IMG/VR virus record: IMGVR_UViG_3300044796_000657
Span: 186,001 to 250,000 of that record
Direction: 5' to 3' (one strand)
DNA length: 64,000 nt
In this document: positions 1 to 64,000 of the stretch, piece by piece
Layout: the number at the start of each line of letters is the position of its first letter
Numbering within the stretch: the first letter of the stretch is position 1
Translations under genes and position numbers: made by a program
The notes under the pieces: model-generated
What the model was told of the DNA's origin: nothing
What the model saw: the letters and a program-made list of their open reading frames with translations, nothing else
Database searches by the model: none

Positions 1-147
1 GCGACTAAAATTAACACCGGCAAAAGATCAATTTTTCTAATCATTATTAGACATACCAAAAATTCAATTGAACAACTTAGCGATGCTCTTGATGGACTAC
101 ATCAACAACTTGAAGAAGTATCCAGCTTAATGAACCTACCGATATAA
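1..147 (+). CDS. 3' end of hypothetical protein (partial)
   Basis: Frame 1 open from base 1 to TAA at 145-147, immediately followed by a terminator. Confidence 0.5.
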   Translation, partial: ATKINTGKRSIFLIIIRHTKNSIEQLSDALDGLHQQLEEVSSLMNLPI

Positions 148-174
148 AAAAAGCCCGGCTTAGCCGGGCTTTTT
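146..174. terminator. Bidirectional intrinsic terminator
   Basis: A7-GCCCGGC-TTA-GCCGGGC-T5 between convergent genes. Confidence 0.85.
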
Positions 175-177
175 GCT

Positions 178-321
178 TTACAGTGATTGTAAACAAACAG
201 TAACCGCTGCCAAATAAGCACCGGCACCTGCTGTACAAAATGCTACACGACGACGACAATCAGGAAAAAAGATTTTCCAAATCGGTGTGTAGGTCGTATT
301 ATTAGTTCTCTTACAAATCAT
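178..321 (-). CDS. small hypothetical protein (47 aa)
   Basis: AGGAGG SD 4 nt before ATG at 321; ORF MICKRTNN...CLQSL ends just before terminator; below ORF-track cut-off. Confidence 0.4.
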   Translation of the reverse strand: MICKRTNNTTYTPIWKIFFPDCRRRVAFCTAGAGAYLAAVTVCLQSL

Positions 322-348
322 AAAACCTCCTTGATGACAAGAAGAACC

Positions 349-576
349 TTACTTCTTGTGTTCCATAGCAAGAATCTTTTCGTTTTGCAACGCAATGGTT
401 TGATTCTGCACTTGTACCAATCCATAAGTCCGTTCAAAGCCTACTTTGACACCGAATGCAGCAAGAGCAGCAAATACGCTTTGTACGCCGCCAGAATAAT
501 CGCCACTAACAAACTGATAAACGCTCAATCCAAGCAAACCAACTGCTGGAAGAACAACTTTCCAATCAATAGTCAT
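349..576 (-). CDS. small two-TM membrane protein (holin-like)
   Basis: Two hydrophobic segments, polar/charged C-terminus, 75 aa. Confidence 0.5.
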   Translation of the reverse strand: MTIDWKVVLPAVGLLGLSVYQFVSGDYSGGVQSVFAALAAFGVKVGFERTYGLVQVQNQTIALQNEKILAMEHKK

Positions 577-696
577 AAAAACCCCCCAAAAATGGACACA
601 CTATATATTAGTCTAGTTAACAAGTTCCTTTTTTACTGCTCACACCTTTGGAAATTATACAATTGTAGACTCTCTTAATATTTAAAGGAAAAAGAC

Positions 697-1467
697 ATGG
701 AATATTCGGTAACTTATAAAAAGCTTCAACCTCCCGTGGACATCATTATTCCATTCCACGGACAATATGACCTATTGGGCCAATGCGTAGAATCAATAAT
801 CAAACAAACCTTTGGTCAAATTTATAGCTTAACTCTCGTGGACGACTACTCCGACAATAAAGACTTCTTTACAGACCTTAAAGAACGAAAACTCAAAAAT
901 ACACCCATTCAATTCCTACGACACGATGAACAAAAAGGATTTGGTGCCGCACTCAAAACAGGATTTGACAACACACAAAACGCTTGGGTTTGCTTCCTGC
1001 ACGCCGACTGCAAAATCGTTCGCTCAGATTGGCTCAGCGAACTTATGATAACAATGCAAAGTACCAAAAAAGATGGCGTCAAATTAGTTTCAGCCAAATT
1101 GTCCAATGGCGGTACCGGTGCTTTTGATGCCAATGTCATAGGTAATGTGGACAATAGGCCAGATGTCATTGTTGAAAGTCCTCTTCCAATAGTCTGCACA
1201 CTTGTTAATAGAGAACTTTTCAGTCGCATTGGTGGATTCATCAAGCCGTATCCATATTTCGGATATGAAGACGAGGAATTATTTTGGCGAATGAAGATCA
1301 AAAAATTCAAACAAGCAGTGAGTGGAAAATCTTTTGTAGAACATGCAGGCGGCATTACTGCTCAACAACTCATGAAAGATCACAAAATAGCTGAGACAGT
1401 TAATCTCAATAAAGAAAAATTCAAGACGGACATTGTTAAGTTTGCCAAAGAAAACAATTATAAATGA
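697..1467 (+). CDS. GT2 family glycosyltransferase
   Basis: DIIIP, LVDDYS, GFGAAL..G, FLHAD (DxD-like), GGF, YEDEEL motifs. Confidence 0.85.
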   Translation: MEYSVTYKKLQPPVDIIIPFHGQYDLLGQCVESIIKQTFGQIYSLTLVDDYSDNKDFFTDLKERKLKNTPIQFLRHDEQKGFGAALKTGFDNTQNAWVCFLHADCKIVRSDWLSELMITMQSTKKDGVKLVSAKLSNGGTGAFDANVIGNVDNRPDVIVESPLPIVCTLVNRELFSRIGGFIKPYPYFGYEDEELFWRMKIKKFKQAVSGKSFVEHAGGITAQQLMKDHKIAETVNLNKEKFKTDIVKFAKENNYK

Positions 1468-2354
1468 AAAAAATAGGCTTCATTGTCAGTGTTTACAACA
1501 AGATTGATGACTTGGCTGCACACTTGGAAATTTTCAAGTACTGCCCATTTGATCATGAAGTCATTGTTGTGTATATGATGGACTTGCCATCGGAATATCA
1601 AAAATTAGTAGATCAATTTCATGCTGTCAGAATTGAAGGTGTTGGGCATTATATAGGGCCATTATTAAGTGCCGTAGCCGGTGTCAGAAAAGCCAACGAA
1701 CTCGGATTGGATTATGTCGTTTACCGAAATGCGGATGACTGGCTGTTTAACTACGGATGGGAAAAACAAAACTTTGATACGATGGCCAAGAAACCTTATA
1801 TTTGTGGTGGATACAACTGGATGAATGTCGGTAGCAATCAAGACGTCACCTTAAATCAAGTGTATTTTGATGTACCAAAATTCATGACCACTGCCGATGA
1901 TGCCGAGAAATACTTCTTGAGATCAAGTCGTGGTTTCTTGTGCGAATTCAAAATGGCTAGATGGGTCAGAAAAACATGTCAAGATATGAATGTGGATTTT
2001 TATCGCCTCAAAGGACGAGAACAATATCCCGGTATAGGTTGGGAAAGCAAAGATATAGTTAAAGCTTACGGACAACAGGTACCAATTGGGTTCTGGGAAA
2101 AACTTAACAAAAACAACAGATATTTCAATGAAGAATGGCAACTCATTGGATCTCACGACAATGCATCAAGATTGGAGTATTGGAAGAGGATAAGAAAGTC
2201 AGTACCATATTTCCAAGAACTTGAAAAGGAGCATCACTTCGCAAGATTCTTAGAAACAGCCAAAGTGAATGAAAAGTGGAACGTAACTGTTAAATCAGAA
2301 CCATTGGCAACAAGTGCCAAAAAACCATCTATTTTCAAACGCAAAATATTCTAA
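1464..2354 (+). CDS. putative glycosyltransferase (GT-A-like)
   Basis: IGFIVSVYN N-terminal strand, NADDW DxD-like motif; ATGA-type overlap with GT2 gene. Confidence 0.55.
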   Translation: MKKIGFIVSVYNKIDDLAAHLEIFKYCPFDHEVIVVYMMDLPSEYQKLVDQFHAVRIEGVGHYIGPLLSAVAGVRKANELGLDYVVYRNADDWLFNYGWEKQNFDTMAKKPYICGGYNWMNVGSNQDVTLNQVYFDVPKFMTTADDAEKYFLRSSRGFLCEFKMARWVRKTCQDMNVDFYRLKGREQYPGIGWESKDIVKAYGQQVPIGFWEKLNKNNRYFNEEWQLIGSHDNASRLEYWKRIRKSVPYFQELEKEHHFARFLETAKVNEKWNVTVKSEPLATSAKKPSIFKRKIF

Positions 2355-3055
2355 TGTTGCTTCCTTATAACAAAAACAAACTGTGGTTTACAATAGTTGG
2401 TACAGGACGATGTGGAACCGTGTATTTCGCTAAACTCCTGACAGCAATAGGATTGCCGTGTGGTCATGAAAGAATGTTTGGACCTGAGGGGCTAGAACAT
2501 GCTTTGAAATTTAACACAAACAATAGCGATGTATCACAACACTCTGGTCTCGTCAATAAGGGAAATTACTTTGTAGCCGAATCATCATATATGGCAGTTC
2601 CTTATTTGGAGCATAGTATTCTTAATGATACGACGGTTATTCACGCAATTAGAAACCCTATCAAAGTCATTTTATCGTTTCATAATAAATTACAATATTG
2701 GCACTCTGCACACTTGAATCGTTGGGAAACCTTCATCCAAAACTTTGTTGATGTCGGCAATGGCAGTCCATTAGATAAATGTTGTAAATATGTTGTTGAT
2801 TGGAATAAAAACATAGAGCTTTGTCAAAAAAAACGATACCTGCGAATTAAACTAGAAGATGGCACCGAACCACTTTTGAATTTTTTGAAATACAAAAAGC
2901 CAATCAATTTGCCACCAAGCAACACATTTGAAGAGTGGGAACATCGCAAGCCACCACTCGCCCAACCAGCAAATGCCGAAGATGTAATGAATAGTCGCTA
3001 TGGTAACGATGTCAAAAAACTAATGTTAGATTATGGGTACGAACATGAAGTATGA
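2354..3055 (+). CDS. sulfotransferase-family protein
   Basis: IVGTGRCGT 5'-PSB loop, HE, HAIRNP..VI.S 3'-PB motif. Confidence 0.75.
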   Translation: MLLPYNKNKLWFTIVGTGRCGTVYFAKLLTAIGLPCGHERMFGPEGLEHALKFNTNNSDVSQHSGLVNKGNYFVAESSYMAVPYLEHSILNDTTVIHAIRNPIKVILSFHNKLQYWHSAHLNRWETFIQNFVDVGNGSPLDKCCKYVVDWNKNIELCQKKRYLRIKLEDGTEPLLNFLKYKKPINLPPSNTFEEWEHRKPPLAQPANAEDVMNSRYGNDVKKLMLDYGYEHEV

Positions 3056-4121
3056 TTTTTTGATTGTTGGTTCGGGAATCTTCGGAGCGGTCTTTTCTCA
3101 GCAAGTTCGTGAAAAAGGATACACCGCTCTTATCATCGAAAAGTCTGCACACATAGCGGGAAATTGTTACACCAAGAAGGTTGAAGGCATTGACGTTCAT
3201 GTTCATGGGCCTCATATCTTCAATACTAATAGCGAAAGAATATGGGACTATGCCAACAAGTTCTCAAAATTCAAACAATATACACACAGAGTAAAAGCTA
3301 ATTACGAAGGGCATCTTTACTCCATTCCCATTAATATGATGACCCTTCATCAAATTTACGGCGTCACGACCCCCGCCGAGGGTGCCGAAGTCCTGAATAA
3401 AGTTAAAATTCCAATTAACAATCCAACCAACCTTGAAGATTGGTGTTTGTCACAGATTGGCAAAGAACTGTACGAATTACTTATTAAAGGTTATACCCAA
3501 AAACAGTGGGGTAGAAATTGTCGTGATCTACCAACAGGTATCATTCGCCGATTGCCAATCAGATTAACTTATGATGACAAGTACCATGAATCGCTTTATA
3601 CAGGTCAACCGGAAAATGGATATACAGAATGGATTCAGAATATCATTGGCGATTGTCCTGTCGAAATAGGCACAGATTTTTTTAAGTTAAATTGGGCAAA
3701 ATACGCATCTAAGTTGGTTTACAGTGGCCCCATTGACGAATTTTACGATTACCACTTTGGAAAACTCGAATATCGCACTTTGAGATTTGAAGAAAAGGTA
3801 CTCAATGGTGATTATCAAGGCATGGCTCAAATGAACTACACAAACGTCGAAGTGCCATATACTCGCATTACTGAACATAAGCATTTCAATTTTAAGAACC
3901 AACCAAAAACAGTGGTGACGTTTGAATACCCCTCTGAGTGGCAACAAGGCTCTCAGCCATATTACCCAATAGGTGATGAAAAAAACAATGCCGTCTATGC
4001 GAAATATCATTCGCTGATTGACCACAAAACCATTATAGGCGGAAGGCTTGGATCGTATCGCTATATGGATATGGATGCCGTTATAGCATCAGCGATAAAA
4101 AAATCCGAAGAATTTAGTTGA
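3045..4121 (+). CDS. glf: UDP-galactopyranose mutase
   Basis: IVGSGIFG FAD motif, GPHIFNT, YTQKQWG, YTRITEHKHF, PYYP, GRLGSYRYMDMD. Confidence 0.95.
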   Translation: MKYDFLIVGSGIFGAVFSQQVREKGYTALIIEKSAHIAGNCYTKKVEGIDVHVHGPHIFNTNSERIWDYANKFSKFKQYTHRVKANYEGHLYSIPINMMTLHQIYGVTTPAEGAEVLNKVKIPINNPTNLEDWCLSQIGKELYELLIKGYTQKQWGRNCRDLPTGIIRRLPIRLTYDDKYHESLYTGQPENGYTEWIQNIIGDCPVEIGTDFFKLNWAKYASKLVYSGPIDEFYDYHFGKLEYRTLRFEEKVLNGDYQGMAQMNYTNVEVPYTRITEHKHFNFKNQPKTVVTFEYPSEWQQGSQPYYPIGDEKNNAVYAKYHSLIDHKTIIGGRLGSYRYMDMDAVIASAIKKSEEFS

Positions 4122-4146
4122 CGTTTCCGATTTGAGGCTATATCAT
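4118..4146 (+). promoter_or_regulatory. sigma70-type promoter
   Basis: TTGACG-17 nt-TATCAT upstream of the 4219 gene. Confidence 0.6.
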
Positions 4147-4218
4147 CTACTTCGTTGGCAAGATTGCCGACTGCGACCGGTCGAGGATACCGGCGAAATT
4201 TCTTCAAGGAGAGACAGA

Positions 4219-4545
4219 ATGAAACGCTTTTTCACGTTGGCATTGGTGGCTTTCGCCGCAATCGTCGGGGCATCGGACGCCAAGGCTTTCGGCCTTCGGG
4301 GCAAGTGTAGCGGCAGCAAGTGCGGCACGACCTGTAGCAAGCCCGCAACCACCTGTAGCAGCGCCAGCGGTTGTTCCAGTGGTGTTCAAGTCGCCTCGTA
4401 CACGACCGCTTCCTACACAACTTCCGCCCCGACCGCCATGCCCACGGCAAGCACGACCAACCTGCAGCCCAACACCGTGTACATCACGGACGCCAACGGC
4501 AAGCTCATGATCGCCCCGGCGAACATGCAAAAAACCACCAAGTAA
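4219..4545 (+). CDS. secreted Cys/Ser/Thr-rich small protein
   Basis: AAGGAG SD, Sec signal peptide ending A-K-A, Cys-rich low-complexity region, GC-rich codon usage. Confidence 0.75.
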   Translation: MKRFFTLALVAFAAIVGASDAKAFGLRGKCSGSKCGTTCSKPATTCSSASGCSSGVQVASYTTASYTTSAPTAMPTASTTNLQPNTVYITDANGKLMIAPANMQKTTK

Positions 4546-4566
4546 CCCTCGGTGGCTTCCAATGAC

Positions 4567-4593
4567 AAAACGGCCCGGAAATCCGGGCCGTTT
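4567..4593. terminator. Bidirectional terminator
   Basis: AAAA-CGGCCCGGA-AA-TCCGGGCCG-TTT between convergent genes. Confidence 0.8.
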
Positions 4594-4597
4594 CTAT

Positions 4598-7570
4598 TTA
4601 ATGAGTAACAGAAACACGGAACTTCAAAATCTCTTGTCCACACTTCAATCGCACATGATGATCGCCAACCTTGGTAGCCTTGAACCGGAAAGAGTCAAAA
4701 TCCGTTTGTGAGGAACCAAAGAAGTCTACCCCGGTATCAAACTCCCCTATCGTCCAACGACTTATCAATCGTGTATCATCACCGGCGTACCTTATCTTCG
4801 GCCTAACTCTTGCTTGGAATTCACACCCCAATTTAACATCCACTACGCTATCGTTGTCAACATCAAAGCATTTATTGTTCATTTTGATGGGAATAAGCGT
4901 AGCCGTTTCCACAGCAGGCAACTTCACGTAAATGTACAGACGACGACGAACCCGATGGGTGTTGTCCTCCATCCCATTATCGCTAGGCACATGGATCTTA
5001 TTATAGGTTTCGTACAATAAGGTGGCTACTTGAATAGCCGGTGATGCCGTCACCTGTGATATTTGCTTCAGGGTTTCGGTCAAATCGCCATTAAAAGTTG
5101 CTGCCAACGGCTTGAAGAACATACAACCTTTAAGGTGTGTCGGTTGATCTTTAACAAACCACGGCCTCATACGATCAAGACACGGTGAATCCTTCAGCTT
5201 CCGCCACAACTCCAAAGGTATAGAGTTTTCTACCAATCTCAACGACCAGTCATTAGGCCAATTCTTGTCAACGGGTGGCCCCTTAATGTAGAGTGTTGAA
5301 GTTTCATCAAGAACTATACACTCTTCATGCTTCCAAGTAGGAAGGAATTCATACTTACTACCCGCCGCTTCATGCCGTACGATGGAAGAAACCAATCTCT
5401 GCGGTGAGATAGGTTGATAAATCGGCTCTACGGTTTCACCCTTCTTGACATGCAACATGATGACTTTGGTGCCACCGCTACATGTGATTTGTATAGCGCC
5501 AGCCGGATATGTTCCCGGTTCATCTGGCAACTCACCCATCTTAATCTTGAAACGAGCTTCTTGACGATATTTAACTGTTGACAATTGCCAAATCTTATTA
5601 ACGTCCAAGATCGGCTTGATTTCACCAACCTGCAAGGGCGTAATAGTCCATAATTCCCCGGCAACTTTCTCTTTAACAGCGCCTTCAAAGGCATCAGCCG
5701 GTTCCGACAAGCGGATAATAACATTTTGCTCAGGCAAGATAGTCACATCTTGCATGTGAATTGGATTGTACAAAATTACGTCTTCACTACTCGCCACTGT
5801 CGTAGTCATCGGGGTGGAAGGGGATGAAGTTCCCGAAGCTTTTGTATGGAATAATGGGCGGGTAACACTCGTTGTTGCAGACTTTTTTTTAGACATATCA
5901 ATGCCATAGTAGTCGTGATCATAGTTGTAAATGCTCACCGCTTTATGCAACTTAACTTCCGACAACTTCTTTGTAAAAGCGTGGCCTTCCAATGTCGCCA
6001 AAGGAATTTCTTCGATGACGACCTTGGACTTTTTGGGCATACTGTAATAACCGATGCCTTGCTTCCAATGATTGCCGCCATGCGAAGACGAAGCAGTAGT
6101 CGCACCAGAATAAACCGAATAGGTGGACGTAGAGGAGGTAGAGGTTGAAATTGGCTTCAAGTACTCTACTTCTTTTGTGAACCAAAAGGCAATACGTCTT
6201 TGACTCTGCTCTAAATTCTTTTTAGGTGGATACGTAAGACGATACGAACCAATCGCCCTTTGAGCAGCATCCAAACTTAAGTTTGCAGTGATGCTGAACC
6301 TTTGGAAGAGGTGACCGTGCTTGGTAATCGGTGTGAGAGTACCGACATTAAGATATTTATCTTGAATGTGTCCGGCATCATAAACGATTTCCCAACGAGC
6401 ATCTTCCGGCTCATCGGGCCAATAGACATGGGGAACCGCTATCTCAAAAGTGTGATTGTTGAGACCGTTGTGAAAATCAATGCTTTCATGTAAAGCAGGG
6501 TTCGTCATCGAACTCTTAGCATTATCTTTAAAGCGTTCCAATGCTTTGTTGCGCAACGCCACCGGATCAGACAATTCCATTACCGGCTCCTCAATGATGT
6601 TGTCACGCTTGCCATGAAGTGACAGCATAACAATCATCGGGCGAGTAATCAACTGGTTACCACGCCGACCCGTAAATATCATACGTGAAATGGCATAAGT
6701 GCCACTCTTGATACCTTGCGCAGTTCTTTGACTTGCCTTAGAAAATGAAAACCAAAAATGATGCTCACGAACCGGAGTCGGCTTCGGGCGAATTTCGGCC
6801 CTTATTTCTTCGGATAGGTTGAAGTTAAGTGGCGGATTATGACGACGCAAAATTGTTTGCCCGCCAATAACACCACCATCACTTTGATCCTTATCAATCC
6901 AATAGTGTCCCGCTTGAACAAGGAAGACACCTTTCCCGTCAATCTCATGATCTTCCATGACCACGCTCCACTGATCGGGCGATTCAGTTACGCCTTCAGG
7001 AGCAGGTTCCCAATCTTCACAAAACACAACTTCCAATGTGCGGTGAGGCTCAATTTTGATAACATTGGTATTGGGGTTGATGACAGTTAATACGTCTGGC
7101 CGGGCTGTGCTTCTGCCCGGTGGCGTAGTATACAACATGACCGCTCCACCCGACAACGAGCAGATGGCTTTTTGAGGATGTTCATTCCCTTTTAATTCGT
7201 AATGGATTTCACCCAAACATATTTCTGAAACACTAATCCATGATTCAATATCATAGATTTGGGCAAATTCATAAACTTCTTGATTTTTCTTATTAAAAGA
7301 TTTCCCAATTAGTGTTAAGTATGGCGAAGTGGTGGTGAAATCCCAATACGCACCTTCGCTAACATTGCTGGCACTTCTGGGGTTATCCAGAACAATGCGC
7401 AATCCTTGGCGTGGAAAAAGACGTACAGTATGCGCAACCCCCGGATTCACGACCCGTTGAGGATTCGCCGTCTTCTTCTTGGCGGATTTCTTTTTCCGAA
7501 TTTTCATTGGCATCGCTGTCGCCGTTAAGAGTGCGAGGTTAAATAGAAATTCAAAAGTTTTGTCTGTCAT
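4598..7570 (-). CDS. large multi-domain protein with repeated Ig/chagasin-like beta-sandwich units
   Basis: Recurring hhNP..x..h.h.P...h.h.h units; C-terminal VDVKLG.EF...W...FRFKATKVG..HVRL pattern; ATGA overlap fixes start at 7570. Confidence 0.6.
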   Translation of the reverse strand: MTDKTFEFLFNLALLTATAMPMKIRKKKSAKKKTANPQRVVNPGVAHTVRLFPRQGLRIVLDNPRSASNVSEGAYWDFTTTSPYLTLIGKSFNKKNQEVYEFAQIYDIESWISVSEICLGEIHYELKGNEHPQKAICSLSGGAVMLYTTPPGRSTARPDVLTVINPNTNVIKIEPHRTLEVVFCEDWEPAPEGVTESPDQWSVVMEDHEIDGKGVFLVQAGHYWIDKDQSDGGVIGGQTILRRHNPPLNFNLSEEIRAEIRPKPTPVREHHFWFSFSKASQRTAQGIKSGTYAISRMIFTGRRGNQLITRPMIVMLSLHGKRDNIIEEPVMELSDPVALRNKALERFKDNAKSSMTNPALHESIDFHNGLNNHTFEIAVPHVYWPDEPEDARWEIVYDAGHIQDKYLNVGTLTPITKHGHLFQRFSITANLSLDAAQRAIGSYRLTYPPKKNLEQSQRRIAFWFTKEVEYLKPISTSTSSTSTYSVYSGATTASSSHGGNHWKQGIGYYSMPKKSKVVIEEIPLATLEGHAFTKKLSEVKLHKAVSIYNYDHDYYGIDMSKKKSATTSVTRPLFHTKASGTSSPSTPMTTTVASSEDVILYNPIHMQDVTILPEQNVIIRLSEPADAFEGAVKEKVAGELWTITPLQVGEIKPILDVNKIWQLSTVKYRQEARFKIKMGELPDEPGTYPAGAIQITCSGGTKVIMLHVKKGETVEPIYQPISPQRLVSSIVRHEAAGSKYEFLPTWKHEECIVLDETSTLYIKGPPVDKNWPNDWSLRLVENSIPLELWRKLKDSPCLDRMRPWFVKDQPTHLKGCMFFKPLAATFNGDLTETLKQISQVTASPAIQVATLLYETYNKIHVPSDNGMEDNTHRVRRRLYIYVKLPAVETATLIPIKMNNKCFDVDNDSVVDVKLGCEFQARVRPKIRYAGDDTRLISRWTIGEFDTGVDFFGSSQTDFDSFRFKATKVGDHHVRLKCGQEILKFRVSVTH

Positions 7571-8700
7571 GACAAAACCCAAGAACTATCCCCTTTTGTC
7601 AGATAAAAGAAGGGACGACGTTTATCAATCTCAAATCTTCTTTCAAAGTATTCATTTGTTTGATTTGTGTGTACGAGACGAGCCGATAGGTTGTCCGTTA
7701 TCACAATCGGGTGGTACTGATTTTTAGAAAGACGAATGACAAAACCGTCAATGCTCGATGAACAAATCATCGTGTCGCCAACCGGATTCATCAAAATCGG
7801 TCGTCTCGGATCTTTTTCCACCATCGGAATCGTTACGATTTGCTCTGTCGTCTTTTTCTTAGACTTCGTTTTGATGATAATATCTTCAGCCGCTACAGGT
7901 GGCTTTGAGCAATTCAAAAGATGGCAAGATTTCCCAAAATCTGCTCTCTTGTCTTGAATAAGTTTAACACAAGTGTTGTGTACCGGCGGTTTGATAATGA
8001 CTTCCGTACGATCAGTTTCCGTCACTAAGCAGAGCTGCTGCTTGGCAAGCATCGGAATGAAAGTATGTTTGAGCGTAGGCTTAACCGTCAATAATGGCGG
8101 TGATGGCCAATGCAAAGGATGTGTTGGGTGATGAATACAAACAGTAATCAAATCACCCTGTTTGTACATGCTGCCTTTGTGCTTGATAGTCTTAGGCAGA
8201 CAATAAAACTGGATGTAGCACGCAATAGGTTTGGCCGATGGCGATAACTGAATCCGGTGACAAGAGGTAATACGTTGGAATTTTTTGCCGCTAGGATGTC
8301 TTTCGGTTTTAATTAATTCGCAAGTGGCAATTTCTTGACTTGCGAACGGCAACCAAACTTCGTCAGCAATTGGCTCTTGCCCATTGATGAGTACTTGCGA
8401 CTCCATAATGAGGTTAAAGCAATTTGGTTCAAAGTAAAGGGATTCATCAGGGGTGGTATAGAAAACGTTCGGCCAACTCTCAAACTTGTCTTCTGTACGG
8501 ACGACTCTCTTGAGCGGCGAAACTCGTACGTTGGCCATTAGATCGCAATCCATTTCATGGATTTCAACCTTAGATCGAGATGCCTTTTTAAGTGCCTCAT
8601 CGCCTACGACAACGCTACTGTAGCCATTGTGGTGATGATGAGCCATACCGTAGAATGGTGCACTTGCTCGTGCCACTGCCGTTATCATAAGACACTCCAT
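7567..8700 (-). CDS. hypothetical protein, partly similar to downstream large protein
   Basis: TAATG overlap at 8700; shares SKV.I.E and ILMNP-type segments with 4598-7570. Confidence 0.6.
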   Translation of the reverse strand: MECLMITAVARASAPFYGMAHHHHNGYSSVVVGDEALKKASRSKVEIHEMDCDLMANVRVSPLKRVVRTEDKFESWPNVFYTTPDESLYFEPNCFNLIMESQVLINGQEPIADEVWLPFASQEIATCELIKTERHPSGKKFQRITSCHRIQLSPSAKPIACYIQFYCLPKTIKHKGSMYKQGDLITVCIHHPTHPLHWPSPPLLTVKPTLKHTFIPMLAKQQLCLVTETDRTEVIIKPPVHNTCVKLIQDKRADFGKSCHLLNCSKPPVAAEDIIIKTKSKKKTTEQIVTIPMVEKDPRRPILMNPVGDTMICSSSIDGFVIRLSKNQYHPIVITDNLSARLVHTNQTNEYFERRFEIDKRRPFFYLTKGDSSWVLS

Positions 8701-9320
8701 TAATTTGCGACTTCGACTGCCATATCGTTGACGATCTTGGCCAGCCAATCAGCATAATTCTTTTGTTCGATAGCGCCTTTGATATTTTTCCAATAAACGA
8801 ACACTCGTTCGTATTTTTCCCGCAAGTAGTCTTCTACGTCTTTGATCGCAGCAAGCTTGTCAGTTAATGGCGTTTCATCGGAAACCGCCCGATAAACCGT
8901 ATCTTGCATGCGAAACGGCATAAAATGAGCAATCCACGAATCATAGTTGGTAATAAAAATTTCCCAAGCTACCAATATCGCATCTTGACTCGTAACTGCA
9001 TGGTAAAGACCTGCGTGCTTCTTAGACCATTCAATCAAGCCGGGTTCGTACCCTTCCCACTCCCACGTATACTCCTGAATCATCTTACTCTGCTGAGAGA
9101 AATGATTCATATCCGAAGTAGCGTAAAGTGAGGGATTGGCACTAACCACAAAATTGTATTTGGTTGGATGTTGCCCATCTACAATGGAAGCAACGTTAAC
9201 GTGCAGCCAACCCCATTCCGACTTGCCCTTTGCACGCAAAATCAAATTGGCTCTGTCTACGTATTGAACGAGAGGTGCCTTAACCTTTTTCCGCTTCCAA
9301 TATTCTTCGTGTAAGTTCAT
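8700..9320 (-). CDS. hypothetical protein
   Basis: 206-aa ORF translationally coupled on both sides. Confidence 0.65.
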   Translation of the reverse strand: MNLHEEYWKRKKVKAPLVQYVDRANLILRAKGKSEWGWLHVNVASIVDGQHPTKYNFVVSANPSLYATSDMNHFSQQSKMIQEYTWEWEGYEPGLIEWSKKHAGLYHAVTSQDAILVAWEIFITNYDSWIAHFMPFRMQDTVYRAVSDETPLTDKLAAIKDVEDYLREKYERVFVYWKNIKGAIEQKNYADWLAKIVNDMAVEVAN

Positions 9321-9541
9321 GCGTCACCTTTTCTCTGGCAAGTTTTCCATCGGCGAGCAGAATAATCCCACTCAACCGGATAAGCCTTTGGGAACGTATC
9401 CAAAATATCAAACAAATCGCCCGGCGTTCTTGCTTTTTCCATAGATCGCAGAAACATCACCGAATGAATGCTTGGATATTTTTCCTTTAACTTTTGTATC
9501 ACACGTGCTTCCATAATATCGTGTGCCGATTCACTAATCAA
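9317..9541 (-). CDS. hypothetical protein
   Basis: Coupled ORF in minus-strand operon. Confidence 0.55.
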   Translation of the reverse strand: MISESAHDIMEARVIQKLKEKYPSIHSVMFLRSMEKARTPGDLFDILDTFPKAYPVEWDYSARRWKTCQRKGDA

Positions 9542-9548
9542 TGTTACC

Positions 9549-9773
9549 TCAATTCCTAGATGGATTGGTGTACGTCATGAGCATTGGCTCTACCTTGACT
9601 ACCTTGTTCTGTTGAGCAGTCCAGAGAGCAAAATCTCCATACATCAGGCCATCGTAATAACCGTTCTTTAGAAAATTATCAAAAAGGCTATTCTTTTTCT
9701 TTTTGGGATAAGTCAATTCAATGACTTCAGCCTCACAGCAAGGCGAAGAGTTCATGGGATTCATATGACTCAC
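9549..9773 (-). CDS. hypothetical protein
   Basis: Fills gap in operon; start uncertain. Confidence 0.45.
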   Translation of the reverse strand: MSHMNPMNSSPCCEAEVIELTYPKKKKNSLFDNFLKNGYYDGLMYGDFALWTAQQNKVVKVEPMLMTYTNPSRN

Positions 9774-10254
9774 GAATAAGGGTTTCTGATTTAGTTAAAA
9801 TTTGACTGAGGCGACTTTTGCCCCACTTACCGGCTTGTAAGATTTCCGATATTTCATCTAAAGTGTACCCATCACGATAATACAGTACGAAAACCTTGCG
9901 AGCGAAATCGTCTAATGGACTCGTAATGGTATCATAAAACACTTCGCAATTACGAGAAGTGATTGCTTTGTCATGATTTTCATTAAGCTCTACGACGGTC
10001 AAACGACTGTGGATTTTTCCCCATCGTAAGTCCCTGTCTAGGTCTGCCATTTCGCCGACGATACATCGTGATGCGTACGTCTCAAAAGATTTGCCTTGAT
10101 CTTGATATCGATTAGCCGCTTGGACTAAACCCAAGTTACCTGCGGCCTTCAATTCATCACGATCCATATTGTTGAATGGGGGTCTCCGAATATTCGCATG
10201 AAGAACAGTGGAGACTAAATTTAAATGCTTGAGTACTAATTCGTTTGGTTGCAT
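9733..10254 (-). CDS. sigma70-family RNA polymerase sigma factor (regions 2+4, FliA/SigF-like)
   Basis: DELKAAGNLGLVQAANRY...SFETYA..CI.G region 2; VFVLYY.DGYTLDEIS...SRLSQI region 4 HTH. Confidence 0.85.
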   Translation of the reverse strand: MQPNELVLKHLNLVSTVLHANIRRPPFNNMDRDELKAAGNLGLVQAANRYQDQGKSFETYASRCIVGEMADLDRDLRWGKIHSRLTVVELNENHDKAITSRNCEVFYDTITSPLDDFARKVFVLYYRDGYTLDEISEILQAGKWGKSRLSQILTKSETLIRESYESHELFALL

Positions 10255-10308
10255 ATTGACACAGTTAAAAGTTAATGGAAGTAATTGTAGTTATATAGCA
10301 ACTACCCA

Positions 10309-11385
10309 TTAGTAATCGTTATCTTCGTACGCTGACCAATAATCACTCTTAACTGGCGTAGTTCGCTTTTTGAGTGATCGCTTCTTTTTCAGCGACTCTT
10401 TGAGCTTCTCTACGTCTTCTTTGAGCTTGGACTTCGTTTCTTCCACCCTGTCTTCGGGGCAAGGCGGGATAAGAAACGAAAGCATCTTTTCCGTTTCAGT
10501 TCTCAATACCTTGTTCGTACCATACTTAATGATACGCTCTAGGAACCAAGTTTTGGTTTCGTAAAGACCTTTACTGAGTATGAAGAACGGTTCTTCATTA
10601 TGAAGTCCTAAGCCAGTTAACATCTCTTTGAGATTTTGGTAAGGAGTTATGTTGCCGGGGAAAGGCATGGTGCGACAAGTATTCGCAAAGTGAATAAACA
10701 TGCGTGCCCAATTCTTAATTTCCTTGGAATCCAAAGTGCCTTCTGGCAATCGCAATTCAACCGTTTTCTTAGAGGCACCACTGTGTACATAGTTGCCCAT
10801 GTTCAGTGATACCCGACGTTCGCTGTTTTCAAGCGATAGCGGTCTGACTTTACTCCAGAATGTATCAACGTTTTTTGCCTGCACAGCCGATACAGGCTTG
10901 AGATCATTCAACAGGCGACAGTAAACGTTATTACGGCGACCCTTGGGCAAAATCTCAATCAGCAGCCTCTCCATCTTCATCCAGTTGGCCATCAAAGTTG
11001 CGGCCTGCGAAGTATTGAAGTCGGCGATTTCAACGTGGATGTGATAGCCACAGTTATCATTAACTTGTGCGCCATTCTTTTTGAGAGTATCGCCCATGTT
11101 AGCCAACTTAATCAAATCGGCGGCACCGGACGCTTTATAGGAAGCGACTTCCCAACCGCCTTCTTGTGGCTTCGTACCACAACTGCGGTCAAACTTTACG
11201 TGCCAATAATCATTGCCAGAATCTTGCTGGTAATGATTCGTACCCATGACATGATGCTTGGAGTCCGTCAATCGGACGACCTGTACAAGTTCGTCAAGGG
11301 TTTTGCTTTTGATCACCTCAAGCTCAATACCAAAGCATCGCTTCGTGTTGAACTTGACATACTGGACAGGAAGCATTTCAGGCAT
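10309..11385 (-). CDS. amidoligase family protein (COOH-NH2 ligase type 2)
   Basis: FGIELE, W..K.D.S, WEVAS, CGYHIHV, TVELR motifs. Confidence 0.85.
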   Translation of the reverse strand: MPEMLPVQYVKFNTKRCFGIELEVIKSKTLDELVQVVRLTDSKHHVMGTNHYQQDSGNDYWHVKFDRSCGTKPQEGGWEVASYKASGAADLIKLANMGDTLKKNGAQVNDNCGYHIHVEIADFNTSQAATLMANWMKMERLLIEILPKGRRNNVYCRLLNDLKPVSAVQAKNVDTFWSKVRPLSLENSERRVSLNMGNYVHSGASKKTVELRLPEGTLDSKEIKNWARMFIHFANTCRTMPFPGNITPYQNLKEMLTGLGLHNEEPFFILSKGLYETKTWFLERIIKYGTNKVLRTETEKMLSFLIPPCPEDRVEETKSKLKEDVEKLKESLKKKRSLKKRTTPVKSDYWSAYEDNDY

Positions 11386-11399
11386 ATCGCACCATTAGG

Positions 11400-11669
11400 T
11401 TAACCGTTACTCCACCAAGATTTATCAGTTCCTCCACCCTTAGTACCTCTCGCAAAATTGACGAAATATTGCATCAACTTGCGTATGTCATTTTGGGCTT
11501 CGGCTGATTTCTCCTCTAGGTCGGACATTTGCTCGCTCAGCACCTGCATTGAAGCACTCAACAGAGTTTGAGCCTTCACCACCGCTGAGAATTTGACCAA
11601 AAGAGCTACTTGGACAAGTAGAATAAGCGAACCGAAACCGATTATCAATCCAACAAGCAATTCATTCAT
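11400..11669 (-). CDS. membrane-anchored coiled-coil protein
   Basis: N-terminal TM helix followed by heptad pattern. Confidence 0.55.
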   Translation of the reverse strand: MNELLVGLIIGFGSLILLVQVALLVKFSAVVKAQTLLSASMQVLSEQMSDLEEKSAEAQNDIRKLMQYFVNFARGTKGGGTDKSWWSNG

Positions 11670-11670
11670 T

Positions 11671-12804
11671 TTATGTGTCTCCCATCGTGGCAACGTAAGC
11701 CGCCGTATTATCTTCCATCAATTGCTTCAAGTTGCCGGTACTTTGCGATGTGATTACGAAAGCCAAACGTAAGTTTCTAAAAAACTTAGCCTCATCCTCA
11801 ATCGTAGTAGCAGTCGCCAAAGTTGTAGCCCCATGAGTAGAAACGAAAGTTAATTTACCAAAGCTGTCATTACGACAAACTACATCCGATGAAAAAGATG
11901 CTGACAAACGAGACATGAATCGCTGATTGGTACGCTTAACGAACACAAAAACCGAAAAATCCCAATTTGCATTATTATCGCACGCAAACTTAAAATTCAA
12001 ATCCCAACTCTCTCTACCACTTACTATAGGGGAATTCCCCGAAAGATGCAAATTACCAATCCAACCATTATCCCTATCAGAAAATGTTAATTTGACATAA
12101 TCGCCATCAGCAACGCCAATTAATGATAGTTTATTCAAATTCAGAAAGCGATTCAAGTCTGGTATGACATTAAGATTGTGCTTACATTCTAATATCAATG
12201 AAATTGGGGAACTACAACACGGCACCACCTTTCCGCCAACTAAATATGCCAATGGTGTTTGTGGCGTTATAGATGTCACCATCTCAGAGATCGTTTCACC
12301 TTCAAGATAATCATCTACTAAAACATCATCAAATACGTCGCCTTCATTATCGGACACAATCAGTGATTGCCCATCTGTTTCTATAGTACCAGAAATAGCA
12401 AAAACAAAATCGGATCTATTTTGAATGCGACCTACAAAATGTTTGCCACGATTTGGAACCGATGTATCGCCGTAAGACAACAAAATAGGATCTTGTTGAA
12501 CAGGCACTTTAACGGCAGCAATCGTTTTTGTCTTTTTAGATTTGCAGCCTTTTGGCAACTTGACTTCAATAACTGCCGATGGATCAATATTACTACCACC
12601 ACTAACAGGTTTCAGAAATTTCAAAACCTTCTTGATTGAAAAATTGTACTTCTTTGCTGTCAAGATTGAGCAAAGCTCATCAAGATCGCACGCCTGCAAA
12701 GTAACCGATACGTATCCATTATCACCGATACCTTGCACTTCATAATAATGAGGTTGGCATTCTTTGATGTCGTAACGGAACGATCTACCAGAGATAAATT
12801 TCAA
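11671..12804 (-). CDS. hypothetical protein (possibly structural)
   Basis: 377-aa beta-rich ORF, AGGAG SD before TTG. Confidence 0.6.
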   Translation of the reverse strand: MKFISGRSFRYDIKECQPHYYEVQGIGDNGYVSVTLQACDLDELCSILTAKKYNFSIKKVLKFLKPVSGGSNIDPSAVIEVKLPKGCKSKKTKTIAAVKVPVQQDPILLSYGDTSVPNRGKHFVGRIQNRSDFVFAISGTIETDGQSLIVSDNEGDVFDDVLVDDYLEGETISEMVTSITPQTPLAYLVGGKVVPCCSSPISLILECKHNLNVIPDLNRFLNLNKLSLIGVADGDYVKLTFSDRDNGWIGNLHLSGNSPIVSGRESWDLNFKFACDNNANWDFSVFVFVKRTNQRFMSRLSASFSSDVVCRNDSFGKLTFVSTHGATTLATATTIEDEAKFFRNLRLAFVITSQSTGNLKQLMEDNTAAYVATMGDT

Positions 12805-12819
12805 GTTTTACTCCTAGAC

Positions 12820-13272
12820 TCAAGAATTCCTAATGACTTTTTTGATAAAATTCGTCCATTCAGGATGACTGTGAATTACCATAGGAAACTTAATGAAATG
12901 ATTGGCATAAGCATGGCACCAAAGTTCCTCTGGCGGCTCATCTTTCTTCTTATCTTTTGTCTTACTGCAGAGAGCTTCCCACTCTTTTTGAGCTGGCTTA
13001 CCTTTAATAATAAACTCCCAAACCAAGTGCCCAATTTCATGAAATAAGGCAAATTCACGCCCATAATTCCACGGACTGCTAACCCGGATGGATTTCTTTT
13101 TTGGGTGAATGATGATTTCGCCAACATGGGCGCCATCACCTTTAAGTGTGTGCGTAGGTTCGAGATTTAACTCAAATCCATGAGCTAGTTTTTGGTGTGC
13201 AAGCGGCAGCTTTTCAAGTGCCTGTTCGACATCTTTTTTTTCGTTCTCGATGAATTGTTTGAATCGTTCCAC
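12820..13272 (-). CDS. zinc metallopeptidase-like protein (HEIGH)
   Basis: ALFHEIGH plus downstream EELWCHAYA; N-terminal FKQFIE motif. Confidence 0.65.
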   Translation of the reverse strand: MERFKQFIENEKKDVEQALEKLPLAHQKLAHGFELNLEPTHTLKGDGAHVGEIIIHPKKKSIRVSSPWNYGREFALFHEIGHLVWEFIIKGKPAQKEWEALCSKTKDKKKDEPPEELWCHAYANHFIKFPMVIHSHPEWTNFIKKVIRNS

Positions 13273-13365
13273 TCCTTATATATTTGCGGCGATTATTTTC
13301 ACCGCATTCAATTCTACATACTTTTGCTTCTTTCGCCTTTTACACACACGTTAAGGGGACCACCC

Positions 13366-14034
13366 ATGCCACGAAAATTCGATAAAGCTGGCAAGACCGT
13401 CAATTCCAATAAACCTAAACTCTTACAATTGGATTTACCCGATGAACAAAAAAGAGCACTTGAGCTCTATCAGGAAAATGACATCATTTTCCTCGTCGGA
13501 CCGGCCGGTACTGGTAAAACATTCTTGTCAATGGCTTTTGCCGTTCAAGACATTCTTTCACAAGTACGTGAAAAAATCATCATTAGTCGTCCAGTCGTAG
13601 AGGCCGGTGAAAACTTGGGTTTCTTGCCCGGCGACTTGGATGAAAAAATTTACCCTTACATGCTTCCGCTCTATGACTGTTTAGAGAAATTGTGCGGCAA
13701 AGATACCCCTAACCGGAGATTTGTTGAAGATCGTTATGAATTAGCACCGCTCGCCTTCATGCGAGGTCGTACGTTTGATGAATCTATCTGTATTCTTGAC
13801 GAAGCACAAAACTGCTCCAAATCTCAATTGAAATTATTTTTGACTCGTTTGGGCAAATTCAGCAAAATGATTGTCACTGGTGACCCTACACAAAATGACC
13901 TTGGCTATGGCAAGTCTGGGCTTCAGGAAGTCCTAGATAAACTCGAAGGCGTTCCCGGTATTGGTATTCACTACTTTACCGAAGAGGCCATTGTCAGACA
14001 CCCATTGGTTGCACAAATCGTGAAGCGCATTTGA
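13366..14034 (+). CDS. phoH: PhoH family ATPase
   Basis: GPAGTGKT, SRPVVEAGENLGFLPGD, AFMRGRTF, LDEAQN, VTGD..Q.D, VRHPLV. Confidence 0.97.
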   Translation: MPRKFDKAGKTVNSNKPKLLQLDLPDEQKRALELYQENDIIFLVGPAGTGKTFLSMAFAVQDILSQVREKIIISRPVVEAGENLGFLPGDLDEKIYPYMLPLYDCLEKLCGKDTPNRRFVEDRYELAPLAFMRGRTFDESICILDEAQNCSKSQLKLFLTRLGKFSKMIVTGDPTQNDLGYGKSGLQEVLDKLEGVPGIGIHYFTEEAIVRHPLVAQIVKRI

Positions 14035-14102
14035 CAAACCTAATCCGAAAAACAAATCCCGGTATGAATATCTATACCGGGATAGTTAACGGAGGAAATC
14101 AA

Positions 14103-14447
14103 ATGCCCAAGAATGCCAAGTGTCATCATGGACAACACCATGAAAAATGTTCATCGAACGTCAAATGCTTAATCCAAGTTTTGGAAGCATTAGTTGGCGA
14201 TAGCGATTGCCAATCCAACCATCACGAAGTTGAAGGTTGTATTACCTTAAATCAAGGTCATCACGAAATCACCGTCACAACTGACGAGTGCCCAGAACGT
14301 GTATTCTTGTCGGTTTTACCGATCAGTACACCAGTTTGTGTTGGCGACATTGATATGGTAGGCTATTCGCTCACACCAGAAGGTTTTATTTTGTATGCCG
14401 ACATTAAGTCAGCAGTGGCCGAAGTTTGCTACATCGTTCAAGGTTGA
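14103..14447 (+). CDS. hypothetical His/Cys-rich protein
   Basis: GGAGG SD before ATG 14103. Confidence 0.55.
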   Translation: MPKNAKCHHGQHHEKCSSNVKCLIQVLEALVGDSDCQSNHHEVEGCITLNQGHHEITVTTDECPERVFLSVLPISTPVCVGDIDMVGYSLTPEGFILYADIKSAVAEVCYIVQG

Positions 14448-14531
14448 ATTCAGTAAAATCATACGGTATATTGTAAATTGCTTTGGGGTCTAGGAAGAAA
14501 TTTCTTGACCCCTCGTTCATTAAGGGCAATT

Positions 14532-15197
14532 ATGAAAATACCATCTTGGGAAGAAGTTAATATTCCCCGCTTAGTAGTTAGCCAAGTTAAACAACTAAAG
14601 CCCAGCGCCATTGCCGACGCCTTGGTTCATCAACTCGTCTATCACAACACAAAGAAATTGTGTGTTTCATATCCCTGCGATAGCTGCGGACATATCCATT
14701 CCCCAACAAAGGCTACGGACGAAGTGAGTCAATGTCCGGCGTGCCAATCTAAGCGTGTACGCTGCGTCCAGTCGCTTAAGTTCACTTCGGGGACAAAACT
14801 ACCCCTTTACACCAGAAGGGGTTCTTATCTGGCAAATCTGCTCAGACAAATGACTGTGAACTTTAACCAGTATTTTTTAAATAAAGTCACCACCCCATAC
14901 GATGATTTACTTGATGACGAAGGTGATTTTGGTATTGTCAAAATGAAAACTGAAACCGAACAAGAACCTGCCGAACGCAATATGAATTGGGAATGGCACG
15001 ACGGTGAATTTGTTGTTTGGTTTGCTGGTGGTGAGGCAGCAAGCGACGAATTGCCAAGAATGGCAATTGCTAAAGCCGCTTTGCTATGCCCTTATTTGTG
15101 GGATATGAATTACGACTGGAAAGAACGCAAAAGAAGTGATAAAGTGGATGATCGCTTCATAGTGCCTTTGCTGAGTCATCTTTTGCCCCGGAATTGA
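14532..15197 (+). CDS. hypothetical Zn-ribbon protein
   Basis: CDSCG...CPACQS zinc ribbon. Confidence 0.6.
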   Translation: MKIPSWEEVNIPRLVVSQVKQLKPSAIADALVHQLVYHNTKKLCVSYPCDSCGHIHSPTKATDEVSQCPACQSKRVRCVQSLKFTSGTKLPLYTRRGSYLANLLRQMTVNFNQYFLNKVTTPYDDLLDDEGDFGIVKMKTETEQEPAERNMNWEWHDGEFVVWFAGGEAASDELPRMAIAKAALLCPYLWDMNYDWKERKRSDKVDDRFIVPLLSHLLPRN

Positions 15198-15198
15198 T

Positions 15199-15729
15199 AT
15201 GCCAAATTTGTTAGTTGAATATCTAAAAAGACATAAGTACGAATACGTTCCCTTGTGTCATAACGGCGTATGCTTTTTTGACGGCGGCTCTCCTCGTAAT
15301 CACGCCATTGCGCTTACGAGTTTGGCTTGTCGCTCATTTTCGACATGCACAGACTGTGATAGAGAAATCGCCAAATCAACTATCATCGTAGAAATGTTTA
15401 CGATGGGCTACAATGGCTCATTTGCACAAGTGTTTCACAAACACATGCCACAAAACACCGACTTGACCGCTTTAGTTAACAAATACGCTCTTTATGACGA
15501 TAAGCCACTCAAACCGATCTACGCAAAATCCCAAAAGGAATTAGAGGTTTGGCTGTGGAAGTTCCTCATAAGAGACTTAGCTTACAAACCCAAAGAAACA
15601 AAGCCAGAAATGCTAGACTTGGAACCTATAGCATGGGCGGCTTTCAAAAACCCCAAACTCTATGCCAGCTACTACATGGCATACGAAGCCTTTTTGGTTA
15701 ACCGAAAGTATCTTTTGCTTGATGCTTGA
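15199..15729 (+). CDS. hypothetical protein
   Basis: 176-aa coupled ORF. Confidence 0.55.
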   Translation: MPNLLVEYLKRHKYEYVPLCHNGVCFFDGGSPRNHAIALTSLACRSFSTCTDCDREIAKSTIIVEMFTMGYNGSFAQVFHKHMPQNTDLTALVNKYALYDDKPLKPIYAKSQKELEVWLWKFLIRDLAYKPKETKPEMLDLEPIAWAAFKNPKLYASYYMAYEAFLVNRKYLLLDA

Positions 15730-15741
15730 CTCTTATAAGAT

Positions 15742-16308
15742 ATGAGTAGCACCAAAGTAAAAGATCGCCAAGGTACACATCTTGATTTTTATGAAACCCC
15801 AAGTCGGGTCGTATACGGACTCTTAGAATACTTAAATTTGGATAACGTCACCAAAGCCCTCGAACCATCTGCTGGTCGGGGGGCTATTATTCGTGCCGTA
15901 CAAGATCACTACGCTTCATTAAGTTTTAATGCCATAGAAATTCAAGAACAATTCAAATCACATCTCGATCCAATAGCTAAAACTACAATCGGAAACTTCT
16001 TATTACAAGAACCAGAACCCTTCGATCTCATATTGGCAAATCCTCCATTTTCACAAGCCGAAGAATTCATCAAACACGCATACAAATTCTTGTCACCAAA
16101 TGGACAAATGGCATTCCTATTACGGTTGCCATTCTTGGGAAGTGTAAAACGAAGTGCCCTATTTAAACAACTAAAACCAACACAAGTGTTGGTTTTATCT
16201 CAGCGTCCAAAATTCGGCGGCACTAATATTGATAGCTGTGATTATGCTTGGTTTGTATGGAGCAACCCTTGCTCTACTGTGACGACACTTGACTGGATTC
16301 TCAAATAA
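15742..16308 (+). CDS. DNA N6-adenine methyltransferase (small phage type)
   Basis: DFYETP, LEPSAGRGAI motif I, NPPF motif IV, YAWFVW. Confidence 0.88.
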   Translation: MSSTKVKDRQGTHLDFYETPSRVVYGLLEYLNLDNVTKALEPSAGRGAIIRAVQDHYASLSFNAIEIQEQFKSHLDPIAKTTIGNFLLQEPEPFDLILANPPFSQAEEFIKHAYKFLSPNGQMAFLLRLPFLGSVKRSALFKQLKPTQVLVLSQRPKFGGTNIDSCDYAWFVWSNPCSTVTTLDWILK

Positions 16309-16618
16309 TTCTTTGAGCAGCTTTGGTTGACAATTTTCGCAACATATCCGAAGTCTCTTTTAACGCATCTAACGATTTCAAAAGATCCTTATCGGTGGCC
16401 TTCAACCTCAATAGATTATGGTGCGGGCCATCGTAATGCTGTTTGATAAACTCAAAATCTGTTTTGATTTTACTCAATTCCGCTTTGATTTGATCGGCAA
16501 TATTTCTAATATTGCTTTCGCTTTGAAGTAAGATCGTAGCGCAATATTGAAGATGCCAATTAATGATGTAATCGCCTTCTTCGGGCGTTGCTGGCAGTGG
16601 TGTGTGTGAGGAAGACAT
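16301..16618 (-). CDS. hypothetical helical protein
   Basis: 105-aa ORF preceded by TAAATA-N4. Confidence 0.55.
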   Translation of the reverse strand: MSSSHTPLPATPEEGDYIINWHLQYCATILLQSESNIRNIADQIKAELSKIKTDFEFIKQHYDGPHHNLLRLKATDKDLLKSLDALKETSDMLRKLSTKAAQRII

Positions 16619-16625
16619 ACTCTAT

Positions 16626-17429
16626 TTACCAGTTCAGGACAGTAAAATTTCTCAAATCCGTTGCCGACTCTAATGCTTCAGTACCTCGCAACATCTGAAC
16701 GAACTTATTTGGGTTTTTTGACAAATACTTATAAGCATTCTGCCCTAGCTCGTAATGACTGCCTGCTACTTTTTTCCAGTAATTTTCACTTCTGAAAAAG
16801 GGCATCCGACTTCCGCCTCCATGATGATAAAAAGTATCACCATAAATAGCACCAAGAATAGGATGGAAATTAACGAAGTTCGTACGAATCAAAGGGAAAT
16901 AAATCTTCTTACCATTATCCTCTTGAACAAAGCCTGTTCCTATATCCTTTGTCTTGCCACCACCAATCGACTTGATTTCATTTTCTTTCAACCGCTTGAA
17001 ATCCCACCATTCATTATGAATACACTCACCTTTGATGAATAAGGCACTAGGATGGGGAAACAGGTCTAAATTCTCTGTACGGATTGGAGCAGCGTATCCA
17101 TAGCCTTCTGTAATCTTATCCAAATGAGCAAGCCAACCACCCTTAACTGGAAAGCAATCGCTGTCTAACAATAAGTAGTTCTTATACTTTCTCTCACGAA
17201 ATACGTCCATTGCCCTATTGAACATTGCCGGTAAGGCTTGAAGCAAATCACCTTCGTACTCGCCTAAAACTTCAATTCCTGAAAAGGGTTCGGTCGTTTC
17301 TACTTCATGCAAACAAACAGCAAAGTCGTAGTTTGTCGTGAACTTATCCAGCATTTTTTGCTGAATAGAGAACCACTCAAGCGAAGCATCCTCTCCATAA
17401 GTAGATATAACTAAAAGATCACGCATCAT
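16626..17429 (-). CDS. putative glycosyltransferase (GT-A-like)
   Basis: LLLDSDCFP DxD motif, FYHHGGGS C-terminal motif. Confidence 0.65.
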   Translation of the reverse strand: MMRDLLVISTYGEDASLEWFSIQQKMLDKFTTNYDFAVCLHEVETTEPFSGIEVLGEYEGDLLQALPAMFNRAMDVFRERKYKNYLLLDSDCFPVKGGWLAHLDKITEGYGYAAPIRTENLDLFPHPSALFIKGECIHNEWWDFKRLKENEIKSIGGGKTKDIGTGFVQEDNGKKIYFPLIRTNFVNFHPILGAIYGDTFYHHGGGSRMPFFRSENYWKKVAGSHYELGQNAYKYLSKNPNKFVQMLRGTEALESATDLRNFTVLNW

Positions 17430-17959
17430 TAAAATCCTAGTTTATCTAACTCTAAACAAATTTCATCACAATCTTCTTTTCTCAAATAGTCTGCCATCGA
17501 ATATTTACTACCAATTCCATTAAGTGATGTCCCTACAAATAACCCTGCTTTGCGATTGACGATCCAAAAACGATCATGAAAAAAATTACTTTTTTTCACA
17601 AACAAAGAAGCGGTTGGACATTCCTCTTTAAATTTCTTTTCATACTGATTGAAAAGTGAATTATTGACATCACCAGTAACAAAAGTTACACTTTTTAACT
17701 TAGACCAATAAGCAGTCATTAACATCAGACTTTCAATGTAATCCGCCGCATGTCTTTCTGGAAAAATATAACGATCAATGATGGTAAGATCTTGAATATT
17801 TTCGGACTTTTTAATAAGCATTCTTCTGATAAGCGACAACGCTTCATTTGGCCTTCTTGGCAGAATACTTCGATATTCCGCTATAGATAAACATTCAGTC
17901 AACCCTTTATCCATAACCATATCATAAAAATCAATTCGTTTATTATAATCATTTTCCAT
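17429..17959 (-). CDS. PLD-superfamily-like protein
   Basis: IIDRY and FHDRFWI...G.SLNGIG motifs. Confidence 0.55.
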   Translation of the reverse strand: MENDYNKRIDFYDMVMDKGLTECLSIAEYRSILPRRPNEALSLIRRMLIKKSENIQDLTIIDRYIFPERHAADYIESLMLMTAYWSKLKSVTFVTGDVNNSLFNQYEKKFKEECPTASLFVKKSNFFHDRFWIVNRKAGLFVGTSLNGIGSKYSMADYLRKEDCDEICLELDKLGF

Positions 17960-17968
17960 CTATTTTCC

Positions 17969-18727
17969 TCACTTAACCTTTTGAATAACTCTGTTTTGTT
18001 GATCCCGAATCAAACTAGGAATAACGGCCATTGCTTTTTCGTTGAATTTTTCAAGGTCATTCAAATCCATAGCAAAAGTTTCATAATGTTTAACAAGAGT
18101 GTTCTTGATAACTTGCGGCTTATAATTTTGGTAATTCGCCGTTATTGTATACATGAATGGGCCACCGACCTGTTCGAGTTTTTCATCAAACGGGCCACAA
18201 TCCTGCCAACATTCACGGGTTGTTAACATGCACCACTCTTCAACGTACTCAACTTGTGTTTCCTTACCCTCAATATCTTCCATACCATAAGAACTCATGG
18301 ATACACCAACAAGTCCAGCATCTTCAGAATCAGATACACTAATCAGAATATCGATCCAACCCGGATTCAAAATAACAATATCGTGATGTAGGAAAATCAA
18401 ATACTTGGAAGCAGGATCAGCAGCTTTGGCACCAAGATTGACGCTTTTCGTCCACCACATTCTCGACTGATTGCGGATCACTTTACAATCTTGGGTTTCA
18501 AGATCGGAAATGAAATCCTTGGCATCTACACTTTCAGAAGCATCATCAACAACAATAATTTCATAGTTGGTATTGAGACTGACTGCCGCTATTGACTGTA
18601 AGCAAAGGTTGAGAAACGCTGGCTTATCACGATGTACGACAATAATAGAAACCTTTTCATCAGTCATATTATTGAGTTGAAACTTAAGATTGGGTTCAGG
18701 AGCTTTGTCAAAGGGTTTCTTATTCAT
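17969..18727 (-). CDS. GT2 family glycosyltransferase
   Basis: VSIIV, EIIVVDDAS, N.G, YLIFLHHD, GPFDE. Confidence 0.8.
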   Translation of the reverse strand: MNKKPFDKAPEPNLKFQLNNMTDEKVSIIVVHRDKPAFLNLCLQSIAAVSLNTNYEIIVVDDASESVDAKDFISDLETQDCKVIRNQSRMWWTKSVNLGAKAADPASKYLIFLHHDIVILNPGWIDILISVSDSEDAGLVGVSMSSYGMEDIEGKETQVEYVEEWCMLTTRECWQDCGPFDEKLEQVGGPFMYTITANYQNYKPQVIKNTLVKHYETFAMDLNDLEKFNEKAMAVIPSLIRDQQNRVIQKVK

Positions 18728-18930
18728 TATTCACCGTCCAATTCAACTTCGTGGATCGCACGTTCGCAGAAAAAGTTAACGTTATTGACCTTTTCATTCC
18801 ACACAGTAGGATGAGCCTTCATATACGCTTCGGCTTTTTCCTTAGTACTAAAAGCAGCTTCTGAGGTGGCGATACTCATCTCGCCAAGCTCATGAAGCCC
18901 TGATTTGATTACAACATAAATTTTAGCCAT
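18727..18930 (-). CDS. hypothetical protein
   Basis: KIYVV...AFSTKEKAE small phage-type protein; coupled. Confidence 0.6.
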   Translation of the reverse strand: MAKIYVVIKSGLHELGEMSIATSEAAFSTKEKAEAYMKAHPTVWNEKVNNVNFFCERAIHEVELDGE

Positions 18931-18938
18931 AAAACCTC

Positions 18939-19925
18939 TTAATCTGTACTACCAAAGCCCCCATGCCCACGATCCGAGTTGCCTAAATTTTTGCTTTCTT
19001 CAAACGGTAAATGAATAGGCGATTGTCTAGGCACCAACTGAAGACACTTCCAAGGGAAATCAGGCATAGGAGCATCTGATAGCTTCATCATAGTAGCCTG
19101 TATGCCGCCTATGTAACTTCTATCACAAATACCTACACCTTGCAGGAAGACCCAACCCTTATCAGGTAAACTTGATCTACCAGCAATATCAAAAGCCTGT
19201 CCCATTGATGGCTTAACTGCCAATTCCGTTTTGGCCTTATAAACTTCGGCACCAAATGGTGTCGTATAAAGCTTCGTCATTTCAACAACATGCAGATCGT
19301 ATCCTGAATCGGTTACCCGCACTTTATGTGGTGATACCGCTTTGGGGCTTAATTTATGATAGTAAAATTTTCTATTTCTCAATTCAGTATCATTGGATCT
19401 CTCTTCTGGTCTGTTTAACATATCCAAGAAAAATCCAATCTTATCCGAATCTTTGAATACGGTATGAGCAGCTATGTTGCCCATAACATCAAGAGCCTTA
19501 TAGCCATTCGTTATCATCTTTTCAGCATTAGGAATACCCCATTGCTCTTCAAGAACTACGCCCACATCTTTTTGTGGAACCCGTACGAAAAACTGGCTTC
19601 TATCAAAGTCGCCATATCCTTCAAAGTATCCAGCCGCAAAAATTGGTTTCATCGGCGCCGTTAATGTTGGCATGTACTTTTTGGACGCAGTTACTCCGTT
19701 AGCAATCAAAAACTCTACAATTTTTTTGTCTTCAATGATGAGTGTCAAGGCATTAGAGTTCTTTTTGACCTTATTTTGATTGTAAATGCGATAAGAAATA
19801 TCTTCCATCGCTCTTACACTGATCCACTTTTTGGTCAATATCAAACCGGGAGTATATGCCTTAAAATCAGAAAATCCAAAACCGAGAAGGTAATGGAGTT
19901 CTGTAGCTGTTAGTATTTGTCCCAT
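18939..19925 (-). CDS. dut: dUTPase with N-terminal degenerate LAGLIDADG-like domain
   Basis: SGYDL, GRSS, GICDRSYIG, Q, RGHGGFGSTD motifs; N-terminal FAAGYFEGYG. Confidence 0.85.
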   Translation of the reverse strand: MGQILTATELHYLLGFGFSDFKAYTPGLILTKKWISVRAMEDISYRIYNQNKVKKNSNALTLIIEDKKIVEFLIANGVTASKKYMPTLTAPMKPIFAAGYFEGYGDFDRSQFFVRVPQKDVGVVLEEQWGIPNAEKMITNGYKALDVMGNIAAHTVFKDSDKIGFFLDMLNRPEERSNDTELRNRKFYYHKLSPKAVSPHKVRVTDSGYDLHVVEMTKLYTTPFGAEVYKAKTELAVKPSMGQAFDIAGRSSLPDKGWVFLQGVGICDRSYIGGIQATMMKLSDAPMPDFPWKCLQLVPRQSPIHLPFEESKNLGNSDRGHGGFGSTD

Positions 19926-19926
19926 C

Positions 19927-20139
19927 TTACTTCCTTACAGATTCAATATAATGATTAACGTTTTTGATAAAATGATTGTAGGTACCGGGTGGCATCTTGC
20001 GAACCTTTTGAATGACCAAAACTTTGATAGACTCATCCAAATCAAGAGACGTTATGAATTCCAATAGTTTATCAAATGTAGGAATAATATCAAGATCAAG
20101 AGACTTGGGCCGAGAAAATATCAAAGATTGGATTGTCAT
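19927..20139 (-). CDS. hypothetical protein
   Basis: 70-aa ORF in operon. Confidence 0.5.
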   Translation of the reverse strand: MTIQSLIFSRPKSLDLDIIPTFDKLLEFITSLDLDESIKVLVIQKVRKMPPGTYNHFIKNVNHYIESVRK

Positions 20140-20164
20140 TTGGAGCTTTCATAGTAAATAACAT

Positions 20165-20587
20165 ATGAACATGAGTTTTAGAGAATTCGTTAACCCCGGT
20201 GCTTTTCAAGATACTTCAAAAGTCGGAATCGATAATCACTTTTTTGGTATTGGTAAAAGTGACCTTCCAACCCCCACACTTGACTTGCCTACCAAAACTA
20301 TAGCAAGCAAAGTTCGCCGCATTAACTATACCGAAAATCCCATTTCTATCAACTTACAAGACGGTACGACTTGGAACGTAACAAAGAAACAGTGGGATTA
20401 TCTAGTAGCCATCGGCAAGACACCCAAAGTCAACAGTAGCATCCAAATAGAAATGTATCTGGATGGTACCATCAAATCGCTAGATGTATTTGGTGGTGAT
20501 CCGGGGCGAAGTCAACCAGCACCCCTAGCCCAACAAAGCGGAAAACCCGGCGTCAAAAACGTCAATCCTAAACGTGGCCCCTTTTAA
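20165..20587 (+). CDS. hypothetical protein (candidate internal virion protein)
   Basis: TAAATA-N4-ATG; N-terminal SFREF motif. Confidence 0.6.
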
Positions 20588-21588
20588 CGTTCACAACTTT
20601 CATAAAACGTCTTCATGTTTGGCGTGAGATTTTCCTTCTCCCACTCATAAAGATCATCCACCAATTTCTTGTACGCCAATTCCACATCATCAGGATTGAC
20701 AACATCGGCTACAACTTCAATGTTCATATCGCCCGTTCTACCAGACTGCGGATTAGCAAAACCCTTACCAGCAACCTTAAGCAAAGTTCCAGATTTTGTC
20801 AGAGGAGCAATGTTAACTTCAATAGTGCCATTAAGCGTAGGAACGGCCAATTTACCGCCCTTAACTAAAACGGAATATTGAACCGGAACCTTACAGAACA
20901 AATCATCCTTATGCCGCATAAACCTTTCATGCGGATTGACACGAACACTCACAAACAAACTACCTGCCTGTTTACCGAATGTATTACCGCCTCCAATGAC
21001 CCTCATGGTCATTTGATCTTGGGTACCCTTGGGGAAATCCACTGTCATTGGACTTTCTGACCGATGGTAACCTTTGCCTGAGCATGGCTTACATTCTTTG
21101 ACTGATCGTTTTCCTGTACCCTTACAATTTGTGCAAGGCATCGTAATGGTCATGTTGCCTTGCCGTTGATTTCTTCTTCCTTGACCAGCACAAAATAAGC
21201 ACGTTTGAGACTCGGCAGAACCACTTCCCTTACAATCGCTACATTCTGTCATTTTTGGCACATTCAATGTCTTAGTGCATCCATCAGCAGCTTCCCAGAA
21301 ATCCAAAGGTGTTTCCATATGGATGTCGTATTGGGTATTCTGTCTTTGGTGTCCAAAATTGAACATTTGTGAAAAAACATCACTGAACAAGTCCTGATAA
21401 TCCCCTTGATCAGAGGGGTTAGTCAAAGATTCATAAGCATTTGTAATTTCTTTGAACTTAATTTCTGCTTCAGGATCGCCCGGATTCCTATCGGGGTGAT
21501 ACTGCATGGCGAGTTTGCGGTACGCTTTTTTGACTTCGTCTTCGGAAGCACTTGCATTAATACCTAAAATTTCATACGGATTTTTCAT
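20584..21588 (-). CDS. dnaJ: DnaJ chaperone
   Basis: J-domain HPD, four CxxCxGxG repeats, C-terminal domain. Confidence 0.95.
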
Positions 21589-21799
21589 TCAGCACCACGT
21601 AAGATGTATAGCCTTCTTGAACAGTCATTTCACCCATTGTTGGCGCAACGTTGTGTGGCCAATCTTCACCCTTTTTGCGAAACGTTAACACTAACTCGCC
21701 ATCGCTATTTTTGACGATGCCGCATTCGGTTCCTTCAACTAGCAGAACCTTAACTTTATGCCAAATATTTTCATGTAATTCAATATTTTCATTGTCCAT
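21572..21799 (-). CDS. hypothetical protein
   Basis: 75-aa coupled ORF with GGAG SD. Confidence 0.55.
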
Positions 21800-22718
21800 G
21801 ATAACTCTCCACGTGTTTAATACTCTTGGTTTCTGACTCCATCAAAATAGAATGTGTTACAATATGCTTACCATCTATTCTGACCCCACGCAACAAGCTT
21901 CCGTTAGTGATGCCTGTTGCCGCAAACATAACCCGACCTTTAGCCAAATCTTCTTTGTCATACACCTTGTCATCCACTGGCTTATAGTTCTTGTCGTCTA
22001 CCAATCTGCCGATGAACTCACCGCCCAAGCACTTCAACGCTGCGGCTGTAATGACGCCCTCTGGGGCACCACCTACGCCAATAAACAAATCAATACCGGA
22101 TTGAGGCATCGCTACAGCAATTGCGCCACTAACATCACAATCCTGAATGAAGCGTATTCGACAGCCGAGACTCCGCATTTTACCAGCCAAAGCTTCATGC
22201 CTTGGTCGATCTAACATACAAACAGTCAATTGCGCTTTGCCAGTGCGATACTTAACTTTCTCCACTAACGAGGGGTAGCTATCTTCAAAGTTGACATGTA
22301 AATCCGCTGCTGCATATTTGGATGCTGCTACAGCTATTTTTTCCATGTAAAACTCTTCGATTGGCATTAGGTTTCCCTTTTCTCCAATTGCAATCACCGA
22401 CATCGCCTCATAACCACCCTTGGCCGTCGGAGTTGTACCTTCAACTGGATCAACAGCAATTTCATAAGTGTTCATGGTTTTTTGCAGTAATTCAGCGTAT
22501 TTTCCAACTTGTTCACCCTTATACAATCCTACCGAACCATCCTTAATGCCTTCGCCTATAACAATTTCTGCCCCAAAAATAATGTTGTTGAGTCTTTTTC
22601 GCATGGCATCGGTTGCCACTTGATCAATTTTAATCTTATCGCCCGATCCCACCAGCCTCGAAGCAGCAACAGCCGCCGCTTCAGTAGCTTCAACGATTTC
22701 AAACAATAAATGCTTCAT
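21789..22718 (-). CDS. glpX: fructose-1,6-bisphosphatase class II
   Basis: TEAAA, IGEG..D, AVDPVEGT, YMEK, LDRPRH, D.DV, GGAPEGV..AAA, FAATGIT.G.LL.GV. Confidence 0.95.
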   Translation of the reverse strand: MKHLLFEIVEATEAAAVAASRLVGSGDKIKIDQVATDAMRKRLNNIIFGAEIVIGEGIKDGSVGLYKGEQVGKYAELLQKTMNTYEIAVDPVEGTTPTAKGGYEAMSVIAIGEKGNLMPIEEFYMEKIAVAASKYAAADLHVNFEDSYPSLVEKVKYRTGKAQLTVCMLDRPRHEALAGKMRSLGCRIRFIQDCDVSGAIAVAMPQSGIDLFIGVGGAPEGVITAAALKCLGGEFIGRLVDDKNYKPVDDKVYDKEDLAKGRVMFAATGITNGSLLRGVRIDGKHIVTHSILMESETKSIKHVESYHGQ

Positions 22719-23307
22719 TGATAATCTCCATGTCTTTTTTAGTCGGTCTTTCCAATAAGTCGTATTTGGTTTCTTGGCCTTTTGTCCAACTCAACCATAC
22801 CGTCCATTGAACTTCCATCGTTGGTGCACTTCCTCTGGAAGTGTCAAAGTTAGGACGCCAAGTTAACGGCAAGATATAACTCGGTGGAAACTCTCTGAAT
22901 AATGGTATGCGTGTTTTAGCGTGCCAGTATTGCGATTTAAGCAACATCGCCACAAACGACACCTCTTCATTCAAGGCTTTCCTAATGAATGCCCCACTGT
23001 GGGCGAATGGCGGATTTGTTATAATGGCATATTGATTATTGGGAAACGGCTCTGCCTTCAAGTAATCAACACCACCACGCCCGTAAACGCCTTCGGTGCG
23101 AATGTCAGTCGATTCAACCGTGTACCCTAAAGCTTCTAGAGTTTTAGCCATCATGCCATTACCGGCAGCACATTCCCAAACATTAACACCCATAGGAAGT
23201 TTCACATACTTCATAAGGGCTACAGTTACATCAGGAGGTGTTGGATAAAAATCATGGGCACGACGACTTTCATATCCCCCGCCATGCAACTGTAAATCGT
23301 TTTTCAT
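22699..23307 (-). CDS. DNA N6-adenine methyltransferase (small phage type)
   Basis: DFYPTP, WECAAGNG, IITNPPF. Confidence 0.88.
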   Translation of the reverse strand: MKNDLQLHGGGYESRRAHDFYPTPPDVTVALMKYVKLPMGVNVWECAAGNGMMAKTLEALGYTVESTDIRTEGVYGRGGVDYLKAEPFPNNQYAIITNPPFAHSGAFIRKALNEEVSFVAMLLKSQYWHAKTRIPLFREFPPSYILPLTWRPNFDTSRGSAPTMEVQWTVWLSWTKGQETKYDLLERPTKKDMEIINEAFIV

Positions 23308-23795
23308 TCGTCAATTTTATCTTCTAAAGATACTTTGAGTGATTCTCGCAAAGATGGGGAAGCAATAGTATAACATTCTTCCGCTAATACTCCACCCATA
23401 TATTTCAAATCTACGTCTTCTAAATTCAATTTTTTGGCAGTAACGAAACCTTGAACGTGATCGTAGGCACCAAAGATAATTTCTTGAATACCAGCGTTTA
23501 TAGCGGCGGCTGCACACATCGCACATGGTTCAGAAGTAACATACAACGTGCCTTCTTTCAAAGAGCGACGATGTGTCATTGCTGCTTTTCTAATGACATT
23601 AATTTCAGCATGACAAGTCGGATCTGATTCCATCAAAATACTTTGACCTTCGGCAATGACCTTGTTAGGAAACACCAAAACAGCACCACGGGCTTGCTCG
23701 CCTTGTGATTTCGCTGAATCCGCTGCTTCAATAGCCAATTTCATATGACGAAAATCGCCATTTGACTTTTTGCTCGTTACATAATCTTTAAACAT
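23304..23795 (-). CDS. TadA-like nucleoside/tRNA deaminase
   Basis: DPTCHAEINVIR, LYVTSEPCAMC, FGAYD, GGVL..EC. Confidence 0.85.
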   Translation of the reverse strand: MFKDYVTSKKSNGDFRHMKLAIEAADSAKSQGEQARGAVLVFPNKVIAEGQSILMESDPTCHAEINVIRKAAMTHRRSLKEGTLYVTSEPCAMCAAAAINAGIQEIIFGAYDHVQGFVTAKKLNLEDVDLKYMGGVLAEECYTIASPSLRESLKVSLEDKIDE

Positions 23796-23836
23796 ATACT
23801 TCCCTCTTAAAGTTAAAGTAGTAGGCTAAATACCGT

Positions 23837-24232
23837 ATGAGTGAGAAAATACACAAATGCGGTATCACCAAAGAAAAGGGATACCTTTACTTCGTAGATG
23901 GCAGCGGAAATGTTGCCAAAGTAAAAAGGGGCGAGAGCAATAAAACAATCGTTTGTAAAAACGATGGTGAGTTTTCTCGTGAAGATGGCTGGATTTATTT
24001 CGTTGACAAGCAGGGTGATGTCAGTCGTTCTAAAATGAAATCATTCAAAGAATATGCTGAATTGAAAGACGAAGCAGCTGATCAACTATTTGTTGAAAAG
24101 AATTGGATTGCGGGAGCCATTAATCCAGACCATAAAGGATTTTGTACTCCGATGTCCAAGCCAACGTGTACCCCACACCGTAAGGCGTTAGCAAAGAGAT
24201 TCAAAGGCGGCGATTTACACCACGGAGCCTAA
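23837..24232 (+). CDS. basic repeat protein fused to a second small module
   Basis: Two G(Y/W)xYFVDxxGxV repeats then MKSFKEY...WIAGAI...CTP..K.TCTP. Confidence 0.6.
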   Translation: MSEKIHKCGITKEKGYLYFVDGSGNVAKVKRGESNKTIVCKNDGEFSREDGWIYFVDKQGDVSRSKMKSFKEYAELKDEAADQLFVEKNWIAGAINPDHKGFCTPMSKPTCTPHRKALAKRFKGGDLHHGA

Positions 24233-24819
24233 TGAAATTTAAGATTTGGTTAGAGACTACTGGTTCCTCAATACGCAGAAAATTACAGACCGCAATTGCT
24301 TCCTACCTCGGTCGGTCGTTTGCGGTCAAATCATTTAAAGTCGATCCCAATCACGGTGAAAACGAATCGGGATTATTTGGGAAGTCAGATGGTATTCGCC
24401 AAGATAACGGCGACATCATTGTTAAAGATATGAAATCCGGCATTCACGAACTTTTACATCAAGCCGGATTTATGCCTATCGGAATTGGTGAATTTTTGAA
24501 TGAAGGTATAACCCAACTGGTTACTGAAGATATAGCCAAGCAGAACAAACTGCCTATATCTCATTCTTACAGAGAGAATACTGAATATGTACGAAAATAT
24601 GTGCTTCCTGCTACCGGGCTTGATCTGCCTACTTTGGCTAGGCAATATGCGAAGAGTCAAAACAAAGGTAAGTTAATTGTCGATCTGATTTGGGCAAAAA
24701 ATCAAGGCAAGTTCAATAACACGGAAGATTGGGGAACCGATCCCTATTCTTCGATGTTGAGAACGTTGCCTTTTATTATCGGACCATATAACAGCCATCT
24801 CAATTTTATCACGAGATAG
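24232..24819 (+). CDS. zinc metallopeptidase-like protein
   Basis: IHELLH and LNEGITQ (gluzincin-type); MKFKIWLE N-terminus. Confidence 0.65.
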   Translation: MKFKIWLETTGSSIRRKLQTAIASYLGRSFAVKSFKVDPNHGENESGLFGKSDGIRQDNGDIIVKDMKSGIHELLHQAGFMPIGIGEFLNEGITQLVTEDIAKQNKLPISHSYRENTEYVRKYVLPATGLDLPTLARQYAKSQNKGKLIVDLIWAKNQGKFNNTEDWGTDPYSSMLRTLPFIIGPYNSHLNFITR

Positions 24820-25294
24820 ATTTAGAAATCATCCACGGCATTTTCATGAGTCCATCTCTCGGATCACGACTCCTCAATACACCGGGATTGTCTGGACAAC
24901 TTGGATCACGTACCAATAAAGGCAAATCAAATTTTGTCCCTTTGTATCCAAACGGATTCCCAACCCTTCTTATTAACATTGATGTCTTGGTTTTGACTTT
25001 ATAGGACTCTTGAAGCTTGCTAACAATTTCTGGAATTTCCAAATTCTTCAACTTGTCAGCTTCGGCTTGCGATGAAAGACGAGTAAATCTAGGTTTTTTA
25101 GCATCGAAACGGTGAGGAATTCCGTGAGGAATTGACGCACATTCCAACCCCTTAACAAATGCTGGTAAACCTTCACTATCCCATTGGCACTCCGCTCTAC
25201 AAATAATGAGGTAATCCTCCAAAGTCGCCACTTCCCTAACACGGAAAACGGACGATCTTTGGAGTTTGAGATAAATCTCTAGAATCGTTTCCAT
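24809..25294 (-). CDS. hypothetical protein
   Basis: 161-aa ORF coupled to ARH gene. Confidence 0.5.
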   Translation of the reverse strand: METILEIYLKLQRSSVFRVREVATLEDYLIICRAECQWDSEGLPAFVKGLECASIPHGIPHRFDAKKPRFTRLSSQAEADKLKNLEIPEIVSKLQESYKVKTKTSMLIRRVGNPFGYKGTKFDLPLLVRDPSCPDNPGVLRSRDPRDGLMKMPWMISKSIS

Positions 25295-25295
25295 G

Positions 25296-26144
25296 TTATG
25301 CCCATTTTTTTGCCATTAACTTCTGATCAAGCTGGACAAGATAATCATGTCCATATTTGCCGTTTTCCAAATTTTCAACAAGGTGCGAAGGCAAATCTTT
25401 GATATAGTCATTAGCGTGCGCCGCACAACCCAAAGCGATTGTCGCCACAGTATCTACGTCGCCGCCGAAATCCACACAAACTCTTAACAGTTCGGATAAG
25501 CGATTACATTTTACGACTGCGGTAATGGCTGCTCGCACGCTCATCCAGCCTTTTGGGCCAACCTCGCCAATGTACGGAACGTTCCAATCACCCGGAACAT
25601 ACGTGGATAAAAACTCCCCAATGTGCTTTTTACTGCCGAGTTGGTGGTAGAAATAATGACTCATCAGCGCTGCTGCTTGCGCTGCCCAAATACCGTCATC
25701 TGTATCGTGAGTAATGCGTGCTTGAATAGCACAGTGGTGTACAACCTTGGAACGTTGTGGGTACATACCCAACGGAACCGCTCGCATCGCAGCACCACTC
25801 TTATCGCTCTTATTGTTACCCTTCAAACGATCAAGAAGCTCTTGACCGTTTTCAACTTCCGTTAAAAGTCCATAGAAACCACTTGCGTATCCTTCCCGTG
25901 GATCACGCTTGAAAACTGCGACAAACTTATCCGCCAAATCCAATGGCGTAAATCGGTCGTATTCCAGCATTGCTTCAGCGATTGCGATACTCATTTGAGC
26001 ATCGTCTGTATAGCAACCGGGTTTGATTTTATGCTTGGGATGCGCAGTGTACTGCTTGAGGTTATTGAATTCATCAATGTGCTTTGGCTTGACGTATTCA
26101 AATCCTGCACCATAGGCATCGCCAACACTTAATTCTACCAACAT
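25296..26144 (-). CDS. ADP-ribosylglycohydrolase
   Basis: GDAYG..FE, YTDD, GAAMR..P, TH, GGDVDT..IA. Confidence 0.92.
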   Translation of the reverse strand: MLVELSVGDAYGAGFEYVKPKHIDEFNNLKQYTAHPKHKIKPGCYTDDAQMSIAIAEAMLEYDRFTPLDLADKFVAVFKRDPREGYASGFYGLLTEVENGQELLDRLKGNNKSDKSGAAMRAVPLGMYPQRSKVVHHCAIQARITHDTDDGIWAAQAAALMSHYFYHQLGSKKHIGEFLSTYVPGDWNVPYIGEVGPKGWMSVRAAITAVVKCNRLSELLRVCVDFGGDVDTVATIALGCAAHANDYIKDLPSHLVENLENGKYGHDYLVQLDQKLMAKKWA

Positions 26145-26148
26145 GAGA

Positions 26149-26352
26149 TCATCCTCTTGAGGGTTTTTTGCCCGTATGTTTTCGTTGCTGTTGCTTCAAA
26201 CATTCAGCATGATACGCAACAGGAAATCCGTCGGTATCCAAATCAGTAGGGTGCAAAGAATACTTTTTACCCATCTTTAATTCAAAGCCGCATTTGCCGC
26301 AATTGCGATGCCGATGTTTACAGTGTTTGGTAATGACGTATTCAGGACTCAT
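26149..26352 (-). CDS. small Zn-binding protein
   Basis: CGKCG...YHAEC. Confidence 0.5.
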   Translation of the reverse strand: MSPEYVITKHCKHRHRNCGKCGFELKMGKKYSLHPTDLDTDGFPVAYHAECLKQQQRKHTGKKPSRG

Positions 26353-26354
26353 GG

Positions 26355-26597
26355 TTAATAATCCTCATCATCGTCGTCGTCGTCGTCATCGTCAAATACG
26401 TTATCATCATCGTCAAACACTTTGTCGTCGTCGTCGTCGTCTTCATCATCATCGAATTCATCATCATCATCGTCATCAAACTCATCGTCATCGTCGTCGT
26501 CATCATCAAATTCATCATCGTCGTCTTCAAATTCATCATCGTCATTCCAATCATCATCGTCTTCAAAGTCGTTGTCATTGGATTTATTAATTGGCAT
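26355..26597 (-). CDS. hyper-acidic Asp-rich protein
   Basis: AAGGAG SD; repeats of (E/V)F(E/D)DDDD; 80 aa. Confidence 0.7.
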   Translation of the reverse strand: MPINKSNDNDFEDDDDWNDDDEFEDDDDEFDDDDDDDDEFDDDDDDEFDDDEDDDDDDKVFDDDDNVFDDDDDDDDDEDY

Positions 26598-26637
26598 ATT
26601 TTTGTCTCCTTTTACCCAAGATAGTGAGGTAATTGAT

Positions 26638-26676
26638 AAAAAGAAACCCCGTTATGCTTTGGAGGCATAACGGGGT
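26638..26676 (-). terminator. Intrinsic terminator
   Basis: 12-bp stem ACCCCGTTATGC/GCATAACGGGGT followed by TTCTTTTT on minus strand. Confidence 0.85.
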
Positions 26677-26686
26677 GGTCGTCTTC

Positions 26687-26824
26687 AACGGGAGGATAAA
26701 CCTCTGCAATGATTTTTTTCATTCATCCAAGCGATCAGGCAAACACGGTTTAACCCGTGGATATTTCAACTGCCTGTATAATCGCTTATGCGGATAATTT
26801 ACTTAAAATCTGTAGCAAGCCGTT
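26687..26824 (-). ncRNA. candidate rod-shaped structured RNA (~138 nt)
   Basis: Nested helices AACGG/CCGTT, GATTTT/AAAATC, ATCC/GGAT, AAGCGAT/ATCGCTT, CAGGCA/TGCCTG, CACGG/CCGTG; intergenic, ends just before terminator. Confidence 0.5.
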
Positions 26825-26825
26825 A

Positions 26826-27080
26826 TTAGCCACGACCAAGGCGTTTGCTAATGCTGCGGATGTTGGACTCGACACGGCTACCATCAGCACCGGTAGCGAC
26901 TCTGGATTGTACATAGTTGTTCAATCGGCGGGTTGCTGCGGCCTTTTCACCGGCAGTTGAGGCATCGCAAATCGATTGTGCGATTTCGGTTGCCGTCCAG
27001 CTCTTTGGGCAAACTTTGGTGCATGCCTTTTTGCTGGTGGTTGTGGTTCTGCTGACATTCTTACTTCTACTTTTCGTCAT
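26826..27080 (-). CDS. small basic protein
   Basis: AGGAG SD; K/R/T/S-rich N-tail; 84 aa. Confidence 0.7.
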   Translation of the reverse strand: MTKSRSKNVSRTTTTSKKACTKVCPKSWTATEIAQSICDASTAGEKAAATRRLNNYVQSRVATGADGSRVESNIRSISKRLGRG

Positions 27081-27143
27081 CTGAAACTCCTGATAGCTGC
27101 TTCTAGCAGCATGATAAAAAAATAACAAACTTAAGTACTGTTT

Positions 27144-28010
27144 TCAAGGTTTTCTGTAGGCAGACACGATTTGATTGGGTCGCCACGGTTTACGAAGAAA
27201 AACACTACCTAAAACAAATGCATCCGCACCGTTTTTTTCACGAATACGAACGTCTTCAATCGTCATGATGCCCCCACCACTCATGATGGGAGCCTTGACA
27301 CCAGCGGCCTTAACTTTTTGAAGTGCTTCAATAGCAAAGTTTCGGATAGGCTCGCCGGAAACACCACCAACCAACTTAAACTTGTTCAACGGACTCTTTT
27401 TGCCGGGGAACACTAAGGGGAAAGGTACTGTGTTAATGAGTTCGAAGGCCGAAACCGTCCCGTCCAACTCTTTACATATACTAACATAATCATCCGCAAA
27501 AGACAACTTCACTATTACTGGATGTGAAGTATTTTTTTCAACGGCGGCAATAGTTTCGCAAATAAACTCCACTGCGTTAGAACGTGTGACATTCGGGCAA
27601 CTCACATTGACTTGAATGCCCTTAATGCCAACACATTTATCAAGCTGTTGAGCCATCGTTACTGCTTCTTCTACCGACTTTGGCATGATGGAAACCAGAA
27701 CGTTATATCCCTTATCCATCACCAATTTGTACTTAGCATCAATCCACCATTTAAGGCCGGGATTTGTCAAACCAATGGCATTGACCGCCCCGCCGGGAAT
27801 GAGTTGTACGCATCGCCACGGACACCACATATTCAGATTACCAACAGTTGGTTCCAATGTCAAGGTCTTTGTGATGATAGTTAATTTAGTAGGGTCAATA
27901 ATACCCAACCACCTTAACGGATGTTCCCACCACCAACCTTGTCCATCGAATGCCAAAGCACCAGATGCGCAAGCGAAATCAATCTTGTGTCCGTTTGATA
28001 ATTCAATCAT
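27144..28010 (-). CDS. pyrD: dihydroorotate dehydrogenase (family 1)
   Basis: ASG, KTLT..P..GN, NAIGLTNPG, NVSCPN, VKLS, INT, GGVSG, GGI. Confidence 0.9.
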   Translation of the reverse strand: MIELSNGHKIDFACASGALAFDGQGWWWEHPLRWLGIIDPTKLTIITKTLTLEPTVGNLNMWCPWRCVQLIPGGAVNAIGLTNPGLKWWIDAKYKLVMDKGYNVLVSIMPKSVEEAVTMAQQLDKCVGIKGIQVNVSCPNVTRSNAVEFICETIAAVEKNTSHPVIVKLSFADDYVSICKELDGTVSAFELINTVPFPLVFPGKKSPLNKFKLVGGVSGEPIRNFAIEALQKVKAAGVKAPIMSGGGIMTIEDVRIREKNGADAFVLGSVFLRKPWRPNQIVSAYRKP

Positions 28011-28657
28011 TAGTAATCCCAACTTGACGATAAGTAAGAACTCGATACACGTGAACTTGAACATTTCAAAGTGCTAAATGTGTACGATTCCCGCTTCTTG
28101 ATAATATCTTGATAGCACTTTGAGGTAAAATGCTTTTGCAAAAGATTAACAAATAAAAGCACACTTGGTTCAGTCGTTGTGCATTCAACCAATTCGGGTG
28201 CACTTTGACTTCGCTTCTTACACTCACCACGAATTACGTACATTCTTGCCTTTAAAGCCATTCTTTGATAACGAGGATCACCACCGGGGACATTGTCAAC
28301 AGCCGCATGAGCACCCTTGTATGTAGAAAAAGAAAAGCCCGGAAAGACCCATGCGTGACCTTCGCTGCTTTTGAAGACAGCGTAGCCCAAAAGCTTCTTT
28401 TTGAGATAGTTAATAGTTAACTCAAAATCTTCTTGACTATCACAATCAATCATCGGAATTGTTCGTCCGCCGATTTGACACTGAATTATCAAAAAATGGT
28501 TTTCAGGTTTTCTACCAGAAACAGTGCGATAAAAACTACGAAGAGCATCGTCGCCAACGCCTATAAGGGACAATGAGCGTCCATTTGTATATTCGTTGGC
28601 GAAACGATACTCATCGTGGAAAATCAATTCCTTGTTTTCATTTAACCAATACTTCAT
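28010..28657 (-). CDS. hypothetical protein
   Basis: 215-aa coupled ORF; IDCD and SSEGH motifs. Confidence 0.6.
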   Translation of the reverse strand: MKYWLNENKELIFHDEYRFANEYTNGRSLSLIGVGDDALRSFYRTVSGRKPENHFLIIQCQIGGRTIPMIDCDSQEDFELTINYLKKKLLGYAVFKSSEGHAWVFPGFSFSTYKGAHAAVDNVPGGDPRYQRMALKARMYVIRGECKKRSQSAPELVECTTTEPSVLLFVNLLQKHFTSKCYQDIIKKRESYTFSTLKCSSSRVSSSYLSSSWDY

Positions 28658-28663
28658 GTCGCC

Positions 28664-29347
28664 TCACTTGGCCGCTTTGCGGAGGGGGAGTTTGGATTTG
28701 GGATCGAACTTGGCTCGCAGTTGTTCGTACAACAATTTTTGCTGTGGTTCGGGCATCGGATCGAAAGTCTTCTTGAGTCGCAGGAACAAAGCTGCCTTGC
28801 GAAGAGCGACCTGTTCGGGCGACTTGTGGAAGAGATCGGGGCAAATCGCCTTGAAAAGCAACTTGCGATCTTCCCGACTGAGCATGTAGTACTTCTTGGC
28901 CGCACCGAACAAACTACCGGCTTCCAAGCCCGTACCTTTCGCCGCTTTCATGGCGACTTGTTCCGCTTTGCGATGGGCGCCTTCGTTGTCTTGTGCGATG
29001 ATGCCGAGCAAAGCGAACCGACGGCCTTCACTCTTGCTGAATACGTCGTTAACGTGGCACTTGACCGTATGCGTCAACTCGCCGGTCGGCAAGGTGATAC
29101 GGATGGTCGTACTGTGTTGTACGACTTCTTTGGCGGGCATCATAACAGGAACCATGACAGGCTTCCCATCTTTGCCCGTTTCACCGCTGGCAGTCATCAC
29201 AGGTTCGCCGGGAGCATAGGTGATTTTGTTACCGGTGCGAATTTGCTTGCCCGGCAACAGCAAGGGCTTGTCTGCGCCCAGCTTAACCTGTTTGGTTTCG
29301 TGTTTCACGCCAACAAGGGCGTCACCACCTGAAAGTTTGATCTTCAT
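28664..29347 (-). CDS. hypothetical basic protein (likely early, highly expressed)
   Basis: GC-rich codons, AAGGA SD, C...D.F.K..GR..AL motif. Confidence 0.7.
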   Translation of the reverse strand: MKIKLSGGDALVGVKHETKQVKLGADKPLLLPGKQIRTGNKITYAPGEPVMTASGETGKDGKPVMVPVMMPAKEVVQHSTTIRITLPTGELTHTVKCHVNDVFSKSEGRRFALLGIIAQDNEGAHRKAEQVAMKAAKGTGLEAGSLFGAAKKYYMLSREDRKLLFKAICPDLFHKSPEQVALRKAALFLRLKKTFDPMPEPQQKLLYEQLRAKFDPKSKLPLRKAAK

Positions 29348-29391
29348 TGCCCATTTCCTTGTGGAACGATTGAAGGTGAGTAACTCTCGAC

Positions 29392-29420
29392 AATATACCA
29401 GCTTTCACAATGAAACGCAA
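29392..29420 (-). promoter_or_regulatory. sigma70-type promoter
   Basis: TTGCGT-17 nt-TATATT upstream of 29347 gene. Confidence 0.55.
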
Positions 29421-29430
29421 TACATATTTT

Positions 29431-30150
29431 ATGCCATGCAACAAAAATCACACAAATTGTAAATTTGATTCGTACGGAATGGGCATCATGCCTGAGTGCT
29501 GTAAGAGCCACTTAATTGAAACAATATTCTACACGACTTGGCTACTCAATCTTTACGAAATTAAACATTGGGCTGATTATGGAACGCTTTTAGGTGCTGT
29601 TAGGGGTGGGGGATTTATCCCTTGGGATTCTGATGGGGATTTCGGCGTTATGGCAAGCAGCAAAAATCAAATACTGAGCTTGGAGCAAAAAATCAAACGG
29701 GATGGATTTCATTTACATGTCTCTAGCAAAAACGTTATTCAAATAGTTTATAGCAAAAACAATTGGTCATATGTTGAATTGTGGTTAAATAGATTAGACA
29801 GCGCAAGAACTTATAAGGTCAAAAAAGTCAGCAATGAAATGCCGCCCCATTATTCACCTATTGATCTATCTCCTATTCGTAATCAATCATTGATATGCAA
29901 ATCAGGCGGGCCGGGGACTCAATGGGATCATACTTCGGATTTTCCATATTGGTTCGTAGAAGAAACAGATAAAGTTAAGTTTGAAGGAAAATATCTGCCT
30001 TCGCCAAAAATGCCAGAACACTTTTTGGATATGCGGTTTGGGCACTGGCAAGACCCTGTACGAAAATCGGTAGCGTATTTCGGGGGCAATGCCCTATCCA
30101 TGAGAGAAAGCCTCAAAAAAGTCAATCAATTGAAATCAATGCGAGGATAA
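29431..30150 (+). CDS. LicD family phosphotransferase
   Basis: W.DYGTLLGAVR.GGFIPWD.D.D; FEG...P.P...FL..RFG.W..P. Confidence 0.9.
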   Translation: MPCNKNHTNCKFDSYGMGIMPECCKSHLIETIFYTTWLLNLYEIKHWADYGTLLGAVRGGGFIPWDSDGDFGVMASSKNQILSLEQKIKRDGFHLHVSSKNVIQIVYSKNNWSYVELWLNRLDSARTYKVKKVSNEMPPHYSPIDLSPIRNQSLICKSGGPGTQWDHTSDFPYWFVEETDKVKFEGKYLPSPKMPEHFLDMRFGHWQDPVRKSVAYFGGNALSMRESLKKVNQLKSMRG

Positions 30151-30800
30151 ACGTAATTGATGGCATATTCCAATTGTTCTTGATCGTCAATTTCTGTAAA
30201 AACGCCCGGAGCATTGAGAATGAAAAACTTATCACCCAAAGTTTCATAAGCATAATCATAATGCTCTTTTGGATTCTTTTTCAAAATGCAATACGACTTA
30301 ACAATAAGACGAGCAAATGTATCGGCGCTCAATTTAGAAATGCCTACAGCAATATTCTGATTAGGCGGCAATTTCTTTGACATATGAATCAAATTGCCGT
30401 CAGAATCCACTTCGGCAAATACGGCATCTTTAGGATCGCCCTTACCAAACAAAACAACATTAGGAGCAGGGCATTCAATAATAGCATCAAGCATGATCGG
30501 ATCGTAGAGAATGTCCGATTCCAGAATCAAAACATCACTCCTAATATCACCCATTTGTCTCAAAGTATGAAGACTGCCAGTTGTTTCATAAACATCATTT
30601 TGTCTGGTTTCAAATCCGAGAGCTTGATAATAACGAGCACCATATCCCGTTCCAATAATGGGACAAATCCCCCTTTTCAATAATGCTTTAATAGAATAAG
30701 AAATCAATGAATTGCCATAAAGGTTAATAAAACCTTTAGGCCGATTCAGATTCAAACGACTACCTGTTCCAGCAGCCAAAATAAGTGCATGTTTAACCAT
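30126..30800 (-). CDS. LicC/PntC-like (phosphocholine/phosphonate) cytidylyltransferase
   Basis: ILAAG.GSRL...PK, GY, N..Y.TTGS, LESDILY, EIDD. Confidence 0.85.
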   Translation of the reverse strand: MVKHALILAAGTGSRLNLNRPKGFINLYGNSLISYSIKALLKRGICPIIGTGYGARYYQALGFETRQNDVYETTGSLHTLRQMGDIRSDVLILESDILYDPIMLDAIIECPAPNVVLFGKGDPKDAVFAEVDSDGNLIHMSKKLPPNQNIAVGISKLSADTFARLIVKSYCILKKNPKEHYDYAYETLGDKFFILNAPGVFTEIDDQEQLEYAINYVYPRIDFN

Positions 30801-31698
30801 TGGCGATTTTTCTCAATATCGTATTCAATTCATGATACACATGATTACTAGAATAATTGAAACAACTGATTTGAATACAATCTTTCATGTATGTTTCATT
30901 TTGATAAACAAAGAATCCTTCATTGGCCAAAGCATCCTTAACATTCAACCTCAACGTCACCACTGGTGATATGCTTTCATTGACAATATACTTCTCTAAG
31001 CCTTTAGTTAAAGTTTCAGCATTCAATGAAACCATTGCTCTGAATTTATCTAAATCAAAAATTTTCAATGATTGCAAAAGAGAGAAAAACTGAGGCATCA
31101 AAGATGTGTGCGGTGTTTCACCTTTTTTGGCATACTCAATATACTTAGACAGATTGAGATAATCGGAGCGACAAAACAAAGCAGGAAGATCATTATAAAG
31201 CACAATGCCCATCGCAGGCAAGCCGGATAATTGTTTAGAAGAACTGACAATTAGAAAATCTGCTTGTGGAATCGGATAATACGGAAAAGCAGAAACCGCA
31301 TCAACAATTAACTTACCATCAAATTTGAAATTAGTCAAATCATTATAATAACTGTTACTTGTCTCAAACTGAACAACGAAACAAACATCACGCTTTTCCA
31401 CCTTGGCTAAATCGTCATAAATCTTAACATTCTTGCTGTAATAAGAAGCTGTAATTGCTGCTCGACGACCAAATTCGCCATTAACGACAACGGCAACCGT
31501 TGTATCTTCGGCAAGTGTTGAAGATAAGACGGTTTCTACGGCGGAAGATGCACTTCCTTGCGTAAAAATCACATTTTTATAACCCGATAAATTCAAGAGA
31601 AGCAATGCCGTTTGCTTATAAACATCACGAAATTCATCACTTCTGTGGCTGAATTCTATCGTCTCACTTGGTACCGGGCCGGGGGATAGGAGTTTCAT
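30793..31698 (-). CDS. class V PLP enzyme (2-aminoethylphosphonate transaminase-like)
   Basis: LSPGP, SHRS.EF, NGEFG.R, ETS...N, VDAVS.F, SSSK..GLP (PLP Lys). Confidence 0.8.
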   Translation of the reverse strand: MKLLSPGPVPSETIEFSHRSDEFRDVYKQTALLLLNLSGYKNVIFTQGSASSAVETVLSSTLAEDTTVAVVVNGEFGRRAAITASYYSKNVKIYDDLAKVEKRDVCFVVQFETSNSYYNDLTNFKFDGKLIVDAVSAFPYYPIPQADFLIVSSSKQLSGLPAMGIVLYNDLPALFCRSDYLNLSKYIEYAKKGETPHTSLMPQFFSLLQSLKIFDLDKFRAMVSLNAETLTKGLEKYIVNESISPVVTLRLNVKDALANEGFFVYQNETYMKDCIQISCFNYSSNHVYHELNTILRKIANG

Positions 31699-32378
31699 TT
31701 GGATAGACGTACATTGAACCTATAAGGGTAACATGGCAACGGATGAGGCATAATATCTAATCTCAACCCCGATTTCTTGGCATAATCCTCAAAAAACTCA
31801 TGACTCAAATAAAGATGATCGAGTCCTGCATACAGTACGTCATAATCCTTGCCGACATTTTCACGCCTCGTTTTTTCCGCTAATGGCTTCTTCAATTCAT
31901 CGTTAATGTCAACAATTCCAACAATCTTATTAGCTTTGGCAACCATGACATCAAGCACTTGCGTTGCGTATTCCTTACTAGGAAAATACACACAGCAACC
32001 TACTGCCAGTACAACATCATATTTGGGTTCAGTAGGAATTGCTATCGCTTCGACTGCTGAAAGGTCGTCAGACTTAATGATTTGTTTGGCGTGTTCAATC
32101 AGTGCTTCGCAATAATCGGCACCACCAACGCTCTTGGCTATATCTTGGATGTTGTACAAGAAAGAACCAGCACCACAACCAATTTCAAAAACAGACTTCG
32201 TATCGTCTATTTCATAGGTCATAATGATGGATTTGATAAAATTTAACCAAGCTGCTAAGTCGGTTTTAGCAACTTTCGATTCGTATCCGCTGGCAGTGAA
32301 TAAGGCTTGTAATAAACTAGCTGGTGGCAAAGATAGACTCTTGCCCCGCCTGTCCCATACTTCTTTCCACTTGTTCAT
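31695..32378 (-). CDS. class I SAM-dependent methyltransferase (N-MTase-like)
   Basis: VFEIGCGAG, G.D, YDVV, VYFPS.EY. Confidence 0.85.
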   Translation of the reverse strand: MNKWKEVWDRRGKSLSLPPASLLQALFTASGYESKVAKTDLAAWLNFIKSIIMTYEIDDTKSVFEIGCGAGSFLYNIQDIAKSVGGADYCEALIEHAKQIIKSDDLSAVEAIAIPTEPKYDVVLAVGCCVYFPSKEYATQVLDVMVAKANKIVGIVDINDELKKPLAEKTRRENVGKDYDVLYAGLDHLYLSHEFFEDYAKKSGLRLDIMPHPLPCYPYRFNVRLSK

Positions 32379-32733
32379 ATACTTCTTTCGCAAAGTTGTC
32401 TTGGCATTTTTTGTTATAAGCTAGAATCGTTTCAAGGGAATTTCCTAATATTTCGCCAAAATCATCTTTAGTGACTTCGACTCCTCTAATACGTGCTCTT
32501 TGTTCTTCAGCAGAACGAAAGCCACTTTCCTTTAACATATCGACAGCTTCGTCAAATATATCTTCAGGAAAAATTTCCATGCCATGTTCTTGGAATTTTT
32601 TCAAACACCTCTTAGCTGCTGGCTCCATGAAAGCCTGTAATAAGGTTTGAATAGATGTGCTGATTACTGGCCCTTCTAGTAAAACGTCCTTTTCGTCTTC
32701 CGGGCCGTAAAATGATAATCTGTATATAGACAT
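32317..32733 (-). CDS. hypothetical protein
   Basis: GGAGG SD, 138 aa. Confidence 0.6.
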   Translation of the reverse strand: MSIYRLSFYGPEDEKDVLLEGPVISTSIQTLLQAFMEPAAKRCLKKFQEHGMEIFPEDIFDEAVDMLKESGFRSAEEQRARIRGVEVTKDDFGEILGNSLETILAYNKKCQDNFAKEVYEQVERSMGQAGQESIFATS

Positions 32734-32759
32734 AAAAAACCTCCCCGTTGAAGGGAGGT
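32734..32759 (-). terminator. hairpin/terminator overlapping SD of next gene
   Basis: ACCTCCC-TTCAACG-GGGAGGT-TTTTT directly before ATG 32733. Confidence 0.5.
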
Positions 32760-32784
32760 CACCAAAGGAAAATGAATGTCAAAA

Positions 32785-33663
32785 TTAGAATAGCGATCTT
32801 TCAGCAAGAAACCCTGCCGATTGAGCATGTCCACCACCACCATGATGTAAAGCTATTTTAGAAACATCAACACCCTTTTTATTGGAACGCAATGAGTAGG
32901 AATACTTGCCATCCTCTCGCTGAAACCAAACAACACCAAAGGGTCTATTATCCGCCAACATACACCCAACATCCGAATTCATAACACTACTATTAACTGC
33001 TAAAACTCGGTAGCCATCCAATTCAACTTCTCTTGCATATCGCACCATGTCGGATGCCATCTGCTCTTGAAATCTCAAAATTGAACAACCTTCTTTTTTA
33101 ACATCACTCAACTTGCGATGAGATAATTCGTCCCAAGTTTCAAAATCAAATGGATAAGAAGAAATGACAGCGTTAACACATCTCGTATCTGCCAATTCGT
33201 GTTTGCCCAAGTCTCTATCTTGGACATATTGTACCAGCCAAGGCATTGAGCCATCAAAAGATCGGTCACTTTGACGACAATTATTGAAGTAGCACCAAGT
33301 CATCCCACTACCGCTTTTGTTCATATTGAAATAACAATATGGCAAACCGGCAAGATCGGCTTCGGCAGTGATATGGTGATCCAAAACAGTTAATGTTTTA
33401 GATTGTTCGTACATAGATTGTAAAATCTTGCGTTTGTACGAAAAGTCCAAAATGTAAGTTTCACGGCCTTTTGTATCTGGCGGTGATTCCCCAAATTGAG
33501 CAAAGATGATGTTAGCATCTGGAAAAACCTTTTGGGCTACCCATGCCGCACAAAATCCATCTGTGCATCTACCGTGTGTTATCACGGTTACATTACTAGG
33601 AGGGTCTTCGGGTTCCGTAATAATGTCTTTGGGATTAGAAATCACAACTTCTAAAACGCTCAT
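32785..33663 (-). CDS. DHH/DHHA1 phosphoesterase (phage type)
   Basis: H..C.DGF.AA, ILDFS, LDHH, D.DL, SLRS, GGGGH..AG. Confidence 0.9.
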   Translation of the reverse strand: MSVLEVVISNPKDIITEPEDPPSNVTVITHGRCTDGFCAAWVAQKVFPDANIIFAQFGESPPDTKGRETYILDFSYKRKILQSMYEQSKTLTVLDHHITAEADLAGLPYCYFNMNKSGSGMTWCYFNNCRQSDRSFDGSMPWLVQYVQDRDLGKHELADTRCVNAVISSYPFDFETWDELSHRKLSDVKKEGCSILRFQEQMASDMVRYAREVELDGYRVLAVNSSVMNSDVGCMLADNRPFGVVWFQREDGKYSYSLRSNKKGVDVSKIALHHGGGGHAQSAGFLAERSLF

Positions 33664-34325
33664 AAACCTTTAGCGAACTGGTAAACAGCCCGCCCCTTAT
33701 GACGTTTAGCATCCCACTGATTTTCCAACGTAGCATAAAAGCCCGTTTCGGTAATCGGTGAATTCCCTTCAAGCGGTAAGCCCCACTTGCGGATAGCATA
33801 AACGTTAACACTCAAGTCTTTTTTGGGAATGTATTTTGCCAAAGGTGGCACATCTTTTACAACCATCGCATTGCCAGCAATCATTGCATATTGACCAATG
33901 GTCGTAAATTGATGCGTCACAGCCGCTACACCAACGGTAGCGCCTTCCATAACTCTTGTCCAACCGGACAATATCGTACCAATTGAGAGAACAGCTTTTT
34001 GCTCTACGATACAATCGTGAGCAATATGGCATCTTCCCATAATATACACATCATCCATCACCTCTGTCAATCCCGCTGTCGGGAGGGTGATAACACTTAA
34101 TTCTCTAATAATCACACGTTCGCCAATACGTACAATTCCCGTACATTCGTTTTGTTGTTCGTATTTCTCTGTACTATGCTCTGGCGGCTGTCCTATAATG
34201 ACATGCGTACCAACAATCGTATCATCACCAATCTCGCATTGAGAAATGGTTGAATAAGCACCAATTCTCACGTTTTTACCCAAACGCACAGTTTCCCAAT
34301 CAATGATAGCAGTTGGATGTATCAC
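33660..34325 (-). CDS. LpxA-like hexapeptide-repeat acyltransferase
   Basis: IHPTAII, hexapeptide repeats, IRE, HIAHDC, HQF..IG. Confidence 0.85.
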   Translation of the reverse strand: MIHPTAIIDWETVRLGKNVRIGAYSTISQCEIGDDTIVGTHVIIGQPPEHSTEKYEQQNECTGIVRIGERVIIRELSVITLPTAGLTEVMDDVYIMGRCHIAHDCIVEQKAVLSIGTILSGWTRVMEGATVGVAAVTHQFTTIGQYAMIAGNAMVVKDVPPLAKYIPKKDLSVNVYAIRKWGLPLEGNSPITETGFYATLENQWDAKRHKGRAVYQFAKGL

Positions 34326-34900
34326 AGCTTGCCTTCTGCTAAATCTTGGTACAATTTATTAGTTTTAGCCCAAGCGGTCGCATCACGATAGTGAATATTG
34401 AAGTGCTGAATTTGAAGATCGCAATGCTGACTCTTTTTGAAGTTAACGCATTGTTCGTGAACCCGACCTGAATACCTAACGTGTTTTCTCATCAACCGGT
34501 ACTGCGAGTCCCCGTTCGGACAAGGAACCCATTCACGGGTCATCTCTAAATCAAACCAGTGAAGTCTGGACATTGTCCAAGTGTCAACGCCTTGAGCATT
34601 ACCTTGGTGACATAAATCTCGCAATCGTGCAGCGTGTGCGGGCAACATAATTTCATCTGAGTCAATGGTCAAAAGCCACTGACTTTTGACACGATCTATT
34701 AACCCATTTCTCATACTGCCGAAATCGGTAAATTTGAATGTGAATGGATTATAACCAGCTTCACGTAGCCATTTTTCGGTGCCGTCATTGGTTTTATCAT
34801 CAATACCAATGACGTAATCATCAACATGACCCTTTATGCTCGCAAGACATTTTTTGAGTGGCTCTAATTCGTTACAAGTTAAAATACAAGCTGTTAGCAT
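34322..34900 (-). CDS. GT2 glycosyltransferase
   Basis: ACILT.NE, DFG..RN, WLL.IDSDE, GRVHE. Confidence 0.85.
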   Translation of the reverse strand: MLTACILTCNELEPLKKCLASIKGHVDDYVIGIDDKTNDGTEKWLREAGYNPFTFKFTDFGSMRNGLIDRVKSQWLLTIDSDEIMLPAHAARLRDLCHQGNAQGVDTWTMSRLHWFDLEMTREWVPCPNGDSQYRLMRKHVRYSGRVHEQCVNFKKSQHCDLQIQHFNIHYRDATAWAKTNKLYQDLAEGKL

Positions 34901-34908
34901 AAAATAAC

Positions 34909-35655
34909 TTAGTTAGTTCTCCTGTCATTCATAACAAAAAGCTTCCGATCACGCAAAGCTGTCGTATAAATATTTTCATCAGGAAGTTGTTCAATATCCA
35001 TTTCACAAGTCCAAGCAAATTCTTGAAGTGCCATGAAGTTTGGAATGAAAAAAGAACCCGCACCAACATGTTTAACGTATTGTTGGCCTCTGTATACAGT
35101 AGTGTGCCGTTCTGGTCTATCGCTGGCTACTTCTAAAATAGGCTTCTCAATGTTTATTCTAGTTAAGGGTGTTTCGATGAGAATTTGGCCACCCGGTGAC
35201 AGCAATTGGGTCATCTTTCTAAAATGACCCAATACATCTTCGGCGTGATATAAAACACCAAAATACAAAATTACATCATACTTTTTATCTTCGCCAAGAT
35301 TCAAAAAGTTATCAACTACAATGTCCAATTCAACGTTCCATTCAGCATTTGCCAAAAGGAGTCTATTCGGAAAATGGCCAATACACATTTCGAGGGGATT
35401 GATTGATGTGACAGACTTTGCGCCTGCGAGCATTGAACCTATTGAGAAAAACCCATCATTAGCACCAATATCTAAAACTTTTTTGTCTTTGACATTAACG
35501 CCAACTCGCCGAAATGCTTCCCACATTTTTTGTTCACGATTACGGTCATGATTAGCCCCCATAATCCTACTACCGTCTGGTAGTGGCATATTATGGAACC
35601 ACATGCCTTTATCAACAAGTTTTCCGTCCCAAGCATAATCAAAAAATGACTTCAT
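34909..35655 (-). CDS. class I SAM methyltransferase (CmoB/DUF1698-like)
   Basis: VLDIGANDGFFS, YDVILYFGVLYH, GG..LIET. Confidence 0.85.
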   Translation of the reverse strand: MKSFFDYAWDGKLVDKGMWFHNMPLPDGSRIMGANHDRNREQKMWEAFRRVGVNVKDKKVLDIGANDGFFSIGSMLAGAKSVTSINPLEMCIGHFPNRLLLANAEWNVELDIVVDNFLNLGEDKKYDVILYFGVLYHAEDVLGHFRKMTQLLSPGGQILIETPLTRINIEKPILEVASDRPERHTTVYRGQQYVKHVGAGSFFIPNFMALQEFAWTCEMDIEQLPDENIYTTALRDRKLFVMNDRRTN

Positions 35656-35714
35656 AACATGTATATAAGGCCGCTACTAGGCTTTCTTGTACACAATGTT
35701 TGCCGTCTGATCGA

Positions 35715-36230
35715 TCACCGCCGCACAAGACCGCTATAAGTATCGTAGTACTGTGCACCTTCTGAGTACGCTATTTCTAATTCATTGATGACTTCTTGGT
35801 AATAAACGCCATCCCGATAACCACTCAGATACAAATGACGCAAAGTTGCCATGTTTGGATAGTGATTTGGGAACAAGAGATAGCGGTTATCTTTCTTGCT
35901 ATTGGCAAATCCATCCACAAAACCATCAACCCACTGAACCGTTGTTTGTAGCTCTTTGGCAATTTGATAGTTAATGTAATCTTCTATCTTTTGCCCTAAG
36001 ATGATGGTTTCAAGTGGATGACAAATCTTCTCTTTTCCTACTGGCGAATAACATCCTGCTTTAGCCTGTAGCTTCATGAACTTGCTGATGCTATAGCCGT
36101 GACTCATGGCCATATCAACACTGTGGTCAAGTTTGTCTTTGAGGACTTTTTTCATCTTTTTTTTCACAAGAATACCCTTATCGCCACATGGAAACAAAGT
36201 AACACTTACCGTCTCGCTCACCGACGACAA
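35715..36230 (-). CDS. hypothetical protein
   Basis: Open frame; true start probably downstream (~36155). Confidence 0.5.
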   Translation of the reverse strand: MSSVSETVSVTLFPCGDKGILVKKKMKKVLKDKLDHSVDMAMSHGYSISKFMKLQAKAGCYSPVGKEKICHPLETIILGQKIEDYINYQIAKELQTTVQWVDGFVDGFANSKKDNRYLLFPNHYPNMATLRHLYLSGYRDGVYYQEVINELEIAYSEGAQYYDTYSGLVRR

Positions 36231-37416
36231 TAGGGAATACGATATTGTTGTCTACCAACATCGTATCAAGGAAAGTTGAAGCGGTAACAGCGTTGTCAAA
36301 TTCGTGTACGACACCTTTAGCATCGGTAATCGTCCAATGGTCAACATCTTTATTCGGACGAATAAAGGAATTGTTGACGTTAATGCTTGGCACCAAAACC
36401 CACAGATAATCGAAGAAGGGATGACCACCAAGAGAGTCAAACTCTTCAACCTTATCGATAATCTTTTGTGTACTTGGCGGAATGCTGCCAAAAACAGGCA
36501 AAGGATACATGCGAGACTGGTAGAAGAAGTTCGATGACCCACCAATCAGCGGGGCAAACTTGGTGTTCAAAATTAAGGTCTTCTTGATCGCTTCGGCTTT
36601 CGGATCATCCGAAGCTGCCTCATCGGACTTTTTGTCTGCCCAGAATTTGAAGTTGTCAAAATACTTGGACGGTACGATGATGTTGCCAGAGTCACTCCAT
36701 CGGAACCCGTGCATACGAGCCAAGGTTACAGATGCTTCATCGGGACGAATCCGATAGAAACCACAATAAGCCGACATGGACTCTTGAAGCGACTTCATTC
36801 GCTTTCCAAAAGTACCGGCTAATTCAGCCATGCCGATGTTGGCAAATTTATTTTGCTTCTTTTCCAACTCTGCCATCTCTTCATTGCTAGATGTTGAAAA
36901 TCTGGCAAACCGATTGAAGTTAATGGGTTGTGAGAAAAAGGCATTCTCGCCCGTGGTGAAGAGGGACTTCAACCCGATGTTGTGAGGATTTTTCTTGACC
37001 GCTCGTTGATCCTTGCGTTCAACGACATTGGCCAAAAGGCGTGTACGAGGCTGTTGAATGGCCCGAAGCAAAGTCTTGCTTTCCGTCCATTTGTCTAATT
37101 CGCCTTCTCGATTAACTTTTCCATCTTCCGCAGCCTCGGCGCAGAATTTGAAAACTTCGAGTGCGCATTTCGGCAAACTTTCAACGAAAACCTCAAGATC
37201 GGGATGCTTGAGATCAACTCTGCTGGCAAACTTTTTAAGCTTGCGACCAGTGTCACCGAGACTAGCCTTAACGGTTTCGTCAGAAGTCTCGGCAATCTTG
37301 CTGAGGAATTTAACCCAACTAGGGATACTGCAAACTGCCTTTTCTTGGCAGTCGAATATCGCCTCAACCTTCGATTGGGTACTTTTAACCTGATCCAGAA
37401 GTTCGGCAGTCGCCAT
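36178..37416 (-). CDS. hypothetical protein
   Basis: 412-aa ORF with GGAG SD. Confidence 0.7.
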   Translation of the reverse strand: MATAELLDQVKSTQSKVEAIFDCQEKAVCSIPSWVKFLSKIAETSDETVKASLGDTGRKLKKFASRVDLKHPDLEVFVESLPKCALEVFKFCAEAAEDGKVNREGELDKWTESKTLLRAIQQPRTRLLANVVERKDQRAVKKNPHNIGLKSLFTTGENAFFSQPINFNRFARFSTSSNEEMAELEKKQNKFANIGMAELAGTFGKRMKSLQESMSAYCGFYRIRPDEASVTLARMHGFRWSDSGNIIVPSKYFDNFKFWADKKSDEAASDDPKAEAIKKTLILNTKFAPLIGGSSNFFYQSRMYPLPVFGSIPPSTQKIIDKVEEFDSLGGHPFFDYLWVLVPSINVNNSFIRPNKDVDHWTITDAKGVVHEFDNAVTASTFLDTMLVDNNIVFPIVVGERDGKCYFVSMWR

Positions 37417-37466
37417 GTGTATTCTCCGGGTACGAACTTACATTCTACCCATGACAATGAAAAGAA

Positions 37467-37991
37467 TCAATCTTTAGAAGTTTTAGGAACTAATCTTACG
37501 GAAAGCCTAGTACCTTCAAACTTTGGAGGTGATACGGTTGTACCAACATCTTGAATGGATGCTAAAATCTTATTCATGATAATGAAGCCACGATCTTTGT
37601 GCTGCATTTCACGACTTCTGAAAACGATGTTAACCGATACAGGATGCTTGTCATTCAAAAACTTCTTCAGTTGATTGATTTTGACTTCAACATCATTATC
37701 ACCGGAAACAGGTCGTAACCGAATTTCCTTCGGTGCGACATTCTTAGAATTGTTTTGTTGCTCTTTCTTCTTCTTCTTTTCTTCGTACTGAAATCGCTTG
37801 TAGTCCATGATTTCGCATACAGGTATGTCGCCAGCGGACACTTCCACTAGATCCATATCGTTAGACCACGCCAAGTCCCAAGCCTTGTACGTTGGCATGA
37901 TCCCTAAGTGTTCACCGTCTCGTTTTACCCGTACAGTGGGTGCGGTGATGTAGCGGTTTACCCGTGTCATCCGTTTGTTGAAAATCGTCAT
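37467..37991 (-). CDS. infC: translation initiation factor IF-3
   Basis: N..I.AP.VRV...G..LGIM, DLVEV, VC.IMDY..F.YE, KEIRLRP, FRSRE, PKFEG. Confidence 0.95.
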   Translation of the reverse strand: MTIFNKRMTRVNRYITAPTVRVKRDGEHLGIMPTYKAWDLAWSNDMDLVEVSAGDIPVCEIMDYKRFQYEEKKKKKEQQNNSKNVAPKEIRLRPVSGDNDVEVKINQLKKFLNDKHPVSVNIVFRSREMQHKDRGFIIMNKILASIQDVGTTVSPPKFEGTRLSVRLVPKTSKD

Positions 37992-38032
37992 TCTCCAATA
38001 GTACTTGTTTTAAAATGGGACAAGAAACAACC

Positions 38033-38236
38033 CTATAATCCAAAGCACTCTTCAACACTATCCGGATCGATTACATCAGGAATATAATCCTTCACAGAAA
38101 AATATTCCTTTGGATGCATTCTCTCTAAATCAGTCAAAATCTTCTTTAACTTTTTCTCGTCGGTGAAAACGACCACGACTTCATCGCTTTCGTTTTCTTG
38201 ACCGGGAGCCATCGTCACATAAATCGCTTTCATCAA
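38033..38236 (-). CDS. hypothetical protein
   Basis: small coupled ORF. Confidence 0.5.
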   Translation of the reverse strand: MMKAIYVTMAPGQENESDEVVVVFTDEKKLKKILTDLERMHPKEYFSVKDYIPDVIDPDSVEECFGL

Positions 38237-38430
38237 AAAATCTGCTTTCCAGTTAGTTTCAAAATAATTTCAGGATCGACAACTGAATTGCCGTGTTCAT
38301 CAAAAAAATGAACCCATCCATCTTCCGTGAGTCTTTCCCCACGATGATACCGCTTAATTGTATCGGCATCAATCTCGGCATTCATTTCTCTAATTGCCGT
38401 ATCTGACAACTCTTGACGTATGTCTCTCAA
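38233..38430 (-). CDS. hypothetical protein
   Basis: small coupled ORF. Confidence 0.45.
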   Translation of the reverse strand: MRDIRQELSDTAIREMNAEIDADTIKRYHRGERLTEDGWVHFFDEHGNSVVDPEIILKLTGKQIF

Positions 38431-38431
38431 A

Positions 38432-40066
38432 TCAAACCTTCTTTGCTAGTTTGCTGAACATACGGCTCAGAGCGGGCGTAAAATCCCCACGCTCTATAAC
38501 GGTGTTAATGATGAACGGCTCTTTGCATACAAGGGCTTGCGACAAAGCAGCATCCAACTCATCTTCAGTAGTTGCCTTGGCACCCTTACCACCACCGACC
38601 AACAACGGCATATTTTCAAAATTCCAATTTTGGATGTCGTTGAATGAACCCTCCAAGAGAATTCTTTCGGTGCCATATCCACCATTGTTGAGAACGATCA
38701 CAATTGGATTCATCTTACGACGAACCAAAGTGCTGAATTCCTGTCCTGTCATTTGGAAGGCACCATCACCCACCAATACAATTGGCCGCATCTTTGGATT
38801 GGCCAATTGAGCACCTAACGCAGCAGGCACAGCAAATCCCATACTGGTATAGAATGCTGACGCCAAAAACTGATTGTGGCCGTGTACAGTGACATCCAAG
38901 GCACCGAACAAGCTATCACCAACATCAGCGATAACAGTCATATCTTCGGTCAAGATAGCGTTAACTTTCTCCATCAACCGGTCGGCCTTGAGAGTAACGC
39001 CGCACTTGGCTTCCCATTTTTCGGTATACGCCGGGCCGGGCATCTTGACGCTTTCACGCCGTTGGAATTTGTGCTTACACAATCCGTCAACGAAGTCGCC
39101 AAACTGCACGTTGGCATACGTGTGGTTTCTCACCTGCATGGTTTGACTGGTTGCGTTGATCGTATTGCGACGTTTGTGACGCAGTGGCAAGAATCCGAGA
39201 TTCATATCCGTCATCATCACGCCCAACATAATCACGCAATCGCTCTTGGCGAAGAAGTCAACCACTTCTGGACGACTTGTACTTTCGCTGTACACACCCA
39301 ACGACATTGGATGCCGCTCACCAATACACGACTTGCCCAAGATGTCCGTAGCGATTGGAATGCCGGTTTGTTCGGCAAATTTCATTAACTTTTGACCCAA
39401 ACCAAATCGGGCAACTTCAACGCCTGCCCAAATCACCGGGTTTTTGGCATTGGTGATCCAGTTAATCGTATCCGACAAAATTTCCTGTAGGTTCTCTTGA
39501 TCGGAAGATATATTGGAAGGAGTGCCTACTGTGTAAGCATCGTACGTAATTGGCTTTTCAACCATATCACGGGGTAACTCGATGTATACCGGTTGCTTGT
39601 AGTGTTTGGCTGCTTCGAGAACTCTGTCGATTTCAAAAGCCGCTCGACTTGGATCACGAAGTACCGTATTGGCACAAGTGATGTTCTCAAAAATTTCATG
39701 CTGGCATTCAAAACTGCGTACCATATGGTGAAGTAAAACGTCACCATTACGCTCTTTCATACCCGGTGATCCGGAAATCACGACCACAGGACTCTTTTCG
39801 GCGAATGCACCACCAATAGCATTGATAAGGCTAAATCCACCGACGCAATATGTCACACAAACCGCTGACATACCACCATTGTTAACACGGGCATAACCAT
39901 CAGCAGCAAAGCCAGCATTAGCTTCATTGGTAGTACCAACTAACTCTATGTTGCTCTTTTCAACGTACTTATTGAAAGCCAATGAATAGTCGCCGGGAAC
40001 ATTCAGCATGTGATTGACGCCGTTACTCTTTAACCGCTCAATCAAAAATTGGGCCACGTTAGGCAT
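38432..40066 (-). CDS. ThDP-dependent alpha-keto acid decarboxylase (pyruvate/indolepyruvate decarboxylase family)
   Basis: VPGDY, NEANAGFAADGYAR, AFAE..PV, LLHH, GDGAFQMT.QE...LNNGGYG.ER. Confidence 0.93.
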   Translation of the reverse strand: MPNVAQFLIERLKSNGVNHMLNVPGDYSLAFNKYVEKSNIELVGTTNEANAGFAADGYARVNNGGMSAVCVTYCVGGFSLINAIGGAFAEKSPVVVISGSPGMKERNGDVLLHHMVRSFECQHEIFENITCANTVLRDPSRAAFEIDRVLEAAKHYKQPVYIELPRDMVEKPITYDAYTVGTPSNISSDQENLQEILSDTINWITNAKNPVIWAGVEVARFGLGQKLMKFAEQTGIPIATDILGKSCIGERHPMSLGVYSESTSRPEVVDFFAKSDCVIMLGVMMTDMNLGFLPLRHKRRNTINATSQTMQVRNHTYANVQFGDFVDGLCKHKFQRRESVKMPGPAYTEKWEAKCGVTLKADRLMEKVNAILTEDMTVIADVGDSLFGALDVTVHGHNQFLASAFYTSMGFAVPAALGAQLANPKMRPIVLVGDGAFQMTGQEFSTLVRRKMNPIVIVLNNGGYGTERILLEGSFNDIQNWNFENMPLLVGGGKGAKATTEDELDAALSQALVCKEPFIINTVIERGDFTPALSRMFSKLAKKV

Positions 40067-40102
40067 TTTGCACCATTCTCTATTGGAGCCAAAAACTTTT
40101 AT

Positions 40103-40930
40103 TTATTGAACCACTTCACTTGTGGGGCTATCTACAATTTGGATCAAAAACCCATCGGAATCCATAGGAAATCGGCGAACCCACTCTACGCCTGCACCTA
40201 TATCGCAACCACTAACAGTAGGAATAAAACTTGGAATTGCGCTCGGTGTGATTGTAATCGTACTAGGACTTCCCACACAACTTTTCAAAGGCATCACACC
40301 CCAAAACATCATACTACTTTCCGACTGCATCTTCAATAACTTAAACTCCATCCAATAACAACCCGGCAAACAAGTATCCGCTGGAAGCCAATTGTAGATC
40401 AATTGCGAGTCCATAACGACATCTTTCTGTACAGTTCCATCTAATTGAGGAATGTCTTCTAAGATGGTCGATGTTTCGGCAACCCCATTCAAAATGCGAA
40501 ACACTTTGAAGGATTGGCCTTTTTTGTAGGTACCAGCACTTGTGCCATTGTACCCACGTTGTACTTGTACTAAGTGTAGATTTTCATCAAAACCGAGAAC
40601 GAGTAATTGTTCGGGATTACGAATTCGATCTACTACAATTATATCGCCGACGTTGACTTGATAAAAGCCAACATTGTCAGCAAAACCAAAATAGGTATCT
40701 GTAGATGATACCGCTTTCTTCATTTTTCCTTTAGCCCACATGGAAACTTCGGCAATGGTATCCGTTAAGTCCAGTGGACCATTACAATCATTTACTGATA
40801 CACGGAAAGGCGGGAGGGTGTCATGCCTCTTAATTTGAAAATCAGGGCACACACCCGGAGGACACCCGAACACATCGGGGCATATTGATTGGGTGGGGCA
40901 GCATTGTCTAGTGTTTGATCCGCAACTCAT
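40103..40930 (-). CDS. BppU-like virion structural protein
   Basis: F.IKR.DT.P...DLT...Y.W...DT..PG.Y..EF...FP pattern with insertion; TAAATA-N4 upstream. Confidence 0.6.
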   Translation of the reverse strand: MSCGSNTRQCCPTQSICPDVFGCPPGVCPDFQIKRHDTLPPFRVSVNDCNGPLDLTDTIAEVSMWAKGKMKKAVSSTDTYFGFADNVGFYQVNVGDIIVVDRIRNPEQLLVLGFDENLHLVQVQRGYNGTSAGTYKKGQSFKVFRILNGVAETSTILEDIPQLDGTVQKDVVMDSQLIYNWLPADTCLPGCYWMEFKLLKMQSESSMMFWGVMPLKSCVGSPSTITITPSAIPSFIPTVSGCDIGAGVEWVRRFPMDSDGFLIQIVDSPTSEVVQ

Positions 40931-40933
40931 GCT

Positions 40934-41491
40934 TTATTTAGGTGTCCATATATCCTTTTCAAACAAACCTTTTTCTTCCATCCAATTAACTCGCTCTTTT
41001 ACCCAAAGCAAAGAACCAGTAAATTTTTCAACTACAATACCAGCTCGTTTAGCAATGTCTTCACCGTAACGAAAATGGTTTTTGTCAACCATCTTCAATG
41101 CTAATGGCCCCCAAACCACCCGCTTGATGCCCTTGTCGGCAATCTCCAACATACATCGCATACAAGGATGGCCCGTCACATACATCGTACAACCTTCTAA
41201 TCCATTGATAGAAATCGCACGTGAATGTCTGATGGCATTCTCTTCGGCATGTTTGATATAAGGATACTTGCCTAAATCATCTGGATTTTTTGGATCGGGT
41301 CTTGACCAATCAATCTCTTTGTCATTGATAGCTCTAGGAATGCCGTTCATGCCAAAGCCCAAAGGCACATTATTGGCATCAATAACAGCAGCGCCGGTTT
41401 GACTATTTGGATCTTTGGAACGACCGGAATATTGATAAAGAAGCCCGATATAGAACGAATCCCAATCGGGCACTGAACGAGGTGGTGTCAT
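40934..41491 (-). CDS. dCMP deaminase
   Basis: WD, RSKDP..Q.GA, G.NG.P, KYPY..HAE.NAI, PC..C. Confidence 0.9.
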   Translation of the reverse strand: MTPPRSVPDWDSFYIGLLYQYSGRSKDPNSQTGAAVIDANNVPLGFGMNGIPRAINDKEIDWSRPDPKNPDDLGKYPYIKHAEENAIRHSRAISINGLEGCTMYVTGHPCMRCMLEIADKGIKRVVWGPLALKMVDKNHFRYGEDIAKRAGIVVEKFTGSLLWVKERVNWMEEKGLFEKDIWTPK

Positions 41492-42438
41492 ATTGTCATC
41501 TGTAGGTAAGAAATTTCGTAAGCATCACTCGGATAATCTTGGCGAGTCTTTAACAAAAGTCCCCGCTGATCGGGCGTCAAAGACTTCTCTATCACTTTTT
41601 CAGGAATAGGGATTTGAGACGACCAATTCCCCACATGTGGCATCATAATCCTAAAGCCGAAGGGAACAGTTCCCAAGTTAATGAACGTTACGCAAGATGC
41701 GATAAATGAATCACTTGAAGCCTCTCTGGCATATCCACCATAAGCAGTACCGCCCTGACACTTGATTTTACACAAGACGTTCTTGGTATCATCCTTGCTT
41801 TTAACCACAGCGTAAATTAACGTACGTTCGGCGTCACGAACAATTTTGATACTTTCACGAATGGTCTCAAAGACTTGTTGATCAGATGCATTGCGTGCGG
41901 TATCGCTATCGATTTCCGGCAAAATTTCGCCACGCTCTTGTTCTTCAATCTTTGCCGATGGTGGGAGATAAGCACCGCCCGAATAAGCGACCTTCGGAAG
42001 AGCCTTACCTACACTATGACTCCCTTGAAAGTTATAGCTTGGGAGCGATCCTTGTGTCCGTTGGTAAGTTCCGCCCGATTGAATTTCAGCTCGTTGGTAA
42101 GTTTTGAAAGTTCCGCCCGATGTTTCAGACTCCTCTAATACTTCCTTAACTGTTTTTCCAGACTTTAACAACGGCTCAGGCGCAACACCAAGAGTTGCCG
42201 TTTTTGATTGGACTTCACCGGTTGGGTATGCCGGATCAACTTCACCATATGTCATCAAATCGTCGTAAGCACGATAAGATGCCTTTTGTGGCGGCTCTTC
42301 GCTCATGAGGTTTTCTAATTCGTCCAACTCACGATTTTTACTTTTGACGTACTCTTCATATTGCACCAACGACAAATCTTTTGCTACTTTTTCCGCTGTC
42401 AGCTTTATCGATCTAATTTTGGTTTTGGTTTTTTTCAT
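41488..42438 (-). CDS. hypothetical protein
   Basis: 316-aa ORF with short internal duplication SGGT(F/Y)..YQR. Confidence 0.6.
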   Translation of the reverse strand: MKKTKTKIRSIKLTAEKVAKDLSLVQYEEYVKSKNRELDELENLMSEEPPQKASYRAYDDLMTYGEVDPAYPTGEVQSKTATLGVAPEPLLKSGKTVKEVLEESETSGGTFKTYQRAEIQSGGTYQRTQGSLPSYNFQGSHSVGKALPKVAYSGGAYLPPSAKIEEQERGEILPEIDSDTARNASDQQVFETIRESIKIVRDAERTLIYAVVKSKDDTKNVLCKIKCQGGTAYGGYAREASSDSFIASCVTFINLGTVPFGFRIMMPHVGNWSSQIPIPEKVIEKSLTPDQRGLLLKTRQDYPSDAYEISYLQMTI

Positions 42439-42453
42439 TGTGTTCTCTAAAAA

Positions 42454-42789
42454 TTAACATTCGTCAAATTTGTACTTGCCATCTTTGATAGCAATCAAAG
42501 TGTCGACATCGTAATCATCCGTAGCTTTTTTTTCGGCTTTTGTCAAAGACTGAATTCGGTTTAGCAAATATCGCAATCTAGCATTGGAGCAGACTAGGCC
42601 GGTGTGATCTACGAATTGGTCACAATAATCACCGTTACTGAGTATACCAACCATATGACCAAATTCAAGGTAGTATTTGGCGAAACAGGCCGGAAGTTCC
42701 GTACGAAAGTAATGAGACAGATAAGATAATTCCGATGAAAATTTAGGACTCATGAAATCGCCACGAATTATTTTAGCATCATCTGTCAT
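42454..42789 (-). CDS. hypothetical protein
   Basis: ATGA-coupled to RNA ligase. Confidence 0.55.
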   Translation of the reverse strand: MTDDAKIIRGDFMSPKFSSELSYLSHYFRTELPACFAKYYLEFGHMVGILSNGDYCDQFVDHTGLVCSNARLRYLLNRIQSLTKAEKKATDDYDVDTLIAIKDGKYKFDEC

Positions 42790-43769
42790 TGGTATTCTGT
42801 TCCTTTTCTACGCTGAAGATAAGCGGGGTTAATCTTCTTGAGAATGACCCGACCTATGTAATTGTTCCATCGCTCTTGTGTAGGACGAACAACCACGCCT
42901 TCCCGCATATGATCGCCCTGAAAAGCTTGGCCTTGTGACATTGCGGCCAATAATTCTTGGTCAAACGGCCCTCTGTAAATTAGAGGTGCTGTCGGCAAAT
43001 CCATATCTTGACAAAAGGAATTAAAGACATCGTAATTCACGTAAGTGTTATTAAAAGAAATATCAAACAATCTTAATTGTATTTCAGATGATCCATACTT
43101 CAAATCCTGTACTGGGCCGAATACCTCACCGAATAAAATCCACACGCCAGACGGCAGCTTTTCTCGCATTTTCTTTTCAATATCATTCTTGATAGCCGCA
43201 CGCCAATAGATGACACTTTCACTGTACGTCTTACAGTTATGATGACTGCCTACGTAAAATTTTCCATCAATCAGAGCGGCACGCCAATTTGTACCATGAA
43301 TTTTTTCAGTCATAACAACTTCTTCGCCCGGCTCTAAAACCTTACTGTAGTTGTTAAAATTCTGAATGTTGGTGTAATGATGGAAGAGTTCTGGTTCGGA
43401 TAGATTTTGCCCCCGCAAACTCAATGGAATTGGCTGTTGATATTTAACTACGCCAAAATGCTCCGTTAAGTCCGTACCTTCTTCCCAACCACCATCATTT
43501 GGCATAATCAAGCCACATGATGTGATACCACGCAATTTAACCACCTTAACTCTTTGCTTGCTCAACATGGACGTAATGTCCCACTTGTTGCTCAAGCCCA
43601 AAGGCAAGACGCTGTCTATTGGGAAATACAAAACCGTGTCCCCGACTTTGTACTTATCCTTTTGAACTACACATGTCCAATTGTTAACTGTTGCAACCGC
43701 AAGTTTGTCAGCATTGGGATGTGGTTCAATGTTTGTTATTTTAACGACTTCGACTTTTAATGTACTCAT
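42786..43769 (-). CDS. ATP-dependent RNA ligase, DRB0094 type (N-terminal OB domain)
   Basis: IEPHPNADKL OB module, TEKIHGTN motif I, FGE, LFDI, REGVVVR, ILK.I...YL. Confidence 0.92.
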   Translation of the reverse strand: MSTLKVEVVKITNIEPHPNADKLAVATVNNWTCVVQKDKYKVGDTVLYFPIDSVLPLGLSNKWDITSMLSKQRVKVVKLRGITSCGLIMPNDGGWEEGTDLTEHFGVVKYQQPIPLSLRGQNLSEPELFHHYTNIQNFNNYSKVLEPGEEVVMTEKIHGTNWRAALIDGKFYVGSHHNCKTYSESVIYWRAAIKNDIEKKMREKLPSGVWILFGEVFGPVQDLKYGSSEIQLRLFDISFNNTYVNYDVFNSFCQDMDLPTAPLIYRGPFDQELLAAMSQGQAFQGDHMREGVVVRPTQERWNNYIGRVILKKINPAYLQRRKGTEYQ

Positions 43770-43849
43770 TACCTTCTAGGTTAAATCATCCCCCTGTCAC
43801 CTACTGCAAATACGTAACACTCCAAGGACTCTAATCCTACCTTTAATAA

Positions 43850-44185
43850 TTATCGCAAATTTGTTGTTAGATTTGGGCCAATGAGAGTTGGCGGTTCGAA
43901 TACCGTCCAACCATTACCCTTGTTGGTATAGCAAAATAAATCAATTTCAGGCGATTTGCGTATGACTGTTTTTGCATACCGAATAAAAAAGTCTTGCACA
44001 TCTTCAAAGAACATGATGTCTAAATTGCGTTTAACTGGTTGCTGGCATAGAAGAATAATTGTAGCCCACGGTGGCAACTTGATCGACAAAGATTCTAAGT
44101 GCTGGAAAACTTCTATCGGCTCTTTGTCGATGATTCCCAAAATGGAAATATCAATTTCATTTAACTTTATCCGGCTTTTACGCAT
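43850..44185 (-). CDS. hypothetical protein
   Basis: 111-aa ORF. Confidence 0.5.
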   Translation of the reverse strand: MRKSRIKLNEIDISILGIIDKEPIEVFQHLESLSIKLPPWATIILLCQQPVKRNLDIMFFEDVQDFFIRYAKTVIRKSPEIDLFCYTNKGNGWTVFEPPTLIGPNLTTNLR

Positions 44186-44568
44186 AGTGTCTTGTCTTTG
44201 AATTCGTATTGTTTATCAACGAGGTACCGCCATTCGCAGCCCTCAACCAATTCCAAATACAACAAGATCAATCCACCAATCATTTCTTGTTGTAAGTTTT
44301 TTTCCTCACACATATGAATGATTTTGGGTATCAGTCTTTCGCCCATCCTCGGACGATATTTGCTTTTTGCCAATTTATTAACACGACCCAATGCTTCATG
44401 TGCAATATCTACACTCTGAGTGAGTTTGATATTTAGTAATTTAACGTTCTCTGGATCTTTGATCGCATAGTTGGGGATAGGCCCACCACAGTAAAAATGC
44501 TCGTTTTCGAACATTCTTTCCACAGCATCCGATTCGGTAATGGCGACAGATAGTTTTTGCTCTTCCAT
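44167..44568 (-). CDS. hypothetical protein
   Basis: 133-aa ORF with SD and upstream promoter. Confidence 0.6.
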   Translation of the reverse strand: MEEQKLSVAITESDAVERMFENEHFYCGGPIPNYAIKDPENVKLLNIKLTQSVDIAHEALGRVNKLAKSKYRPRMGERLIPKIIHMCEEKNLQQEMIGGLILLYLELVEGCEWRYLVDKQYEFKDKTLCVKAG

Positions 44569-44591
44569 GACATTTCCCCTGATGAAAAAAG

Positions 44592-44620
44592 AGTATAAAC
44601 TTTCCTCTAGTCGCTTTCAA
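44592..44620 (-). promoter_or_regulatory. sigma70-type promoter
   Basis: TTGAAA-17 nt-TATACT. Confidence 0.55.
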
Positions 44621-44622
44621 TG

Positions 44623-44919
44623 TCACATATCGATTTCGCCTTCATCGATCAAAAAAGTCGGCATGTCTTTGTCGAGTTGCTCTACGACCATATAATCGTC
44701 GCTTAAACGAAGAGCTAATTTGCCGATTTTTTCCCCGTCTTCTAATATCCCTTCCAAAACATCCGTCAAATCACGATTGAGTATCGGATAACAACGCTGC
44801 AAATGGTCGAAATCACGTGAACACGCTTGAAATTTGCAAAATTTCTCCGCTAATTTTAAACGTGCTTCTGAAAACACATGACGAGGAATAACCACTCGTA
44901 CTCGTTTAGGGTGTGCCAT
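44623..44919 (-). CDS. hypothetical protein
   Basis: ATG at 44919 gives short overlap with upstream gene. Confidence 0.5.
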   Translation of the reverse strand: MAHPKRVRVVIPRHVFSEARLKLAEKFCKFQACSRDFDHLQRCYPILNRDLTDVLEGILEDGEKIGKLALRLSDDYMVVEQLDKDMPTFLIDEGEIDM

Positions 44920-45193
44920 CCAAATCATACCCCTGCATTTTGAGTTTGAGCAACCTGTACCCACCACAGTTGTTGCCCAGAGGCATACCCATACTGTATG
45001 GATCGACCCCTCTATCTTTGTGTTTCTTGATGAATTCGTCAACCTCAATATCTATTTCAGGTTTCTGTTGGCGAACCATTTTTAGACAATAAAATTTTCC
45101 GATAAGTGATTCATCTTCCGCCAAATAACGACATTGCGACGATCCACTGCCAAGCATGCAAATATCTTTGACTTGCTTCAAACTTAAAGCCAT
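44906..45193 (-). CDS. hypothetical Cys-containing protein
   Basis: C......CRYL...YC.K...G.NC.G. Confidence 0.6.
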   Translation of the reverse strand: MALSLKQVKDICMLGSGSSQCRYLAEDESLIGKFYCLKMVRQQKPEIDIEVDEFIKKHKDRGVDPYSMGMPLGNNCGGYRLLKLKMQGYDLDGTP

Positions 45194-45206
45194 GATCCAA
45201 CCTTAA

Positions 45207-45455
45207 TTATTCTGGATAAAAATGACGTAATATTCCAACCGCACGCCCGGATAGCCAATCATGCAACTTATCTTCATTGTCAGTCAAAAGTTCAACTGGA
45301 ATAAGAAGTGCTACACCTTTTACGTCGTCAAGACCTAAGCCGGTTTGGTCAACTAAAGAATTCAATACAGCCGATTTGGTTGTAGACTTTTGTTTAGCAA
45401 CTTTACCTAAAAGTTCGTCCGTTCGTTTGTTTACATATATCTGATTTTTGGGCAT
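45207..45455 (-). CDS. ribbon-helix-helix-like DNA-binding protein
   Basis: QIYV strand + ELL..VA....TKS.VL helices; AGGAGG SD. Confidence 0.5.
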   Translation of the reverse strand: MPKNQIYVNKRTDELLGKVAKQKSTTKSAVLNSLVDQTGLGLDDVKGVALLIPVELLTDNEDKLHDWLSGRAVGILRHFYPE

Positions 45456-45476
45456 CTTTCAATACCTCCTTTGTAA

Positions 45477-45764
45477 TTAATATTTGCCGAAACCCTTTTT
45501 GTCCTTCTTTTCCTTTTTCTCCTTGGCGTCTTCCTTGGCCTTCAATTCGGCTTCCATCGGCGCACGCTGCTTCGCCATTCTCTTACGACGACGAATATCA
45601 CAAGGTCGTACAAAGAATTCATGATCCCTATACGCTTGCGTTACACCAGCATCATTACAAGCCCTCTTCAAAGCTCGCAACAAACTCTGAATTGCCTTAT
45701 CACGCTCTTGCCTTCCGGCTCCCAATGGCAACCGGCGGGCTTCAACTCTAACGTTAATAGACAT
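45477..45764 (-). CDS. rpsU: ribosomal protein bS21-like
   Basis: VRV...IQSLLRALKR.C..AGV...YRDHEFFVRP...RRRKR; AGGAG SD. Confidence 0.8.
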   Translation of the reverse strand: MSINVRVEARRLPLGAGRQERDKAIQSLLRALKRACNDAGVTQAYRDHEFFVRPCDIRRRKRMAKQRAPMEAELKAKEDAKEKKEKKDKKGFGKY

Positions 45765-45774
45765 CAACAAACTC

Positions 45775-46872
45775 CTAATCGATTTTTGATAAATTGAACA
45801 ATCGGATGCCAAACTTCTTCGCTTTTCGCTCACGCACAAGACCATAAGGCGCAGGCAATGACGAAGGTAAAGTGGAAGGTAATTCGTCCCTATCAACCTT
45901 GGTTAACAAAGACTCAAGTTTAGTAATTACACCACTAATGACATTCGCATAATCGTTCCCTTCTATCATAGTTGCAAAGGAAAAAATATACGAATGCGGT
46001 AATTGATGCCCAACTAAATCATCTACTTCATAATCTTTGCAAGCGTTATATGTTTGTCTTTCAGTAACACAAACATAAGGAGCACGGGCCAATAAAGCCA
46101 ATCTACTATCCGCCGCAAACAAATCCACCAAACACCCAGAACGAATAATACTCAATTCGTCAGATGCTTTCAAGTTCGCAAAAATAGCACACCCAGTAAC
46201 GCTCGGCGATATATCATAAGTCCCTGCGTTTTGTAATATCACCGGATTATAACCCTCAGCAACCAATCTAGCTGCCAAAGCAACATACAACTGCCTGTTT
46301 ACCGTTTGTCTAATAAATCTTCCTTGTCGATTTACAATCACCGTTCGATTTGGAATAACGATAACACGATTATCACCCATTTTGGCAGCATACTCGGTTT
46401 TTACCTGTGGTATACTCGGCAAATAATTCGTAACAGATTGAAACTTCTGAAAAAACTTTGAAGTTAATCCAAAATCATAATATTCGTCCATTGATGTCAT
46501 TGTATCAGCGTATTTATTCAATTGCTTTTCCACGCAATTTGCCGCCTCACATTGACCCCACCCAATACTCTTATTGGCAATTTCATTACAAAGACTCTGA
46601 TTATTCAAACTCCAATATTCGTGCGCCAAAGGAAATAATCCGCCACGACCAGCAGGACCGGCAATAATTAAGTTAACATCACTCTTCAAATGATGATAAA
46701 GAAATACAGACAAAGCAAATTCATGCCTGCGGTCAGCAGTCAATGGCAAAATGAGAAACTTATCCGAAACCCGATCAGAATAAACCTCTCTGGTAAACCC
46801 CGTCTTGTCAGCAATACGTTCAATAAAATCTTTCACTCTTTCCCCCAATGCTTTTTGTCTACCATATCCCAA
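45775..46872 (-). CDS. GT-B fold (GT9-like) protein
   Basis: HEYW segment and LALLARAP C-terminal motif; paralogue of upstream gene. Confidence 0.55.
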   Translation of the reverse strand: MGYGRQKALGERVKDFIERIADKTGFTREVYSDRVSDKFLILPLTADRRHEFALSVFLYHHLKSDVNLIIAGPAGRGGLFPLAHEYWSLNNQSLCNEIANKSIGWGQCEAANCVEKQLNKYADTMTSMDEYYDFGLTSKFFQKFQSVTNYLPSIPQVKTEYAAKMGDNRVIVIPNRTVIVNRQGRFIRQTVNRQLYVALAARLVAEGYNPVILQNAGTYDISPSVTGCAIFANLKASDELSIIRSGCLVDLFAADSRLALLARAPYVCVTERQTYNACKDYEVDDLVGHQLPHSYIFSFATMIEGNDYANVISGVITKLESLLTKVDRDELPSTLPSSLPAPYGLVRERKAKKFGIRLFNLSKID

Positions 46873-47948
46873 TTTTCCGAATAGTTACCATTCTCTATCT
46901 CACGAACCGCTCGCCGCACAAGAGGAAATGCCGTATTGTGGTCGTTGGCAATGTCATTGAAATGGGATAAAACCAACTTCTTTTCGCCACGTGTACACAA
47001 TTCTAATCTCAATCCTTCGTGCCCCGCTCCAATAATCTGATCCGGGCTTTCAAAAATGATGAAAGGCACTCCTACCAAACCCGCCAATCGTGTTGAAGCA
47101 GTCCAAAATTGTATGGTGAATTTAAGATGCGAAACCAAACCCAGAGTACACTCCAAATCATTCGCTTCCGGCATAGAACTAAAATCTAAAATACGAGGAA
47201 ACGGGCAAGGATGAATAGATGTTTTTTCCCCTAGCCATACAGGATGATAACCCATATCCTCTAAAAGATATATCAAACGCTCATAAAACACAGGTGGTAA
47301 ATTTCTGCCGTAACAGTCACGATTGCGGGCTGTGATGCCTACCGAATTGGGTTGCAGATATTTACCCATCAACGCTTTCTTTGCATCAGAAACGTGCGGC
47401 CAAACGGCTTTTTTCTTGGCTTTTTCAATATTATCAAACAATCCCGGTGACCAATAAGTCGCATGGCAAAACCGGCAAACTTGTGCTTCTTTAATTTGCT
47501 TGATAGCTTTGCCACATGATGGACACACAGTTAACTTCGGATACACGGCAATATTGCCCATTTCACCAGCACCCAACAAATACCCAACTTCGGACATTTT
47601 CTGTTCAATCCTAGTTAAGTTTTTTGAATGATGATGAAATGCCCGACAATATTTTCGCAACCACATATGCTCTTCATTGATCTCCCAATATTCGTCCACT
47701 AAATGACGATACAGAAAATCTCTGCCCTTCCAACCAATGGCAATACTGTATTTGCCCCTTAAGTGCCGCAACAATATCGGGATACAATATACGCTTCCCA
47801 ATATCTCGGTACCGAACTCCGAAAAACAAGAAAATACGACGGTGTCTTTTTTATCCGGTCTGGTTCGGACGTTAAATTTATTAACGGTGAAATTGACCTC
47901 TTCAATCGTCTCTTCTGCCTCAGATTTAGAGGTAATAATTCTTCTCAC
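46833..47948 (-). CDS. GT-B fold (GT9-like) protein with Zn ribbon insert
   Basis: EFG.E, LYRHLVDEYW, CPSC..CRFC, RN, LAGLVGVP. Confidence 0.6.
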   Translation of the reverse strand: MRRIITSKSEAEETIEEVNFTVNKFNVRTRPDKKDTVVFSCFSEFGTEILGSVYCIPILLRHLRGKYSIAIGWKGRDFLYRHLVDEYWEINEEHMWLRKYCRAFHHHSKNLTRIEQKMSEVGYLLGAGEMGNIAVYPKLTVCPSCGKAIKQIKEAQVCRFCHATYWSPGLFDNIEKAKKKAVWPHVSDAKKALMGKYLQPNSVGITARNRDCYGRNLPPVFYERLIYLLEDMGYHPVWLGEKTSIHPCPFPRILDFSSMPEANDLECTLGLVSHLKFTIQFWTASTRLAGLVGVPFIIFESPDQIIGAGHEGLRLELCTRGEKKLVLSHFNDIANDHNTAFPLVRRAVREIENGNYSENWDMVDKKHWGKE

Positions 47949-47966
47949 AAATGCCTACCTACTGGT

Positions 47967-48212
47967 ATGAAATATATGCTTTTCTGTCAACACTGCTCTA
48001 ATAAAGTCTTTACCGATGGAAAAGACTTAGATTATCTTTACCAAGTACCTTTATCAGCAATTCCAAAAAGAGCGGATGGTAAAGATAAATCGCTTTTTGA
48101 GCAAAGAAAAAAGATCAAATGTCCTGAATGTGGCTACATTTTCACGATTGTTAAACTCAAACCAGATGAAGTAGTATCGCCCAAAGAAGAAAAAGAAATA
48201 GAAATACCTTAA
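47967..48212 (+). CDS. Zn-ribbon protein
   Basis: CQHC...KCPECG. Confidence 0.6.
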   Translation: MKYMLFCQHCSNKVFTDGKDLDYLYQVPLSAIPKRADGKDKSLFEQRKKIKCPECGYIFTIVKLKPDEVVSPKEEKEIEIP

Positions 48213-48216
48213 AAAT

Positions 48217-48996
48217 ATGGCACAAAAACGAAGACAGCGAAATGTAGTACAAAAAAATGGACTTGGATGGTTAAGAGACTTGCCGGATGCAAGAGACCAT
48301 TATTACGAACCCCCAAAAATGCTGGACATTCCCTCCAGCGTTGACCTCCGATCCAATTTCCCCAAAGTTTACGCACAGGGCAATGTAGGGTCATGTACGG
48401 CCCAAGCGTTGGCGGCTGTACTTCAATTCGATGAAGCCAAACAAAAGCAGTCGCAGGATACGGCACCATCAAGATTGTTCGTTTATTATAATGAACGTTT
48501 ACTGATGAATACAACCGAATCGGATAGCGGCGCATCAATGAGGATCGGCATCAAGAGCCTATCTGAATATGGCTATTGTCGTGAGGATATTTGGCCGTAC
48601 GATCTAAATAAATGGCGTTCCAAGCCCAATCGCACTGCTTACAGATTGGCTCTGGCACACAAAATCAAAGAGTACGCAAGAGTCGGACAGGATATTAACC
48701 AACTCAAAACAACGCTCGCTGCCGGAAATCCATTCGTTTTTGGATTTACAGCCTATCAGAGCTTTGAGTCCGATGAAGTGAAAAAGAACGGGATCTTACC
48801 AATGCCTCACAACGAAAAAGTTGTAGGTGGTCATGCCGTTGTAGCTGTCGGCTACGATGATGCCGATCAAACCTTCCTTATCAGAAATTCTTGGGGTGAA
48901 GACTGGGGCATTGAAGGATATTTCAAAATTCCATACGCCTACTTAACTGATCCCAACCTTGCTGCTGATTTTTGGATCATTTCACAGATACCTTGA
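48217..48996 (+). CDS. papain-like cysteine protease (C1A)
   Basis: SVDLR, QG.VGSCTA (Cys), GGHAV (His), RNSWG (Asn). Confidence 0.93.
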   Translation: MAQKRRQRNVVQKNGLGWLRDLPDARDHYYEPPKMLDIPSSVDLRSNFPKVYAQGNVGSCTAQALAAVLQFDEAKQKQSQDTAPSRLFVYYNERLLMNTTESDSGASMRIGIKSLSEYGYCREDIWPYDLNKWRSKPNRTAYRLALAHKIKEYARVGQDINQLKTTLAAGNPFVFGFTAYQSFESDEVKKNGILPMPHNEKVVGGHAVVAVGYDDADQTFLIRNSWGEDWGIEGYFKIPYAYLTDPNLAADFWIISQIP

Positions 48997-49046
48997 AAAT
49001 TTTCTAACTTATGTCATTATGTCACAATAACTTAACAAAGGATCAT

Positions 49047-49391
49047 ATGACCAAAACCATGATTGTCGACATTGACGGCACCCTAGTATTACAAACTGAA
49101 AATTACCTTGAACAAAAAGATCAAGTCATTGCTGGAACGTTAGAAAAGCTGAAAGAGTGGGAAAAGAAAAACTACCGGCTCATATTAATTACCGGTAGAA
49201 AAGAAGGATCTAGGCGAGTGACGATGAAGATGCTTGACGACTTGGGAATCCACTACGATCAACTGATTATGGGAGTGGGAATCGGGCCTAGAGTCTTGAT
49301 CAATGACGTTAAGCCCGAATTCCCCGATATGGTTATGGCTGAGGCGTACAATCTAAAGAGAAACGCAGGCATCACAACCATTAACACTTAA
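49047..49391 (+). CDS. HAD-family phosphatase (small, PseT/capsule type)
   Basis: VDIDGTL, ITGR, YDQLIMG, INDxKP. Confidence 0.8.
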   Translation: MTKTMIVDIDGTLVLQTENYLEQKDQVIAGTLEKLKEWEKKNYRLILITGRKEGSRRVTMKMLDDLGIHYDQLIMGVGIGPRVLINDVKPEFPDMVMAEAYNLKRNAGITTINT

Positions 49392-50197
49392 TATCCATAA
49401 ACTTCTTTTTTGGCCTGTGTCCAAAATTCAAGGTCACGACCATGTTGCCAACCCGATTGTACCCACAATTCCTTGGCTCGCTCTTTGACGGACTGCTCAT
49501 TGGGGCGATTCAAAATGTGTTCCAAAACATAATGATAATTACTCTGAGGGTTGCTTTGAGAAGTAAAAGGTGTAAACGTTAACACCCAACCTTTACGACG
49601 TACACCATTTGGTGGTGTTAGCCATGTATCGCCACCAAGAAATCTTTGAGCGGCATTCCACGTAGAAGTTGCATGAAAATACTTACACTGGTGCAGTGTT
49701 TCCCGATGCCCTCTGCCCGATTGAGTCAATGACGCTTTGAGTGCACAGGTCAAAAAGGCGTGTCTAATGGGCTGTGCTTTCCAAAACGGCCCCGGCTCAA
49801 CCTGCAAAATATTATAACCAGTACTACCCTTGGGACGATAGTTTTCCTGATAATGGAACCTAGTTTTATCTTTAACGCCAATCGTATCTTCTACCCAACC
49901 CACCATATCCATGATAGGATCAGGGTTAATGACAACAAAGTAATAACGATTTTTGGTGTCTGGTTCGTAGAATTTTTGATCATCGTCGGCGTAAGAGTGA
50001 AAAGTTTCACGACAAGCAATCCAAGTTAACGCCTTGTTTGCTTTGTCGTACTTACCAAAGTCCCCATAGTGAGGCTTGTAAAGTCCGGCAGGTTCATGAA
50101 TTTGAAAATGTGGTGCGCCCATAGGCTTACTCCTTGGCTCGATGACGCTTTCTTTTTTGCGTCTCTTTAATTTATTTAAGATCCTAAACATCATCAT
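49388..50197 (-). CDS. hypothetical protein with C-terminal DUF2934-like domain
   Basis: VKERAKELW...G..HGRDLEFW.QA..E. Confidence 0.65.
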   Translation of the reverse strand: MMMFRILNKLKRRKKESVIEPRSKPMGAPHFQIHEPAGLYKPHYGDFGKYDKANKALTWIACRETFHSYADDDQKFYEPDTKNRYYFVVINPDPIMDMVGWVEDTIGVKDKTRFHYQENYRPKGSTGYNILQVEPGPFWKAQPIRHAFLTCALKASLTQSGRGHRETLHQCKYFHATSTWNAAQRFLGGDTWLTPPNGVRRKGWVLTFTPFTSQSNPQSNYHYVLEHILNRPNEQSVKERAKELWVQSGWQHGRDLEFWTQAKKEVYGY

Positions 50198-50283
50198 TCC
50201 TTCATCCAGAAGACTGATTTAATACAGTTTAACACATTTCTTCGCCTTTACAATCCTAGAAAATACGTTATTATAAAGCTCAT

Positions 50284-52785
50284 ATGACAAGACAACAATT
50301 ATTCGATTTGTGCCTCGATGGCCTCAAACAAAGAAACATTACAACCGATGATTATAAAAATAGGTTCTCTGCCGAATGGAAAGAAATCACATCAATGGGC
50401 GAAGACAAATACTTCGCTGAGTTAATAGAAAACAAAACCAAGTTCAAGGAAAATGAAAACAACCTCATCATACCATATCTCTTGGGAATAGTTAACGATT
50501 TCGACATAGACAAACAAGCCAAATTCATCTACGGTGAATGGCCAGATATTGATATTGACTATATTGACGGTGTTCGTGAATACCTCAAAGAAGATTATGC
50601 TAAGAAAGCGTTCGGTGAACAATACGTTTGCAACATTGCCAACTACAACACGTTCGGCATGAAATCAGCCCTGAAAGACATGGCAAGATTATTCAGTCTA
50701 CCTCACGAAGAGGTTGATGCCGTAACGAAAAACATGAAGGATAAGGATGAAGACGGCAAAATATTAACGTGGGATCAAGCTGTCGAAATCTACGACGAGT
50801 TTCGTGAGTATTGCGAAAAGAATCCAGAAGTCGCCGAAGCCGCCAAACAGCTAGTCGGTCGTATTCGTGGTCAAGGCCAACACGCTTCCGGACTGGTTGT
50901 TTCCCGTGTTCCAATTCACGAACATATTCCATTGATTCGTGGTAAAGAAGGTTCGGTAGCAGCAGCTTGGCCAGAAGGACAAAGTAGCAGCGATTTGAGC
51001 ATCGTGGGTTTCATTAAGTTCGACTTCTTGGGACTAGATGGTAATCAAAAGATCGCAAGTGCTTGTAAGATGGCCTGCTTGGAAAAAGAAGAGTACGAAA
51101 AGTGGCAAGACAAAGAAAGTGATCTATACCAAACGTCTACCAAAGTTCTCAGTGCTGTACAAGGCGTGACTGTATGTGCTCTTCCCGGTGAAAATCAACC
51201 TTCGTGGTCCGACACTTCTTATCTTGAAGACAAGAAGTGCTTGGAAATGGCTAACCGTGGAGACCTAAGAATGGTATTCCAATTCGACGGTTCTGCGGGC
51301 ATTCGTAATATGGCGAAAGAGGGTGGCGTTGACAAGTTCGATGACCTTGTAGCTTATACCTCTCTATTCCGTCCCGGCCCTATGAAACTCGGTGCCCACG
51401 AACAATACATTAAACGTAAAAGAGGAACAGAGGAATGGTCAGTGCATCCGCTACTGGCAGAAGGCCCGGCCAATCTTCAATCCACGTATGGTGTACACGT
51501 ATACCAAGAGCAAATCTCACGGGTTCTCCACACGGTAGGTAAGATTCCACTCGGCGACTGTGAAACTGTACGTAAGGCTATCTCAAAGAAGAAAATTGAG
51601 AAGTTCCAAAAATACAAGGATATGTTCATTGCCAATGGACAAATCACCTTGGGGGCGACGATTGAAGAACTGGAACACTTGTGGGCACTCCTAGAGGCGT
51701 TCGCTGGTTACGGTTTCAATCAATCACACGCAGTAGGTTATTGTTACATATCTTCAAGAATGCTTTGGCTCAAATGCCATTTGCCGAAACAATTCTTTGC
51801 TTCGATGTTAACTCACACCAAAACCAGCAGTCAAAAAGACTATGACAAACTGAAAGAATACAAACGGGAATCAGAACGCAACAAGGTCAAAATAGAAAGA
51901 CTCCACCTCAACAAGTCCAAAAACGAATTCGTCGCAGATGACAAGTACGTCTATTGGGGATTCTGCAAGATCAAGGGTATTGGTGAAGATGCCGCCAAGA
52001 GAATTGAAGAACTTCAACCATTCGCTGGTATTGAAGACTTCCTTACACGATACGGTACAGATGCCAAAGTTGTTCAACCGCTCATTGCTTTGGGATGTTT
52101 CCAAGAAGCCGATCCATTAACTTTGGCAACCTTCTATGAAGCATACAAAGATTACGACAAAAAAGAAAATGACCGAAACAAACGCTTCCTGAAAAACAAG
52201 GAAAAACTTGAAGCCGAAATTACAGAAGCAACTGATGCCGACAAAATCAAACTAGAAAAGAAACTCGCAACCTGTATTGCCAACAAGTATAAAAAAGACG
52301 ACTTTGCGGAACGTCCAACATTGACCAACTTTAATCACGACTTCAAGATTAAAGCCGACTTCCTTGAAATACTCAAAGACAAAACAGGGGAAGCCGCTGA
52401 AGTTGCTTATTACGGTTTTGTTTGGCAGCACCCGATTGAAAAACTGACTAACTATCAAGGTTTGACCATTGCCCAATTCATCGAAGAAGGCGAAAAGCAC
52501 GGACAGATCGAAGTCCTGCTGAAAGAAGTCAAACAAGTACAAGGCCCGAAAGCAACATACTACAGCGTCCAATTTGAAGATTCAGCATACATGAAACGGA
52601 AGATGACGTTATGGCAAAACGACTACGAAAGGTTCAAGGATGAATTTGTGGTCGGCAACTATGTTAGATTGCATGTAGACGCCCCAAAGCCTCCATATCC
52701 AACCTACGGACTTCACCAATTCCCCGGCGGAAAATGGAAAATGCCTAAAAAAGAAAGCGATTATCGAGTCGTTAGCTTGACCTAA
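50284..52785 (+). CDS. dnaE: DNA polymerase III alpha subunit lacking PHP domain
   Basis: PDIDID, HASG, KFDFLGL, VFQF, RPGP, YQEQ, YGFN.SHA, IKGIG, C-terminal OB. Confidence 0.92.
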   Translation: MTRQQLFDLCLDGLKQRNITTDDYKNRFSAEWKEITSMGEDKYFAELIENKTKFKENENNLIIPYLLGIVNDFDIDKQAKFIYGEWPDIDIDYIDGVREYLKEDYAKKAFGEQYVCNIANYNTFGMKSALKDMARLFSLPHEEVDAVTKNMKDKDEDGKILTWDQAVEIYDEFREYCEKNPEVAEAAKQLVGRIRGQGQHASGLVVSRVPIHEHIPLIRGKEGSVAAAWPEGQSSSDLSIVGFIKFDFLGLDGNQKIASACKMACLEKEEYEKWQDKESDLYQTSTKVLSAVQGVTVCALPGENQPSWSDTSYLEDKKCLEMANRGDLRMVFQFDGSAGIRNMAKEGGVDKFDDLVAYTSLFRPGPMKLGAHEQYIKRKRGTEEWSVHPLLAEGPANLQSTYGVHVYQEQISRVLHTVGKIPLGDCETVRKAISKKKIEKFQKYKDMFIANGQITLGATIEELEHLWALLEAFAGYGFNQSHAVGYCYISSRMLWLKCHLPKQFFASMLTHTKTSSQKDYDKLKEYKRESERNKVKIERLHLNKSKNEFVADDKYVYWGFCKIKGIGEDAAKRIEELQPFAGIEDFLTRYGTDAKVVQPLIALGCFQEADPLTLATFYEAYKDYDKKENDRNKRFLKNKEKLEAEITEATDADKIKLEKKLATCIANKYKKDDFAERPTLTNFNHDFKIKADFLEILKDKTGEAAEVAYYGFVWQHPIEKLTNYQGLTIAQFIEEGEKHGQIEVLLKEVKQVQGPKATYYSVQFEDSAYMKRKMTLWQNDYERFKDEFVVGNYVRLHVDAPKPPYPTYGLHQFPGGKWKMPKKESDYRVVSLT

Positions 52786-52901
52786 CCAAATGGGTCACCT
52801 GTCATTGAGCGCAAGCACCACCAAACCATTGAGTGATGAAAAACGGTCTCTATATAATGGTGATTAGATGATTTCTAAAACAATTAAATGGAGATACTCA
52901 T

Positions 52902-53237
52902 ATGGCAACTGCCTCTTCTGTTACTGGTGTTGGTCAAGGTTCAGCCGATAAGGCGGGCCAAAAGGGTTCCGAACATCTCTACGTTGGCGTAGAAAAATTG
53001 ATCGGTGTCCGTGTCGTTGTCGCTGGTACGATTACTCTTGCTTCTACAACTGGCACTGTAACGTTCCCAACAGTTCTCAGTGGCGTAGCTGCTGACTACA
53101 TCGCAATCTGCAACGGTGCTCACTTGACTTACGGTACTTCCTTGACCACTGCTGGCTTCACGGTCAATGGTACTTCAGCTGACGTTATCAGCTACATCGT
53201 AGTTCGTGTAAACAACGCCACTGTAACCGTCAACTAA
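52902..53237 (+). CDS. small G/T/V-rich probable virion protein
   Basis: GGAG SD, TATATA upstream, own terminator, beta-rich composition. Confidence 0.6.
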   Translation: MATASSVTGVGQGSADKAGQKGSEHLYVGVEKLIGVRVVVAGTITLASTTGTVTFPTVLSGVAADYIAICNGAHLTYGTSLTTAGFTVNGTSADVISYIVVRVNNATVTVN

Positions 53238-53254
53238 GGTTGATTGAAACAACG

Positions 53255-53284
53255 AAAAAACTCGGCTTTTATGCCGGGTTTTTT
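53255..53284. terminator. Bidirectional terminator
   Basis: A6-CTCGGC-TTTTAT-GCCGGG-T6. Confidence 0.75.
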
Positions 53285-53286
53285 AT

Positions 53287-53709
53287 TTAACTAGCACTCC
53301 ATATGCCTCTACAATGTATTGTCATTCTTTTGAGTGATTTCCACAAATAATCACCTATGAATAATGGTAGCATAATCGCTATCGCTAAAGCAGATCGCCC
53401 TAAGTAGACAATCCCCCCAATTCCATCACAAATAAAGTCACAAGCCCTCTCCGTAAAAGATGGTTTGTAAACTTCGTAATGTACATCATAATTGTCATAC
53501 CAATCATAATTGACAGAACTAGCAGCTTGTTGAAAGCCCCGTGGTGTAATAAATGTGGGGGCTAATTGAAAGTTTGGCGAACGTCTAGGTAGCAATGATG
53601 CTAAATAATCATCATCATGTGAAACACCACCACGACTAATGCCATCATATTTCGGCATTCGCTTAGACCTTGGCATGACCACTTCTATCAACTCATCATC
53701 ATCATTCAT
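53287..53709 (-). CDS. hypothetical membrane protein
   Basis: C-terminal hydrophobic segment; ATGA coupling. Confidence 0.55.
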   Translation of the reverse strand: MNDDDELIEVVMPRSKRMPKYDGISRGGVSHDDDYLASLLPRRSPNFQLAPTFITPRGFQQAASSVNYDWYDNYDVHYEVYKPSFTERACDFICDGIGGIVYLGRSALAIAIMLPLFIGDYLWKSLKRMTIHCRGIWSAS

Positions 53710-54851
53710 AATAATTTCTCCACTTTATGACCCATCACCCATTCGCCTTCTTGATTCTTTTTATTCCTTGGTACCATCGGCTTGTTGGGCGTTAATTTTG
53801 TTGGTTGGCACTGTCCCTTCACCTTCATACTTTGTTCCATCCTAACTTTTCGCTTTCGCATCTTAAACGAATTGATGATACCATGTACCTCTTCGTCTGA
53901 CAACTTCATAAAATCGTCAGTCTTGCTCAATAGCTCTTCCAAGTCCCCCAATCCCGCTTCAATGACATCCTTATCTTCTTCAATGGGCGGAACATCCTTC
54001 CAAAAATCTGCTGGCAAAATTGGCTCAACGTAGTCAGCTTTGGGACGATGATCTACCACTTGAGGCTTTTTGTCCCAATGAGGCAGTTTGGTTGGATCAT
54101 CCAAATATGAATTAACAACATCCAAGCCTTCCCGCTTGGCGATATTGCTCAGTACCTTGTACTTGTTATCAAAAAACTCTTTACCATCTTCGCAATGGAA
54201 GACCCTTGTACACATCTTCTCCCACTTCTGTTCCAAATTACCTTGACGTTTTGCACGAGTGTTCTGCTCTTCTTCCGACATTTCTTTGATGTCGTATTTG
54301 ATATTCTTGGGAACGATAGTAAACGTAGCTACCGGATCGCCCTTCTTGAAAATTAACTTACATCCGGGCAATGGTGCTTTGAATACTATAAAAAACACTT
54401 CGGGCCACCAATCCATTTCCAACAAACCGGGAATTGCTATTGGTGTGCTACCATTTTTGTCGGCGTAAATTCTTGGGTGAGGCTGTACCATCAATCCATA
54501 ACCGAGCTGCGTCTTAATATCGATCATGGAAACAAAACCGAAATGCCAAGGAGCAAATGCCCCAAAAGGTTCCCAAGCATCGCCTGATCCTTTTGGCTTT
54601 TCTTTTGTAAAATCACCAAAAAAATGACACTTGCCATTTTCGTCACATGTTACTTCACAAGTAGTTTCCCAAGGATATATCAACTCTAAACCGTATGTTG
54701 TCGCATCTGAGAACGGCTTACAATGCCATGCTTGAGGCTTTTTCCAAGTATTATCACCCGCCCATCCACCAATATCCAACTTGGTACGACGAGGTGGTTG
54801 GCCGATATGCCATGTTCGATACTCTACGGGAATTACTGTTGGTTCTGTCAT
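53706..54851 (-). CDS. DUF6065-like protein
   Basis: HC.PF..A...G.EL, PG..E.DW.P, F.KGDP. Confidence 0.6.
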   Translation of the reverse strand: MTEPTVIPVEYRTWHIGQPPRRTKLDIGGWAGDNTWKKPQAWHCKPFSDATTYGLELIYPWETTCEVTCDENGKCHFFGDFTKEKPKGSGDAWEPFGAFAPWHFGFVSMIDIKTQLGYGLMVQPHPRIYADKNGSTPIAIPGLLEMDWWPEVFFIVFKAPLPGCKLIFKKGDPVATFTIVPKNIKYDIKEMSEEEQNTRAKRQGNLEQKWEKMCTRVFHCEDGKEFFDNKYKVLSNIAKREGLDVVNSYLDDPTKLPHWDKKPQVVDHRPKADYVEPILPADFWKDVPPIEEDKDVIEAGLGDLEELLSKTDDFMKLSDEEVHGIINSFKMRKRKVRMEQSMKVKGQCQPTKLTPNKPMVPRNKKNQEGEWVMGHKVEKLL

Positions 54852-54927
54852 GATAACTCGAAAAATGTTTGTAAAAATATTGCCTACATTCTAATTAATA
54901 TAGTTACGATAATAATTTCAACAGGAG

Positions 54928-55122
54928 ATGATGATGAAGGGTATTATAGTTTTTAACGTCGATGTCGGACAAGCCTCATTAGACACAATTGATAGAATTC
55001 TTAAACTTAAAAAAGAAGAATACAAAGAACTGGCCGCAAAACTAGCGGAAGAGAAATACGAAATGTTAATCATTACAAATCGTACAGGTCATAACCATAT
55101 AGACAAAATTGATTTGAATTAA
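54928..55122 (+). CDS. hypothetical protein
   Basis: AGGAG SD; followed by terminator. Confidence 0.55.
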   Translation: MMMKGIIVFNVDVGQASLDTIDRILKLKKEEYKELAAKLAEEKYEMLIITNRTGHNHIDKIDLN

Positions 55123-55127
55123 ATACC

Positions 55128-55157
55128 AAAAAAGCCAAGCAATGCTTGGCTTTTTTT
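55128..55157. terminator. Bidirectional terminator
   Basis: A6-GCCAAGC-AAT-GCTTGGC-T7. Confidence 0.85.
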
Positions 55158-55644
55158 ATTTATCGGACATCATGCCGGAACCTGCCCCGTATTCATTCAC
55201 TTTTTTTTTAGCAGTAAAATCAGCCAATTGTTTTTTCGCAAATTCTACAACATCACTAACATGATTACACGCAGCAATTGCTGTAGGGGAATTTCTTTTT
55301 TTAGCAGCTTCTTTTTGTATTTTTTGTAATTCCTGTTTAGAAGTTTCAACTTTCTTTTTAGCTTCTTCAAATTTCTTTTGCTGGAACTCTGCTTCTTTTT
55401 TCTTCATTTCGTCTGGCGTTAACTGAATTTCATTAACGACATAGAAACCTTCACGGGGATATTTGGCCGGTGAATAATAGCCATCATGCCTAATGTTTTG
55501 CAAAGAACAAACCTTAATGTTCCTGTCTTCCAATTTGGCATTCTTGCGGGCATTAATGTACCCCTGACTGTAAGCCTCTGCTTCAGCATAAAAAACAAAA
55601 GGCCCACCCAAATAAACGTATCGTAATTGCTTTGGCACGATCAT
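55156..55644 (-). CDS. hypothetical coiled-coil protein
   Basis: 162-aa ORF downstream of ncRNA cluster. Confidence 0.55.
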   Translation of the reverse strand: MIVPKQLRYVYLGGPFVFYAEAEAYSQGYINARKNAKLEDRNIKVCSLQNIRHDGYYSPAKYPREGFYVVNEIQLTPDEMKKKEAEFQQKKFEEAKKKVETSKQELQKIQKEAAKKRNSPTAIAACNHVSDVVEFAKKQLADFTAKKKVNEYGAGSGMMSDK

Positions 55645-55653
55645 TCTCTCTGG

Positions 55654-55834
55654 GTGGACATTAAAAAAAATCTCGTTTATGGTATTTCACCACGACCGGC
55701 GTTGACACTTAACTCTATCTAACCCAGACAGACTACACAGATAATAACCCATTGCTGTGAGGCCGATAGAGAAGTATCCGGTTTACTCATAGCCCACTCA
55801 TCTCTAATGATGAGCTAACGAGACCATCATCCAC
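55654..55834 (-). ncRNA. Y-RNA-like structured element C
   Basis: GTGGA/TCCAC, TCTCGTT/AACGAGA, GCTCATC/GATGAGT, CCGG/CCGG, GATACTT/AAGTGTC, CTCTATC/GATAGAG helices; ATACTTC motif; downstream of Ro60. Confidence 0.55.
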
Positions 55835-55874
55835 TATCCGTTCCGATAACCGGCAAGAGTCGTGGATGAAAATT

Positions 55875-55949
55875 TCACGAAAACGGCGAAAGGTTAATGT
55901 GAGGGTAACATTTAGCAGATGTACTCACATCGAGATCCGTAATTCGTGA
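55875..55949 (-). ncRNA. Y-RNA-like minimal hairpin B
   Basis: TCACGAA/TTCGTGA, ACGG/CCGT, ATGTGAG/CTCACAT with GTACATC motif and pyrimidine-rich 3' bulge CCTTTCG. Confidence 0.6.
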
Positions 55950-55974
55950 TTCAAAAAGGGTTCAAAGCCCTTCG

Positions 55975-56048
55975 TGACTGAATGATGGAATTGAACCATC
56001 CTATCTTGTGGGTATAAACCACTGACGCCCCCGTGGCAATTCATACCC
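55975..56048 (-). ncRNA. degenerate tRNA-like element
   Basis: T-arm GATGG-TTCAATT-CCATC (55984-56000), anticodon-like GTGG-TTTATAC-CCAC, short D-arm GCC/GGC, 5-bp acceptor TGAAT/ATTCA. Confidence 0.55.
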
Positions 56049-56053
56049 ATATA

Positions 56054-57667
56054 TTACTCTTCATCACCTTCATCTTCAATAGAAGATTTTCGCAGGTGTT
56101 TACCGTCTAAATCAATCTTCACAATCTCGCCCACAACATGGTCGGCATCCATATTGCCATCAACGAATTGCTTAACCAACTTGAAGACGTTGTCACTAAA
56201 CCCGCCAAGGTTCAGAACATCCTTCATTTCCTGTACTTGCGTAGTGGCGTACGGTGCTACGTCGATACAAACCAACTTCGCCTTCGGATTACGCTGCTTC
56301 CAACGCTTCCATTCGGCTTGGAATTGACTCTCACCCTTCAATCTCTTACCGTACCGATCCGTATTCAACGATTCACACCAAGATTGATTGTCCGATACGC
56401 AGATCAGCAAATCGCCAACCCTGTTCGCATCGTTCAACAACTTAAGTGGCGCCCAACAAGCCGTACCACCATCCGCAATCTTACCGATTGCCGACGCATT
56501 CGCCATCACAGATTGCTCCGGATCGACATTGAATGGTACAACATGCTTTTGGAAGAACATCATTTCAGCGTTCGGATTGTTTCTCTTGAAACAAGACGCA
56601 ATCAGCGCAGCCACATCCACACAACGAGTTACCGTTGAAGCCGATCCACGACCGCCCGTCACTGGGTACGTCATGGACTTGGAAACATCGGTAAAGACGT
56701 ACGCAGGAACGCTATCCTTGTAATGCGTCTCAAACGACGGAATGTTGCGAGTAGCAATCTCCATCGCCCGTTCCAAACCATCCCGCAACTCGACAGGCAC
56801 ACCAACGGTATTTTGGTACGCCGTCATAATCTGATACGGAAATACGGAAGCCTTTTTGATCGACACAGGATCAGCCAAGCGGTTTGCAAGCAATTCAACC
56901 ATCCCCGGCACGTTAAACACACCTTGTCGTTGAAGAGTTGCCAGATTACGGAGCAACCAGAACCAGCTCGCCTTTTGAGCGATTTCGGCCCATTGATCGG
57001 TGCCTAACTTTTTGGCAGTATACATACGGAAATCCGTCTTCGGCATTTCCTTAGTTTCGCCCTTCTTCCACGCTTCGTAAACCTTAACCGATTCCGGCAA
57101 CGCATCATGGTTAAATGGTCGGTCAACCATCATACCATAAAGGGCGGAACGAGTCTTATCCAATGGGCGTGGGTGAATGTTCTTCAAGATCGTCTTGAGA
57201 GAAGGCGTACCGACGCTCTGTTGCCAGATTTCCGTAGGCGTACGGCTATTCAACCAATTAACCATTAACTCTTTTGGAACGGTTCCAAAAGACTTACGAC
57301 CGGTCTTGCCAGATCGAATGATTTGGTAGAAATTGCGGAACATCGTGCCATCGTTAATGACACGTACGAAAGTCTTACGAAGCAGCTTCGTTTCCTTGCG
57401 TGCAGCTAATACAGCGCATAACAAGGCCGGAACATCCTTCATAAAGTACAATTCACGGCTGAACACGGCACACTGCGCCACGAATTCAGGCTCCACAATC
57501 ATTGCGGCATTTTGAATTTGATCTAGCTGTTTCTTGGCACTCACGTAAAGCGTGTTGCCGAGACATGAAGTCGTGCTGAGTAAAGCAAGGGTTTGCTTGG
57601 GCGTTAATTGATACGCTACACCACCAGCCTCATTGAAAGAATCCAAAGAACTAAATAACTTATTCAT
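56054..57667 (-). CDS. Ro60/TROVE domain RNA-binding protein (Rsr)
   Basis: NEAGG.AY, MKDVPALL, GRKSFG, HPRP, LRNL.T..R.GV, FPYQ...AY, vWA DVS.SM..PVTG.RGS, GGT, VSDNQSW, GGFSD.VF. Confidence 0.95.
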   Translation of the reverse strand: MNKLFSSLDSFNEAGGVAYQLTPKQTLALLSTTSCLGNTLYVSAKKQLDQIQNAAMIVEPEFVAQCAVFSRELYFMKDVPALLCAVLAARKETKLLRKTFVRVINDGTMFRNFYQIIRSGKTGRKSFGTVPKELMVNWLNSRTPTEIWQQSVGTPSLKTILKNIHPRPLDKTRSALYGMMVDRPFNHDALPESVKVYEAWKKGETKEMPKTDFRMYTAKKLGTDQWAEIAQKASWFWLLRNLATLQRQGVFNVPGMVELLANRLADPVSIKKASVFPYQIMTAYQNTVGVPVELRDGLERAMEIATRNIPSFETHYKDSVPAYVFTDVSKSMTYPVTGGRGSASTVTRCVDVAALIASCFKRNNPNAEMMFFQKHVVPFNVDPEQSVMANASAIGKIADGGTACWAPLKLLNDANRVGDLLICVSDNQSWCESLNTDRYGKRLKGESQFQAEWKRWKQRNPKAKLVCIDVAPYATTQVQEMKDVLNLGGFSDNVFKLVKQFVDGNMDADHVVGEIVKIDLDGKHLRKSSIEDEGDEE

Positions 57668-58127
57668 TTAAATTTTTCCTTATTGGTATGGTGTAGTTTC
57701 TACTATCCCAAGTTCTCTTGAGGTGACAGTTAGAACATCTAACTTCACATTTTTTGATTTCCTCACACAATTTTTCAATATTAACTTTTTTACTGTATGC
57801 CAATTCACTCAAACCGGCTTTTTTATCACCTCTCACATGATCAAACTGTAAGACTCTAGGATCTTTTTCACCACAATCAACACAAGGATGAGACTCTTTA
57901 TACTCCCAAAGAAATTGACGATTTAAGTCTCTTCTTTGTTCGGCCCACTGTTTGGAACGAATATAATAATTGCCTTGATCTTTGTTTTTCCGATAAGAGT
58001 TCCTATGGTATTCGTTGGCACATTCTTTACACGAATTCAAAAGTCCATCTTTGGAAGCCGTATTTTTTGGAAATAAATCGTATGGCTTACTTAATTTACA
58101 CCTAAAACATAATTTCATAAATGTCAA
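57660..58127 (-). CDS. HNH endonuclease
   Basis: CFRC...CKEC N-terminal Zn finger; CVDCGE.D..VL.FDH...C.V.C.NCH. Confidence 0.85.
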   Translation of the reverse strand: MTFMKLCFRCKLSKPYDLFPKNTASKDGLLNSCKECANEYHRNSYRKNKDQGNYYIRSKQWAEQRRDLNRQFLWEYKESHPCVDCGEKDPRVLQFDHVRGDKKAGLSELAYSKKVNIEKLCEEIKKCEVRCSNCHLKRTWDSRNYTIPIRKNLNE

Positions 58128-58138
58128 ACCTTATTCAA

Positions 58139-58684
58139 TCATACCTTATTACCACAAATTTTCAATCGCTCTTTATGATGAACAATTGCATCTGGTAAGG
58201 CAATTTTCTCCTGCTCAAAAACTTTACTAGCTAAAGTCTCCGGCGTATCACCCTCTTCTACCGCAACAATACGCTGTGTAATGATTGGCCCTTGATCGTA
58301 CTGATTCGTGACGTAATGAACAGTGCATCCACTAAACTTAACACCACTCTCAATCGCCGCTTTATGTACATTGATTCCAAACATCCCCTTGCCACCGAAA
58401 GCAGGTAAAAGGGACGGATGAATATTAATTACTTTTCCAGCGTAATCAGGCGGAATTTCAAGCATTTTGAGAAAGCCAGCCAAAACAATTAACTCAACTT
58501 TTTTCTCTCTTGCGAACTTAAAAAACTCTTTTGTTTCACGACAAATAACTGTTGGTATTCCAGCCTTTTCAGCAATAGCCAAACCGGGGCATTCTTTCGT
58601 AGAACCTACCCAAACAATCTTAAAATTCTTATCAATGAGATTAGCTAATGATCTACCTGTGCCGCTAATGAGTACTGCTATCAT
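58139..58684 (-). CDS. purN: phosphoribosylglycinamide formyltransferase
   Basis: IAVLISG.G, VLAGF, INIHPSLLP.FGGKG, SGCTVH.V...D.GPI; start at ATG 58684. Confidence 0.92.
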   Translation of the reverse strand: MIAVLISGTGRSLANLIDKNFKIVWVGSTKECPGLAIAEKAGIPTVICRETKEFFKFAREKKVELIVLAGFLKMLEIPPDYAGKVINIHPSLLPAFGGKGMFGINVHKAAIESGVKFSGCTVHYVTNQYDQGPIITQRIVAVEEGDTPETLASKVFEQEKIALPDAIVHHKERLKICGNKV

Positions 58685-58775
58685 AATTTTCCCATACAAA
58701 CCCGACAACGCCAACAGGGGTGACTCCACGCTATTGTTTTCTCTGCTGATCTTTTTTGTCGCCACGCCGTTTCAT

Positions 58776-58919
58776 CGGTCAAAATGTCAATAAAAGGTAT
58801 ATCATCAAGGCGTTTTTCAGCTTTGCGATACTTACAGCATTTTTTAGGATTGGTCAACTTAGAATTAACAAAGTAGATGATTTCTGCGTTACGGGTACGA
58901 AGTATCTTATCAGCATCCG
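58776..58919 (-). ncRNA. Y-RNA-like structured element A
   Basis: CGGATGC-TGATAAG-ATACTTC...ACC-TTTTATTG-ACATTTTGACCG terminal stem enclosing ~100-nt domain (ATCATC/GATGAT, CTTTG/CAAAG). Confidence 0.45.
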
Positions 58920-58922
58920 CTT

Positions 58923-59672
58923 CTACCAGTTGGATTTGCGAAGGCTCACAATCCATTGATTCAGGAATGTCTCGTCGCAAGCTTCCGGTAGTTTCCACGG
59001 CTTTAACTCCTCGATAGCAGCGACTCGTTCGTCGACCATTGCTTCGATAGCAGGGAAATCGTACTCATAACGGCGAATTGCCATTAAGAAAGCACGCTCT
59101 TCATTATCTTTCCAAATAACCGGATCACCACCTTGAGCAATCCTCGATGCATCGCCCAACAACCTAAAGATGTGATAAGCAAAGTTTTCAGAACTCTTTT
59201 TAGCCTCGTAGGATCGTCGCAAATGTGACATTTGACCGTCAGCGAATCCTAAGTAATGCTTAACAACTTGTTGCGTGAGAAATTGAGATTTGATTGAGCG
59301 AAGCTCTTCCCATTCAGATGACCACTCAGCATTCTTCTCGGTAAAAAGCATTTCAATGATGGTCGGATTGCCCTTAACTAGAAGTTTGCTGAACTTCAAA
59401 ACTTCATAAAAAGCATGATCAGGGTATTTGCCTTTATCTCGCTTTTTGTCGTCATGACAGACAGAATCCAATTCCGCCGTGTCGTAATTTAATGCCACAA
59501 CATCACGGGTAGGGACAATGTACACGCCCGCATAATCCCGGTCACTTAACAGGTGATGGGTATTGTGGCAGCGACTCCCGGCGAGTTTGCCGAAAATGAC
59601 ACGACCCGGCATAGGGCGGCTTTTCAAAAACTGCCTGTAGCCGGGTTCTTCGTCAGTGAGTAAGTTTTTCAT
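58923..59672 (-). CDS. Pol-beta-fold nucleotidyltransferase (RlaP/YcgL-like)
   Basis: GS..H.T....SD.DY.GVY, YE..KF..L..KGNP..IE.LF, YLG.A..Q, H..RL. Confidence 0.85.
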   Translation of the reverse strand: MKNLLTDEEPGYRQFLKSRPMPGRVIFGKLAGSRCHNTHHLLSDRDYAGVYIVPTRDVVALNYDTAELDSVCHDDKKRDKGKYPDHAFYEVLKFSKLLVKGNPTIIEMLFTEKNAEWSSEWEELRSIKSQFLTQQVVKHYLGFADGQMSHLRRSYEAKKSSENFAYHIFRLLGDASRIAQGGDPVIWKDNEERAFLMAIRRYEYDFPAIEAMVDERVAAIEELKPWKLPEACDETFLNQWIVSLRKSNW

Positions 59673-59673
59673 C

Positions 59674-59883
59674 TTAGCCCTGCAGTCCAATGACACGACC
59701 TTCATCGTTTCGCACGACAACCTTGCCGGGCGGATTGTGCTTGGCATCATCATCCGCTGCCTGCACGAGCGTACGACAATGAGCAAGGTTGGACAAAGCC
59801 AATGTCCGCTCTGGTGAGTTGGGGAGAGATCCAATCTCTCCCCGAAGGTTAACAAACAAAGCGGCCATTTTCGTGTTTTTCAT
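59674..59883 (-). CDS. small hypothetical protein
   Basis: 69 aa helical hairpin LPNSPERTLALSNL. Confidence 0.55.
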   Translation of the reverse strand: MKNTKMAALFVNLRGEIGSLPNSPERTLALSNLAHCRTLVQAADDDAKHNPPGKVVVRNDEGRVIGLQG

Positions 59884-59896
59884 TGGTCACCTTTGG

Positions 59897-60436
59897 TTAG
59901 AATGCGGCAACAAACTTTTCACGCTCATCACAAGTCTTGATGGCGTTCTTCAAGTCGATAAACTCTTCACACCAACAACCGTATCGTGCTACATTATCCT
60001 GATATGCCGGAATATCCAAGGGTACTTTTTTCCAACGTGGATTTCCATCGTCATCATACTTGATTTCTTCAGTAAATATAATGCGGCCCCATTTGTCCTT
60101 TGCCGGTTTACCCTCTTTCGTCATTTCAGGCACATACTCAACTTGGCAACAATTCAGAAGCAAATCAATGTACGCTTCTTTTTGAAGGGCGGTTTCCAAA
60201 ATGTCGTTGAAGGCAATATCGCACAACGTTAATTCAAAGTCATAGCTATCGGCCATCCAAATCTGGAATCCGGGGCCGAACTTGGAAACCTTACCCCAAT
60301 TGAATCTGCCTTTGTTGAATGGCTTGCCGTCGTCAAAAGCTACGGCAATGGAAGCACTGTGAAGTCTTGGGAGATGATGTTTGCTTTTAACGTCGTTAAC
60401 TAGATCAAAAATTTCTGGCGGAGCGGGTTTTTTCAT
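59897..60436 (-). CDS. phage metallopeptidase-like protein, apparently inactive
   Basis: GK..K, YDF.L.L, A.ID, D.....V.RYG pattern but HExxH replaced by LLLNC. Confidence 0.55.
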   Translation of the reverse strand: MKKPAPPEIFDLVNDVKSKHHLPRLHSASIAVAFDDGKPFNKGRFNWGKVSKFGPGFQIWMADSYDFELTLCDIAFNDILETALQKEAYIDLLLNCCQVEYVPEMTKEGKPAKDKWGRIIFTEEIKYDDDGNPRWKKVPLDIPAYQDNVARYGCWCEEFIDLKNAIKTCDEREKFVAAF

Positions 60437-61040
60437 AATTCAAACCTTCTTTATCAAGATCAACAATCCAACCTGCCACGAACTCGGTCGTCACAATACT
60501 TGGAAATGATGTAGGAGTAATAGTACCAGATGTAATATTACAACCCTTCAACTCTTTTTTCAAATGCAAAGATAGGTTATTCAAAGCACACTTACTGACA
60601 CCATAAGCAATCTGCTTATCATATTGCTTAAAAGCACTAGTACTACTGACATTCAAAACTTGTCGATGCTTAATAAGGTTCTTTTCAGGTCTTCGTTTCC
60701 AAAACTTCAAATACAATTCTCTGGTCAACGCATAAGGCCCAACCACATTAACATTGAGAACTTCCAACATTTCTTCCGGCGTCAATTCCTCAATACTCTT
60801 AAGAGCATAAGTGGCTGCGTTGTTAATTAAATAATCTACCTTGCCGTGAACATCCAAAGCTTCTTCGATAATGTCTTCATAATCTCTAGCTACATCACCA
60901 TGAATGATTATATCACATCCGGCTGGTTTAGGGCCAGAACGTGCCACACCAATAATCGCATAATCCTTATGATGATTTTGACAAAAGCTCTTGCCTAAAG
61001 TTCCCGTCACGCCAGTAATCAGTGCCACTCTCTTAGCCAT
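60405..61040 (-). CDS. short-chain dehydrogenase/reductase
   Basis: ITGVTGTLG, LINNAA, NVSS, YGVSK. Confidence 0.9.
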   Translation of the reverse strand: MAKRVALITGVTGTLGKSFCQNHHKDYAIIGVARSGPKPAGCDIIIHGDVARDYEDIIEEALDVHGKVDYLINNAATYALKSIEELTPEEMLEVLNVNVVGPYALTRELYLKFWKRRPEKNLIKHRQVLNVSSTSAFKQYDKQIAYGVSKCALNNLSLHLKKELKGCNITSGTITPTSFPSIVTTEFVAGWIVDLDKEGLNYEKTRSARNF

Positions 61041-61779
61041 TTTTTGGTTCCTGCCCATATTTTTTAGTTGCCCATTTTTCAGGTGAATGGAACCACATAA
61101 CGAGACTGTTACGCTGCATCATACGATTGTTAATAAAACTGTGATATGAAATCGGACTGACTTCAAATGCTACCAGCCGGTTTGATACAGGCGGAATTCG
61201 CTTAACTGGTTCCGTACCTTCTTTGTGATCTGGATAAAAAGCCGTTTCACCACCAAAATCGTCATACCACTTCTGGTTCTGGAAGTAGTACAATACGGCA
61301 ATGCTTCTCACACAATGAACGGCACCTTTGGTTCGTCCACGGTAATTGATTTGCTGTCTATGTGCATTAGTACCATTATCCAACGGTTCTTTGGCAAAAC
61401 TGGCTATGTCGTAATCATTATGAATATACCCGCTCTCACTGTCTGTTCTATGATGGTGAAGCTCGGCAAGAACGTTTTTAGTTAAGTTGTGCTGGAAAAA
61501 CCCATTGATAAACTTTCGCCAATCAGGACTATAGACAATATCACCGTACACTGAATCTGCCTCTGGACAGATGTTGTAGCAATATGCGTCATAATGATCA
61601 AATTTCCAGAATTTACCCGACTGTGACTTCTGTACAAGACTACGTTCTAGGCGTTCATCCAAACCTTTACACATACTCCGATAAACGTCACGTTTAAAGA
61701 CATTATCGATGATGATATGACGAAAAGGTTTTTTGCGGATACGAATACTAATGTCTTCGCTGAGTTGATCTAATAGCAT
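61033..61779 (-). CDS. 2OG-Fe(II) oxygenase
   Basis: PF.H...D, IHND (HxD), GGET, P..NRLVAFE....YH......R. Confidence 0.85.
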   Translation of the reverse strand: MLLDQLSEDISIRIRKKPFRHIIIDNVFKRDVYRSMCKGLDERLERSLVQKSQSGKFWKFDHYDAYCYNICPEADSVYGDIVYSPDWRKFINGFFQHNLTKNVLAELHHHRTDSESGYIHNDYDIASFAKEPLDNGTNAHRQQINYRGRTKGAVHCVRSIAVLYYFQNQKWYDDFGGETAFYPDHKEGTEPVKRIPPVSNRLVAFEVSPISYHSFINNRMMQRNSLVMWFHSPEKWATKKYGQEPKNG

Positions 61780-61782
61780 GAA

Positions 61783-62862
61783 TTAGGATAGCAACTTTGA
61801 AATCATTTTGTAGACAACATCAAAACTGATTCGCTTTCTACTGTATTCTTTAGTTGAATTTCGGAATGCGGTCAAAAAAATGGAATTATACTGTTCCCGG
61901 TACCACTCTAATTTTGTGTTAAATTTTTCTATAATCTCTAATTGTTGTTCAATAGTAGGTGGATTATCAAATTTAATTTGAGCATAATTCCTAGAAGTGG
62001 ATTTGCCAGCCAAACACGATATGCCATGTTCACGAATATTCATCAATTTGATTCGCCCGCTTTGAGTACCAGTATCTATTGCCCTAAGAAGTATGATATT
62101 CTTTTCAACATCAGGAGAACAATTCATTGTTACCTCTGAATCCAAGGCACCAACATATGCTTTCATAGGTTTATCGCCCACACAGTTTTCCAACGTGTAA
62201 CGACCAATGCCCTTCGGATGATCAATATTAACAAATTCATGAAACGCTTCGCCGAATATCCAACTGTAATTTGCCGATATTTGAAACGAGAAAACCCTAC
62301 CCGATGGCATAAATGTCACTGATACGGTTCTTGTGGGTGTGTATTCAGCTTTTTTGAATGAAAACGCACATACCGTATAATCAGTATCATCAAATACTCG
62401 CTCTTCAAATACCTTACAATCCAAAATGTCGTATTGTTCAAAAAAGATGCTTCTAATTTCGGCGGATGTTTCTGCTGAAAGAAAGTTAACGGGAACGATC
62501 AAAATGCCACCTTCACAACCCATCATGGATCTGATGGAACACTTGTAAAGATCGTCCAAATCATATTTGTCGTATATTGTTTTATCGGGATTTTTATTGC
62601 GTGCCAAATATGGTGGATTGGTTATTATCCACTTCCCTTGATAATCAATGGGATTTAATAAAGAGTCATTTGTTATCCAAGGAAGAGTCGGATCAACATC
62701 ATAACCGGTAACTGTTTGTGCGTTCCATGCCCAAGGCAAAAGATCGCCAGCACCAGCAAAAGGATCGACAACATCCTTCCCCATTAGAAAGTCTTCAAAT
62801 CCCTTCAAAATGTAGTCTTTACGAGTTGTATTAAATTGACCGAGCTGTTTTTTAATTTCCAT
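61783..62862 (-). CDS. DNA amino-methyltransferase with C-terminal extension
   Basis: LGQF.T, VDPFAGAGDL, IITNPPY, DLY, IVP.NF, F..T. Confidence 0.8.
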   Translation of the reverse strand: MEIKKQLGQFNTTRKDYILKGFEDFLMGKDVVDPFAGAGDLLPWAWNAQTVTGYDVDPTLPWITNDSLLNPIDYQGKWIITNPPYLARNKNPDKTIYDKYDLDDLYKCSIRSMMGCEGGILIVPVNFLSAETSAEIRSIFFEQYDILDCKVFEERVFDDTDYTVCAFSFKKAEYTPTRTVSVTFMPSGRVFSFQISANYSWIFGEAFHEFVNIDHPKGIGRYTLENCVGDKPMKAYVGALDSEVTMNCSPDVEKNIILLRAIDTGTQSGRIKLMNIREHGISCLAGKSTSRNYAQIKFDNPPTIEQQLEIIEKFNTKLEWYREQYNSIFLTAFRNSTKEYSRKRISFDVVYKMISKLLS

Positions 62863-62875
62863 ACCATTAAAAAGT

Positions 62876-62901
62876 AACAGGATCGCAAAAGCGATCCTGT
62901 T
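62876..62901 (-). terminator. hairpin terminator
   Basis: AACAGGATCGC-AAAA-GCGATCCTGTT perfect inverted repeat. Confidence 0.65.
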
Positions 62902-62929
62902 CGTGATTATTAATTATTTTATCCTGTCT

Positions 62930-64000
62930 TTATCCACCACCACTAGAAACATTCACCACTCCACCATTATTCCAGAGTTGACCGGGATTCACAGGATCAG
63001 AAGTTGGCAAGCCTGAAAACATAACAATGCCGGATGTTGCTGCCACAGAAGCCGCAACCAAATTACCACTGTTATCAACAGTTAGATTAGACATACCAAC
63101 AATAAATGTTGATACCGCAACCTGTGCCCCACTATTTAGACTGCCATCAGTACCAATATTAAGGGCGCCGGATGCAAAACTTGCACTGCCATCGGCGCCT
63201 ATCGTAGCTGCGCCACCACCTACACCCAAACTTCCAGTTGTCGTAATTCCCCAAGTGTCCGTAATACCGGTTGTGTTGATATTGGTGTTAACGTTAATTG
63301 AATAAGGATTTATTGCACCGCTGCTATCAATCGTACAACTTCCATTAGCAAATGAAGCTGTACCGTCTACATTAAGTTGAATATTACCACTACCGATACT
63401 CGTGCCCGCACCGGGAGCAATAGTAAAGGAACCCTCGTCTAACCAAACACTCCCATCACTGTTCAATTGGTGGTAGCCGGATGCAAAACTAGCACTACCA
63501 TCAGCGACTATCGTAGCGGCGCCAGAGCCAAATGAGGCCGAACCATCGGACCCTTGTAGGTGGATATTAAGGTCACCCGATGCATCAAATAGTTGTATAT
63601 CACCATCTTGAGTATAATCAGATCCACCTGATTTTAAGATCGGAGTATAAATAGAAGCAGCGAAATTAATGTCCCCAGATGCACTAATAGATAGTCCACC
63701 ATTAGCAAAACTAGCGGAACCGTCCGGCACCAGCACTACACCATCATCACCAACATTGATGTTCCCAGAGAACGTATTGTCAACATTCTTCAATGGTACG
63801 TTGGCTGATAAAACGCCATCGGGCAAACCGTGACTGCCTGTTAATTGGGCTGCTGGAACACTTGTAAGTCCCGATGCTGCTCCTTGGAATGTTCCAGCTT
63901 GTACAATACCTGTTACGTTCAAAGCTCCCGTTAATGCATTACTTGAAGCATTCTTCAGCGGAACATTTGAACTCAACCTAGCATCAGCTACTGTACCACT
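62930..64000 (-). CDS. tail-fibre-like repeat protein (5' truncated)
   Basis: Frame open to window end; LSxNVPLKN and DGSASFxxG repeats; C-terminal LPTSDP..GQLWN.GG. Confidence 0.7.
   Translation of the reverse strand, partial: SGTVADARLSSNVPLKNASSNALTGALNVTGIVQAGTFQGAASGLTSVPAAQLTGSHGLPDGVLSANVPLKNVDNTFSGNINVGDDGVVLVPDGSASFANGGLSISASGDINFAASIYTPILKSGGSDYTQDGDIQLFDASGDLNIHLQGSDGSASFGSGAATIVADGSASFASGYHQLNSDGSVWLDEGSFTIAPGAGTSIGSGNIQLNVDGTASFANGSCTIDSSGAINPYSINVNTNINTTGITDTWGITTTGSLGVGGGAATIGADGSASFASGALNIGTDGSLNSGAQVAVSTFIVGMSNLTVDNSGNLVAASVAATSGIVMFSGLPTSDPVNPGQLWNNGGVVNVSSGGG

What the first reader, a model, noticed from the sequence alone, without database searches (positions are those of the whole stretch)
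5787..5890. Probable -1 frameshift (A AAA AAG) or homopolymer switch inside the ~990-aa ORF
Seen: in-frame TCT AAA AAA AAG (A8G, 5890-5882). After it the zero frame reads as S/T-rich off-frame-like text (SATTSVTRPLFHTKASGTSSPSTP). The -1 frame gives 31 natural-looking residues VCNNECYPPIIPYKSFGNFIPFHPDDYDSGE then TAG (5789-5787). An in-frame ATG at 5809 overlaps this end and could start a separate 403-aa protein. Established: A AAA AAG is the classic bacterial -1 slippery site (dnaX, IS elements). Inference: long fusion plus short isoform, or two genes fused or unfused by A-tract length.
Basis: partly seen in the sequence, partly recalled or inferred. Interest (0 to 1): 0.6.

Follow-up and report, generated by a model that had tools for sequence, protein, structure and literature searches.

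The report
Conserved poly-A slippage site in phage gene
A run of eight A's inside a 990-residue gene of a huge phage is kept at the same place in distant relatives, together with an open -1 frame behind it, so it most likely lets the phage make a full-length and a shortened form of this protein from one gene.

Summary
TCT AAA AAA AAG lies in frame at 5890-5882 (minus strand). The -1 frame then runs 31 codons to TAG at 5789-5787.

The 994-codon ORF is one real gene. The probable start is ATG 7570, giving 990 aa. About 14 homologues of 940-1036 aa, 21-35% identical, span both halves in a single ORF. The S/T-rich zero-frame text is a genuine variable linker, not off-frame noise.

All 12 family members with DNA carry their only A-run of 8 or more (A8-A10) at this exact site.
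- Lys codons at the site are AAA in 32 of 34, against 31-73% AAA elsewhere in the same genes (P about 6e-11).
- Flanking non-Lys codons supply A's where the residues differ (A-K-K-N, Q-K-K-T).
- The -1 frame stays open 20-48 codons in all 12: codon-shuffle P = 4e-9, synonymous randomisation P = 7e-8. The +1 frame shows no such signal.

One relative appears split at an A11 run; this is inferred from protein sequences only.

Best reading: a conserved slippage site giving a long form and a short form of about 593 aa.
- Ribosomal -1 shift, RNA-polymerase slippage and DNA-level slippage cannot be told apart here.
- No stimulatory RNA structure was found.
- No reads cover the site in RNA.
- ATG 5809 is not a conserved start.

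This is a new member of a known kind.

The parts
4598..7570 (-). One gene for a 990-aa protein. The ORF is open from TTG 7582 (994 codons); the likely start is ATG 7570, as in the IMG gene call.
   Evidence: Full-length homologues of 940-1036 aa align over residues 17-992 in one stretch.
5882..5890 (-). A8G run, codons AAA AAA AAG (K564-K566). The in-phase heptamer A AAA AAG is 5888-5882. This is the conserved slippage site.
   Evidence: It is the only A-run of 8 or more in the gene, at the homologous codon in 12 of 12 relatives with DNA. K566 is invariant in 14 full-length homologues. KK or KKK is aligned there in about 36 of 40 long family members.
5787..5882 (-). -1 frame tail: 31 codons (5882-5790) ending in an acidic/aromatic motif, then TAG 5789-5787. 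This would be the C-terminus of the short isoform (about 593 aa from ATG 7570).
   Evidence: Stops are depleted in the -1 frame in 12 genes: P=3.7e-9 and 6.6e-8. D/E/Y/W/F are enriched at the tail ends, P=2e-5, a feature chosen post hoc.
5783..5881 (-). Zero-frame S/T-rich interdomain linker (residues 567-599) that overlaps the -1 tail.
   Evidence: variable in length and sequence in all homologues, and followed by the conserved I-L-Y-N-P domain start. Codon-usage frame scoring is ambiguous here.
5891..7570 (-). N-terminal part shared by both forms: an array of beta-sandwich (Ig-like) domains (residues about 26-470), a first S/T linker (6023-6094), and a poorly modelled segment (residues about 521-563).
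   Evidence: Model m55212fba4bbe, pLDDT 82. Foldseek matches only tandem Ig-like, cadherin or BACON-like arrays. An own-genome paralogue matches residues 164-558.
4598..5782 (-). C-terminal part present only in the long form: a further beta-sandwich array (residues about 600-994) plus the stop codon.
   Evidence: Model mc6ced4f1f29b, pLDDT 87. Foldseek matches tandem Ig-like arrays. Conserved in 20 relatives.
5807..5809 (-). Not supported.
   Evidence: Met is not conserved in the alignment. The upstream sequence is C-rich with no SD-like core. No zero-frame start is conserved near the -1 stop in 12 genes.

Best explanation
The A-run is a conserved, selected slippage site at a domain boundary of a large Ig-like multidomain protein of a clade of huge phages. 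Standard decoding of the window's gene gives the 990-aa protein. A one-base backward slip moves a fraction of ribosomes into the -1 frame. That slip can be ribosomal, on A AAA AAG, or it can come from RNA polymerase adding one A to the run. These ribosomes stop after 31 more codons. The product is a form of about 593 aa that has the N-terminal domains, lacks the four or so C-terminal beta-sandwich domains, and ends in a short acidic/aromatic tail. Shown: the run is conserved as nucleotides rather than as amino acids, the -1 frame behind it is specifically kept open, and the fused long ORF is the ancestral arrangement. Inferred: a shift actually happens, at which level (ribosome, RNA polymerase or DNA), in what proportion, and what the two forms do. 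By analogy with phage structural proteins, they may be two length variants of a surface or assembly protein.
For: Twelve of 12 genes with DNA carry exactly one A-run of 8 or more, at the homologous codon: A8 once, A9 six times, A10 five times. These proteins are 21-35% identical and the genes have 32-50% GC. At the site 32 of 34 Lys codons are AAA, against 31-73% AAA elsewhere in the same genes (P about 6e-11). Other KKK tripeptides in these genes are always mixed AAA/AAG. Where the residues differ, the run is kept: GCA AAA AAA AAC and CAA AAA AAA ACG. The -1 frame is open for 20-48 codons in all 12, against a median of 4-18 at other positions. About 39 stops would be expected at gene-wide rates and none is seen. 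Codon-shuffle Fisher P is 3.7e-9 for -1 and 0.14 for +1. Synonymous randomisation that keeps the zero-frame peptide gives P=6.6e-8. The -1 stop falls 3-12 codons before the conserved C-domain start in every gene. KK or KKK sits at this boundary in about 36 of 40 long family members. About 13 N-only ORFs end 3-65 residues after a KKK. P0020 and P0083 come from contigs of the same length and fit overlapping ORFs around an A11 run. From the literature: A AAA AAG is highly shift-prone in E. coli dnaX, runs of 9 A/T give efficient RNA-polymerase slippage, and AAA AAA AAA is about 50-fold under-represented in E. coli genes (PMC5009743).
Against: There is no direct evidence of a shifted product or of heterogeneous mRNA. 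The only RNA run has a contig gap over 5570-6023. No downstream stem-loop is conserved or unusually stable (z from -2 to +2) and there is no conserved upstream SD-like element. The window's run is only A8, below the A9 at which bacterial RNA-polymerase slippage is reported as efficient. The -1 tails are not alignable across the family, and the acidic/aromatic feature was chosen after looking. In the inferred split relative the corresponding tail is only three residues, so a long tail is not universal. The 12 genes were chosen as full-length hits, which biases towards in-frame arrangements. Codon-usage scoring cannot tell the frames apart in the linker.
Confidence: 0.68

Rival explanations
1. 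DNA-level homopolymer switch (contingency locus). Replication slippage changes the run length in the phage population, toggling between a fused 990-aa gene and a split gene. The split gene would give a short N-terminal protein with the same -1 tail. Heritable variants, not recoding, would produce the two forms.
For: One relative is inferred to carry A11 with the N and C parts in different frames (P0020/P0083). About 13 N-only ORFs end soon after a KKK. Run length differs among lineages, from A8 to A10. A one-A insertion in DNA gives the same -1 tail, so the stop depletion fits this reading equally well.
Against: All 12 genes with DNA, and about 36 of 40 long homologues, are in frame. Logan's contig of the probable source run shows A8 with no variant at depth 17, although contigs hide minor variants. 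The +1 frame, reached by single-A deletions, shows no selection. The split case could be a homopolymer assembly error, and its DNA could not be fetched.
Confidence: 0.17
2. The run is a translational feature without a functional shifted product. It would be a conserved Lys-Lys-Lys protein motif, or a poly-A ribosome pause at the domain boundary that aids folding of the N-terminal part. Any slippage would be noise.
For: K566 is invariant and KKK is nearly universal at the protein level. No frameshift stimulators were found. Ribosome sliding and pausing on A-runs is documented (PMC5009743).
Against: A protein motif does not explain exclusive AAA usage or the A's contributed by non-Lys codons. 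A pause-only role does not explain the -1-specific depletion of stops at synonymous sites of the zero frame. If slippage were only noise, one would expect selection for early stops instead.
Confidence: 0.1
3. Assembly artefact or two separate genes. The true run would be A9 or A7. A protein of about 597 aa would end at TAG 5787, and a 403-aa protein would start at ATG 5809.
For: The zero frame between the run and ATG 5809 is only 24 codons, so it could be open by chance. Codon-usage scoring is ambiguous there.
Against: Fourteen homologues of 940-1036 aa have both halves in one ORF. IMG called the same 990-aa protein. An independent assembly gives A8. M592 is not conserved and has no SD-like sequence.
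Confidence: 0.03

Closest known systems
E. coli dnaX tau/gamma (-1 ribosomal frameshift at A AAA AAG)
   Same: The heptamer is identical and in the same phase. The long product comes from the zero frame and the short product from the -1 frame, and both share the N-terminal domains.
   Different: dnaX has an upstream SD-like element and a downstream stem-loop, and the -1 frame stops after one codon. Here no stimulator was found and the -1 frame is kept open for 20-48 codons. The protein is unrelated: an Ig-like array, not a clamp-loader subunit.
Thermus thermophilus dnaX (RNA-polymerase slippage on a run of 9 A)
   Same: A homopolymeric A-run of 9-10 sits inside a single long ORF in 11 of 12 relatives. 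The run is longer than a heptamer needs, which fits polymerase realignment. The short form comes from shifted transcripts (PMC5009743).
   Different: In Thermus both alternative frames stop nearby. Here only the -1 frame shows selection. The window's own run is A8. No transcript data exist.
Citrobacter rodentium tssM and Shigella spa33/mxiA (poly-A or poly-T transcriptional frameshifting giving length variants)
   Same: Two length variants of a structural protein arise from one gene through a homopolymer. Both split and fused arrangements occur among relatives (PMC4256274 title and abstract; PMC5009743).
   Different: Those are bacterial secretion-system genes. Slippage was shown by experiment there and is not shown here.
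Phage structural genes with frameshift-dependent Ig-like extensions (lambda G/GT, T7 10A/10B, Listeria phages A118/PSA; Fraser et al. 2006 as cited in PMC5009743)
   Same: A phage protein built of Ig-like domains, with two forms that differ by C-terminal domains, and with in-frame and out-of-frame arrangements among relatives.
   Different: In those cases the shift adds the extension to a minority of molecules. Here the extension is in frame and the shift removes it. A virion location is not shown for this protein.

Membership tests
-1 programmed ribosomal frameshift site (X XXY YYZ type) | Slippery heptamer in the phase of the zero frame | tested here: met
   A AAA AAG at 5888-5882 with zero-frame codons AAA AAG. 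All 12 relatives have an in-phase A AAA AAN.
-1 programmed ribosomal frameshift site (X XXY YYZ type) | Conservation of the shift site among homologues beyond what the protein sequence requires | tested here: met
   32 of 34 Lys codons at the site are AAA, P about 6e-11. The run is kept where the residues change.
-1 programmed ribosomal frameshift site (X XXY YYZ type) | -1 frame ORF maintained downstream | tested here: met
   Open for 20-48 codons in 12 of 12. P=3.7e-9 by codon shuffle and 6.6e-8 by synonymous randomisation. The +1 frame is not significant.
-1 programmed ribosomal frameshift site (X XXY YYZ type) | Stimulatory element: a 3' stem-loop or pseudoknot, or a 5' SD-like sequence | tested here: not met
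   The 60 nt after the run fold no better than shuffles (z from -2.0 to +2.0), and no structure or upstream SD is shared in 12 genes. Some phage shifts work without stimulators (PMC5009743).
-1 programmed ribosomal frameshift site (X XXY YYZ type) | Trans-frame protein product observed | not testable with these tools
   No proteomic data are available.
Transcriptional slippage site | Homopolymer of about 9 or more A/T | tested here: inconclusive
   The window has A8. Relatives have A9 (6) and A10 (5), plus an inferred A11.
Transcriptional slippage site | mRNA population heterogeneous in run length while the DNA is uniform | not testable with these tools
   The RNA run X2 has no contig over 5570-6023, and contigs cannot show minor variants.
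Phase-variable homopolymer (DNA contingency locus) | Run-length polymorphism within or between closely related genomes, with in-frame and out-of-frame alleles | tested here: inconclusive
   One split arrangement was inferred from two protein sequences of a distant relative. The 90% cluster of the window's protein holds only itself and a fragment. The source contig shows A8 only.
Phage Ig-like domain proteins with frameshift-linked extensions | Ig-like beta-sandwich fold | tested here: met
   AlphaFold models have pLDDT 82 and 87 and are all-beta. The best Foldseek matches are tandem Ig, cadherin or BACON arrays, with low overall TM (0.1-0.2) because domain orientations differ.
Phage Ig-like domain proteins with frameshift-linked extensions | The host protein is a virion structural protein | not tested
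   No Pfam or PHROGs family matches. The neighbours are a sigma factor, two unknown ORFs and a glycan-synthesis cluster.

The most novel reading that the evidence does not exclude
The run is a dual-level switch peculiar to this clade of huge phages. Slippage sets the ratio of a long and a short surface protein within one infection. One-base changes of the run flip lineages between long-by-default and short-by-default arrangements. The short form's acidic Tyr-rich tail and the S/T-rich linkers would be substrates of the adjacent phage-encoded sulfotransferase and glycosyltransferase cluster. That would make this a recoded, post-translationally decorated phage adhesin.
Probability: 0.1. Interest if true: 0.8.

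Novelty: new member of a known kind. Interest (0 to 1): 0.58.

Why it matters
Recoding sites are usually found one gene at a time, and few are known outside tail-chaperone, capsid, dnaX and IS genes. Here a slippery run is conserved across a whole uncharacterised protein family of huge environmental phages, in proteins only 21-35% identical. The overlapping frame shows measurable selection. This gives a clean, testable case of two proteins from one gene in phages that cannot yet be cultured. It also flags a family that automatic annotation will report sometimes as one gene and sometimes as two, and it marks the domain boundary at which the two forms differ.

Tried and rejected
- Family scans: Pfam and PHROGs scans of the protein and its two upstream neighbours found nothing.
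- Word-based protein search: nothing found.
- More DNA of relatives: six scans for related loci all returned no confirmed relative. They covered viral contigs with P0001, A2, P0010 and P0008, metagenome contigs with A2 and P0026, and genome contigs with P0033. One alignment was too diverse to search with.
- Frame scoring: codon-usage scoring of the three frames is ambiguous in the linker.
- Stimulators: RNA folding downstream of the run found no conserved or unusually stable structure.
- Re-initiation: no conserved start lies near the -1 stop.
- Reads: the DNA contig matches the window. The RNA contigs leave a gap over the site, so expression and run length in RNA remain unknown.
- ESM Atlas: only scores below 0.8 and TM below 0.35, so no lead.
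- Other RNA: Rfam and tRNA scans of the window found nothing.
- Wasted call: one search was a useless translation.
Full report
**Setting.** The window is bases 186001-250000 of a 430-kb IMG/VR record labelled provirus, with CheckV completeness 97%. The record was cut from a 614-kb JGI contig of a peat metagenome. It carries a large terminase, a short DnaE, a Ro60/TROVE protein and a sigma-70-like factor. I treat it as a huge phage. Table 11 gives dense ORFs and no other code was used.

**Observation.** On the minus strand the sequence reads ATG TCT AAA AAA AAG TCT.
- The A8 run is 5890-5883 and the G is 5882.
- The three Lys codons are residues 564-566 of ORF 4598..7582.
- The heptamer A AAA AAG (5888-5882) is in the phase needed for a tandem -1 slip.
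- From 5882 the -1 frame gives 31 codons and then TAG 5789-5787.
- The gene probably starts at ATG 7570, giving 990 aa. That is the form held by IMG and the ESM Atlas.

By itself this is unremarkable. The genome has 12 sense-strand A-runs of 8 or more in 431 long ORFs. In addition, 11% of positions in this gene have a -1 frame at least as long.

**One gene, not two.** Pfam, PHROGs and the word search were blank. The exhaustive HMMER search found 99 relatives. About 14 of them are 940-1036 aa and align to residues 17-992 in a single stretch at 21-35% identity.

In the alignment the stretch after K566 is a linker that varies in length and composition (S, T, G, N, K, E). It is followed in every sequence by a conserved domain start (I-L-Y-N-P-x-H). 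A second S/T linker lies at residues 497-520.

M592 (ATG 5809) is not conserved. It has a C-rich upstream sequence without an SD-like core, whereas 25% of ORF starts in this genome have one. No zero-frame start is conserved near the -1 stop.

A 459-aa paralogue elsewhere in the genome (G000:381744-383123) matches residues 164-558 (E 3e-6). It has no KKK at the aligned boundary and none of the 400-residue C-terminal half. In its sequence I saw no S/T-rich stretch, but I did not check this formally.

**The run is conserved as nucleotides.** DNA was obtained for 11 full-length relatives. Each gene has exactly one A-run of 8 or more, and it sits at the codon aligned with K564-566: A8 in the window, A9 in six, A10 in five.
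- At the site 32 of 34 Lys codons are AAA. The two AAG are the last codon of the run.
- Elsewhere in the same genes AAA is 31-73% of Lys codons, which gives P about 6e-11.
- The other KKK tripeptides in these genes are always a mix of AAA and AAG.
- In two relatives the residues differ (A-K-K-N and Q-K-K-T), yet the neighbouring codons supply A's and the run stays at A9.
- An uncut alignment of all 40 family members of 700 aa or more places KK or KKK at this boundary in about 36.
- According to the review PMC5009743, AAA AAA AAA is about 50-fold under-represented in E. coli genes. Keeping such a run therefore needs an explanation.

**The -1 frame is kept open.** Behind the run the -1 frame is open for 20-48 codons in all 12 genes. 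The median at other positions of the same genes is 4-18.
- At gene-wide rates about 39 stops would be expected in these twelve windows, and none occurs.
- Shuffling the linker's codons, which keeps composition, gives Fisher P = 3.7e-9 for the -1 frame and 0.14 for the +1 frame.
- Re-drawing synonymous codons while keeping the zero-frame peptide gives P = 6.6e-8.
- That randomisation over-predicts stops by only 11% elsewhere in the genes.
- The -1 stop always falls 3-12 codons before the conserved C-domain start.
- In the nearer clade the tails end in acidic/aromatic motifs such as D-D-Y or E-E-Y-Y. Enrichment of D/E/Y/W/F in the last 12 residues has P = 2e-5, but I chose that feature after seeing the tails.

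**Other arrangements.** About 13 more distant relatives are N-terminal-only ORFs of 480-606 aa that end 3-65 residues after a KKK.

Two hits come from Logan contigs of the same length, 51,743 bp. These are P0020 (522 aa, ending F-A-K-K-K-R-K-R) and P0083 (428 aa, starting M-F-L-Q-K-K-K-E-S-D-N). Their ends can be encoded by one nucleotide string read in two frames around an A11 run, with the C-terminal part in the +1 frame. This is my inference from the two protein sequences; the DNA could not be fetched. It means a split arrangement probably exists. It also means that in this lineage the tail after the run is only three residues, so a long tail is not universal.

**Mechanism.** Three routes give the same -1 tail:
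- a ribosomal -1 slip on A AAA AAG;
- RNA-polymerase realignment that adds one A;
- a one-A insertion in DNA.

No downstream structure or upstream SD-like element is shared. That weakens a dnaX-type high-efficiency frameshift, although some phage shifts work without stimulators (PMC5009743). Runs of A9-A10 in most relatives are longer than a heptamer requires, and they match the length at which bacterial RNA polymerase slips efficiently (PMC5009743). That favours transcriptional slippage in those relatives. The window's A8G is the classical ribosomal site.

Logan's contig of the probable source run shows A8 at depth 17 with no variant. A peat metatranscriptome from another study holds 64% of the gene's words at 100% identity, but it has a gap over 5570-6023. 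Neither run length in RNA nor minor DNA variants could be seen.

**What the protein is.** AlphaFold models built on family alignments are all-beta. Residues 26-566 have pLDDT 82, with low confidence after about residue 475. Residues 596-994 have pLDDT 87.

Foldseek finds only tandem Ig-like, cadherin-like or BACON-like arrays in the PDB and in viral models. Overall TM scores are low, as expected for beads on a string.

The gene sits in a conserved block: amidoligase, sigma-70-like factor, a 203-aa ORF, a 390-aa ORF, then this gene. Next to it on the other strand lies a glycan cluster with UDP-galactopyranose mutase or RGP, GT2 and a sulfotransferase-like gene. Function is unknown. A surface or assembly protein in two lengths is an analogy, not a finding.

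**Verdict.** The site is a new example of a known kind of recoding signal, in a previously undescribed family. Full-text searches for huge or jumbo phages together with slippage terms found nothing relevant. The level at which slippage acts, and the role of the two forms, remain open.

Noticed in passing
window 36157-36164 (ORF 35715-36230, minus) and 55201-55209 (ORF 55156-55644, minus): Two more sense-strand A-runs lie inside ORFs. One is GTG AAA AAA AAG, in phase at codon 22 of a 171-aa ORF. The other is A9 near the 3' end of a 162-aa ORF. They could be further slippage sites or chance.
   Followed up: no
window 697-4121 (plus strand) and the matching genes in L003-L013: A glycan-synthesis cluster is conserved beside the gene in the window and in most relatives. 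It includes a UDP-galactopyranose mutase at 3033-4121 and a sulfotransferase-like ORF at 2354-3055, with GT2 or RGP in relatives. The big protein has S/T-rich linkers, and its -1 tail has acidic Tyr motifs that resemble Tyr-sulfation sites. A link between the two is speculation.
   Followed up: partly
window 5891-5935 (minus), residues about 552-563: An acidic/aromatic motif (D-Y-Y-G) lies in the zero frame just upstream of the KKK in the window and in several relatives. It resembles the motif at the end of the -1 tails.
   Followed up: no
G000:C1:381744-383123 (L002:2745-4124): A 459-aa paralogue of residues 164-558 sits in the same genome. It has no KKK at the aligned boundary and lacks the C-terminal half.
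   Followed up: partly
window 7567-9320 (minus): Two ORFs of unknown function (393 and 206 aa), with no family match, lie directly upstream. They are conserved in the same order, after a sigma-70-like gene (9733-10254) and an amidoligase (10309-11385), in nearly all relatives.
   Followed up: partly
window 56054-57667 (minus) and 50284-52785 (plus): The phage encodes a Ro60/TROVE-vWA protein and a shortened DNA polymerase III alpha (833 aa). Rfam found no Y RNA or any other family in the window.
   Followed up: partly
window 4300-8900: A peat metatranscriptome from a different study holds most of this stretch at 100% identity. The phage therefore occurs in a second data set, either as RNA or as carried-over DNA.
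   Followed up: partly
window 3500-5000: GC rises from about 0.38 to 0.50 across the convergent gene ends at 4122-4597, where only short ORFs are found.
   Followed up: no

What the first reader, a model, noticed from the sequence alone, without database searches (positions are those of the whole stretch)
29431..32378. Phage four-gene cassette for de novo phosphocholine or N-methyl-aminoethylphosphonate decoration
Seen: three translationally overlapping genes (SAM methyltransferase, class V PLP enzyme, LicC/PntC-like cytidylyltransferase) converge on and overlap a LicD gene. The MTase has VYFPSKEY, resembling N-methyltransferase domains. Established: LicC makes CDP-choline and LicD transfers phosphocholine to glycans; PntC + AEP transaminase activate 2-aminoethylphosphonate; some fold-type I PLP enzymes (CobD type) decarboxylate O-phospho-amino acids. 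Inference: either phosphoserine -> phosphoethanolamine -> N-methylation -> CDP-choline -> glycan (no choline kinase LicA needed), or the phosphonate equivalent. Either would modify virion or host-surface glycans, which is a rarely described viral capability.
Basis: partly seen in the sequence, partly recalled or inferred. Interest (0 to 1): 0.75.

Follow-up and report, generated by a model that had tools for sequence, protein, structure and literature searches.

The report
Phage phospho-amine glycan-tailoring gene cassette
A 430-kb peat phage carries four tightly packed genes that most likely make a small, methylated, CDP-activated amino-alcohol phosphate and attach it to a sugar chain. It looks like a phosphate-ester copy of the bacterial pathway that decorates cell surfaces with aminoethylphosphonate, and I found almost nothing like it in other viruses.

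Summary
The methyltransferase (31695-32378), the class-V PLP enzyme (30793-31698) and the cytidylyltransferase (30126-30800) overlap by 4 and 8 nt on the minus strand. They converge on, and overlap by 25 nt, a LicD gene (29431-30150).

- **Conservation.** The same four genes recur in a related phage contig.
- **PLP enzyme and NTase.** This pair is 44-50% identical to a bacterial operon of PLP, NTase, methyltransferase and a TagF-like transferase.
- **NTase.** It is a long-branched offshoot of PntC, the AEP cytidylyltransferase.
- **Methyltransferase.** It is a full-length homolog of methyltransferases that sit between ppd and pntC in true pepM clusters.
- **No phosphonate source.** PepM, Ppd and choline kinase are absent from the 430-kb phage. 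PepM is also absent from all 7 bacterial loci of this type and from two genomes that carry the operon. By contrast, 29 of 34 PntC loci have it.
- **PLP family.** It is small (about 35 clusters). It keeps the phosphate-binding SHR motif of phosphoserine aminotransferase but has an invariant Gln where AEPT and SerC have the carboxylate-binding Arg. It is often fused to a HAD phosphatase.

Best reading: one PLP enzyme replaces PepM, Ppd and AEPT, probably converting phosphoserine to phosphoethanolamine (or DHAP to serinol-phosphate). The steps would then be N-methylation, CDP activation and LicD transfer. The chemistry is inferred, not shown. I rate the phosphonate reading disfavoured.

The parts
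29431..30150 (+). LicD-family phosphotransferase (239 aa from the ATG at 29431; an alternative ATG lies at 29410). Proposed last step: transfer of the phospho-amine head group from its CDP conjugate to a glycan acceptor.
   Evidence: PF04991 5e-12, above cut-off. FKRP (6kaj) 1e-10, with PWDSDGD aligned to the catalytic PWDYDVD and CC aligned to the FKRP Zn-loop CC. It is the only LicD in the 430-kb genome. 75% identical to the convergent LicD of L003.
30126..30800 (-). PntC-related nucleotidyl(cytidylyl)transferase, 224 aa. Proposed step: CTP plus phospho-amine gives the CDP conjugate.
   Evidence: NTP_transf_3/IspD. Tde1415 PntC domain 1e-22 over residues 1-221, against LicC at 0.01. 44-50% identical to NTases of the bacterial PLP-NTase operons. 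In the tree it groups with those at 100/100 support on a 0.99 branch, apart from all PepM-linked PntC. E94 (Tde E104) and D182 (position of Tde E196; LicC has Asp there) are invariant.
30793..31698 (-). PLP enzyme of a small, uncharacterised class-V-fold family (here called A1), 301 aa. Proposed step: it makes the phospho-amine in one reaction from a central metabolite.
   Evidence: Fold. PLP Lys155 and Asp133. TIGR03301 PhnW-AepZ scores 71.6 bits, far below the 360.8 cut-off. FSHRSxEF aligns to SerC VSHRGKEF. Invariant Gln276 aligns with the Arg of PhnW CFRIG, AEPT FRIAN and SerC MRASI. The family has about 35 clusters at 50% identity among 1.84 billion representatives.
31695..32378 (-). Class I SAM methyltransferase, 227 aa, of the family found next to pntC in pepM clusters. 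Proposed step: N-methylation of the aminoalkyl phosphate or its CDP conjugate.
   Evidence: Methyltransf_11/12/25. Full-length homologs at 30-35% identity, E 1e-27 to 7e-38, lie immediately upstream of PntC in L062, L113, L106, L085 and L108. The best genome-wide hit in operon-bearing genome G002 is the operon's own MTase.
32317..32733 (-). 138-aa ORF of unknown function. It is first in the probable transcription unit and overlaps the MTase start by 62 nt.
   Evidence: No Pfam, PHROG or NCBIfam hit. Conserved in L003 at 64% identity in the same position. Whether it belongs to the pathway is not shown.
32738..32760 (-). Terminator-like hairpin (9 bp stem, 5 G-C pairs, T-run) in the 51-nt gap between the DHH phosphoesterase gene and the 138-aa ORF. 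It probably marks the upstream boundary of the cassette's transcription unit.
   Evidence: Consensus scan. This is a pattern match only.
32785..35655 (-). Upstream co-directional genes: DHH phosphoesterase (32785-33663), LpxA-like hexapeptide acyltransferase (33660-34325), GT2 glycosyltransferase (34322-34900) and a second SAM methyltransferase (34909-35655). They are glycan-related context and are not shown to belong to the cassette.
   Evidence: Syntenic in L003.

Best explanation
The cassette is a phosphate-ester counterpart of the bacterial phosphonyl-tailoring (Pnt) and Lic pathways.

Proposed steps:
1. One PLP enzyme of a new class-V-fold family makes a small phospho-amine from a central metabolite. 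It takes the place that PepM, Ppd and AEP transaminase occupy in Pnt clusters. The likeliest reaction is decarboxylation of O-phosphoserine to phosphoethanolamine.
2. A Pnt-type SAM methyltransferase methylates the amine; the number of methyl groups is unknown.
3. A PntC-derived cytidylyltransferase makes the CDP conjugate.
4. The LicD-family enzyme transfers the phospho-(N-methyl)ethanolamine or phosphocholine head group to a glycan. The acceptor could be host surface polysaccharide, or a glycan built by the phage's own glycosyltransferases.

Shown: gene identities, tight coupling, co-conservation, the evolutionary relationships, and the absence of PepM, Ppd and choline kinase.
Inferred: every chemical step, the order of methylation and activation, the acceptor, and the benefit to the phage. 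Receptor masking or superinfection exclusion, or virion glycan decoration, are guesses.
For: 1. Tight coupling of the three minus-strand genes and convergent overlap with LicD.
2. The four genes are conserved in phage contig L003.
3. The PLP and NTase are 44-50% identical to an adjacent pair in 7 bacterial contigs, always next to a TagF-like CDP-alditol phosphotransferase and usually an MTase.
4. The NTase is a PntC relative. In the tree its clade separates at 100/100 on a long branch from the PepM-linked PntC.
5. The PepM motif is present in 29 of 34 PntC-type loci of 12 kb or more. It is present in 0 of 7 A1-type bacterial loci, 0 in L003 and 0 in the whole 430-kb phage. Family searches found no true PepM in the phage or in operon-bearing genomes G001 and G002; the only hits there are methylisocitrate-lyase-like proteins with EDQ..KRCGH.
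6. The PLP family keeps the H-R pair that binds the phosphate of phosphoserine in PSAT. It has an invariant Gln where AEPT and SerC have the alpha-carboxylate Arg.
7. About a third of the family's clusters carry an N-terminal HAD-phosphatase domain with motif DFDGV. This points to a phosphate-ester substrate or product.
8. The phage MTase is a full-length homolog of MTases inserted between ppd and pntC-AEPT in verified pepM clusters. The MTase therefore acts on an AEP-like aminoethyl head group.
9. There is no choline kinase in the genome.
10. A peat metatranscriptome holds 100%-identical contigs across the cassette. This is weak evidence because DNA carry-over is not excluded.
Against: - No enzymology was done. 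To my knowledge no class-V-fold decarboxylase is known, so the family prior favours a transaminase.
- The loss of Arg is compatible with other chemistries.
- In viruses, the PLP family is otherwise found next to QueC in preQ0 clusters. Its product must also make sense in that setting.
- TagF-like partners normally use CDP-alditols, which fits serinol-phosphate better than PEtn.
- The MTase could be an O-methyltransferase. Structure and profile searches are not specific.
- The MAGs used to test for PepM have unknown completeness.
- The host of the phage is unknown and might supply phosphonoacetaldehyde.
Confidence: 0.45

Rival explanations
1. Serinol-phosphate variant. The PLP enzyme is a dihydroxyacetone-phosphate aminotransferase that makes serinol phosphate (2-amino-2-deoxyglycerol phosphate). 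This is N-methylated, activated as CDP-serinol and transferred by LicD (TagF-like enzymes in the bacteria). It would be an amino analogue of the GpsA-TagD-TagF CDP-glycerol route.
For: - The fold and all nearest solved relatives are aminotransferases.
- DHAP is 3-phosphohydroxypyruvate with the carboxylate replaced by CH2OH. That matches retention of the phosphate-binding H-R motif together with an Arg-to-Gln change at the carboxylate site.
- The bacterial partners are TagF-like CDP-alditol transferases.
- The closest solved LicD relative, FKRP, uses a CDP-alditol.
- FemAB-like genes in some operons could acylate a free amine.
Against: - An aminotransferase still has to bind the alpha-carboxylate of its amino-acid donor, and the Arg that does this is invariably missing.
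- The NTase and the MTase both descend from enzymes that handle the linear 2-aminoethyl head group of AEP.
Confidence: 0.2
2. True phosphonate decoration. The PLP enzyme transaminates host-made phosphonoacetaldehyde to AEP. The MTase makes N-methyl-AEP, the NTase makes CMP-(N-methyl)AEP, and LicD attaches it. The phage depends on a PepM/Ppd-positive host.
For: - The best solved matches of both the NTase and the PLP enzyme are the two domains of the PntC-AEPT fusion Tde1415.
- The best NCBIfam hit for the PLP enzyme is PhnW-AepZ.
- The MTase's closest relatives lie inside pepM-ppd-pntC operons.
- LicD-like genes occur in such clusters.
Against: - No PepM or Ppd in the 97%-complete 430-kb phage record.
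- None in 7 homologous bacterial loci or in 2 operon-bearing genomes, against 29 of 34 for genuine PntC loci.
- The Arg conserved in every AEPT and PhnW sequence examined is an invariant Gln here.
- The PhnW-AepZ score is a fifth of the family cut-off.
- HAD-phosphatase fusions and the QueC context of the PLP family are unrelated to phosphonates.
- The NTase clade sits on a long separate branch.
Confidence: 0.15
3. The genes are linked, but the product or the target is something else. Possibilities include a methyl-phosphoramidate-like or other phospho head group, a lipid, a virion protein or a nucleic-acid acceptor. Alternatively the PLP enzyme only supplies nitrogen, as it may do for QueC in other phages.
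For: - The PLP family's main viral context is FolE-PLP-QueC, not glycan genes.
- The PntC/LicC superfamily also contains Cj1416 of the O-methyl-phosphoramidate pathway, which also uses SAM methyltransferases. The alignment set in PMC6697681 includes it; the pathway details are from my own knowledge.
- The LicD acceptor cannot be read from sequence.
Against: - There is no glutamine kinase or amidohydrolase partner.
- The bacterial operons sit with TagF-like, FemAB-like, Mur-ligase and sulfatase-family envelope genes.
- The phage has GT2, Glf and LpxA-like glycan genes nearby.
Confidence: 0.1

Closest known systems
Phosphonyl-tailoring (Pnt) pathway: PepM-Ppd-AEPT-PntC plus LicD-like transferase (Rice et al. 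2019, PMC6697681)
   Same: - Cytidylyl activation of a 2-aminoethyl-P head group by a PntC-type NTase.
- A class-V PLP enzyme partnered with the NTase (fused in Tde1415).
- LicD-like or TagF-like transferases.
- The phage MTase family occurs inside such clusters.
   Different: - No PepM or Ppd anywhere.
- The PLP enzyme belongs to another subfamily: SHR motif, Arg replaced by Gln, about 300 aa.
- The NTase forms a separate long-branched clade.
- Gene order is PLP then NTase, unfused.
Lic pathway for phosphocholine decoration (LicB/LicA/LicC/LicD)
   Same: The logic of a CDP-activated head group transferred by a LicD-family enzyme to a glycan.
   Different: - No choline kinase or transporter.
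- The NTase matches LicC only weakly, E 0.01 over about 76 residues.
- The head group would be made de novo by a PLP enzyme and an MTase rather than scavenged.
Phosphoserine aminotransferase (SerC/PSAT) and archaeal class-V PSAT-like enzymes (PH1308, 2dr1)
   Same: Class-V fold, PLP lysine, and the S-H-R-(S/G)-x-E-F motif whose His-Arg binds the substrate phosphate in PSAT.
   Different: - The alpha-carboxylate Arg (AtPSAT1 R403) is an invariant Gln.
- The second His-Arg phosphate loop is not conserved.
- Scores are far below the family cut-offs.
Campylobacter jejuni capsule enzymes Cj1436 (phosphoserine decarboxylase), Cj1437 (DHAP transaminase to serinol-P), Cj1438 amidoligase and Cj1435 phosphatase.
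   Same: The chemical logic is the same: a single PLP enzyme makes PEtn or serinol-P from a central metabolite for surface-glycan tailoring. The PLP + ATP-dependent ligase + HAD phosphatase trio resembles the viral PLP(-HAD)-QueC arrangement.
   Different: Those PLP enzymes belong to the HisC/CobD-like aminotransferase class, not class V. Their product is amide-linked, not CDP-activated.
Phosphoethanolamine N-methyltransferases (PMT) of plants, Plasmodium and nematodes
   Same: SAM-dependent class I fold. The proposed reaction is the same, methylation of PEtn toward phosphocholine.
   Different: - No specific relationship was found.
- Single-sequence E is 0.8-0.96.
- Profile hits cover only the SAM-binding core.
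- Foldseek ranks PfPMT 33-37 at TM 0.55-0.59, among generic methyltransferases.

Membership tests
LicD family (PF04991) | Pfam model match above the gathering score | tested here: met
   46.8 bits against 22.6, although only the N-terminal 48 residues of the model align. Confirmed in the genome-wide scan.
LicD family (PF04991) | Acidic D-x-D-x-D metal/CDP-binding motif, as in the FKRP catalytic domain | tested here: met
   PWDSDGD aligns to PWDYDVD of 6kaj. The role of the FKRP residues is from my own knowledge.
LicD family (PF04991) | Transfers a phospho-alcohol from a CDP or CMP conjugate to a glycan | not testable with these tools
   Needs an enzyme assay.
PntC (AEP cytidylyltransferase) | Full-length homology to a characterised PntC | tested here: met
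   Tde1415 residues 1-238, E 1e-22, 84 bits.
PntC (AEP cytidylyltransferase) | Genomic linkage to pepM (ppm) and ppd | tested here: not met
   No PepM or Ppd in the phage. 0 of 7 homologous bacterial loci have the motif, against 29 of 34 PntC loci.
PntC (AEP cytidylyltransferase) | Amine-contacting Glu104 and Glu196 of Tde-PntC | tested here: inconclusive
   Glu104 is kept (LESD, E94). Glu196 is an invariant Asp (D182), as in LicD-partner LicC D192.
PntC (AEP cytidylyltransferase) | Groups within PepM-linked PntC in a phylogeny | tested here: not met
   It forms a separate group with the other PepM-less NTases, 100/100 support, stem 0.99. The tree is unrooted.
LicC (CTP:phosphocholine cytidylyltransferase) | Specific homology to LicC and linkage to licA/licB | tested here: not met
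   1jyk E 0.01 over residues 5-80 only. No choline kinase in the genome.
AEP transaminase (PhnW/AEPT) | Class-V fold with the PLP lysine | tested here: met
AEP transaminase (PhnW/AEPT) | Score above the curated family cut-off | tested here: not met
   TIGR03301 71.6 against 360.8; TIGR02326 45 against 400.8.
AEP transaminase (PhnW/AEPT) | Conserved Arg of the C-terminal F-R-I-(G/A) strand | tested here: not met
   Invariant Gln276 in all 35 family members.
Phosphoserine aminotransferase (SerC) | His-Arg phosphate-binding motif | tested here: met
   FSHRSDEF aligns to VSHRGKEF. The role of these residues comes from AtPSAT1 H110/R111.
Phosphoserine aminotransferase (SerC) | Alpha-carboxylate Arg (AtPSAT1 R403, E. 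coli MRASI) and a family-level score | tested here: not met
   Gln at that column. serC_1 scores 32 bits against 443.6.
Phosphoethanolamine N-methyltransferase (PMT) | Specific sequence or structural similarity beyond the SAM-binding core | tested here: not met
Uncharacterised MTase family adjacent to pntC in pepM clusters | End-to-end homology with shared motifs (W4, W44, GCGxG, YFPS, D157, D160, R171, H188) | tested here: met
   30-35% identity over 227-231 aa, E 1e-27 to 7e-38. Alignment A4. Context verified by Pfam in L062.

The most novel reading that the evidence does not exclude
The A1 PLP family is the first class-V-fold O-phosphoserine decarboxylase, or otherwise a carboxylate-independent maker of phospho-amines. 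That would give bacteria and this phage a kinase-free, choline-independent de novo route to CDP-(N-methyl)ethanolamine or CDP-choline for surface-glycan decoration. In dozens of other phages the same enzyme, often fused to a HAD phosphatase and translationally coupled to QueC, would supply an amino-alcohol that QueC ligates to 7-carboxy-7-deazaguanine. The product would be an undescribed N-substituted 7-amido-7-deazaguanine DNA base.
Probability: 0.25. Interest if true: 0.85.

Novelty: new variant of a known kind. Interest (0 to 1): 0.68.

Why it matters
If the reading is right, it matters in four ways.
1. A one-enzyme replacement of PepM, Ppd and AEPT turns the phosphonate-tailoring pathway into a phosphate-ester pathway. 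That would be a clean example of pathway evolution by module swap.
2. It gives a candidate de novo bacterial and viral route to phospho-(methyl)ethanolamine or phosphocholine that needs neither choline uptake nor a kinase.
3. It would be a very rare case of a virus carrying a complete head-group tailoring cassette. Searches found no NTase relative in 2.9 million IMG/VR contigs or in 50,697 GenBank phage records. Such a cassette could remodel the host surface or virion glycans and so affect adsorption, superinfection exclusion or immune recognition.
4. The related methyltransferases inside pepM clusters are candidates for the unknown N-methyltransferase that makes N-methyl-AEP, a compound common in nature.

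The PLP family is small, uncharacterised and directly testable in vitro.

Tried and rejected
- **ThDP enzyme at 38432-40066 as a phosphonopyruvate decarboxylase: rejected.** It has three domains and 544 aa. Its best match is indolepyruvate/phenylpyruvate decarboxylase, 4.5e-116. It is unrelated to the ThDP fusion near the bacterial operon. True Ppd in pnt loci is a two-domain protein of about 376 aa.
- **Link to the phage DNA-hypermodification PLP decarboxylases (ViI gp226, M6 gp52): rejected.** Those are modelled on the tryptophan-synthase-beta fold, not class V. tblastn found no such phage hits.
- **PMT membership of the MTase: not supported**. The protein-atlas search gave only generic class I methyltransferases.
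- **PepM-family hits in genomes G001 and G002.** They turned out to be methylisocitrate-lyase-like (EDQ..KRCGH, no EDKx5NS).
- **Co-folding of the PLP enzyme with the NTase.** The tool gave no answer, score 0.00. This is not evidence either way.
- **DNA-level search of the cassette against GenBank phages:** no match.
- **Protein-pattern scans of IMG/VR with the PLP enzyme alone and with the NTase alignment:** no NTase-type relatives.
- **High-identity LicD hits (45-48%) in pnt loci.** These were short motif-only alignments. Long alignments are 22-28% identical, so LicD gives no substrate clue.
- **Literature searches.** Searches for a phosphoserine decarboxylase, an AEP N-methyltransferase or phage-encoded pnt/lic cassettes found nothing relevant.


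Full report
**What the window is.** The window is bases 186001-250000 of a single 430,229-bp IMG/VR virus record. CheckV estimates it 97% complete, and IMG/VR labels it 'provirus'. The PLP protein's own contig is listed as 614 kb. The record encodes a large terminase, a phage-type DNA polymerase and other PHROG families, and IF3, RNA ligase and dCMP deaminase. It comes from a peat metagenome. I treat it as a jumbo phage.

**The observation.** The ORF list and the junction sequences confirm the layout exactly.
- MTase: 31695-32378 (-).
- PLP enzyme: 30793-31698 (-). Its start overlaps the MTase stop as ATGA.
- NTase: 30126-30800 (-). Its start overlaps the PLP stop as ATGGTTAA.
- LicD: 29431-30150 (+). 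It converges on the NTase with a 25-nt overlap.

A 138-aa ORF of unknown function (32317-32733) precedes the MTase. It follows a terminator-like hairpin at 32760-32738. The likely transcription unit is therefore orf138-MTase-PLP-NTase, with LicD transcribed towards it. Further upstream on the same strand lie a DHH phosphoesterase, an LpxA-like acyltransferase, a GT2 and a second MTase.

**Identities.**
- LicD passes the Pfam cut-off. It aligns to the catalytic domain of FKRP, including the acidic PWDxDxD motif.
- The NTase matches the PntC domain of Treponema denticola Tde1415 over its whole length (E 1e-22). It matches pneumococcal LicC only marginally (E 0.01).
- The PLP enzyme has no Pfam hit above threshold. 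Its alignment-based AlphaFold model (pLDDT 93) is a class-V aminotransferase fold. AEPT, PhnW, AGT-type and SerC structures are its best matches, and K155 aligns with the PLP lysine.
- The MTase is a class I SAM enzyme.

A related phage contig (L003) has the same genes in the same order across more than 12 kb, at 64-86% protein identity. The PLP-NTase pair has 44-50% identical orthologs that are adjacent, often overlapping, in seven independent bacterial contigs. These include Obscuribacterales/Melainabacteria MAGs. The pair always lies next to a TagF-like (Glyphos_transf) phosphotransferase and usually next to a small MTase. Some loci also carry a FemAB-like gene and a sulfatase-family protein of about 530 aa. 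The genes are therefore a functional unit, and in bacteria that unit belongs to cell-envelope polymer synthesis.

**Phosphonate or phosphate?** A metagenome scan with the NTase alignment returned 80 loci.
- The relatives at 31-40% identity are genuine PntC. Of the loci of 12 kb or more, 29 of 34 carry the PepM signature EDKx5NS 1.5-3.5 kb upstream.
- Two of these loci were verified by Pfam as PepM-Ppd-(MTase)-PntC/AEPT, one of them with TagF-like and LicD genes.
- By contrast, the motif is absent from all seven A1-type bacterial loci, from L003 and from the whole phage genome.
- HMM searches found no PepM (PF13714, TIGR02320), no Ppd-type enzyme and no choline kinase in the phage.
- They found no true PepM in two roughly 4.5-Mb genomes that carry the operon. 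The hits there have EDQ..KRCGH and are methylisocitrate-lyase-like.
- In a maximum-likelihood tree, the phage NTase, L003 and the six bacterial PepM-less NTases form one group with 100/100 support on a long stem (0.99 substitutions per site). That group is apart from all PepM-linked PntC.

**The PLP enzyme is not an AEP transaminase.** Its family (alignment A1) is small. In an exhaustive profile search of 1.84 billion representatives, about 35 clusters score above 240 bits before a clear drop.
- All 35 aligned members keep S17-H18-R19 (FSHRSxEF), and this aligns to VSHRGKEF of E. coli SerC. In Arabidopsis PSAT1 the corresponding H110/R111 bind the phosphate of phosphoserine, while R403 binds its carboxylate.
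- At the R403 position, A1 has an invariant Gln276. That position is CFRIG in PhnW, FRIAN in three AEPT domains taken from real pnt clusters, and MRASI in SerC.
- Scores against the PhnW and SerC family models are 5-20% of the curated cut-offs.
- About eleven of the A1 clusters carry an N-terminal domain of roughly 120 aa with the HAD-phosphatase signature DFDGV...VTAR...K...IDD.

Together these features point to a substrate or product that is a phosphate ester and is not held by an alpha-carboxylate in the usual aminotransferase manner.

**The methyltransferase.** The phage MTase aligns end to end with MTases of about 230 aa that sit immediately upstream of PntC (30-35% identity, E down to 7e-38). 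In L062 and L113 these MTases lie between ppd and the pntC-AEPT fusion. Its similarity to the MTases of the A1-type bacterial operons is weaker: 26-33% over about 160 aa. Even so, in genome G002 the operon MTase is the best genome-wide hit.

Neither profile nor structure searches tie the family specifically to phosphoethanolamine N-methyltransferases. From context, the family acts on an AEP-like aminoethyl head group. N-methylation is the natural guess because N-methyl-AEP is common in nature (PMC10590968), but it is not shown.

**Synthesis.** Pnt clusters consist of PepM, Ppd, AEPT, (MTase), PntC and a LicD-like or TagF-like transferase. The phage cassette and its bacterial relatives keep the NTase, the MTase and the transferase. 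They replace the three AEP-forming enzymes with one PLP enzyme.

That enzyme must therefore make an AEP-like phospho-amine in one step from a common metabolite. I see two candidates:
- **Decarboxylation of O-phosphoserine to phosphoethanolamine.** This is the oxygen analogue of AEP. Loss of the Arg that locks the carboxylate in the transaminase pose is what such a change would need.
- **Transamination of DHAP to serinol phosphate.** Here Arg-to-Gln matches the replacement of COO- by CH2OH, and TagF-like and FKRP-like partners use CDP-alditols. The missing Arg is awkward for binding the amino-acid donor.

I favour the first at 0.45 over the second at 0.20. I give the host-dependent phosphonate reading 0.15 and other chemistry or targets 0.10. 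The number of methyl groups, the order of methylation and activation, the acceptor and the benefit to the phage all remain inferred.

**Rarity in viruses.** The NTase has no relative in IMG/VR or in GenBank phages. LicD matches only two short fragments of doubtful origin and has no PHROG family. Apart from this phage, only L003 and one 5.4-kb contig carry close copies. PLP and NTase genes have 36.5-37% GC against 43% for the genome, which fits acquisition from a bacterium. Contigs from a peat metatranscriptome cover most of the cassette at 100% identity. That is compatible with expression, but DNA carry-over is not excluded.

**Limits.**
- No enzyme activity was or could be tested.
- The completeness of the MAGs is unknown.
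- The tree is unrooted.
- The co-folding job gave no answer.
- Statements about C. jejuni Cj1435-1438, the roles of the FKRP residues, the EDKx5NS signature and the lack of class-V decarboxylases rest on my own knowledge.

Noticed in passing
L023-L051 (IMG/VR), L005, L007, L016, L017, L018, L053: In other phages the same PLP family (27-46% identity) sits immediately upstream of QueC, usually overlapping it, inside preQ0 / 7-deazaguanine clusters (FolE, QueD, QueE, a PRTase). About 23 of 29 viral loci show this. In some it is fused to a HAD phosphatase, for example FolE-HAD/PLP-QueC in L053. The main paper on phage 7-deazaguanine clusters (PMC6884629) mentions no PLP enzyme. The enzyme may supply nitrogen or an amino-alcohol to QueC, which could mean an undescribed DNA base.
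   Followed up: partly
L062:9315-10007, L113:5595-6287, L106:285-959, L085:96-782, L108:9318-9977: A conserved MTase of about 230 aa lies between ppd and the pntC-AEPT fusion in true pepM clusters. It is a candidate for the uncharacterised N-methyltransferase that makes N-methyl-AEP.
   Followed up: partly
window 38432-40066 (-): A three-domain ThDP enzyme (544 aa) is most similar to indolepyruvate/phenylpyruvate decarboxylase (TIGR03394, 4.5e-116, below cut-off). It matches phrog_11199 and is 86% conserved in L003. A 2-keto-acid decarboxylase is an odd thing for a phage to carry. I found no link to the cassette.
   Followed up: partly
window 697-4121 (+): A second glycan-gene island of low GC (about 0.39): a GT2 glycosyltransferase, a 296-aa unknown, a sulfotransferase-like protein and UDP-galactopyranose mutase (Glf, 6e-69). 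The phage could build a galactofuranose-containing glycan of its own.
   Followed up: no
window 32785-35655 (-): A co-directional operon lies upstream of the cassette: a CmoB/Methyltransf_9-like MTase, a short GT2, an LpxA-like acyl-ACP:UDP-GlcNAc O-acyltransferase homolog (6e-35, below cut-off) and a DHH phosphoesterase (phrog_4771, 1e-70).
   Followed up: partly
window 20584-22718, 27144-28064, 10309-11385, 37467-37991, 40934-43769: Other host-like genes in the window: DnaJ, GlpX-type fructose-1,6-bisphosphatase (1e-96), a dihydroorotate-dehydrogenase-like protein, an amidoligase, IF3, dCMP deaminase and an RNA ligase.
   Followed up: no
L004/L008, L021, L022, L006: The bacterial PLP-NTase-MTase-TagF-like operons are flanked by a conserved 527-566-aa protein (a weak Sulfatase-family hit in L021). 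In some loci there are also a FemAB-like aminoacyl transferase and a Mur-ligase gene. This hints at an unknown amino-substituted, teichoic-acid-like polymer in Obscuribacterales-type bacteria.
   Followed up: no
window 28600-34500: A peat metatranscriptome run holds 73% of the sampled words of the cassette region and has 100%-identical contigs. The DNA run that is probably the source sample holds the whole stretch in one piece. No silent-region control was laid.
   Followed up: partly
whole record G000: IMG/VR classes the 430-kb record as a 'provirus'. The PLP protein's own contig is listed as 614 kb. I did not examine whether the extra 184 kb is host DNA or more phage.
   Followed up: no

What the first reader, a model, noticed from the sequence alone, without database searches (positions are those of the whole stretch)
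55654..59672. Ro60 + RlaP locus with a family of Y-RNA-like elements that share a Ro-type stem but carry different, non-tRNA inner domains
Seen: around the TROVE gene, three intergenic minus-strand elements (A 58776-58919, B 55875-55949, C 55654-55834) share the order GG..-helix-TAC(T/A)TC-[insert]-helix. A and B also have a pyrimidine-rich 3' end. The inserts differ: ~100 nt branched in A, ~14 nt in B, ~60 nt closed by CTCTATC/GATAGAG in C. Established: bacterial Ro60 (Rsr) genes are flanked by Y RNAs built from a Ro-binding stem plus an effector module (tRNA-like in YrlA), and RlaP-type Pol-beta nucleotidyltransferases associate with RNA repair. Inference: this phage encodes a modular Ro60 RNP toolkit in which one protein is retargeted by several RNAs with novel effector domains, for RNA repair or decoying of host anti-phage nucleases.
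Basis: partly seen in the sequence, partly recalled or inferred. Interest (0 to 1): 0.85.

Follow-up and report, generated by a model that had tools for sequence, protein, structure and literature searches.

The report
One Y RNA beside phage Ro60
Beside the Ro60 gene of this huge phage there is one genuine Y RNA of the known bacterial and phage YrlA type, in a short form without the tRNA-like part; of the other two proposed RNAs, one lies inside a small protein-coding gene and the other is a structured RNA of unproven kind.

Summary
The window comes from a 430-kb IMG/VR phage contig. Minus-strand gene order is RlaP, a 91-aa Cys-motif gene, a PurN-like gene, an HNH endonuclease, Ro60, then 410 nt of non-coding sequence.

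- **Element B (55872-55951):** a real Y RNA. It belongs to a family with strong covariation (39 copies, 94.7% of cells paired against 63.5% in shuffles, all 15 pairs with double changes). The model found 210 further matches in 75 metagenomic Ro60 loci, all on the Ro60 strand. Long members coincide with Rfam YrlA (RF02553). B is a short form: it keeps the Ro module, P2, UACAU and the V hairpin but lacks the T/acceptor/D arms.
- **Element A:** not intergenic. It lies inside a conserved 91-aa gene and folds no better than shuffles.
- **Element C:** significantly structured (z -3.6) and ends in U8. It has no homologue and scores about 0 bits with the family models. Its kind is unresolved.
a degenerate tRNA-like element directly after the Ro60 stop codon.

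The "three Y RNAs with novel effector domains" reading is only partly supported. This is a new member of a known kind.

The parts
58923..59672 (-). RlaP-family Pol-beta nucleotidyltransferase gene (249 aa)
   Evidence: Pfam PF10127, E 9e-16. phrog_388 nucleotidyltransferase, E 5e-37. An RlaP gene lies near Ro60 in L002, L005, L007, L008, L010, L011, L041 and on the P0006 contig.
58681..58956 (-).
   Evidence: Open frame with ATGA stop/start overlap with PurN. The same 91-aa product is called as a gene in public data (P0121). tblastn to called genes L007 3508-3768 (E 2e-7) and L010 3490-3765 (E 5.6e-5). A profile search found 12 proteins of 82-141 aa. The window protein keeps the five invariant columns N23, C41, C81, C84, C87.
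58139..58684 (-). PurN-like formyltransferase gene (181 aa)
   Evidence: PF00551, E 2e-32. TIGR00639 PurN, 130.8 bits, below its 150.1 cutoff. Syntenic in most clade loci.
57660..58115 (-). HNH endonuclease gene inserted between PurN and Ro60
   Evidence: phrog_2255 HNH endonuclease, E 2e-32. In L002 and L003 a shorter gene with no Pfam hit on record occupies this position; they were not compared.
56054..57667 (-). Ro60 (TROVE + vWA) gene, 537 aa
   Evidence: PF25045, E 1.4e-14, and PF05731. phrog_850. NF041674 Rsr, 53 bits, far below its cutoff. Homologues at 50-69% identity in related metagenomic phage-like contigs.
55974..56046 (-). Element D: degenerate tRNA-like element (pseudo-tRNA; perfect T arm GATGG/TTCAATT/CCATC; weak D arm; mismatched acceptor stem)
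   Evidence: Rfam tRNA 14.1 bits, below the 29-bit gathering score. ARAGORN calls it only at 85% threshold as Ile(tat); 2 of 300 shuffles give any call. L003 has a true tRNA-Thr at this position. L002 has two sub-threshold tRNA-like elements.
55951..55977 (-). Small hairpin followed by U5 (weak terminator-like)
   Evidence: Fold. Not listed by the terminator scan.
55872..55951 (-). Element B: short-form YrlA-family Y RNA. P1 is 55949-55943/55881-55875 plus 55940-55937/55886-55883. The Ro-type motif CGGAU is at 55939-55935, opposite CGCCG. P2 is 55931-55924/55903-55896. UACAU is at 55923-55919 and begins a small V-like hairpin.
   Evidence: R1 61.7 bits, R2 44.6 bits. Covariation. The single-sequence fold equals the consensus structure, z -3.45.
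55827..55869 (-). Element E: local hairpin. Its 5' arm CCACGAC could alternatively pair with GUCGUGG at about 55693-55687.
   Evidence: Fold z -2.25. The alternative pairing was read from the sequence and is not tested.
55663..55825 (-). Element C core: branched structured RNA of unknown kind. It has a closing stem GGUCUCGU/ACGAGAU followed by U8, and three inner hairpins (cloverleaf-like topology with an ~85-nt middle arm).
Evidence: No ORF longer than 23 aa. No Rfam match. No homologue in about 120 loci. Relaxed ARAGORN with a forced intron calls a cloverleaf, but 8% of shuffles do too.
55156..55644 (-). Downstream 162-aa ORF of unknown function, followed by a strong intrinsic terminator at 55128-55156

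Best explanation
**What is there.** This is an RNA repair / RNA quality-control gene cluster of a huge phage. The genes are RlaP, a small Cys-motif protein, a PurN-like enzyme, an HNH endonuclease and Ro60.

Ro60 is followed on the same strand by a 410-nt non-coding cluster. Read 5' to 3', the cluster holds:
- a degenerate tRNA-like element (D);
- one genuine Y RNA (B);
- a hairpin (E);
- a ~165-nt branched RNA ending in U8 (C).

**What B is.** B is a short-form member of the YrlA family. Its paired 5' and 3' ends form stem P1. An asymmetric internal loop with CGGAU on the 5' strand opposite CGCCG is the counterpart of the conserved CGAAUG / CUUGUCG module. Hairpin P2 has a loop that begins with UACAU and forms the small V hairpin. 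The T, acceptor and D arms of full-length YrlA are absent.

**How it most likely works (inferred by analogy).** B binds the outer face of the phage Ro60 ring through the P1 / internal-loop module. It then gates the ring's cavity and/or tethers Ro60 to a host 3'-5' exoribonuclease such as PNPase. RlaP would restore 3' nucleotides on damaged RNAs.

**The other two elements.** Element A is not an RNA element; it is coding sequence. Element C is a real structured transcript segment whose partner and role are unknown.
For: **B and its family**
- Nine copies from seven Ro60 loci give 15 predicted pairs, 13 with compensatory changes.
- Model R1 finds unseeded copies in L013 (two), L007, L002 and L010, and 35 matches, all on the Ro60 strand, in 25 IMG/VR phage Ro60 loci.
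- In the 39-copy alignment, 94.7% of cells pair against 63.5% in shuffles and 34-52% with slid partners. All 15 pairs show double changes.
- Model R2 finds 210 matches in 75 metagenomic Ro60 loci, all on the + (Ro60) strand.
- Long matches have the order CGAAUG - P2 - CUACAU - V - T arm - hairpin - D arm.
- Long matches coincide with Rfam RF02553 YrlA hits at L063 5360-5487 and L082 4146-4279 and 4322-4466.
- Chen et al. 2014 (PMC4201824) define the same features: the GNCGAAN0-1G motif, YUAY starting the V loop, and location within 4 kb of Ro60 on the same strand.

**A is coding:**

**D:**

**C and the cluster:** C is structured. The whole 412-nt cluster folds with z -3.95.

**Functional analogy**
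- Y RNA tethers Ro60 to PNPase in D. radiodurans and S. Typhimurium (PMC4201824).
- Thermus phage phiLo Ro60 forms a complex with its Yrl RNAs and host PNPase (PMC12135203).
- RlaP adds one or two nucleotides to damaged RNA 3' ends (bioRxiv 10.64898/2025.12.29.696909).
- Ro/TROVE and RlaP are noted in jumbo phages (PMC7824862).
Against: - B is a divergent member. It has CGGAUC rather than CGAAUG and UUUCGCCG rather than CUUGUCG, and its first YUAY base is G.
- Rfam YrlA does not detect B even at E <= 10.
- No expression or binding data exist for any of these RNAs.
- R2 finds nothing near Ro60 in phiLo, Mx1, GMA2, Samisti12 or Va1. The link to the experimentally bound phiLo RNAs therefore rests only on the CGAA motif and genomic context.
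- No promoter or clean terminator delimits B.
- The roles of C, D and E are open.
Confidence: 0.78

Rival explanations
1. A, B and C are three Y-RNA-like partners of one Ro60. They share a Ro-type stem and the TAC(T/A)TC motif and carry different novel effector domains that retarget the protein.
For: - B is real.
- In related loci the same Ro module does carry inserts of 12-130 nt.
- A tripartite regular expression (CGRAT[GC]..TAC[AT]T..YTTYGY) hits only B and 58919-58868 in the window, against 0.35 expected. This pattern was written after seeing A.
- The long arm of C starts with CCGGAUAC opposite ACGCCGG, which resembles B's CGGAUC / UCGCCG (sequence).
Against: - A lies in a conserved protein-coding gene and shows no structure signal.
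- A and C score below 4 bits with both family models, even with filters off.
- Neither has a homologue in about 120 Ro60 loci.
- Alignment of B to A and C is at chance level.
- TACWTC occurs 80 times in the window.
- The A gap does not exist in L002, L003 and L011, where RlaP and PurN abut.
Confidence: 0.08
2. C is a tRNA-derived or tRNA-like RNA. It would have an acceptor-like closing stem, a D-arm-like first hairpin (UAGCUCA...UAGAG), an expanded middle arm and a small T-position hairpin. C and D would then be free-standing tRNA-like partners that replace the embedded tRNA-like domain of full-length YrlA.
For: - The predicted fold of C has four helices in a cloverleaf-like arrangement.
- In the closest relatives, sub-threshold tRNA-like elements (a true tRNA-Thr in L003) lie in the same region (L002, L003); those of L004 and L042 were read by eye from sequence.
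- Short Y RNAs lie beside these elements in L002, L004 and L042.
- Every family match in the clade loci is a short form.
Against: - 8% of shuffles of C also give an ARAGORN call under those settings.
- C has no T-loop consensus.
- Neither the tRNA nor the YrlA model of Rfam matches C.
- There is no homologue on which to test covariation.
Confidence: 0.2
3. C, together with hairpin E, is a cis-acting leader or attenuator, or simply the structured 3' end and terminator of the non-coding cluster. It would control read-through into the downstream 162-aa gene rather than act as a trans-acting Ro60 partner.
For: - The closing stem plus U8 ends 19 nt before the ATG at 55644.
- In relatives the non-coding cluster ends in a canonical terminator at the equivalent place.
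- Two mutually exclusive long-range pairings exist: CCACGAC/GUCGUGG against UCUCGUU/AACGAGA (sequence; folds).
Against: - The stem that precedes U8 closes a ~150-nt multi-branch loop, which is atypical for an intrinsic terminator.
- The terminator scan does not list it.
- No known riboswitch or leader family matches.
Confidence: 0.3

Closest known systems
YrlA (Rfam RF02553; Chen et al. 2014, PMC4201824), the tRNA-mimicking Y RNA of bacteria and phages
   Same: - Encoded just downstream of Ro60 on the same strand.
- The 5' and 3' ends pair.
- A conserved CGAA-type motif on the 5' strand of the stem.
- A hairpin whose loop begins YUAY (here GUACAU) and forms the V hairpin.
- The covariance model built from B and its relatives hits the same intervals as RF02553 in L063 and L082.
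   Different: - B lacks the T arm, acceptor-like hairpin and D arm, and is 80 nt long rather than about 115-150 nt.
- The motif is CGGAUC, with a compensating C on the 3' strand.
- RF02553 gives no match, even at E <= 10.
YrlB of S. Typhimurium and M. smegmatis, and Yrn2 of D. radiodurans: second, shorter Ro60-bound Y RNAs (PMC4201824)
   Same: - A short Y RNA encoded beside Ro60, with the CGAA-type motif and no full tRNA-like domain.
- A tRNA or tRNA-like gene lies in the same cluster. In D. radiodurans, Yrn2, tRNA-Asp and Yrn1 are made as one precursor.
   Different: - YrlB and Yrn2 are defined experimentally and have no sequence family of their own.
- B is demonstrably homologous to the stem part of YrlA.
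- Binding of B to Ro60 has not been tested.
Yrl1 and Yrl2 of Thermus phage phiLo (PMC12135203)
   Same: Phage-encoded Ro60 with Y-like RNAs identified by a 5'-3' stem and a CGAA motif. There they were shown to bind Ro60 and to form a complex with host PNPase.
   Different: - They lie upstream of Ro60.
- Model R2 does not detect them.
- The phiLo Ro60 is only about 23% identical to the window's protein.
Jumbo-phage RNA repair modules with RlaP and ROT/TROVE (Iyer et al. 2021, PMC7824862)
   Same: RlaP and a TROVE protein with a tRNA-like RNA partner in a very large phage.
   Different: - Here RlaP is syntenic with Ro60, a PurN-like gene and a small Cys-motif protein.
- No RNA ligase was seen among the ORFs between about 50.3 and 64 kb of the window that were scanned against Pfam. 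ORFs outside that stretch were not scanned.

Membership tests
YrlA-type Y RNA (RF02553 / Chen 2014) | Encoded within about 4 kb of a Ro60 orthologue, on the same strand | tested here: met
   B starts 103 nt downstream of the Ro60 stop codon, on the minus strand like Ro60.
YrlA-type Y RNA (RF02553 / Chen 2014) | 5' and 3' ends pair into a stem supported by covariation | tested here: met
   Eight P1 pairs, all with changes on both sides; 91.7% of cells paired. The fold of B alone reproduces the stem.
YrlA-type Y RNA (RF02553 / Chen 2014) | GNCGAAN0-1G motif near the 5' end | tested here: inconclusive
   The family consensus here is (G)NCGAAUG. B has UACGGAUC. The A-to-G change is compensated by C on the 3' strand (column pair 15/162: AU 30, GC 8). 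The final G is C in B.
YrlA-type Y RNA (RF02553 / Chen 2014) | YUAY at the start of the V loop | tested here: inconclusive
   UACAU is invariant in the nine-copy alignment, and B has it. The preceding base is G in B, L002 and L042 rather than a pyrimidine.
YrlA-type Y RNA (RF02553 / Chen 2014) | Internal tRNA-like domain (T arm, acceptor-like hairpin, D arm) | tested here: not met
   The P2 loop of B is 20 nt and holds only the V-like mini-hairpin. Long relatives do have the domain.
YrlA-type Y RNA (RF02553 / Chen 2014) | Reaches the Rfam gathering score for RF02553 | tested here: not met
   No RF02553 match at gathering score or at E <= 10. RF02553 does hit long relatives.
YrlA-type Y RNA (RF02553 / Chen 2014) | Bound by Ro60 in vivo or in vitro | not testable with these tools
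   Needs a gel-shift assay or immunoprecipitation.
Short-form Y RNA family defined here (models R1 and R2) | Significant covariance-model score for each of A, B and C | tested here: not met
   Met for B only: 61.7 bits (R1) and 44.6 bits (R2). A scores at most 3.3 bits and C at most 1.6 bits with filters off.
tRNA (for element D) | Passes ARAGORN default settings or the Rfam tRNA gathering score | tested here: not met
   ARAGORN finds none at default. Rfam tRNA gives 14.1 bits against a 29-bit cutoff. ARAGORN calls it only at 85% threshold; 0.7% of shuffles give a call. The T arm is canonical.
Metazoan / Deinococcus Y RNA families | Match to the corresponding Rfam families | tested here: not met
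   No match from any Y RNA family appears among the Rfam matches in the region at E <= 10.

The most novel reading that the evidence does not exclude
In this clade of huge phages the YrlA RNA has been split into separate parts. A short Ro-binding stem RNA (B-type) would work together with free-standing, degenerate tRNA-like RNAs made from the same non-coding cluster (D, and possibly C). C would be a new class of Ro60 partner whose expanded arm carries a second Ro-type internal loop (CCGGAU / ACGCCGG).
Probability: 0.12. Interest if true: 0.6.

Novelty: new member of a known kind. Interest (0 to 1): 0.3.

Why it matters
- It shows that a clade of very large phages keeps a Ro60 / Y RNA / RlaP module. 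This extends the known YrlA family to short forms that the Rfam model misses.
- It gives a covariance model (R2) that finds such RNAs in many environmental Ro60 loci.
- It corrects an over-reading: one proposed RNA is a conserved small protein gene, and another has no comparative support.
- The biology is still open. What phage Ro60 RNPs do during infection is unknown; candidates are RNA clean-up, tRNA repair after host anticodon nucleases, and capture of host PNPase. B, C and D are concrete RNAs to test.

Tried and rejected
- **Rfam on the window.** Gathering score and E <= 10: no Y RNA, YrlA or tRNA match above threshold.
- **ARAGORN at default settings.** Nothing found.
- **Megablast of the locus against phage records.** No match.
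- **blastn-short and nhmmer of A, C and D against all fetched loci.** Nothing found.
- **R1 and R2 with filters off on A and C.** No meaningful score.
- **Smith-Waterman alignment of the halves of B against A, C and D.** At chance level.
- **R2 on phiLo, Mx1, GMA2, Samisti12 and Va1.** No hits, so there is no direct link to the experimentally bound phiLo RNAs.
- **Word-indexed protein search with the 91-aa ORF.** Only itself was found. The profile search was needed to see the family.
- **TAG read-through of RlaP into region A.** It would add only 22 codons before a TGA, and RlaP is already full length relative to its homologues. Rejected.
- **tmRNA search on C.** Nothing found.
- **Two review papers on bacterial Y RNAs.** Not held in the library.

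Full report
**Source and gene map**

The Ro60 protein of the window is 100% identical over its full length to one encoded on IMGVR_UViG_3300044796_000657, a 430,229-bp viral contig. On the minus strand the genes are:
- RlaP, 58923-59672 (PF10127);
- a 91-aa ORF, 58681-58956;
- a PurN-like formyltransferase, 58139-58684 (PF00551; TIGR00639 at 130.8 bits, below its cutoff);
- an HNH endonuclease, 57660-58115 (phrog_2255);
- Ro60, 56054-57667 (PF25045 and PF05731);
- 410 nt without a credible ORF;
- a 162-aa ORF, 55156-55644, followed by a strong terminator at 55128-55156.

A DNA polymerase III alpha gene lies nearby, at 50284-52785.

Ro60 homologues at 50-69% identity come from metagenomic contigs with the same neighbourhood: RlaP, PurN-like, small genes, Ro60, and sometimes the polymerase III alpha gene. 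The cluster is therefore conserved in a clade of phage-like genomes.

**Element B is a genuine Y RNA**

Reading the sequence downstream of Ro60 in the relatives showed a recurring unit. It consists of:
- a stem;
- CG(A/G)AUG;
- a 7-8-bp hairpin whose loop starts with UACAU;
- CUUUG(C/U)CG;
- the return strand of the stem.

Nine copies from seven loci align with 15 consensus pairs, 13 of which show compensatory changes. A covariance model built from them (R1) recovered unseeded copies in L013 (two), L007, L002 and L010. It also gave 35 matches, all on the Ro60 strand, in 25 IMG/VR phage Ro60 loci.

In an alignment of 39 matches, 94.7% of cells pair, against 63.5% in shuffles and 34-52% when partners are slid. 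All 15 pairs show changes on both sides.

A second model built from that alignment (R2) found 210 matches in 75 metagenomic Ro60 loci. Every match is on the Ro60 strand, and nearly all lie just downstream of the gene.

In the window, B scores 61.7 bits with R1 and 44.6 bits with R2 at 55872-55951. Its single-sequence fold equals the consensus structure, with z -3.45.

**The family is YrlA**

Long matches (100-200 nt) carry their extra sequence inside the P2 loop, right after UACAU. The order is V hairpin, T arm (GGUUCGAAUCC), a hairpin, then a D arm (UAGCUCAG..GGUAGAGC). This is the architecture Chen et al. [quoted passage not shown]

Rfam RF02553 (YrlA) hits L063 5360-5487, L082 4146-4279 and L082 4322-4466. 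These intervals coincide with R2 matches.

B keeps P1, the internal loop, P2, UACAU and the V-like mini-hairpin (ACAU...AUGU). It lacks the T, acceptor and D arms. That is why RF02553 does not see it, even at E <= 10.

All family matches in the clade of the window are short forms of about 70-82 nt. In function B is best compared with the second, shorter Y RNAs (YrlB, Yrn2) that Chen et al. found beside YrlA/Yrn1.

**Element A is coding sequence**

That stretch is one open frame.
- From the ATG at 58956 it encodes 91 aa, and its TGA overlaps the PurN ATG as ATGA.
- Exactly this 91-aa product is on record as a called gene (P0121).
- tblastn matches called genes between RlaP and Ro60 in L007 (E 2e-7) and L010 (E 5.6e-5).
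- The alignment shows conserved RN.E(V/I), C.Y.K, WR..R and a C-terminal PC..C..C motif.
- A profile of four members finds 12 proteins of 82-141 aa among 1.84 billion representatives.
- The window protein keeps all five invariant columns.

As RNA, A folds no better than shuffles (z +0.34 and -0.28). In L002, L003 and L011, RlaP and PurN abut with no gap.

R1 can lay 58931-58854 over the model through CGGAUGC, UAC and CUUUGU, but the helices are broken and the score is 1.8 bits. A regular expression for that tripartite pattern hits only B and this site, against 0.35 expected. I wrote that pattern after seeing A, so I give it little weight.

**Element C is structured but unplaced**

The whole 412-nt cluster folds with z -3.95.

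The fold has a closing stem (GGUCUCGU / ACGAGAU) followed by U8, and three inner hairpins.

C has no ORF longer than 23 aa. It has no Rfam match. It has no sequence relative in about 120 Ro60 loci. It scores essentially nothing with R1 or R2.

TACWTC occurs 80 times in the window.

Two weaker leads remain.
- The base of the long arm reads CCGGAUAC opposite ACGCCGG, which resembles B's CGGAUC / UCGCCG.
- The four-helix layout and a first hairpin beginning UAGCUCA resemble a cloverleaf. ARAGORN calls one at 85% threshold with an intron allowed, but so do 8% of shuffles.

A leader or terminator role for the downstream gene is equally possible. No covariation test can be made, because the nearest Ro60 relative is only 69% identical and lacks C.

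Directly after the Ro60 stop codon lies element D (55974-56046).
- It has a canonical T arm (GATGG / TTCAATT / CCATC), a 4-bp anticodon-like stem, a weak D arm and a mismatched acceptor stem.
- Rfam tRNA gives 14.1 bits, below the 29-bit gathering score.
- ARAGORN calls it only at 85% threshold, where 2 of 300 shuffles give any call.
- L003 has a true tRNA-Thr with a consensus promoter at the same place.
- L002 has two sub-threshold tRNA-like elements. L004 and L042 have T-arm-bearing elements between their two Y RNAs.

The cluster is therefore not free of tRNA-like RNA. The tRNA-like element stands beside the Y RNA rather than inside it. More distant phage Ro60 genes sit in tRNA arrays or beside a tmRNA gene.

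**Mechanism**

Shown here:
- the conserved, covarying structure of B;
- its homology to YrlA;
- its position and strand;
- the conserved synteny with Ro60 and RlaP.

Inferred from established work:
- The 5' strand motif with its stem is the Ro60 contact (PMC4201824).
- Y RNAs gate the Ro60 cavity and tether Ro60 to PNPase in D. radiodurans and S. Typhimurium.
- A phage Ro60 with its Yrl RNAs forms a complex with host PNPase (PMC12135203).
- RlaP adds one or two nucleotides to damaged RNA 3' ends and helps restore repaired tRNA function.
- RlaP and TROVE have been noted as parts of jumbo-phage RNA repair systems (PMC7824862).

The likely role is handling of damaged or misfolded structured RNA during infection. 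Whether the purpose is repair, degradation or counter-defence is not known.

**Verdict**

The finding is partly right. There is a Ro60 + RlaP locus with a Y RNA, but one Y RNA, not three, and it belongs to a known family. Novelty: a new member (short form) of a known kind. Interest is modest. The open item worth a bench test is whether C and D are Ro60 partners.

Noticed in passing
window 58681-58956 (minus); L007 3508-3768; L010 3490-3765; L005 1077-1361: A rare family of small proteins (82-141 aa) with invariant N, C and a C-terminal PC..C..C motif. Its genes lie between RlaP and Ro60 in several loci. Only 12 members were found among 1.84 billion representatives. No Pfam or PHROG family matches.
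   Followed up: yes
L049 4080-5622; L048 4080-5418; L063 4028-5492; L047 2068-2683: Some metagenomic Ro60 loci carry tandem arrays of 6-8 YrlA-family RNAs of different lengths (71-167 nt) directly downstream of Ro60. All 210 R2 matches in 75 loci are on the Ro60 strand.
   Followed up: partly
L004 5301-5406 and L042 2156-2261: A further conserved 106-nt non-coding element lies between the tRNA-like element and the second Y RNA. It has a 9-bp closing stem (UUUAUGUCG / CGRCAUAAA) and an internal CCGAAAA motif. nhmmer finds it only in these two loci.
   Followed up: partly
L003 4515-4624: A consensus sigma-70 promoter (TTGACA, 17 nt, TATAAT) and a true tRNA-Thr(UGU) directly follow the Ro60 stop codon. 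This is the position where the window has the degenerate tRNA-like element D.
   Followed up: partly
L031, L032, L025, L035 (tRNA arrays); L026 6633-7007 and L034 6198-6565 (tmRNA): In more distant IMG/VR phages, Ro60 is embedded in large tRNA gene arrays or lies next to a tmRNA gene, with YrlA-family RNAs interspersed.
   Followed up: no
window 57660-58115 (minus): An HNH endonuclease gene sits between PurN and Ro60. L002 and L003 have shorter genes with no Pfam hit on record in that position. This may be a mobile insertion.
   Followed up: partly
P0121 record: The 91-aa protein is recorded on a contig of 614,480 bp. The phage genome may therefore be larger than the 430-kb IMG/VR contig.
   Followed up: no
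L011 3810-3845 and 3945-3980: A direct repeat of about 35 nt (ATCCTTTCTGGTAACAATGCCTGTTCAGAGGCT) occurs twice upstream of Ro60 in a locus that has no R1-type Y RNA.
   Followed up: no
L011 5620-5700; L041 5640-5950: Clade loci without an R1/R2 match still have 160-330 nt of apparently structured non-coding sequence after Ro60. L011 has GAGCGAAG...CGCUC, possibly a different Y RNA type.
   Followed up: no
window, whole: TACWTC occurs 80 times against 54 +/- 6.7 expected from dinucleotide shuffles. This is a compositional or codon effect unrelated to the RNAs.
   Followed up: no
window 60495-60562 (minus) and 56988-57052 (minus): A weak R1 match (14.5 bits) lies inside the short-chain dehydrogenase gene, and a weak ROSE_3 match (27 bits, below the 43-bit gathering score) lies inside Ro60. 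Both are probably chance.
   Followed up: no
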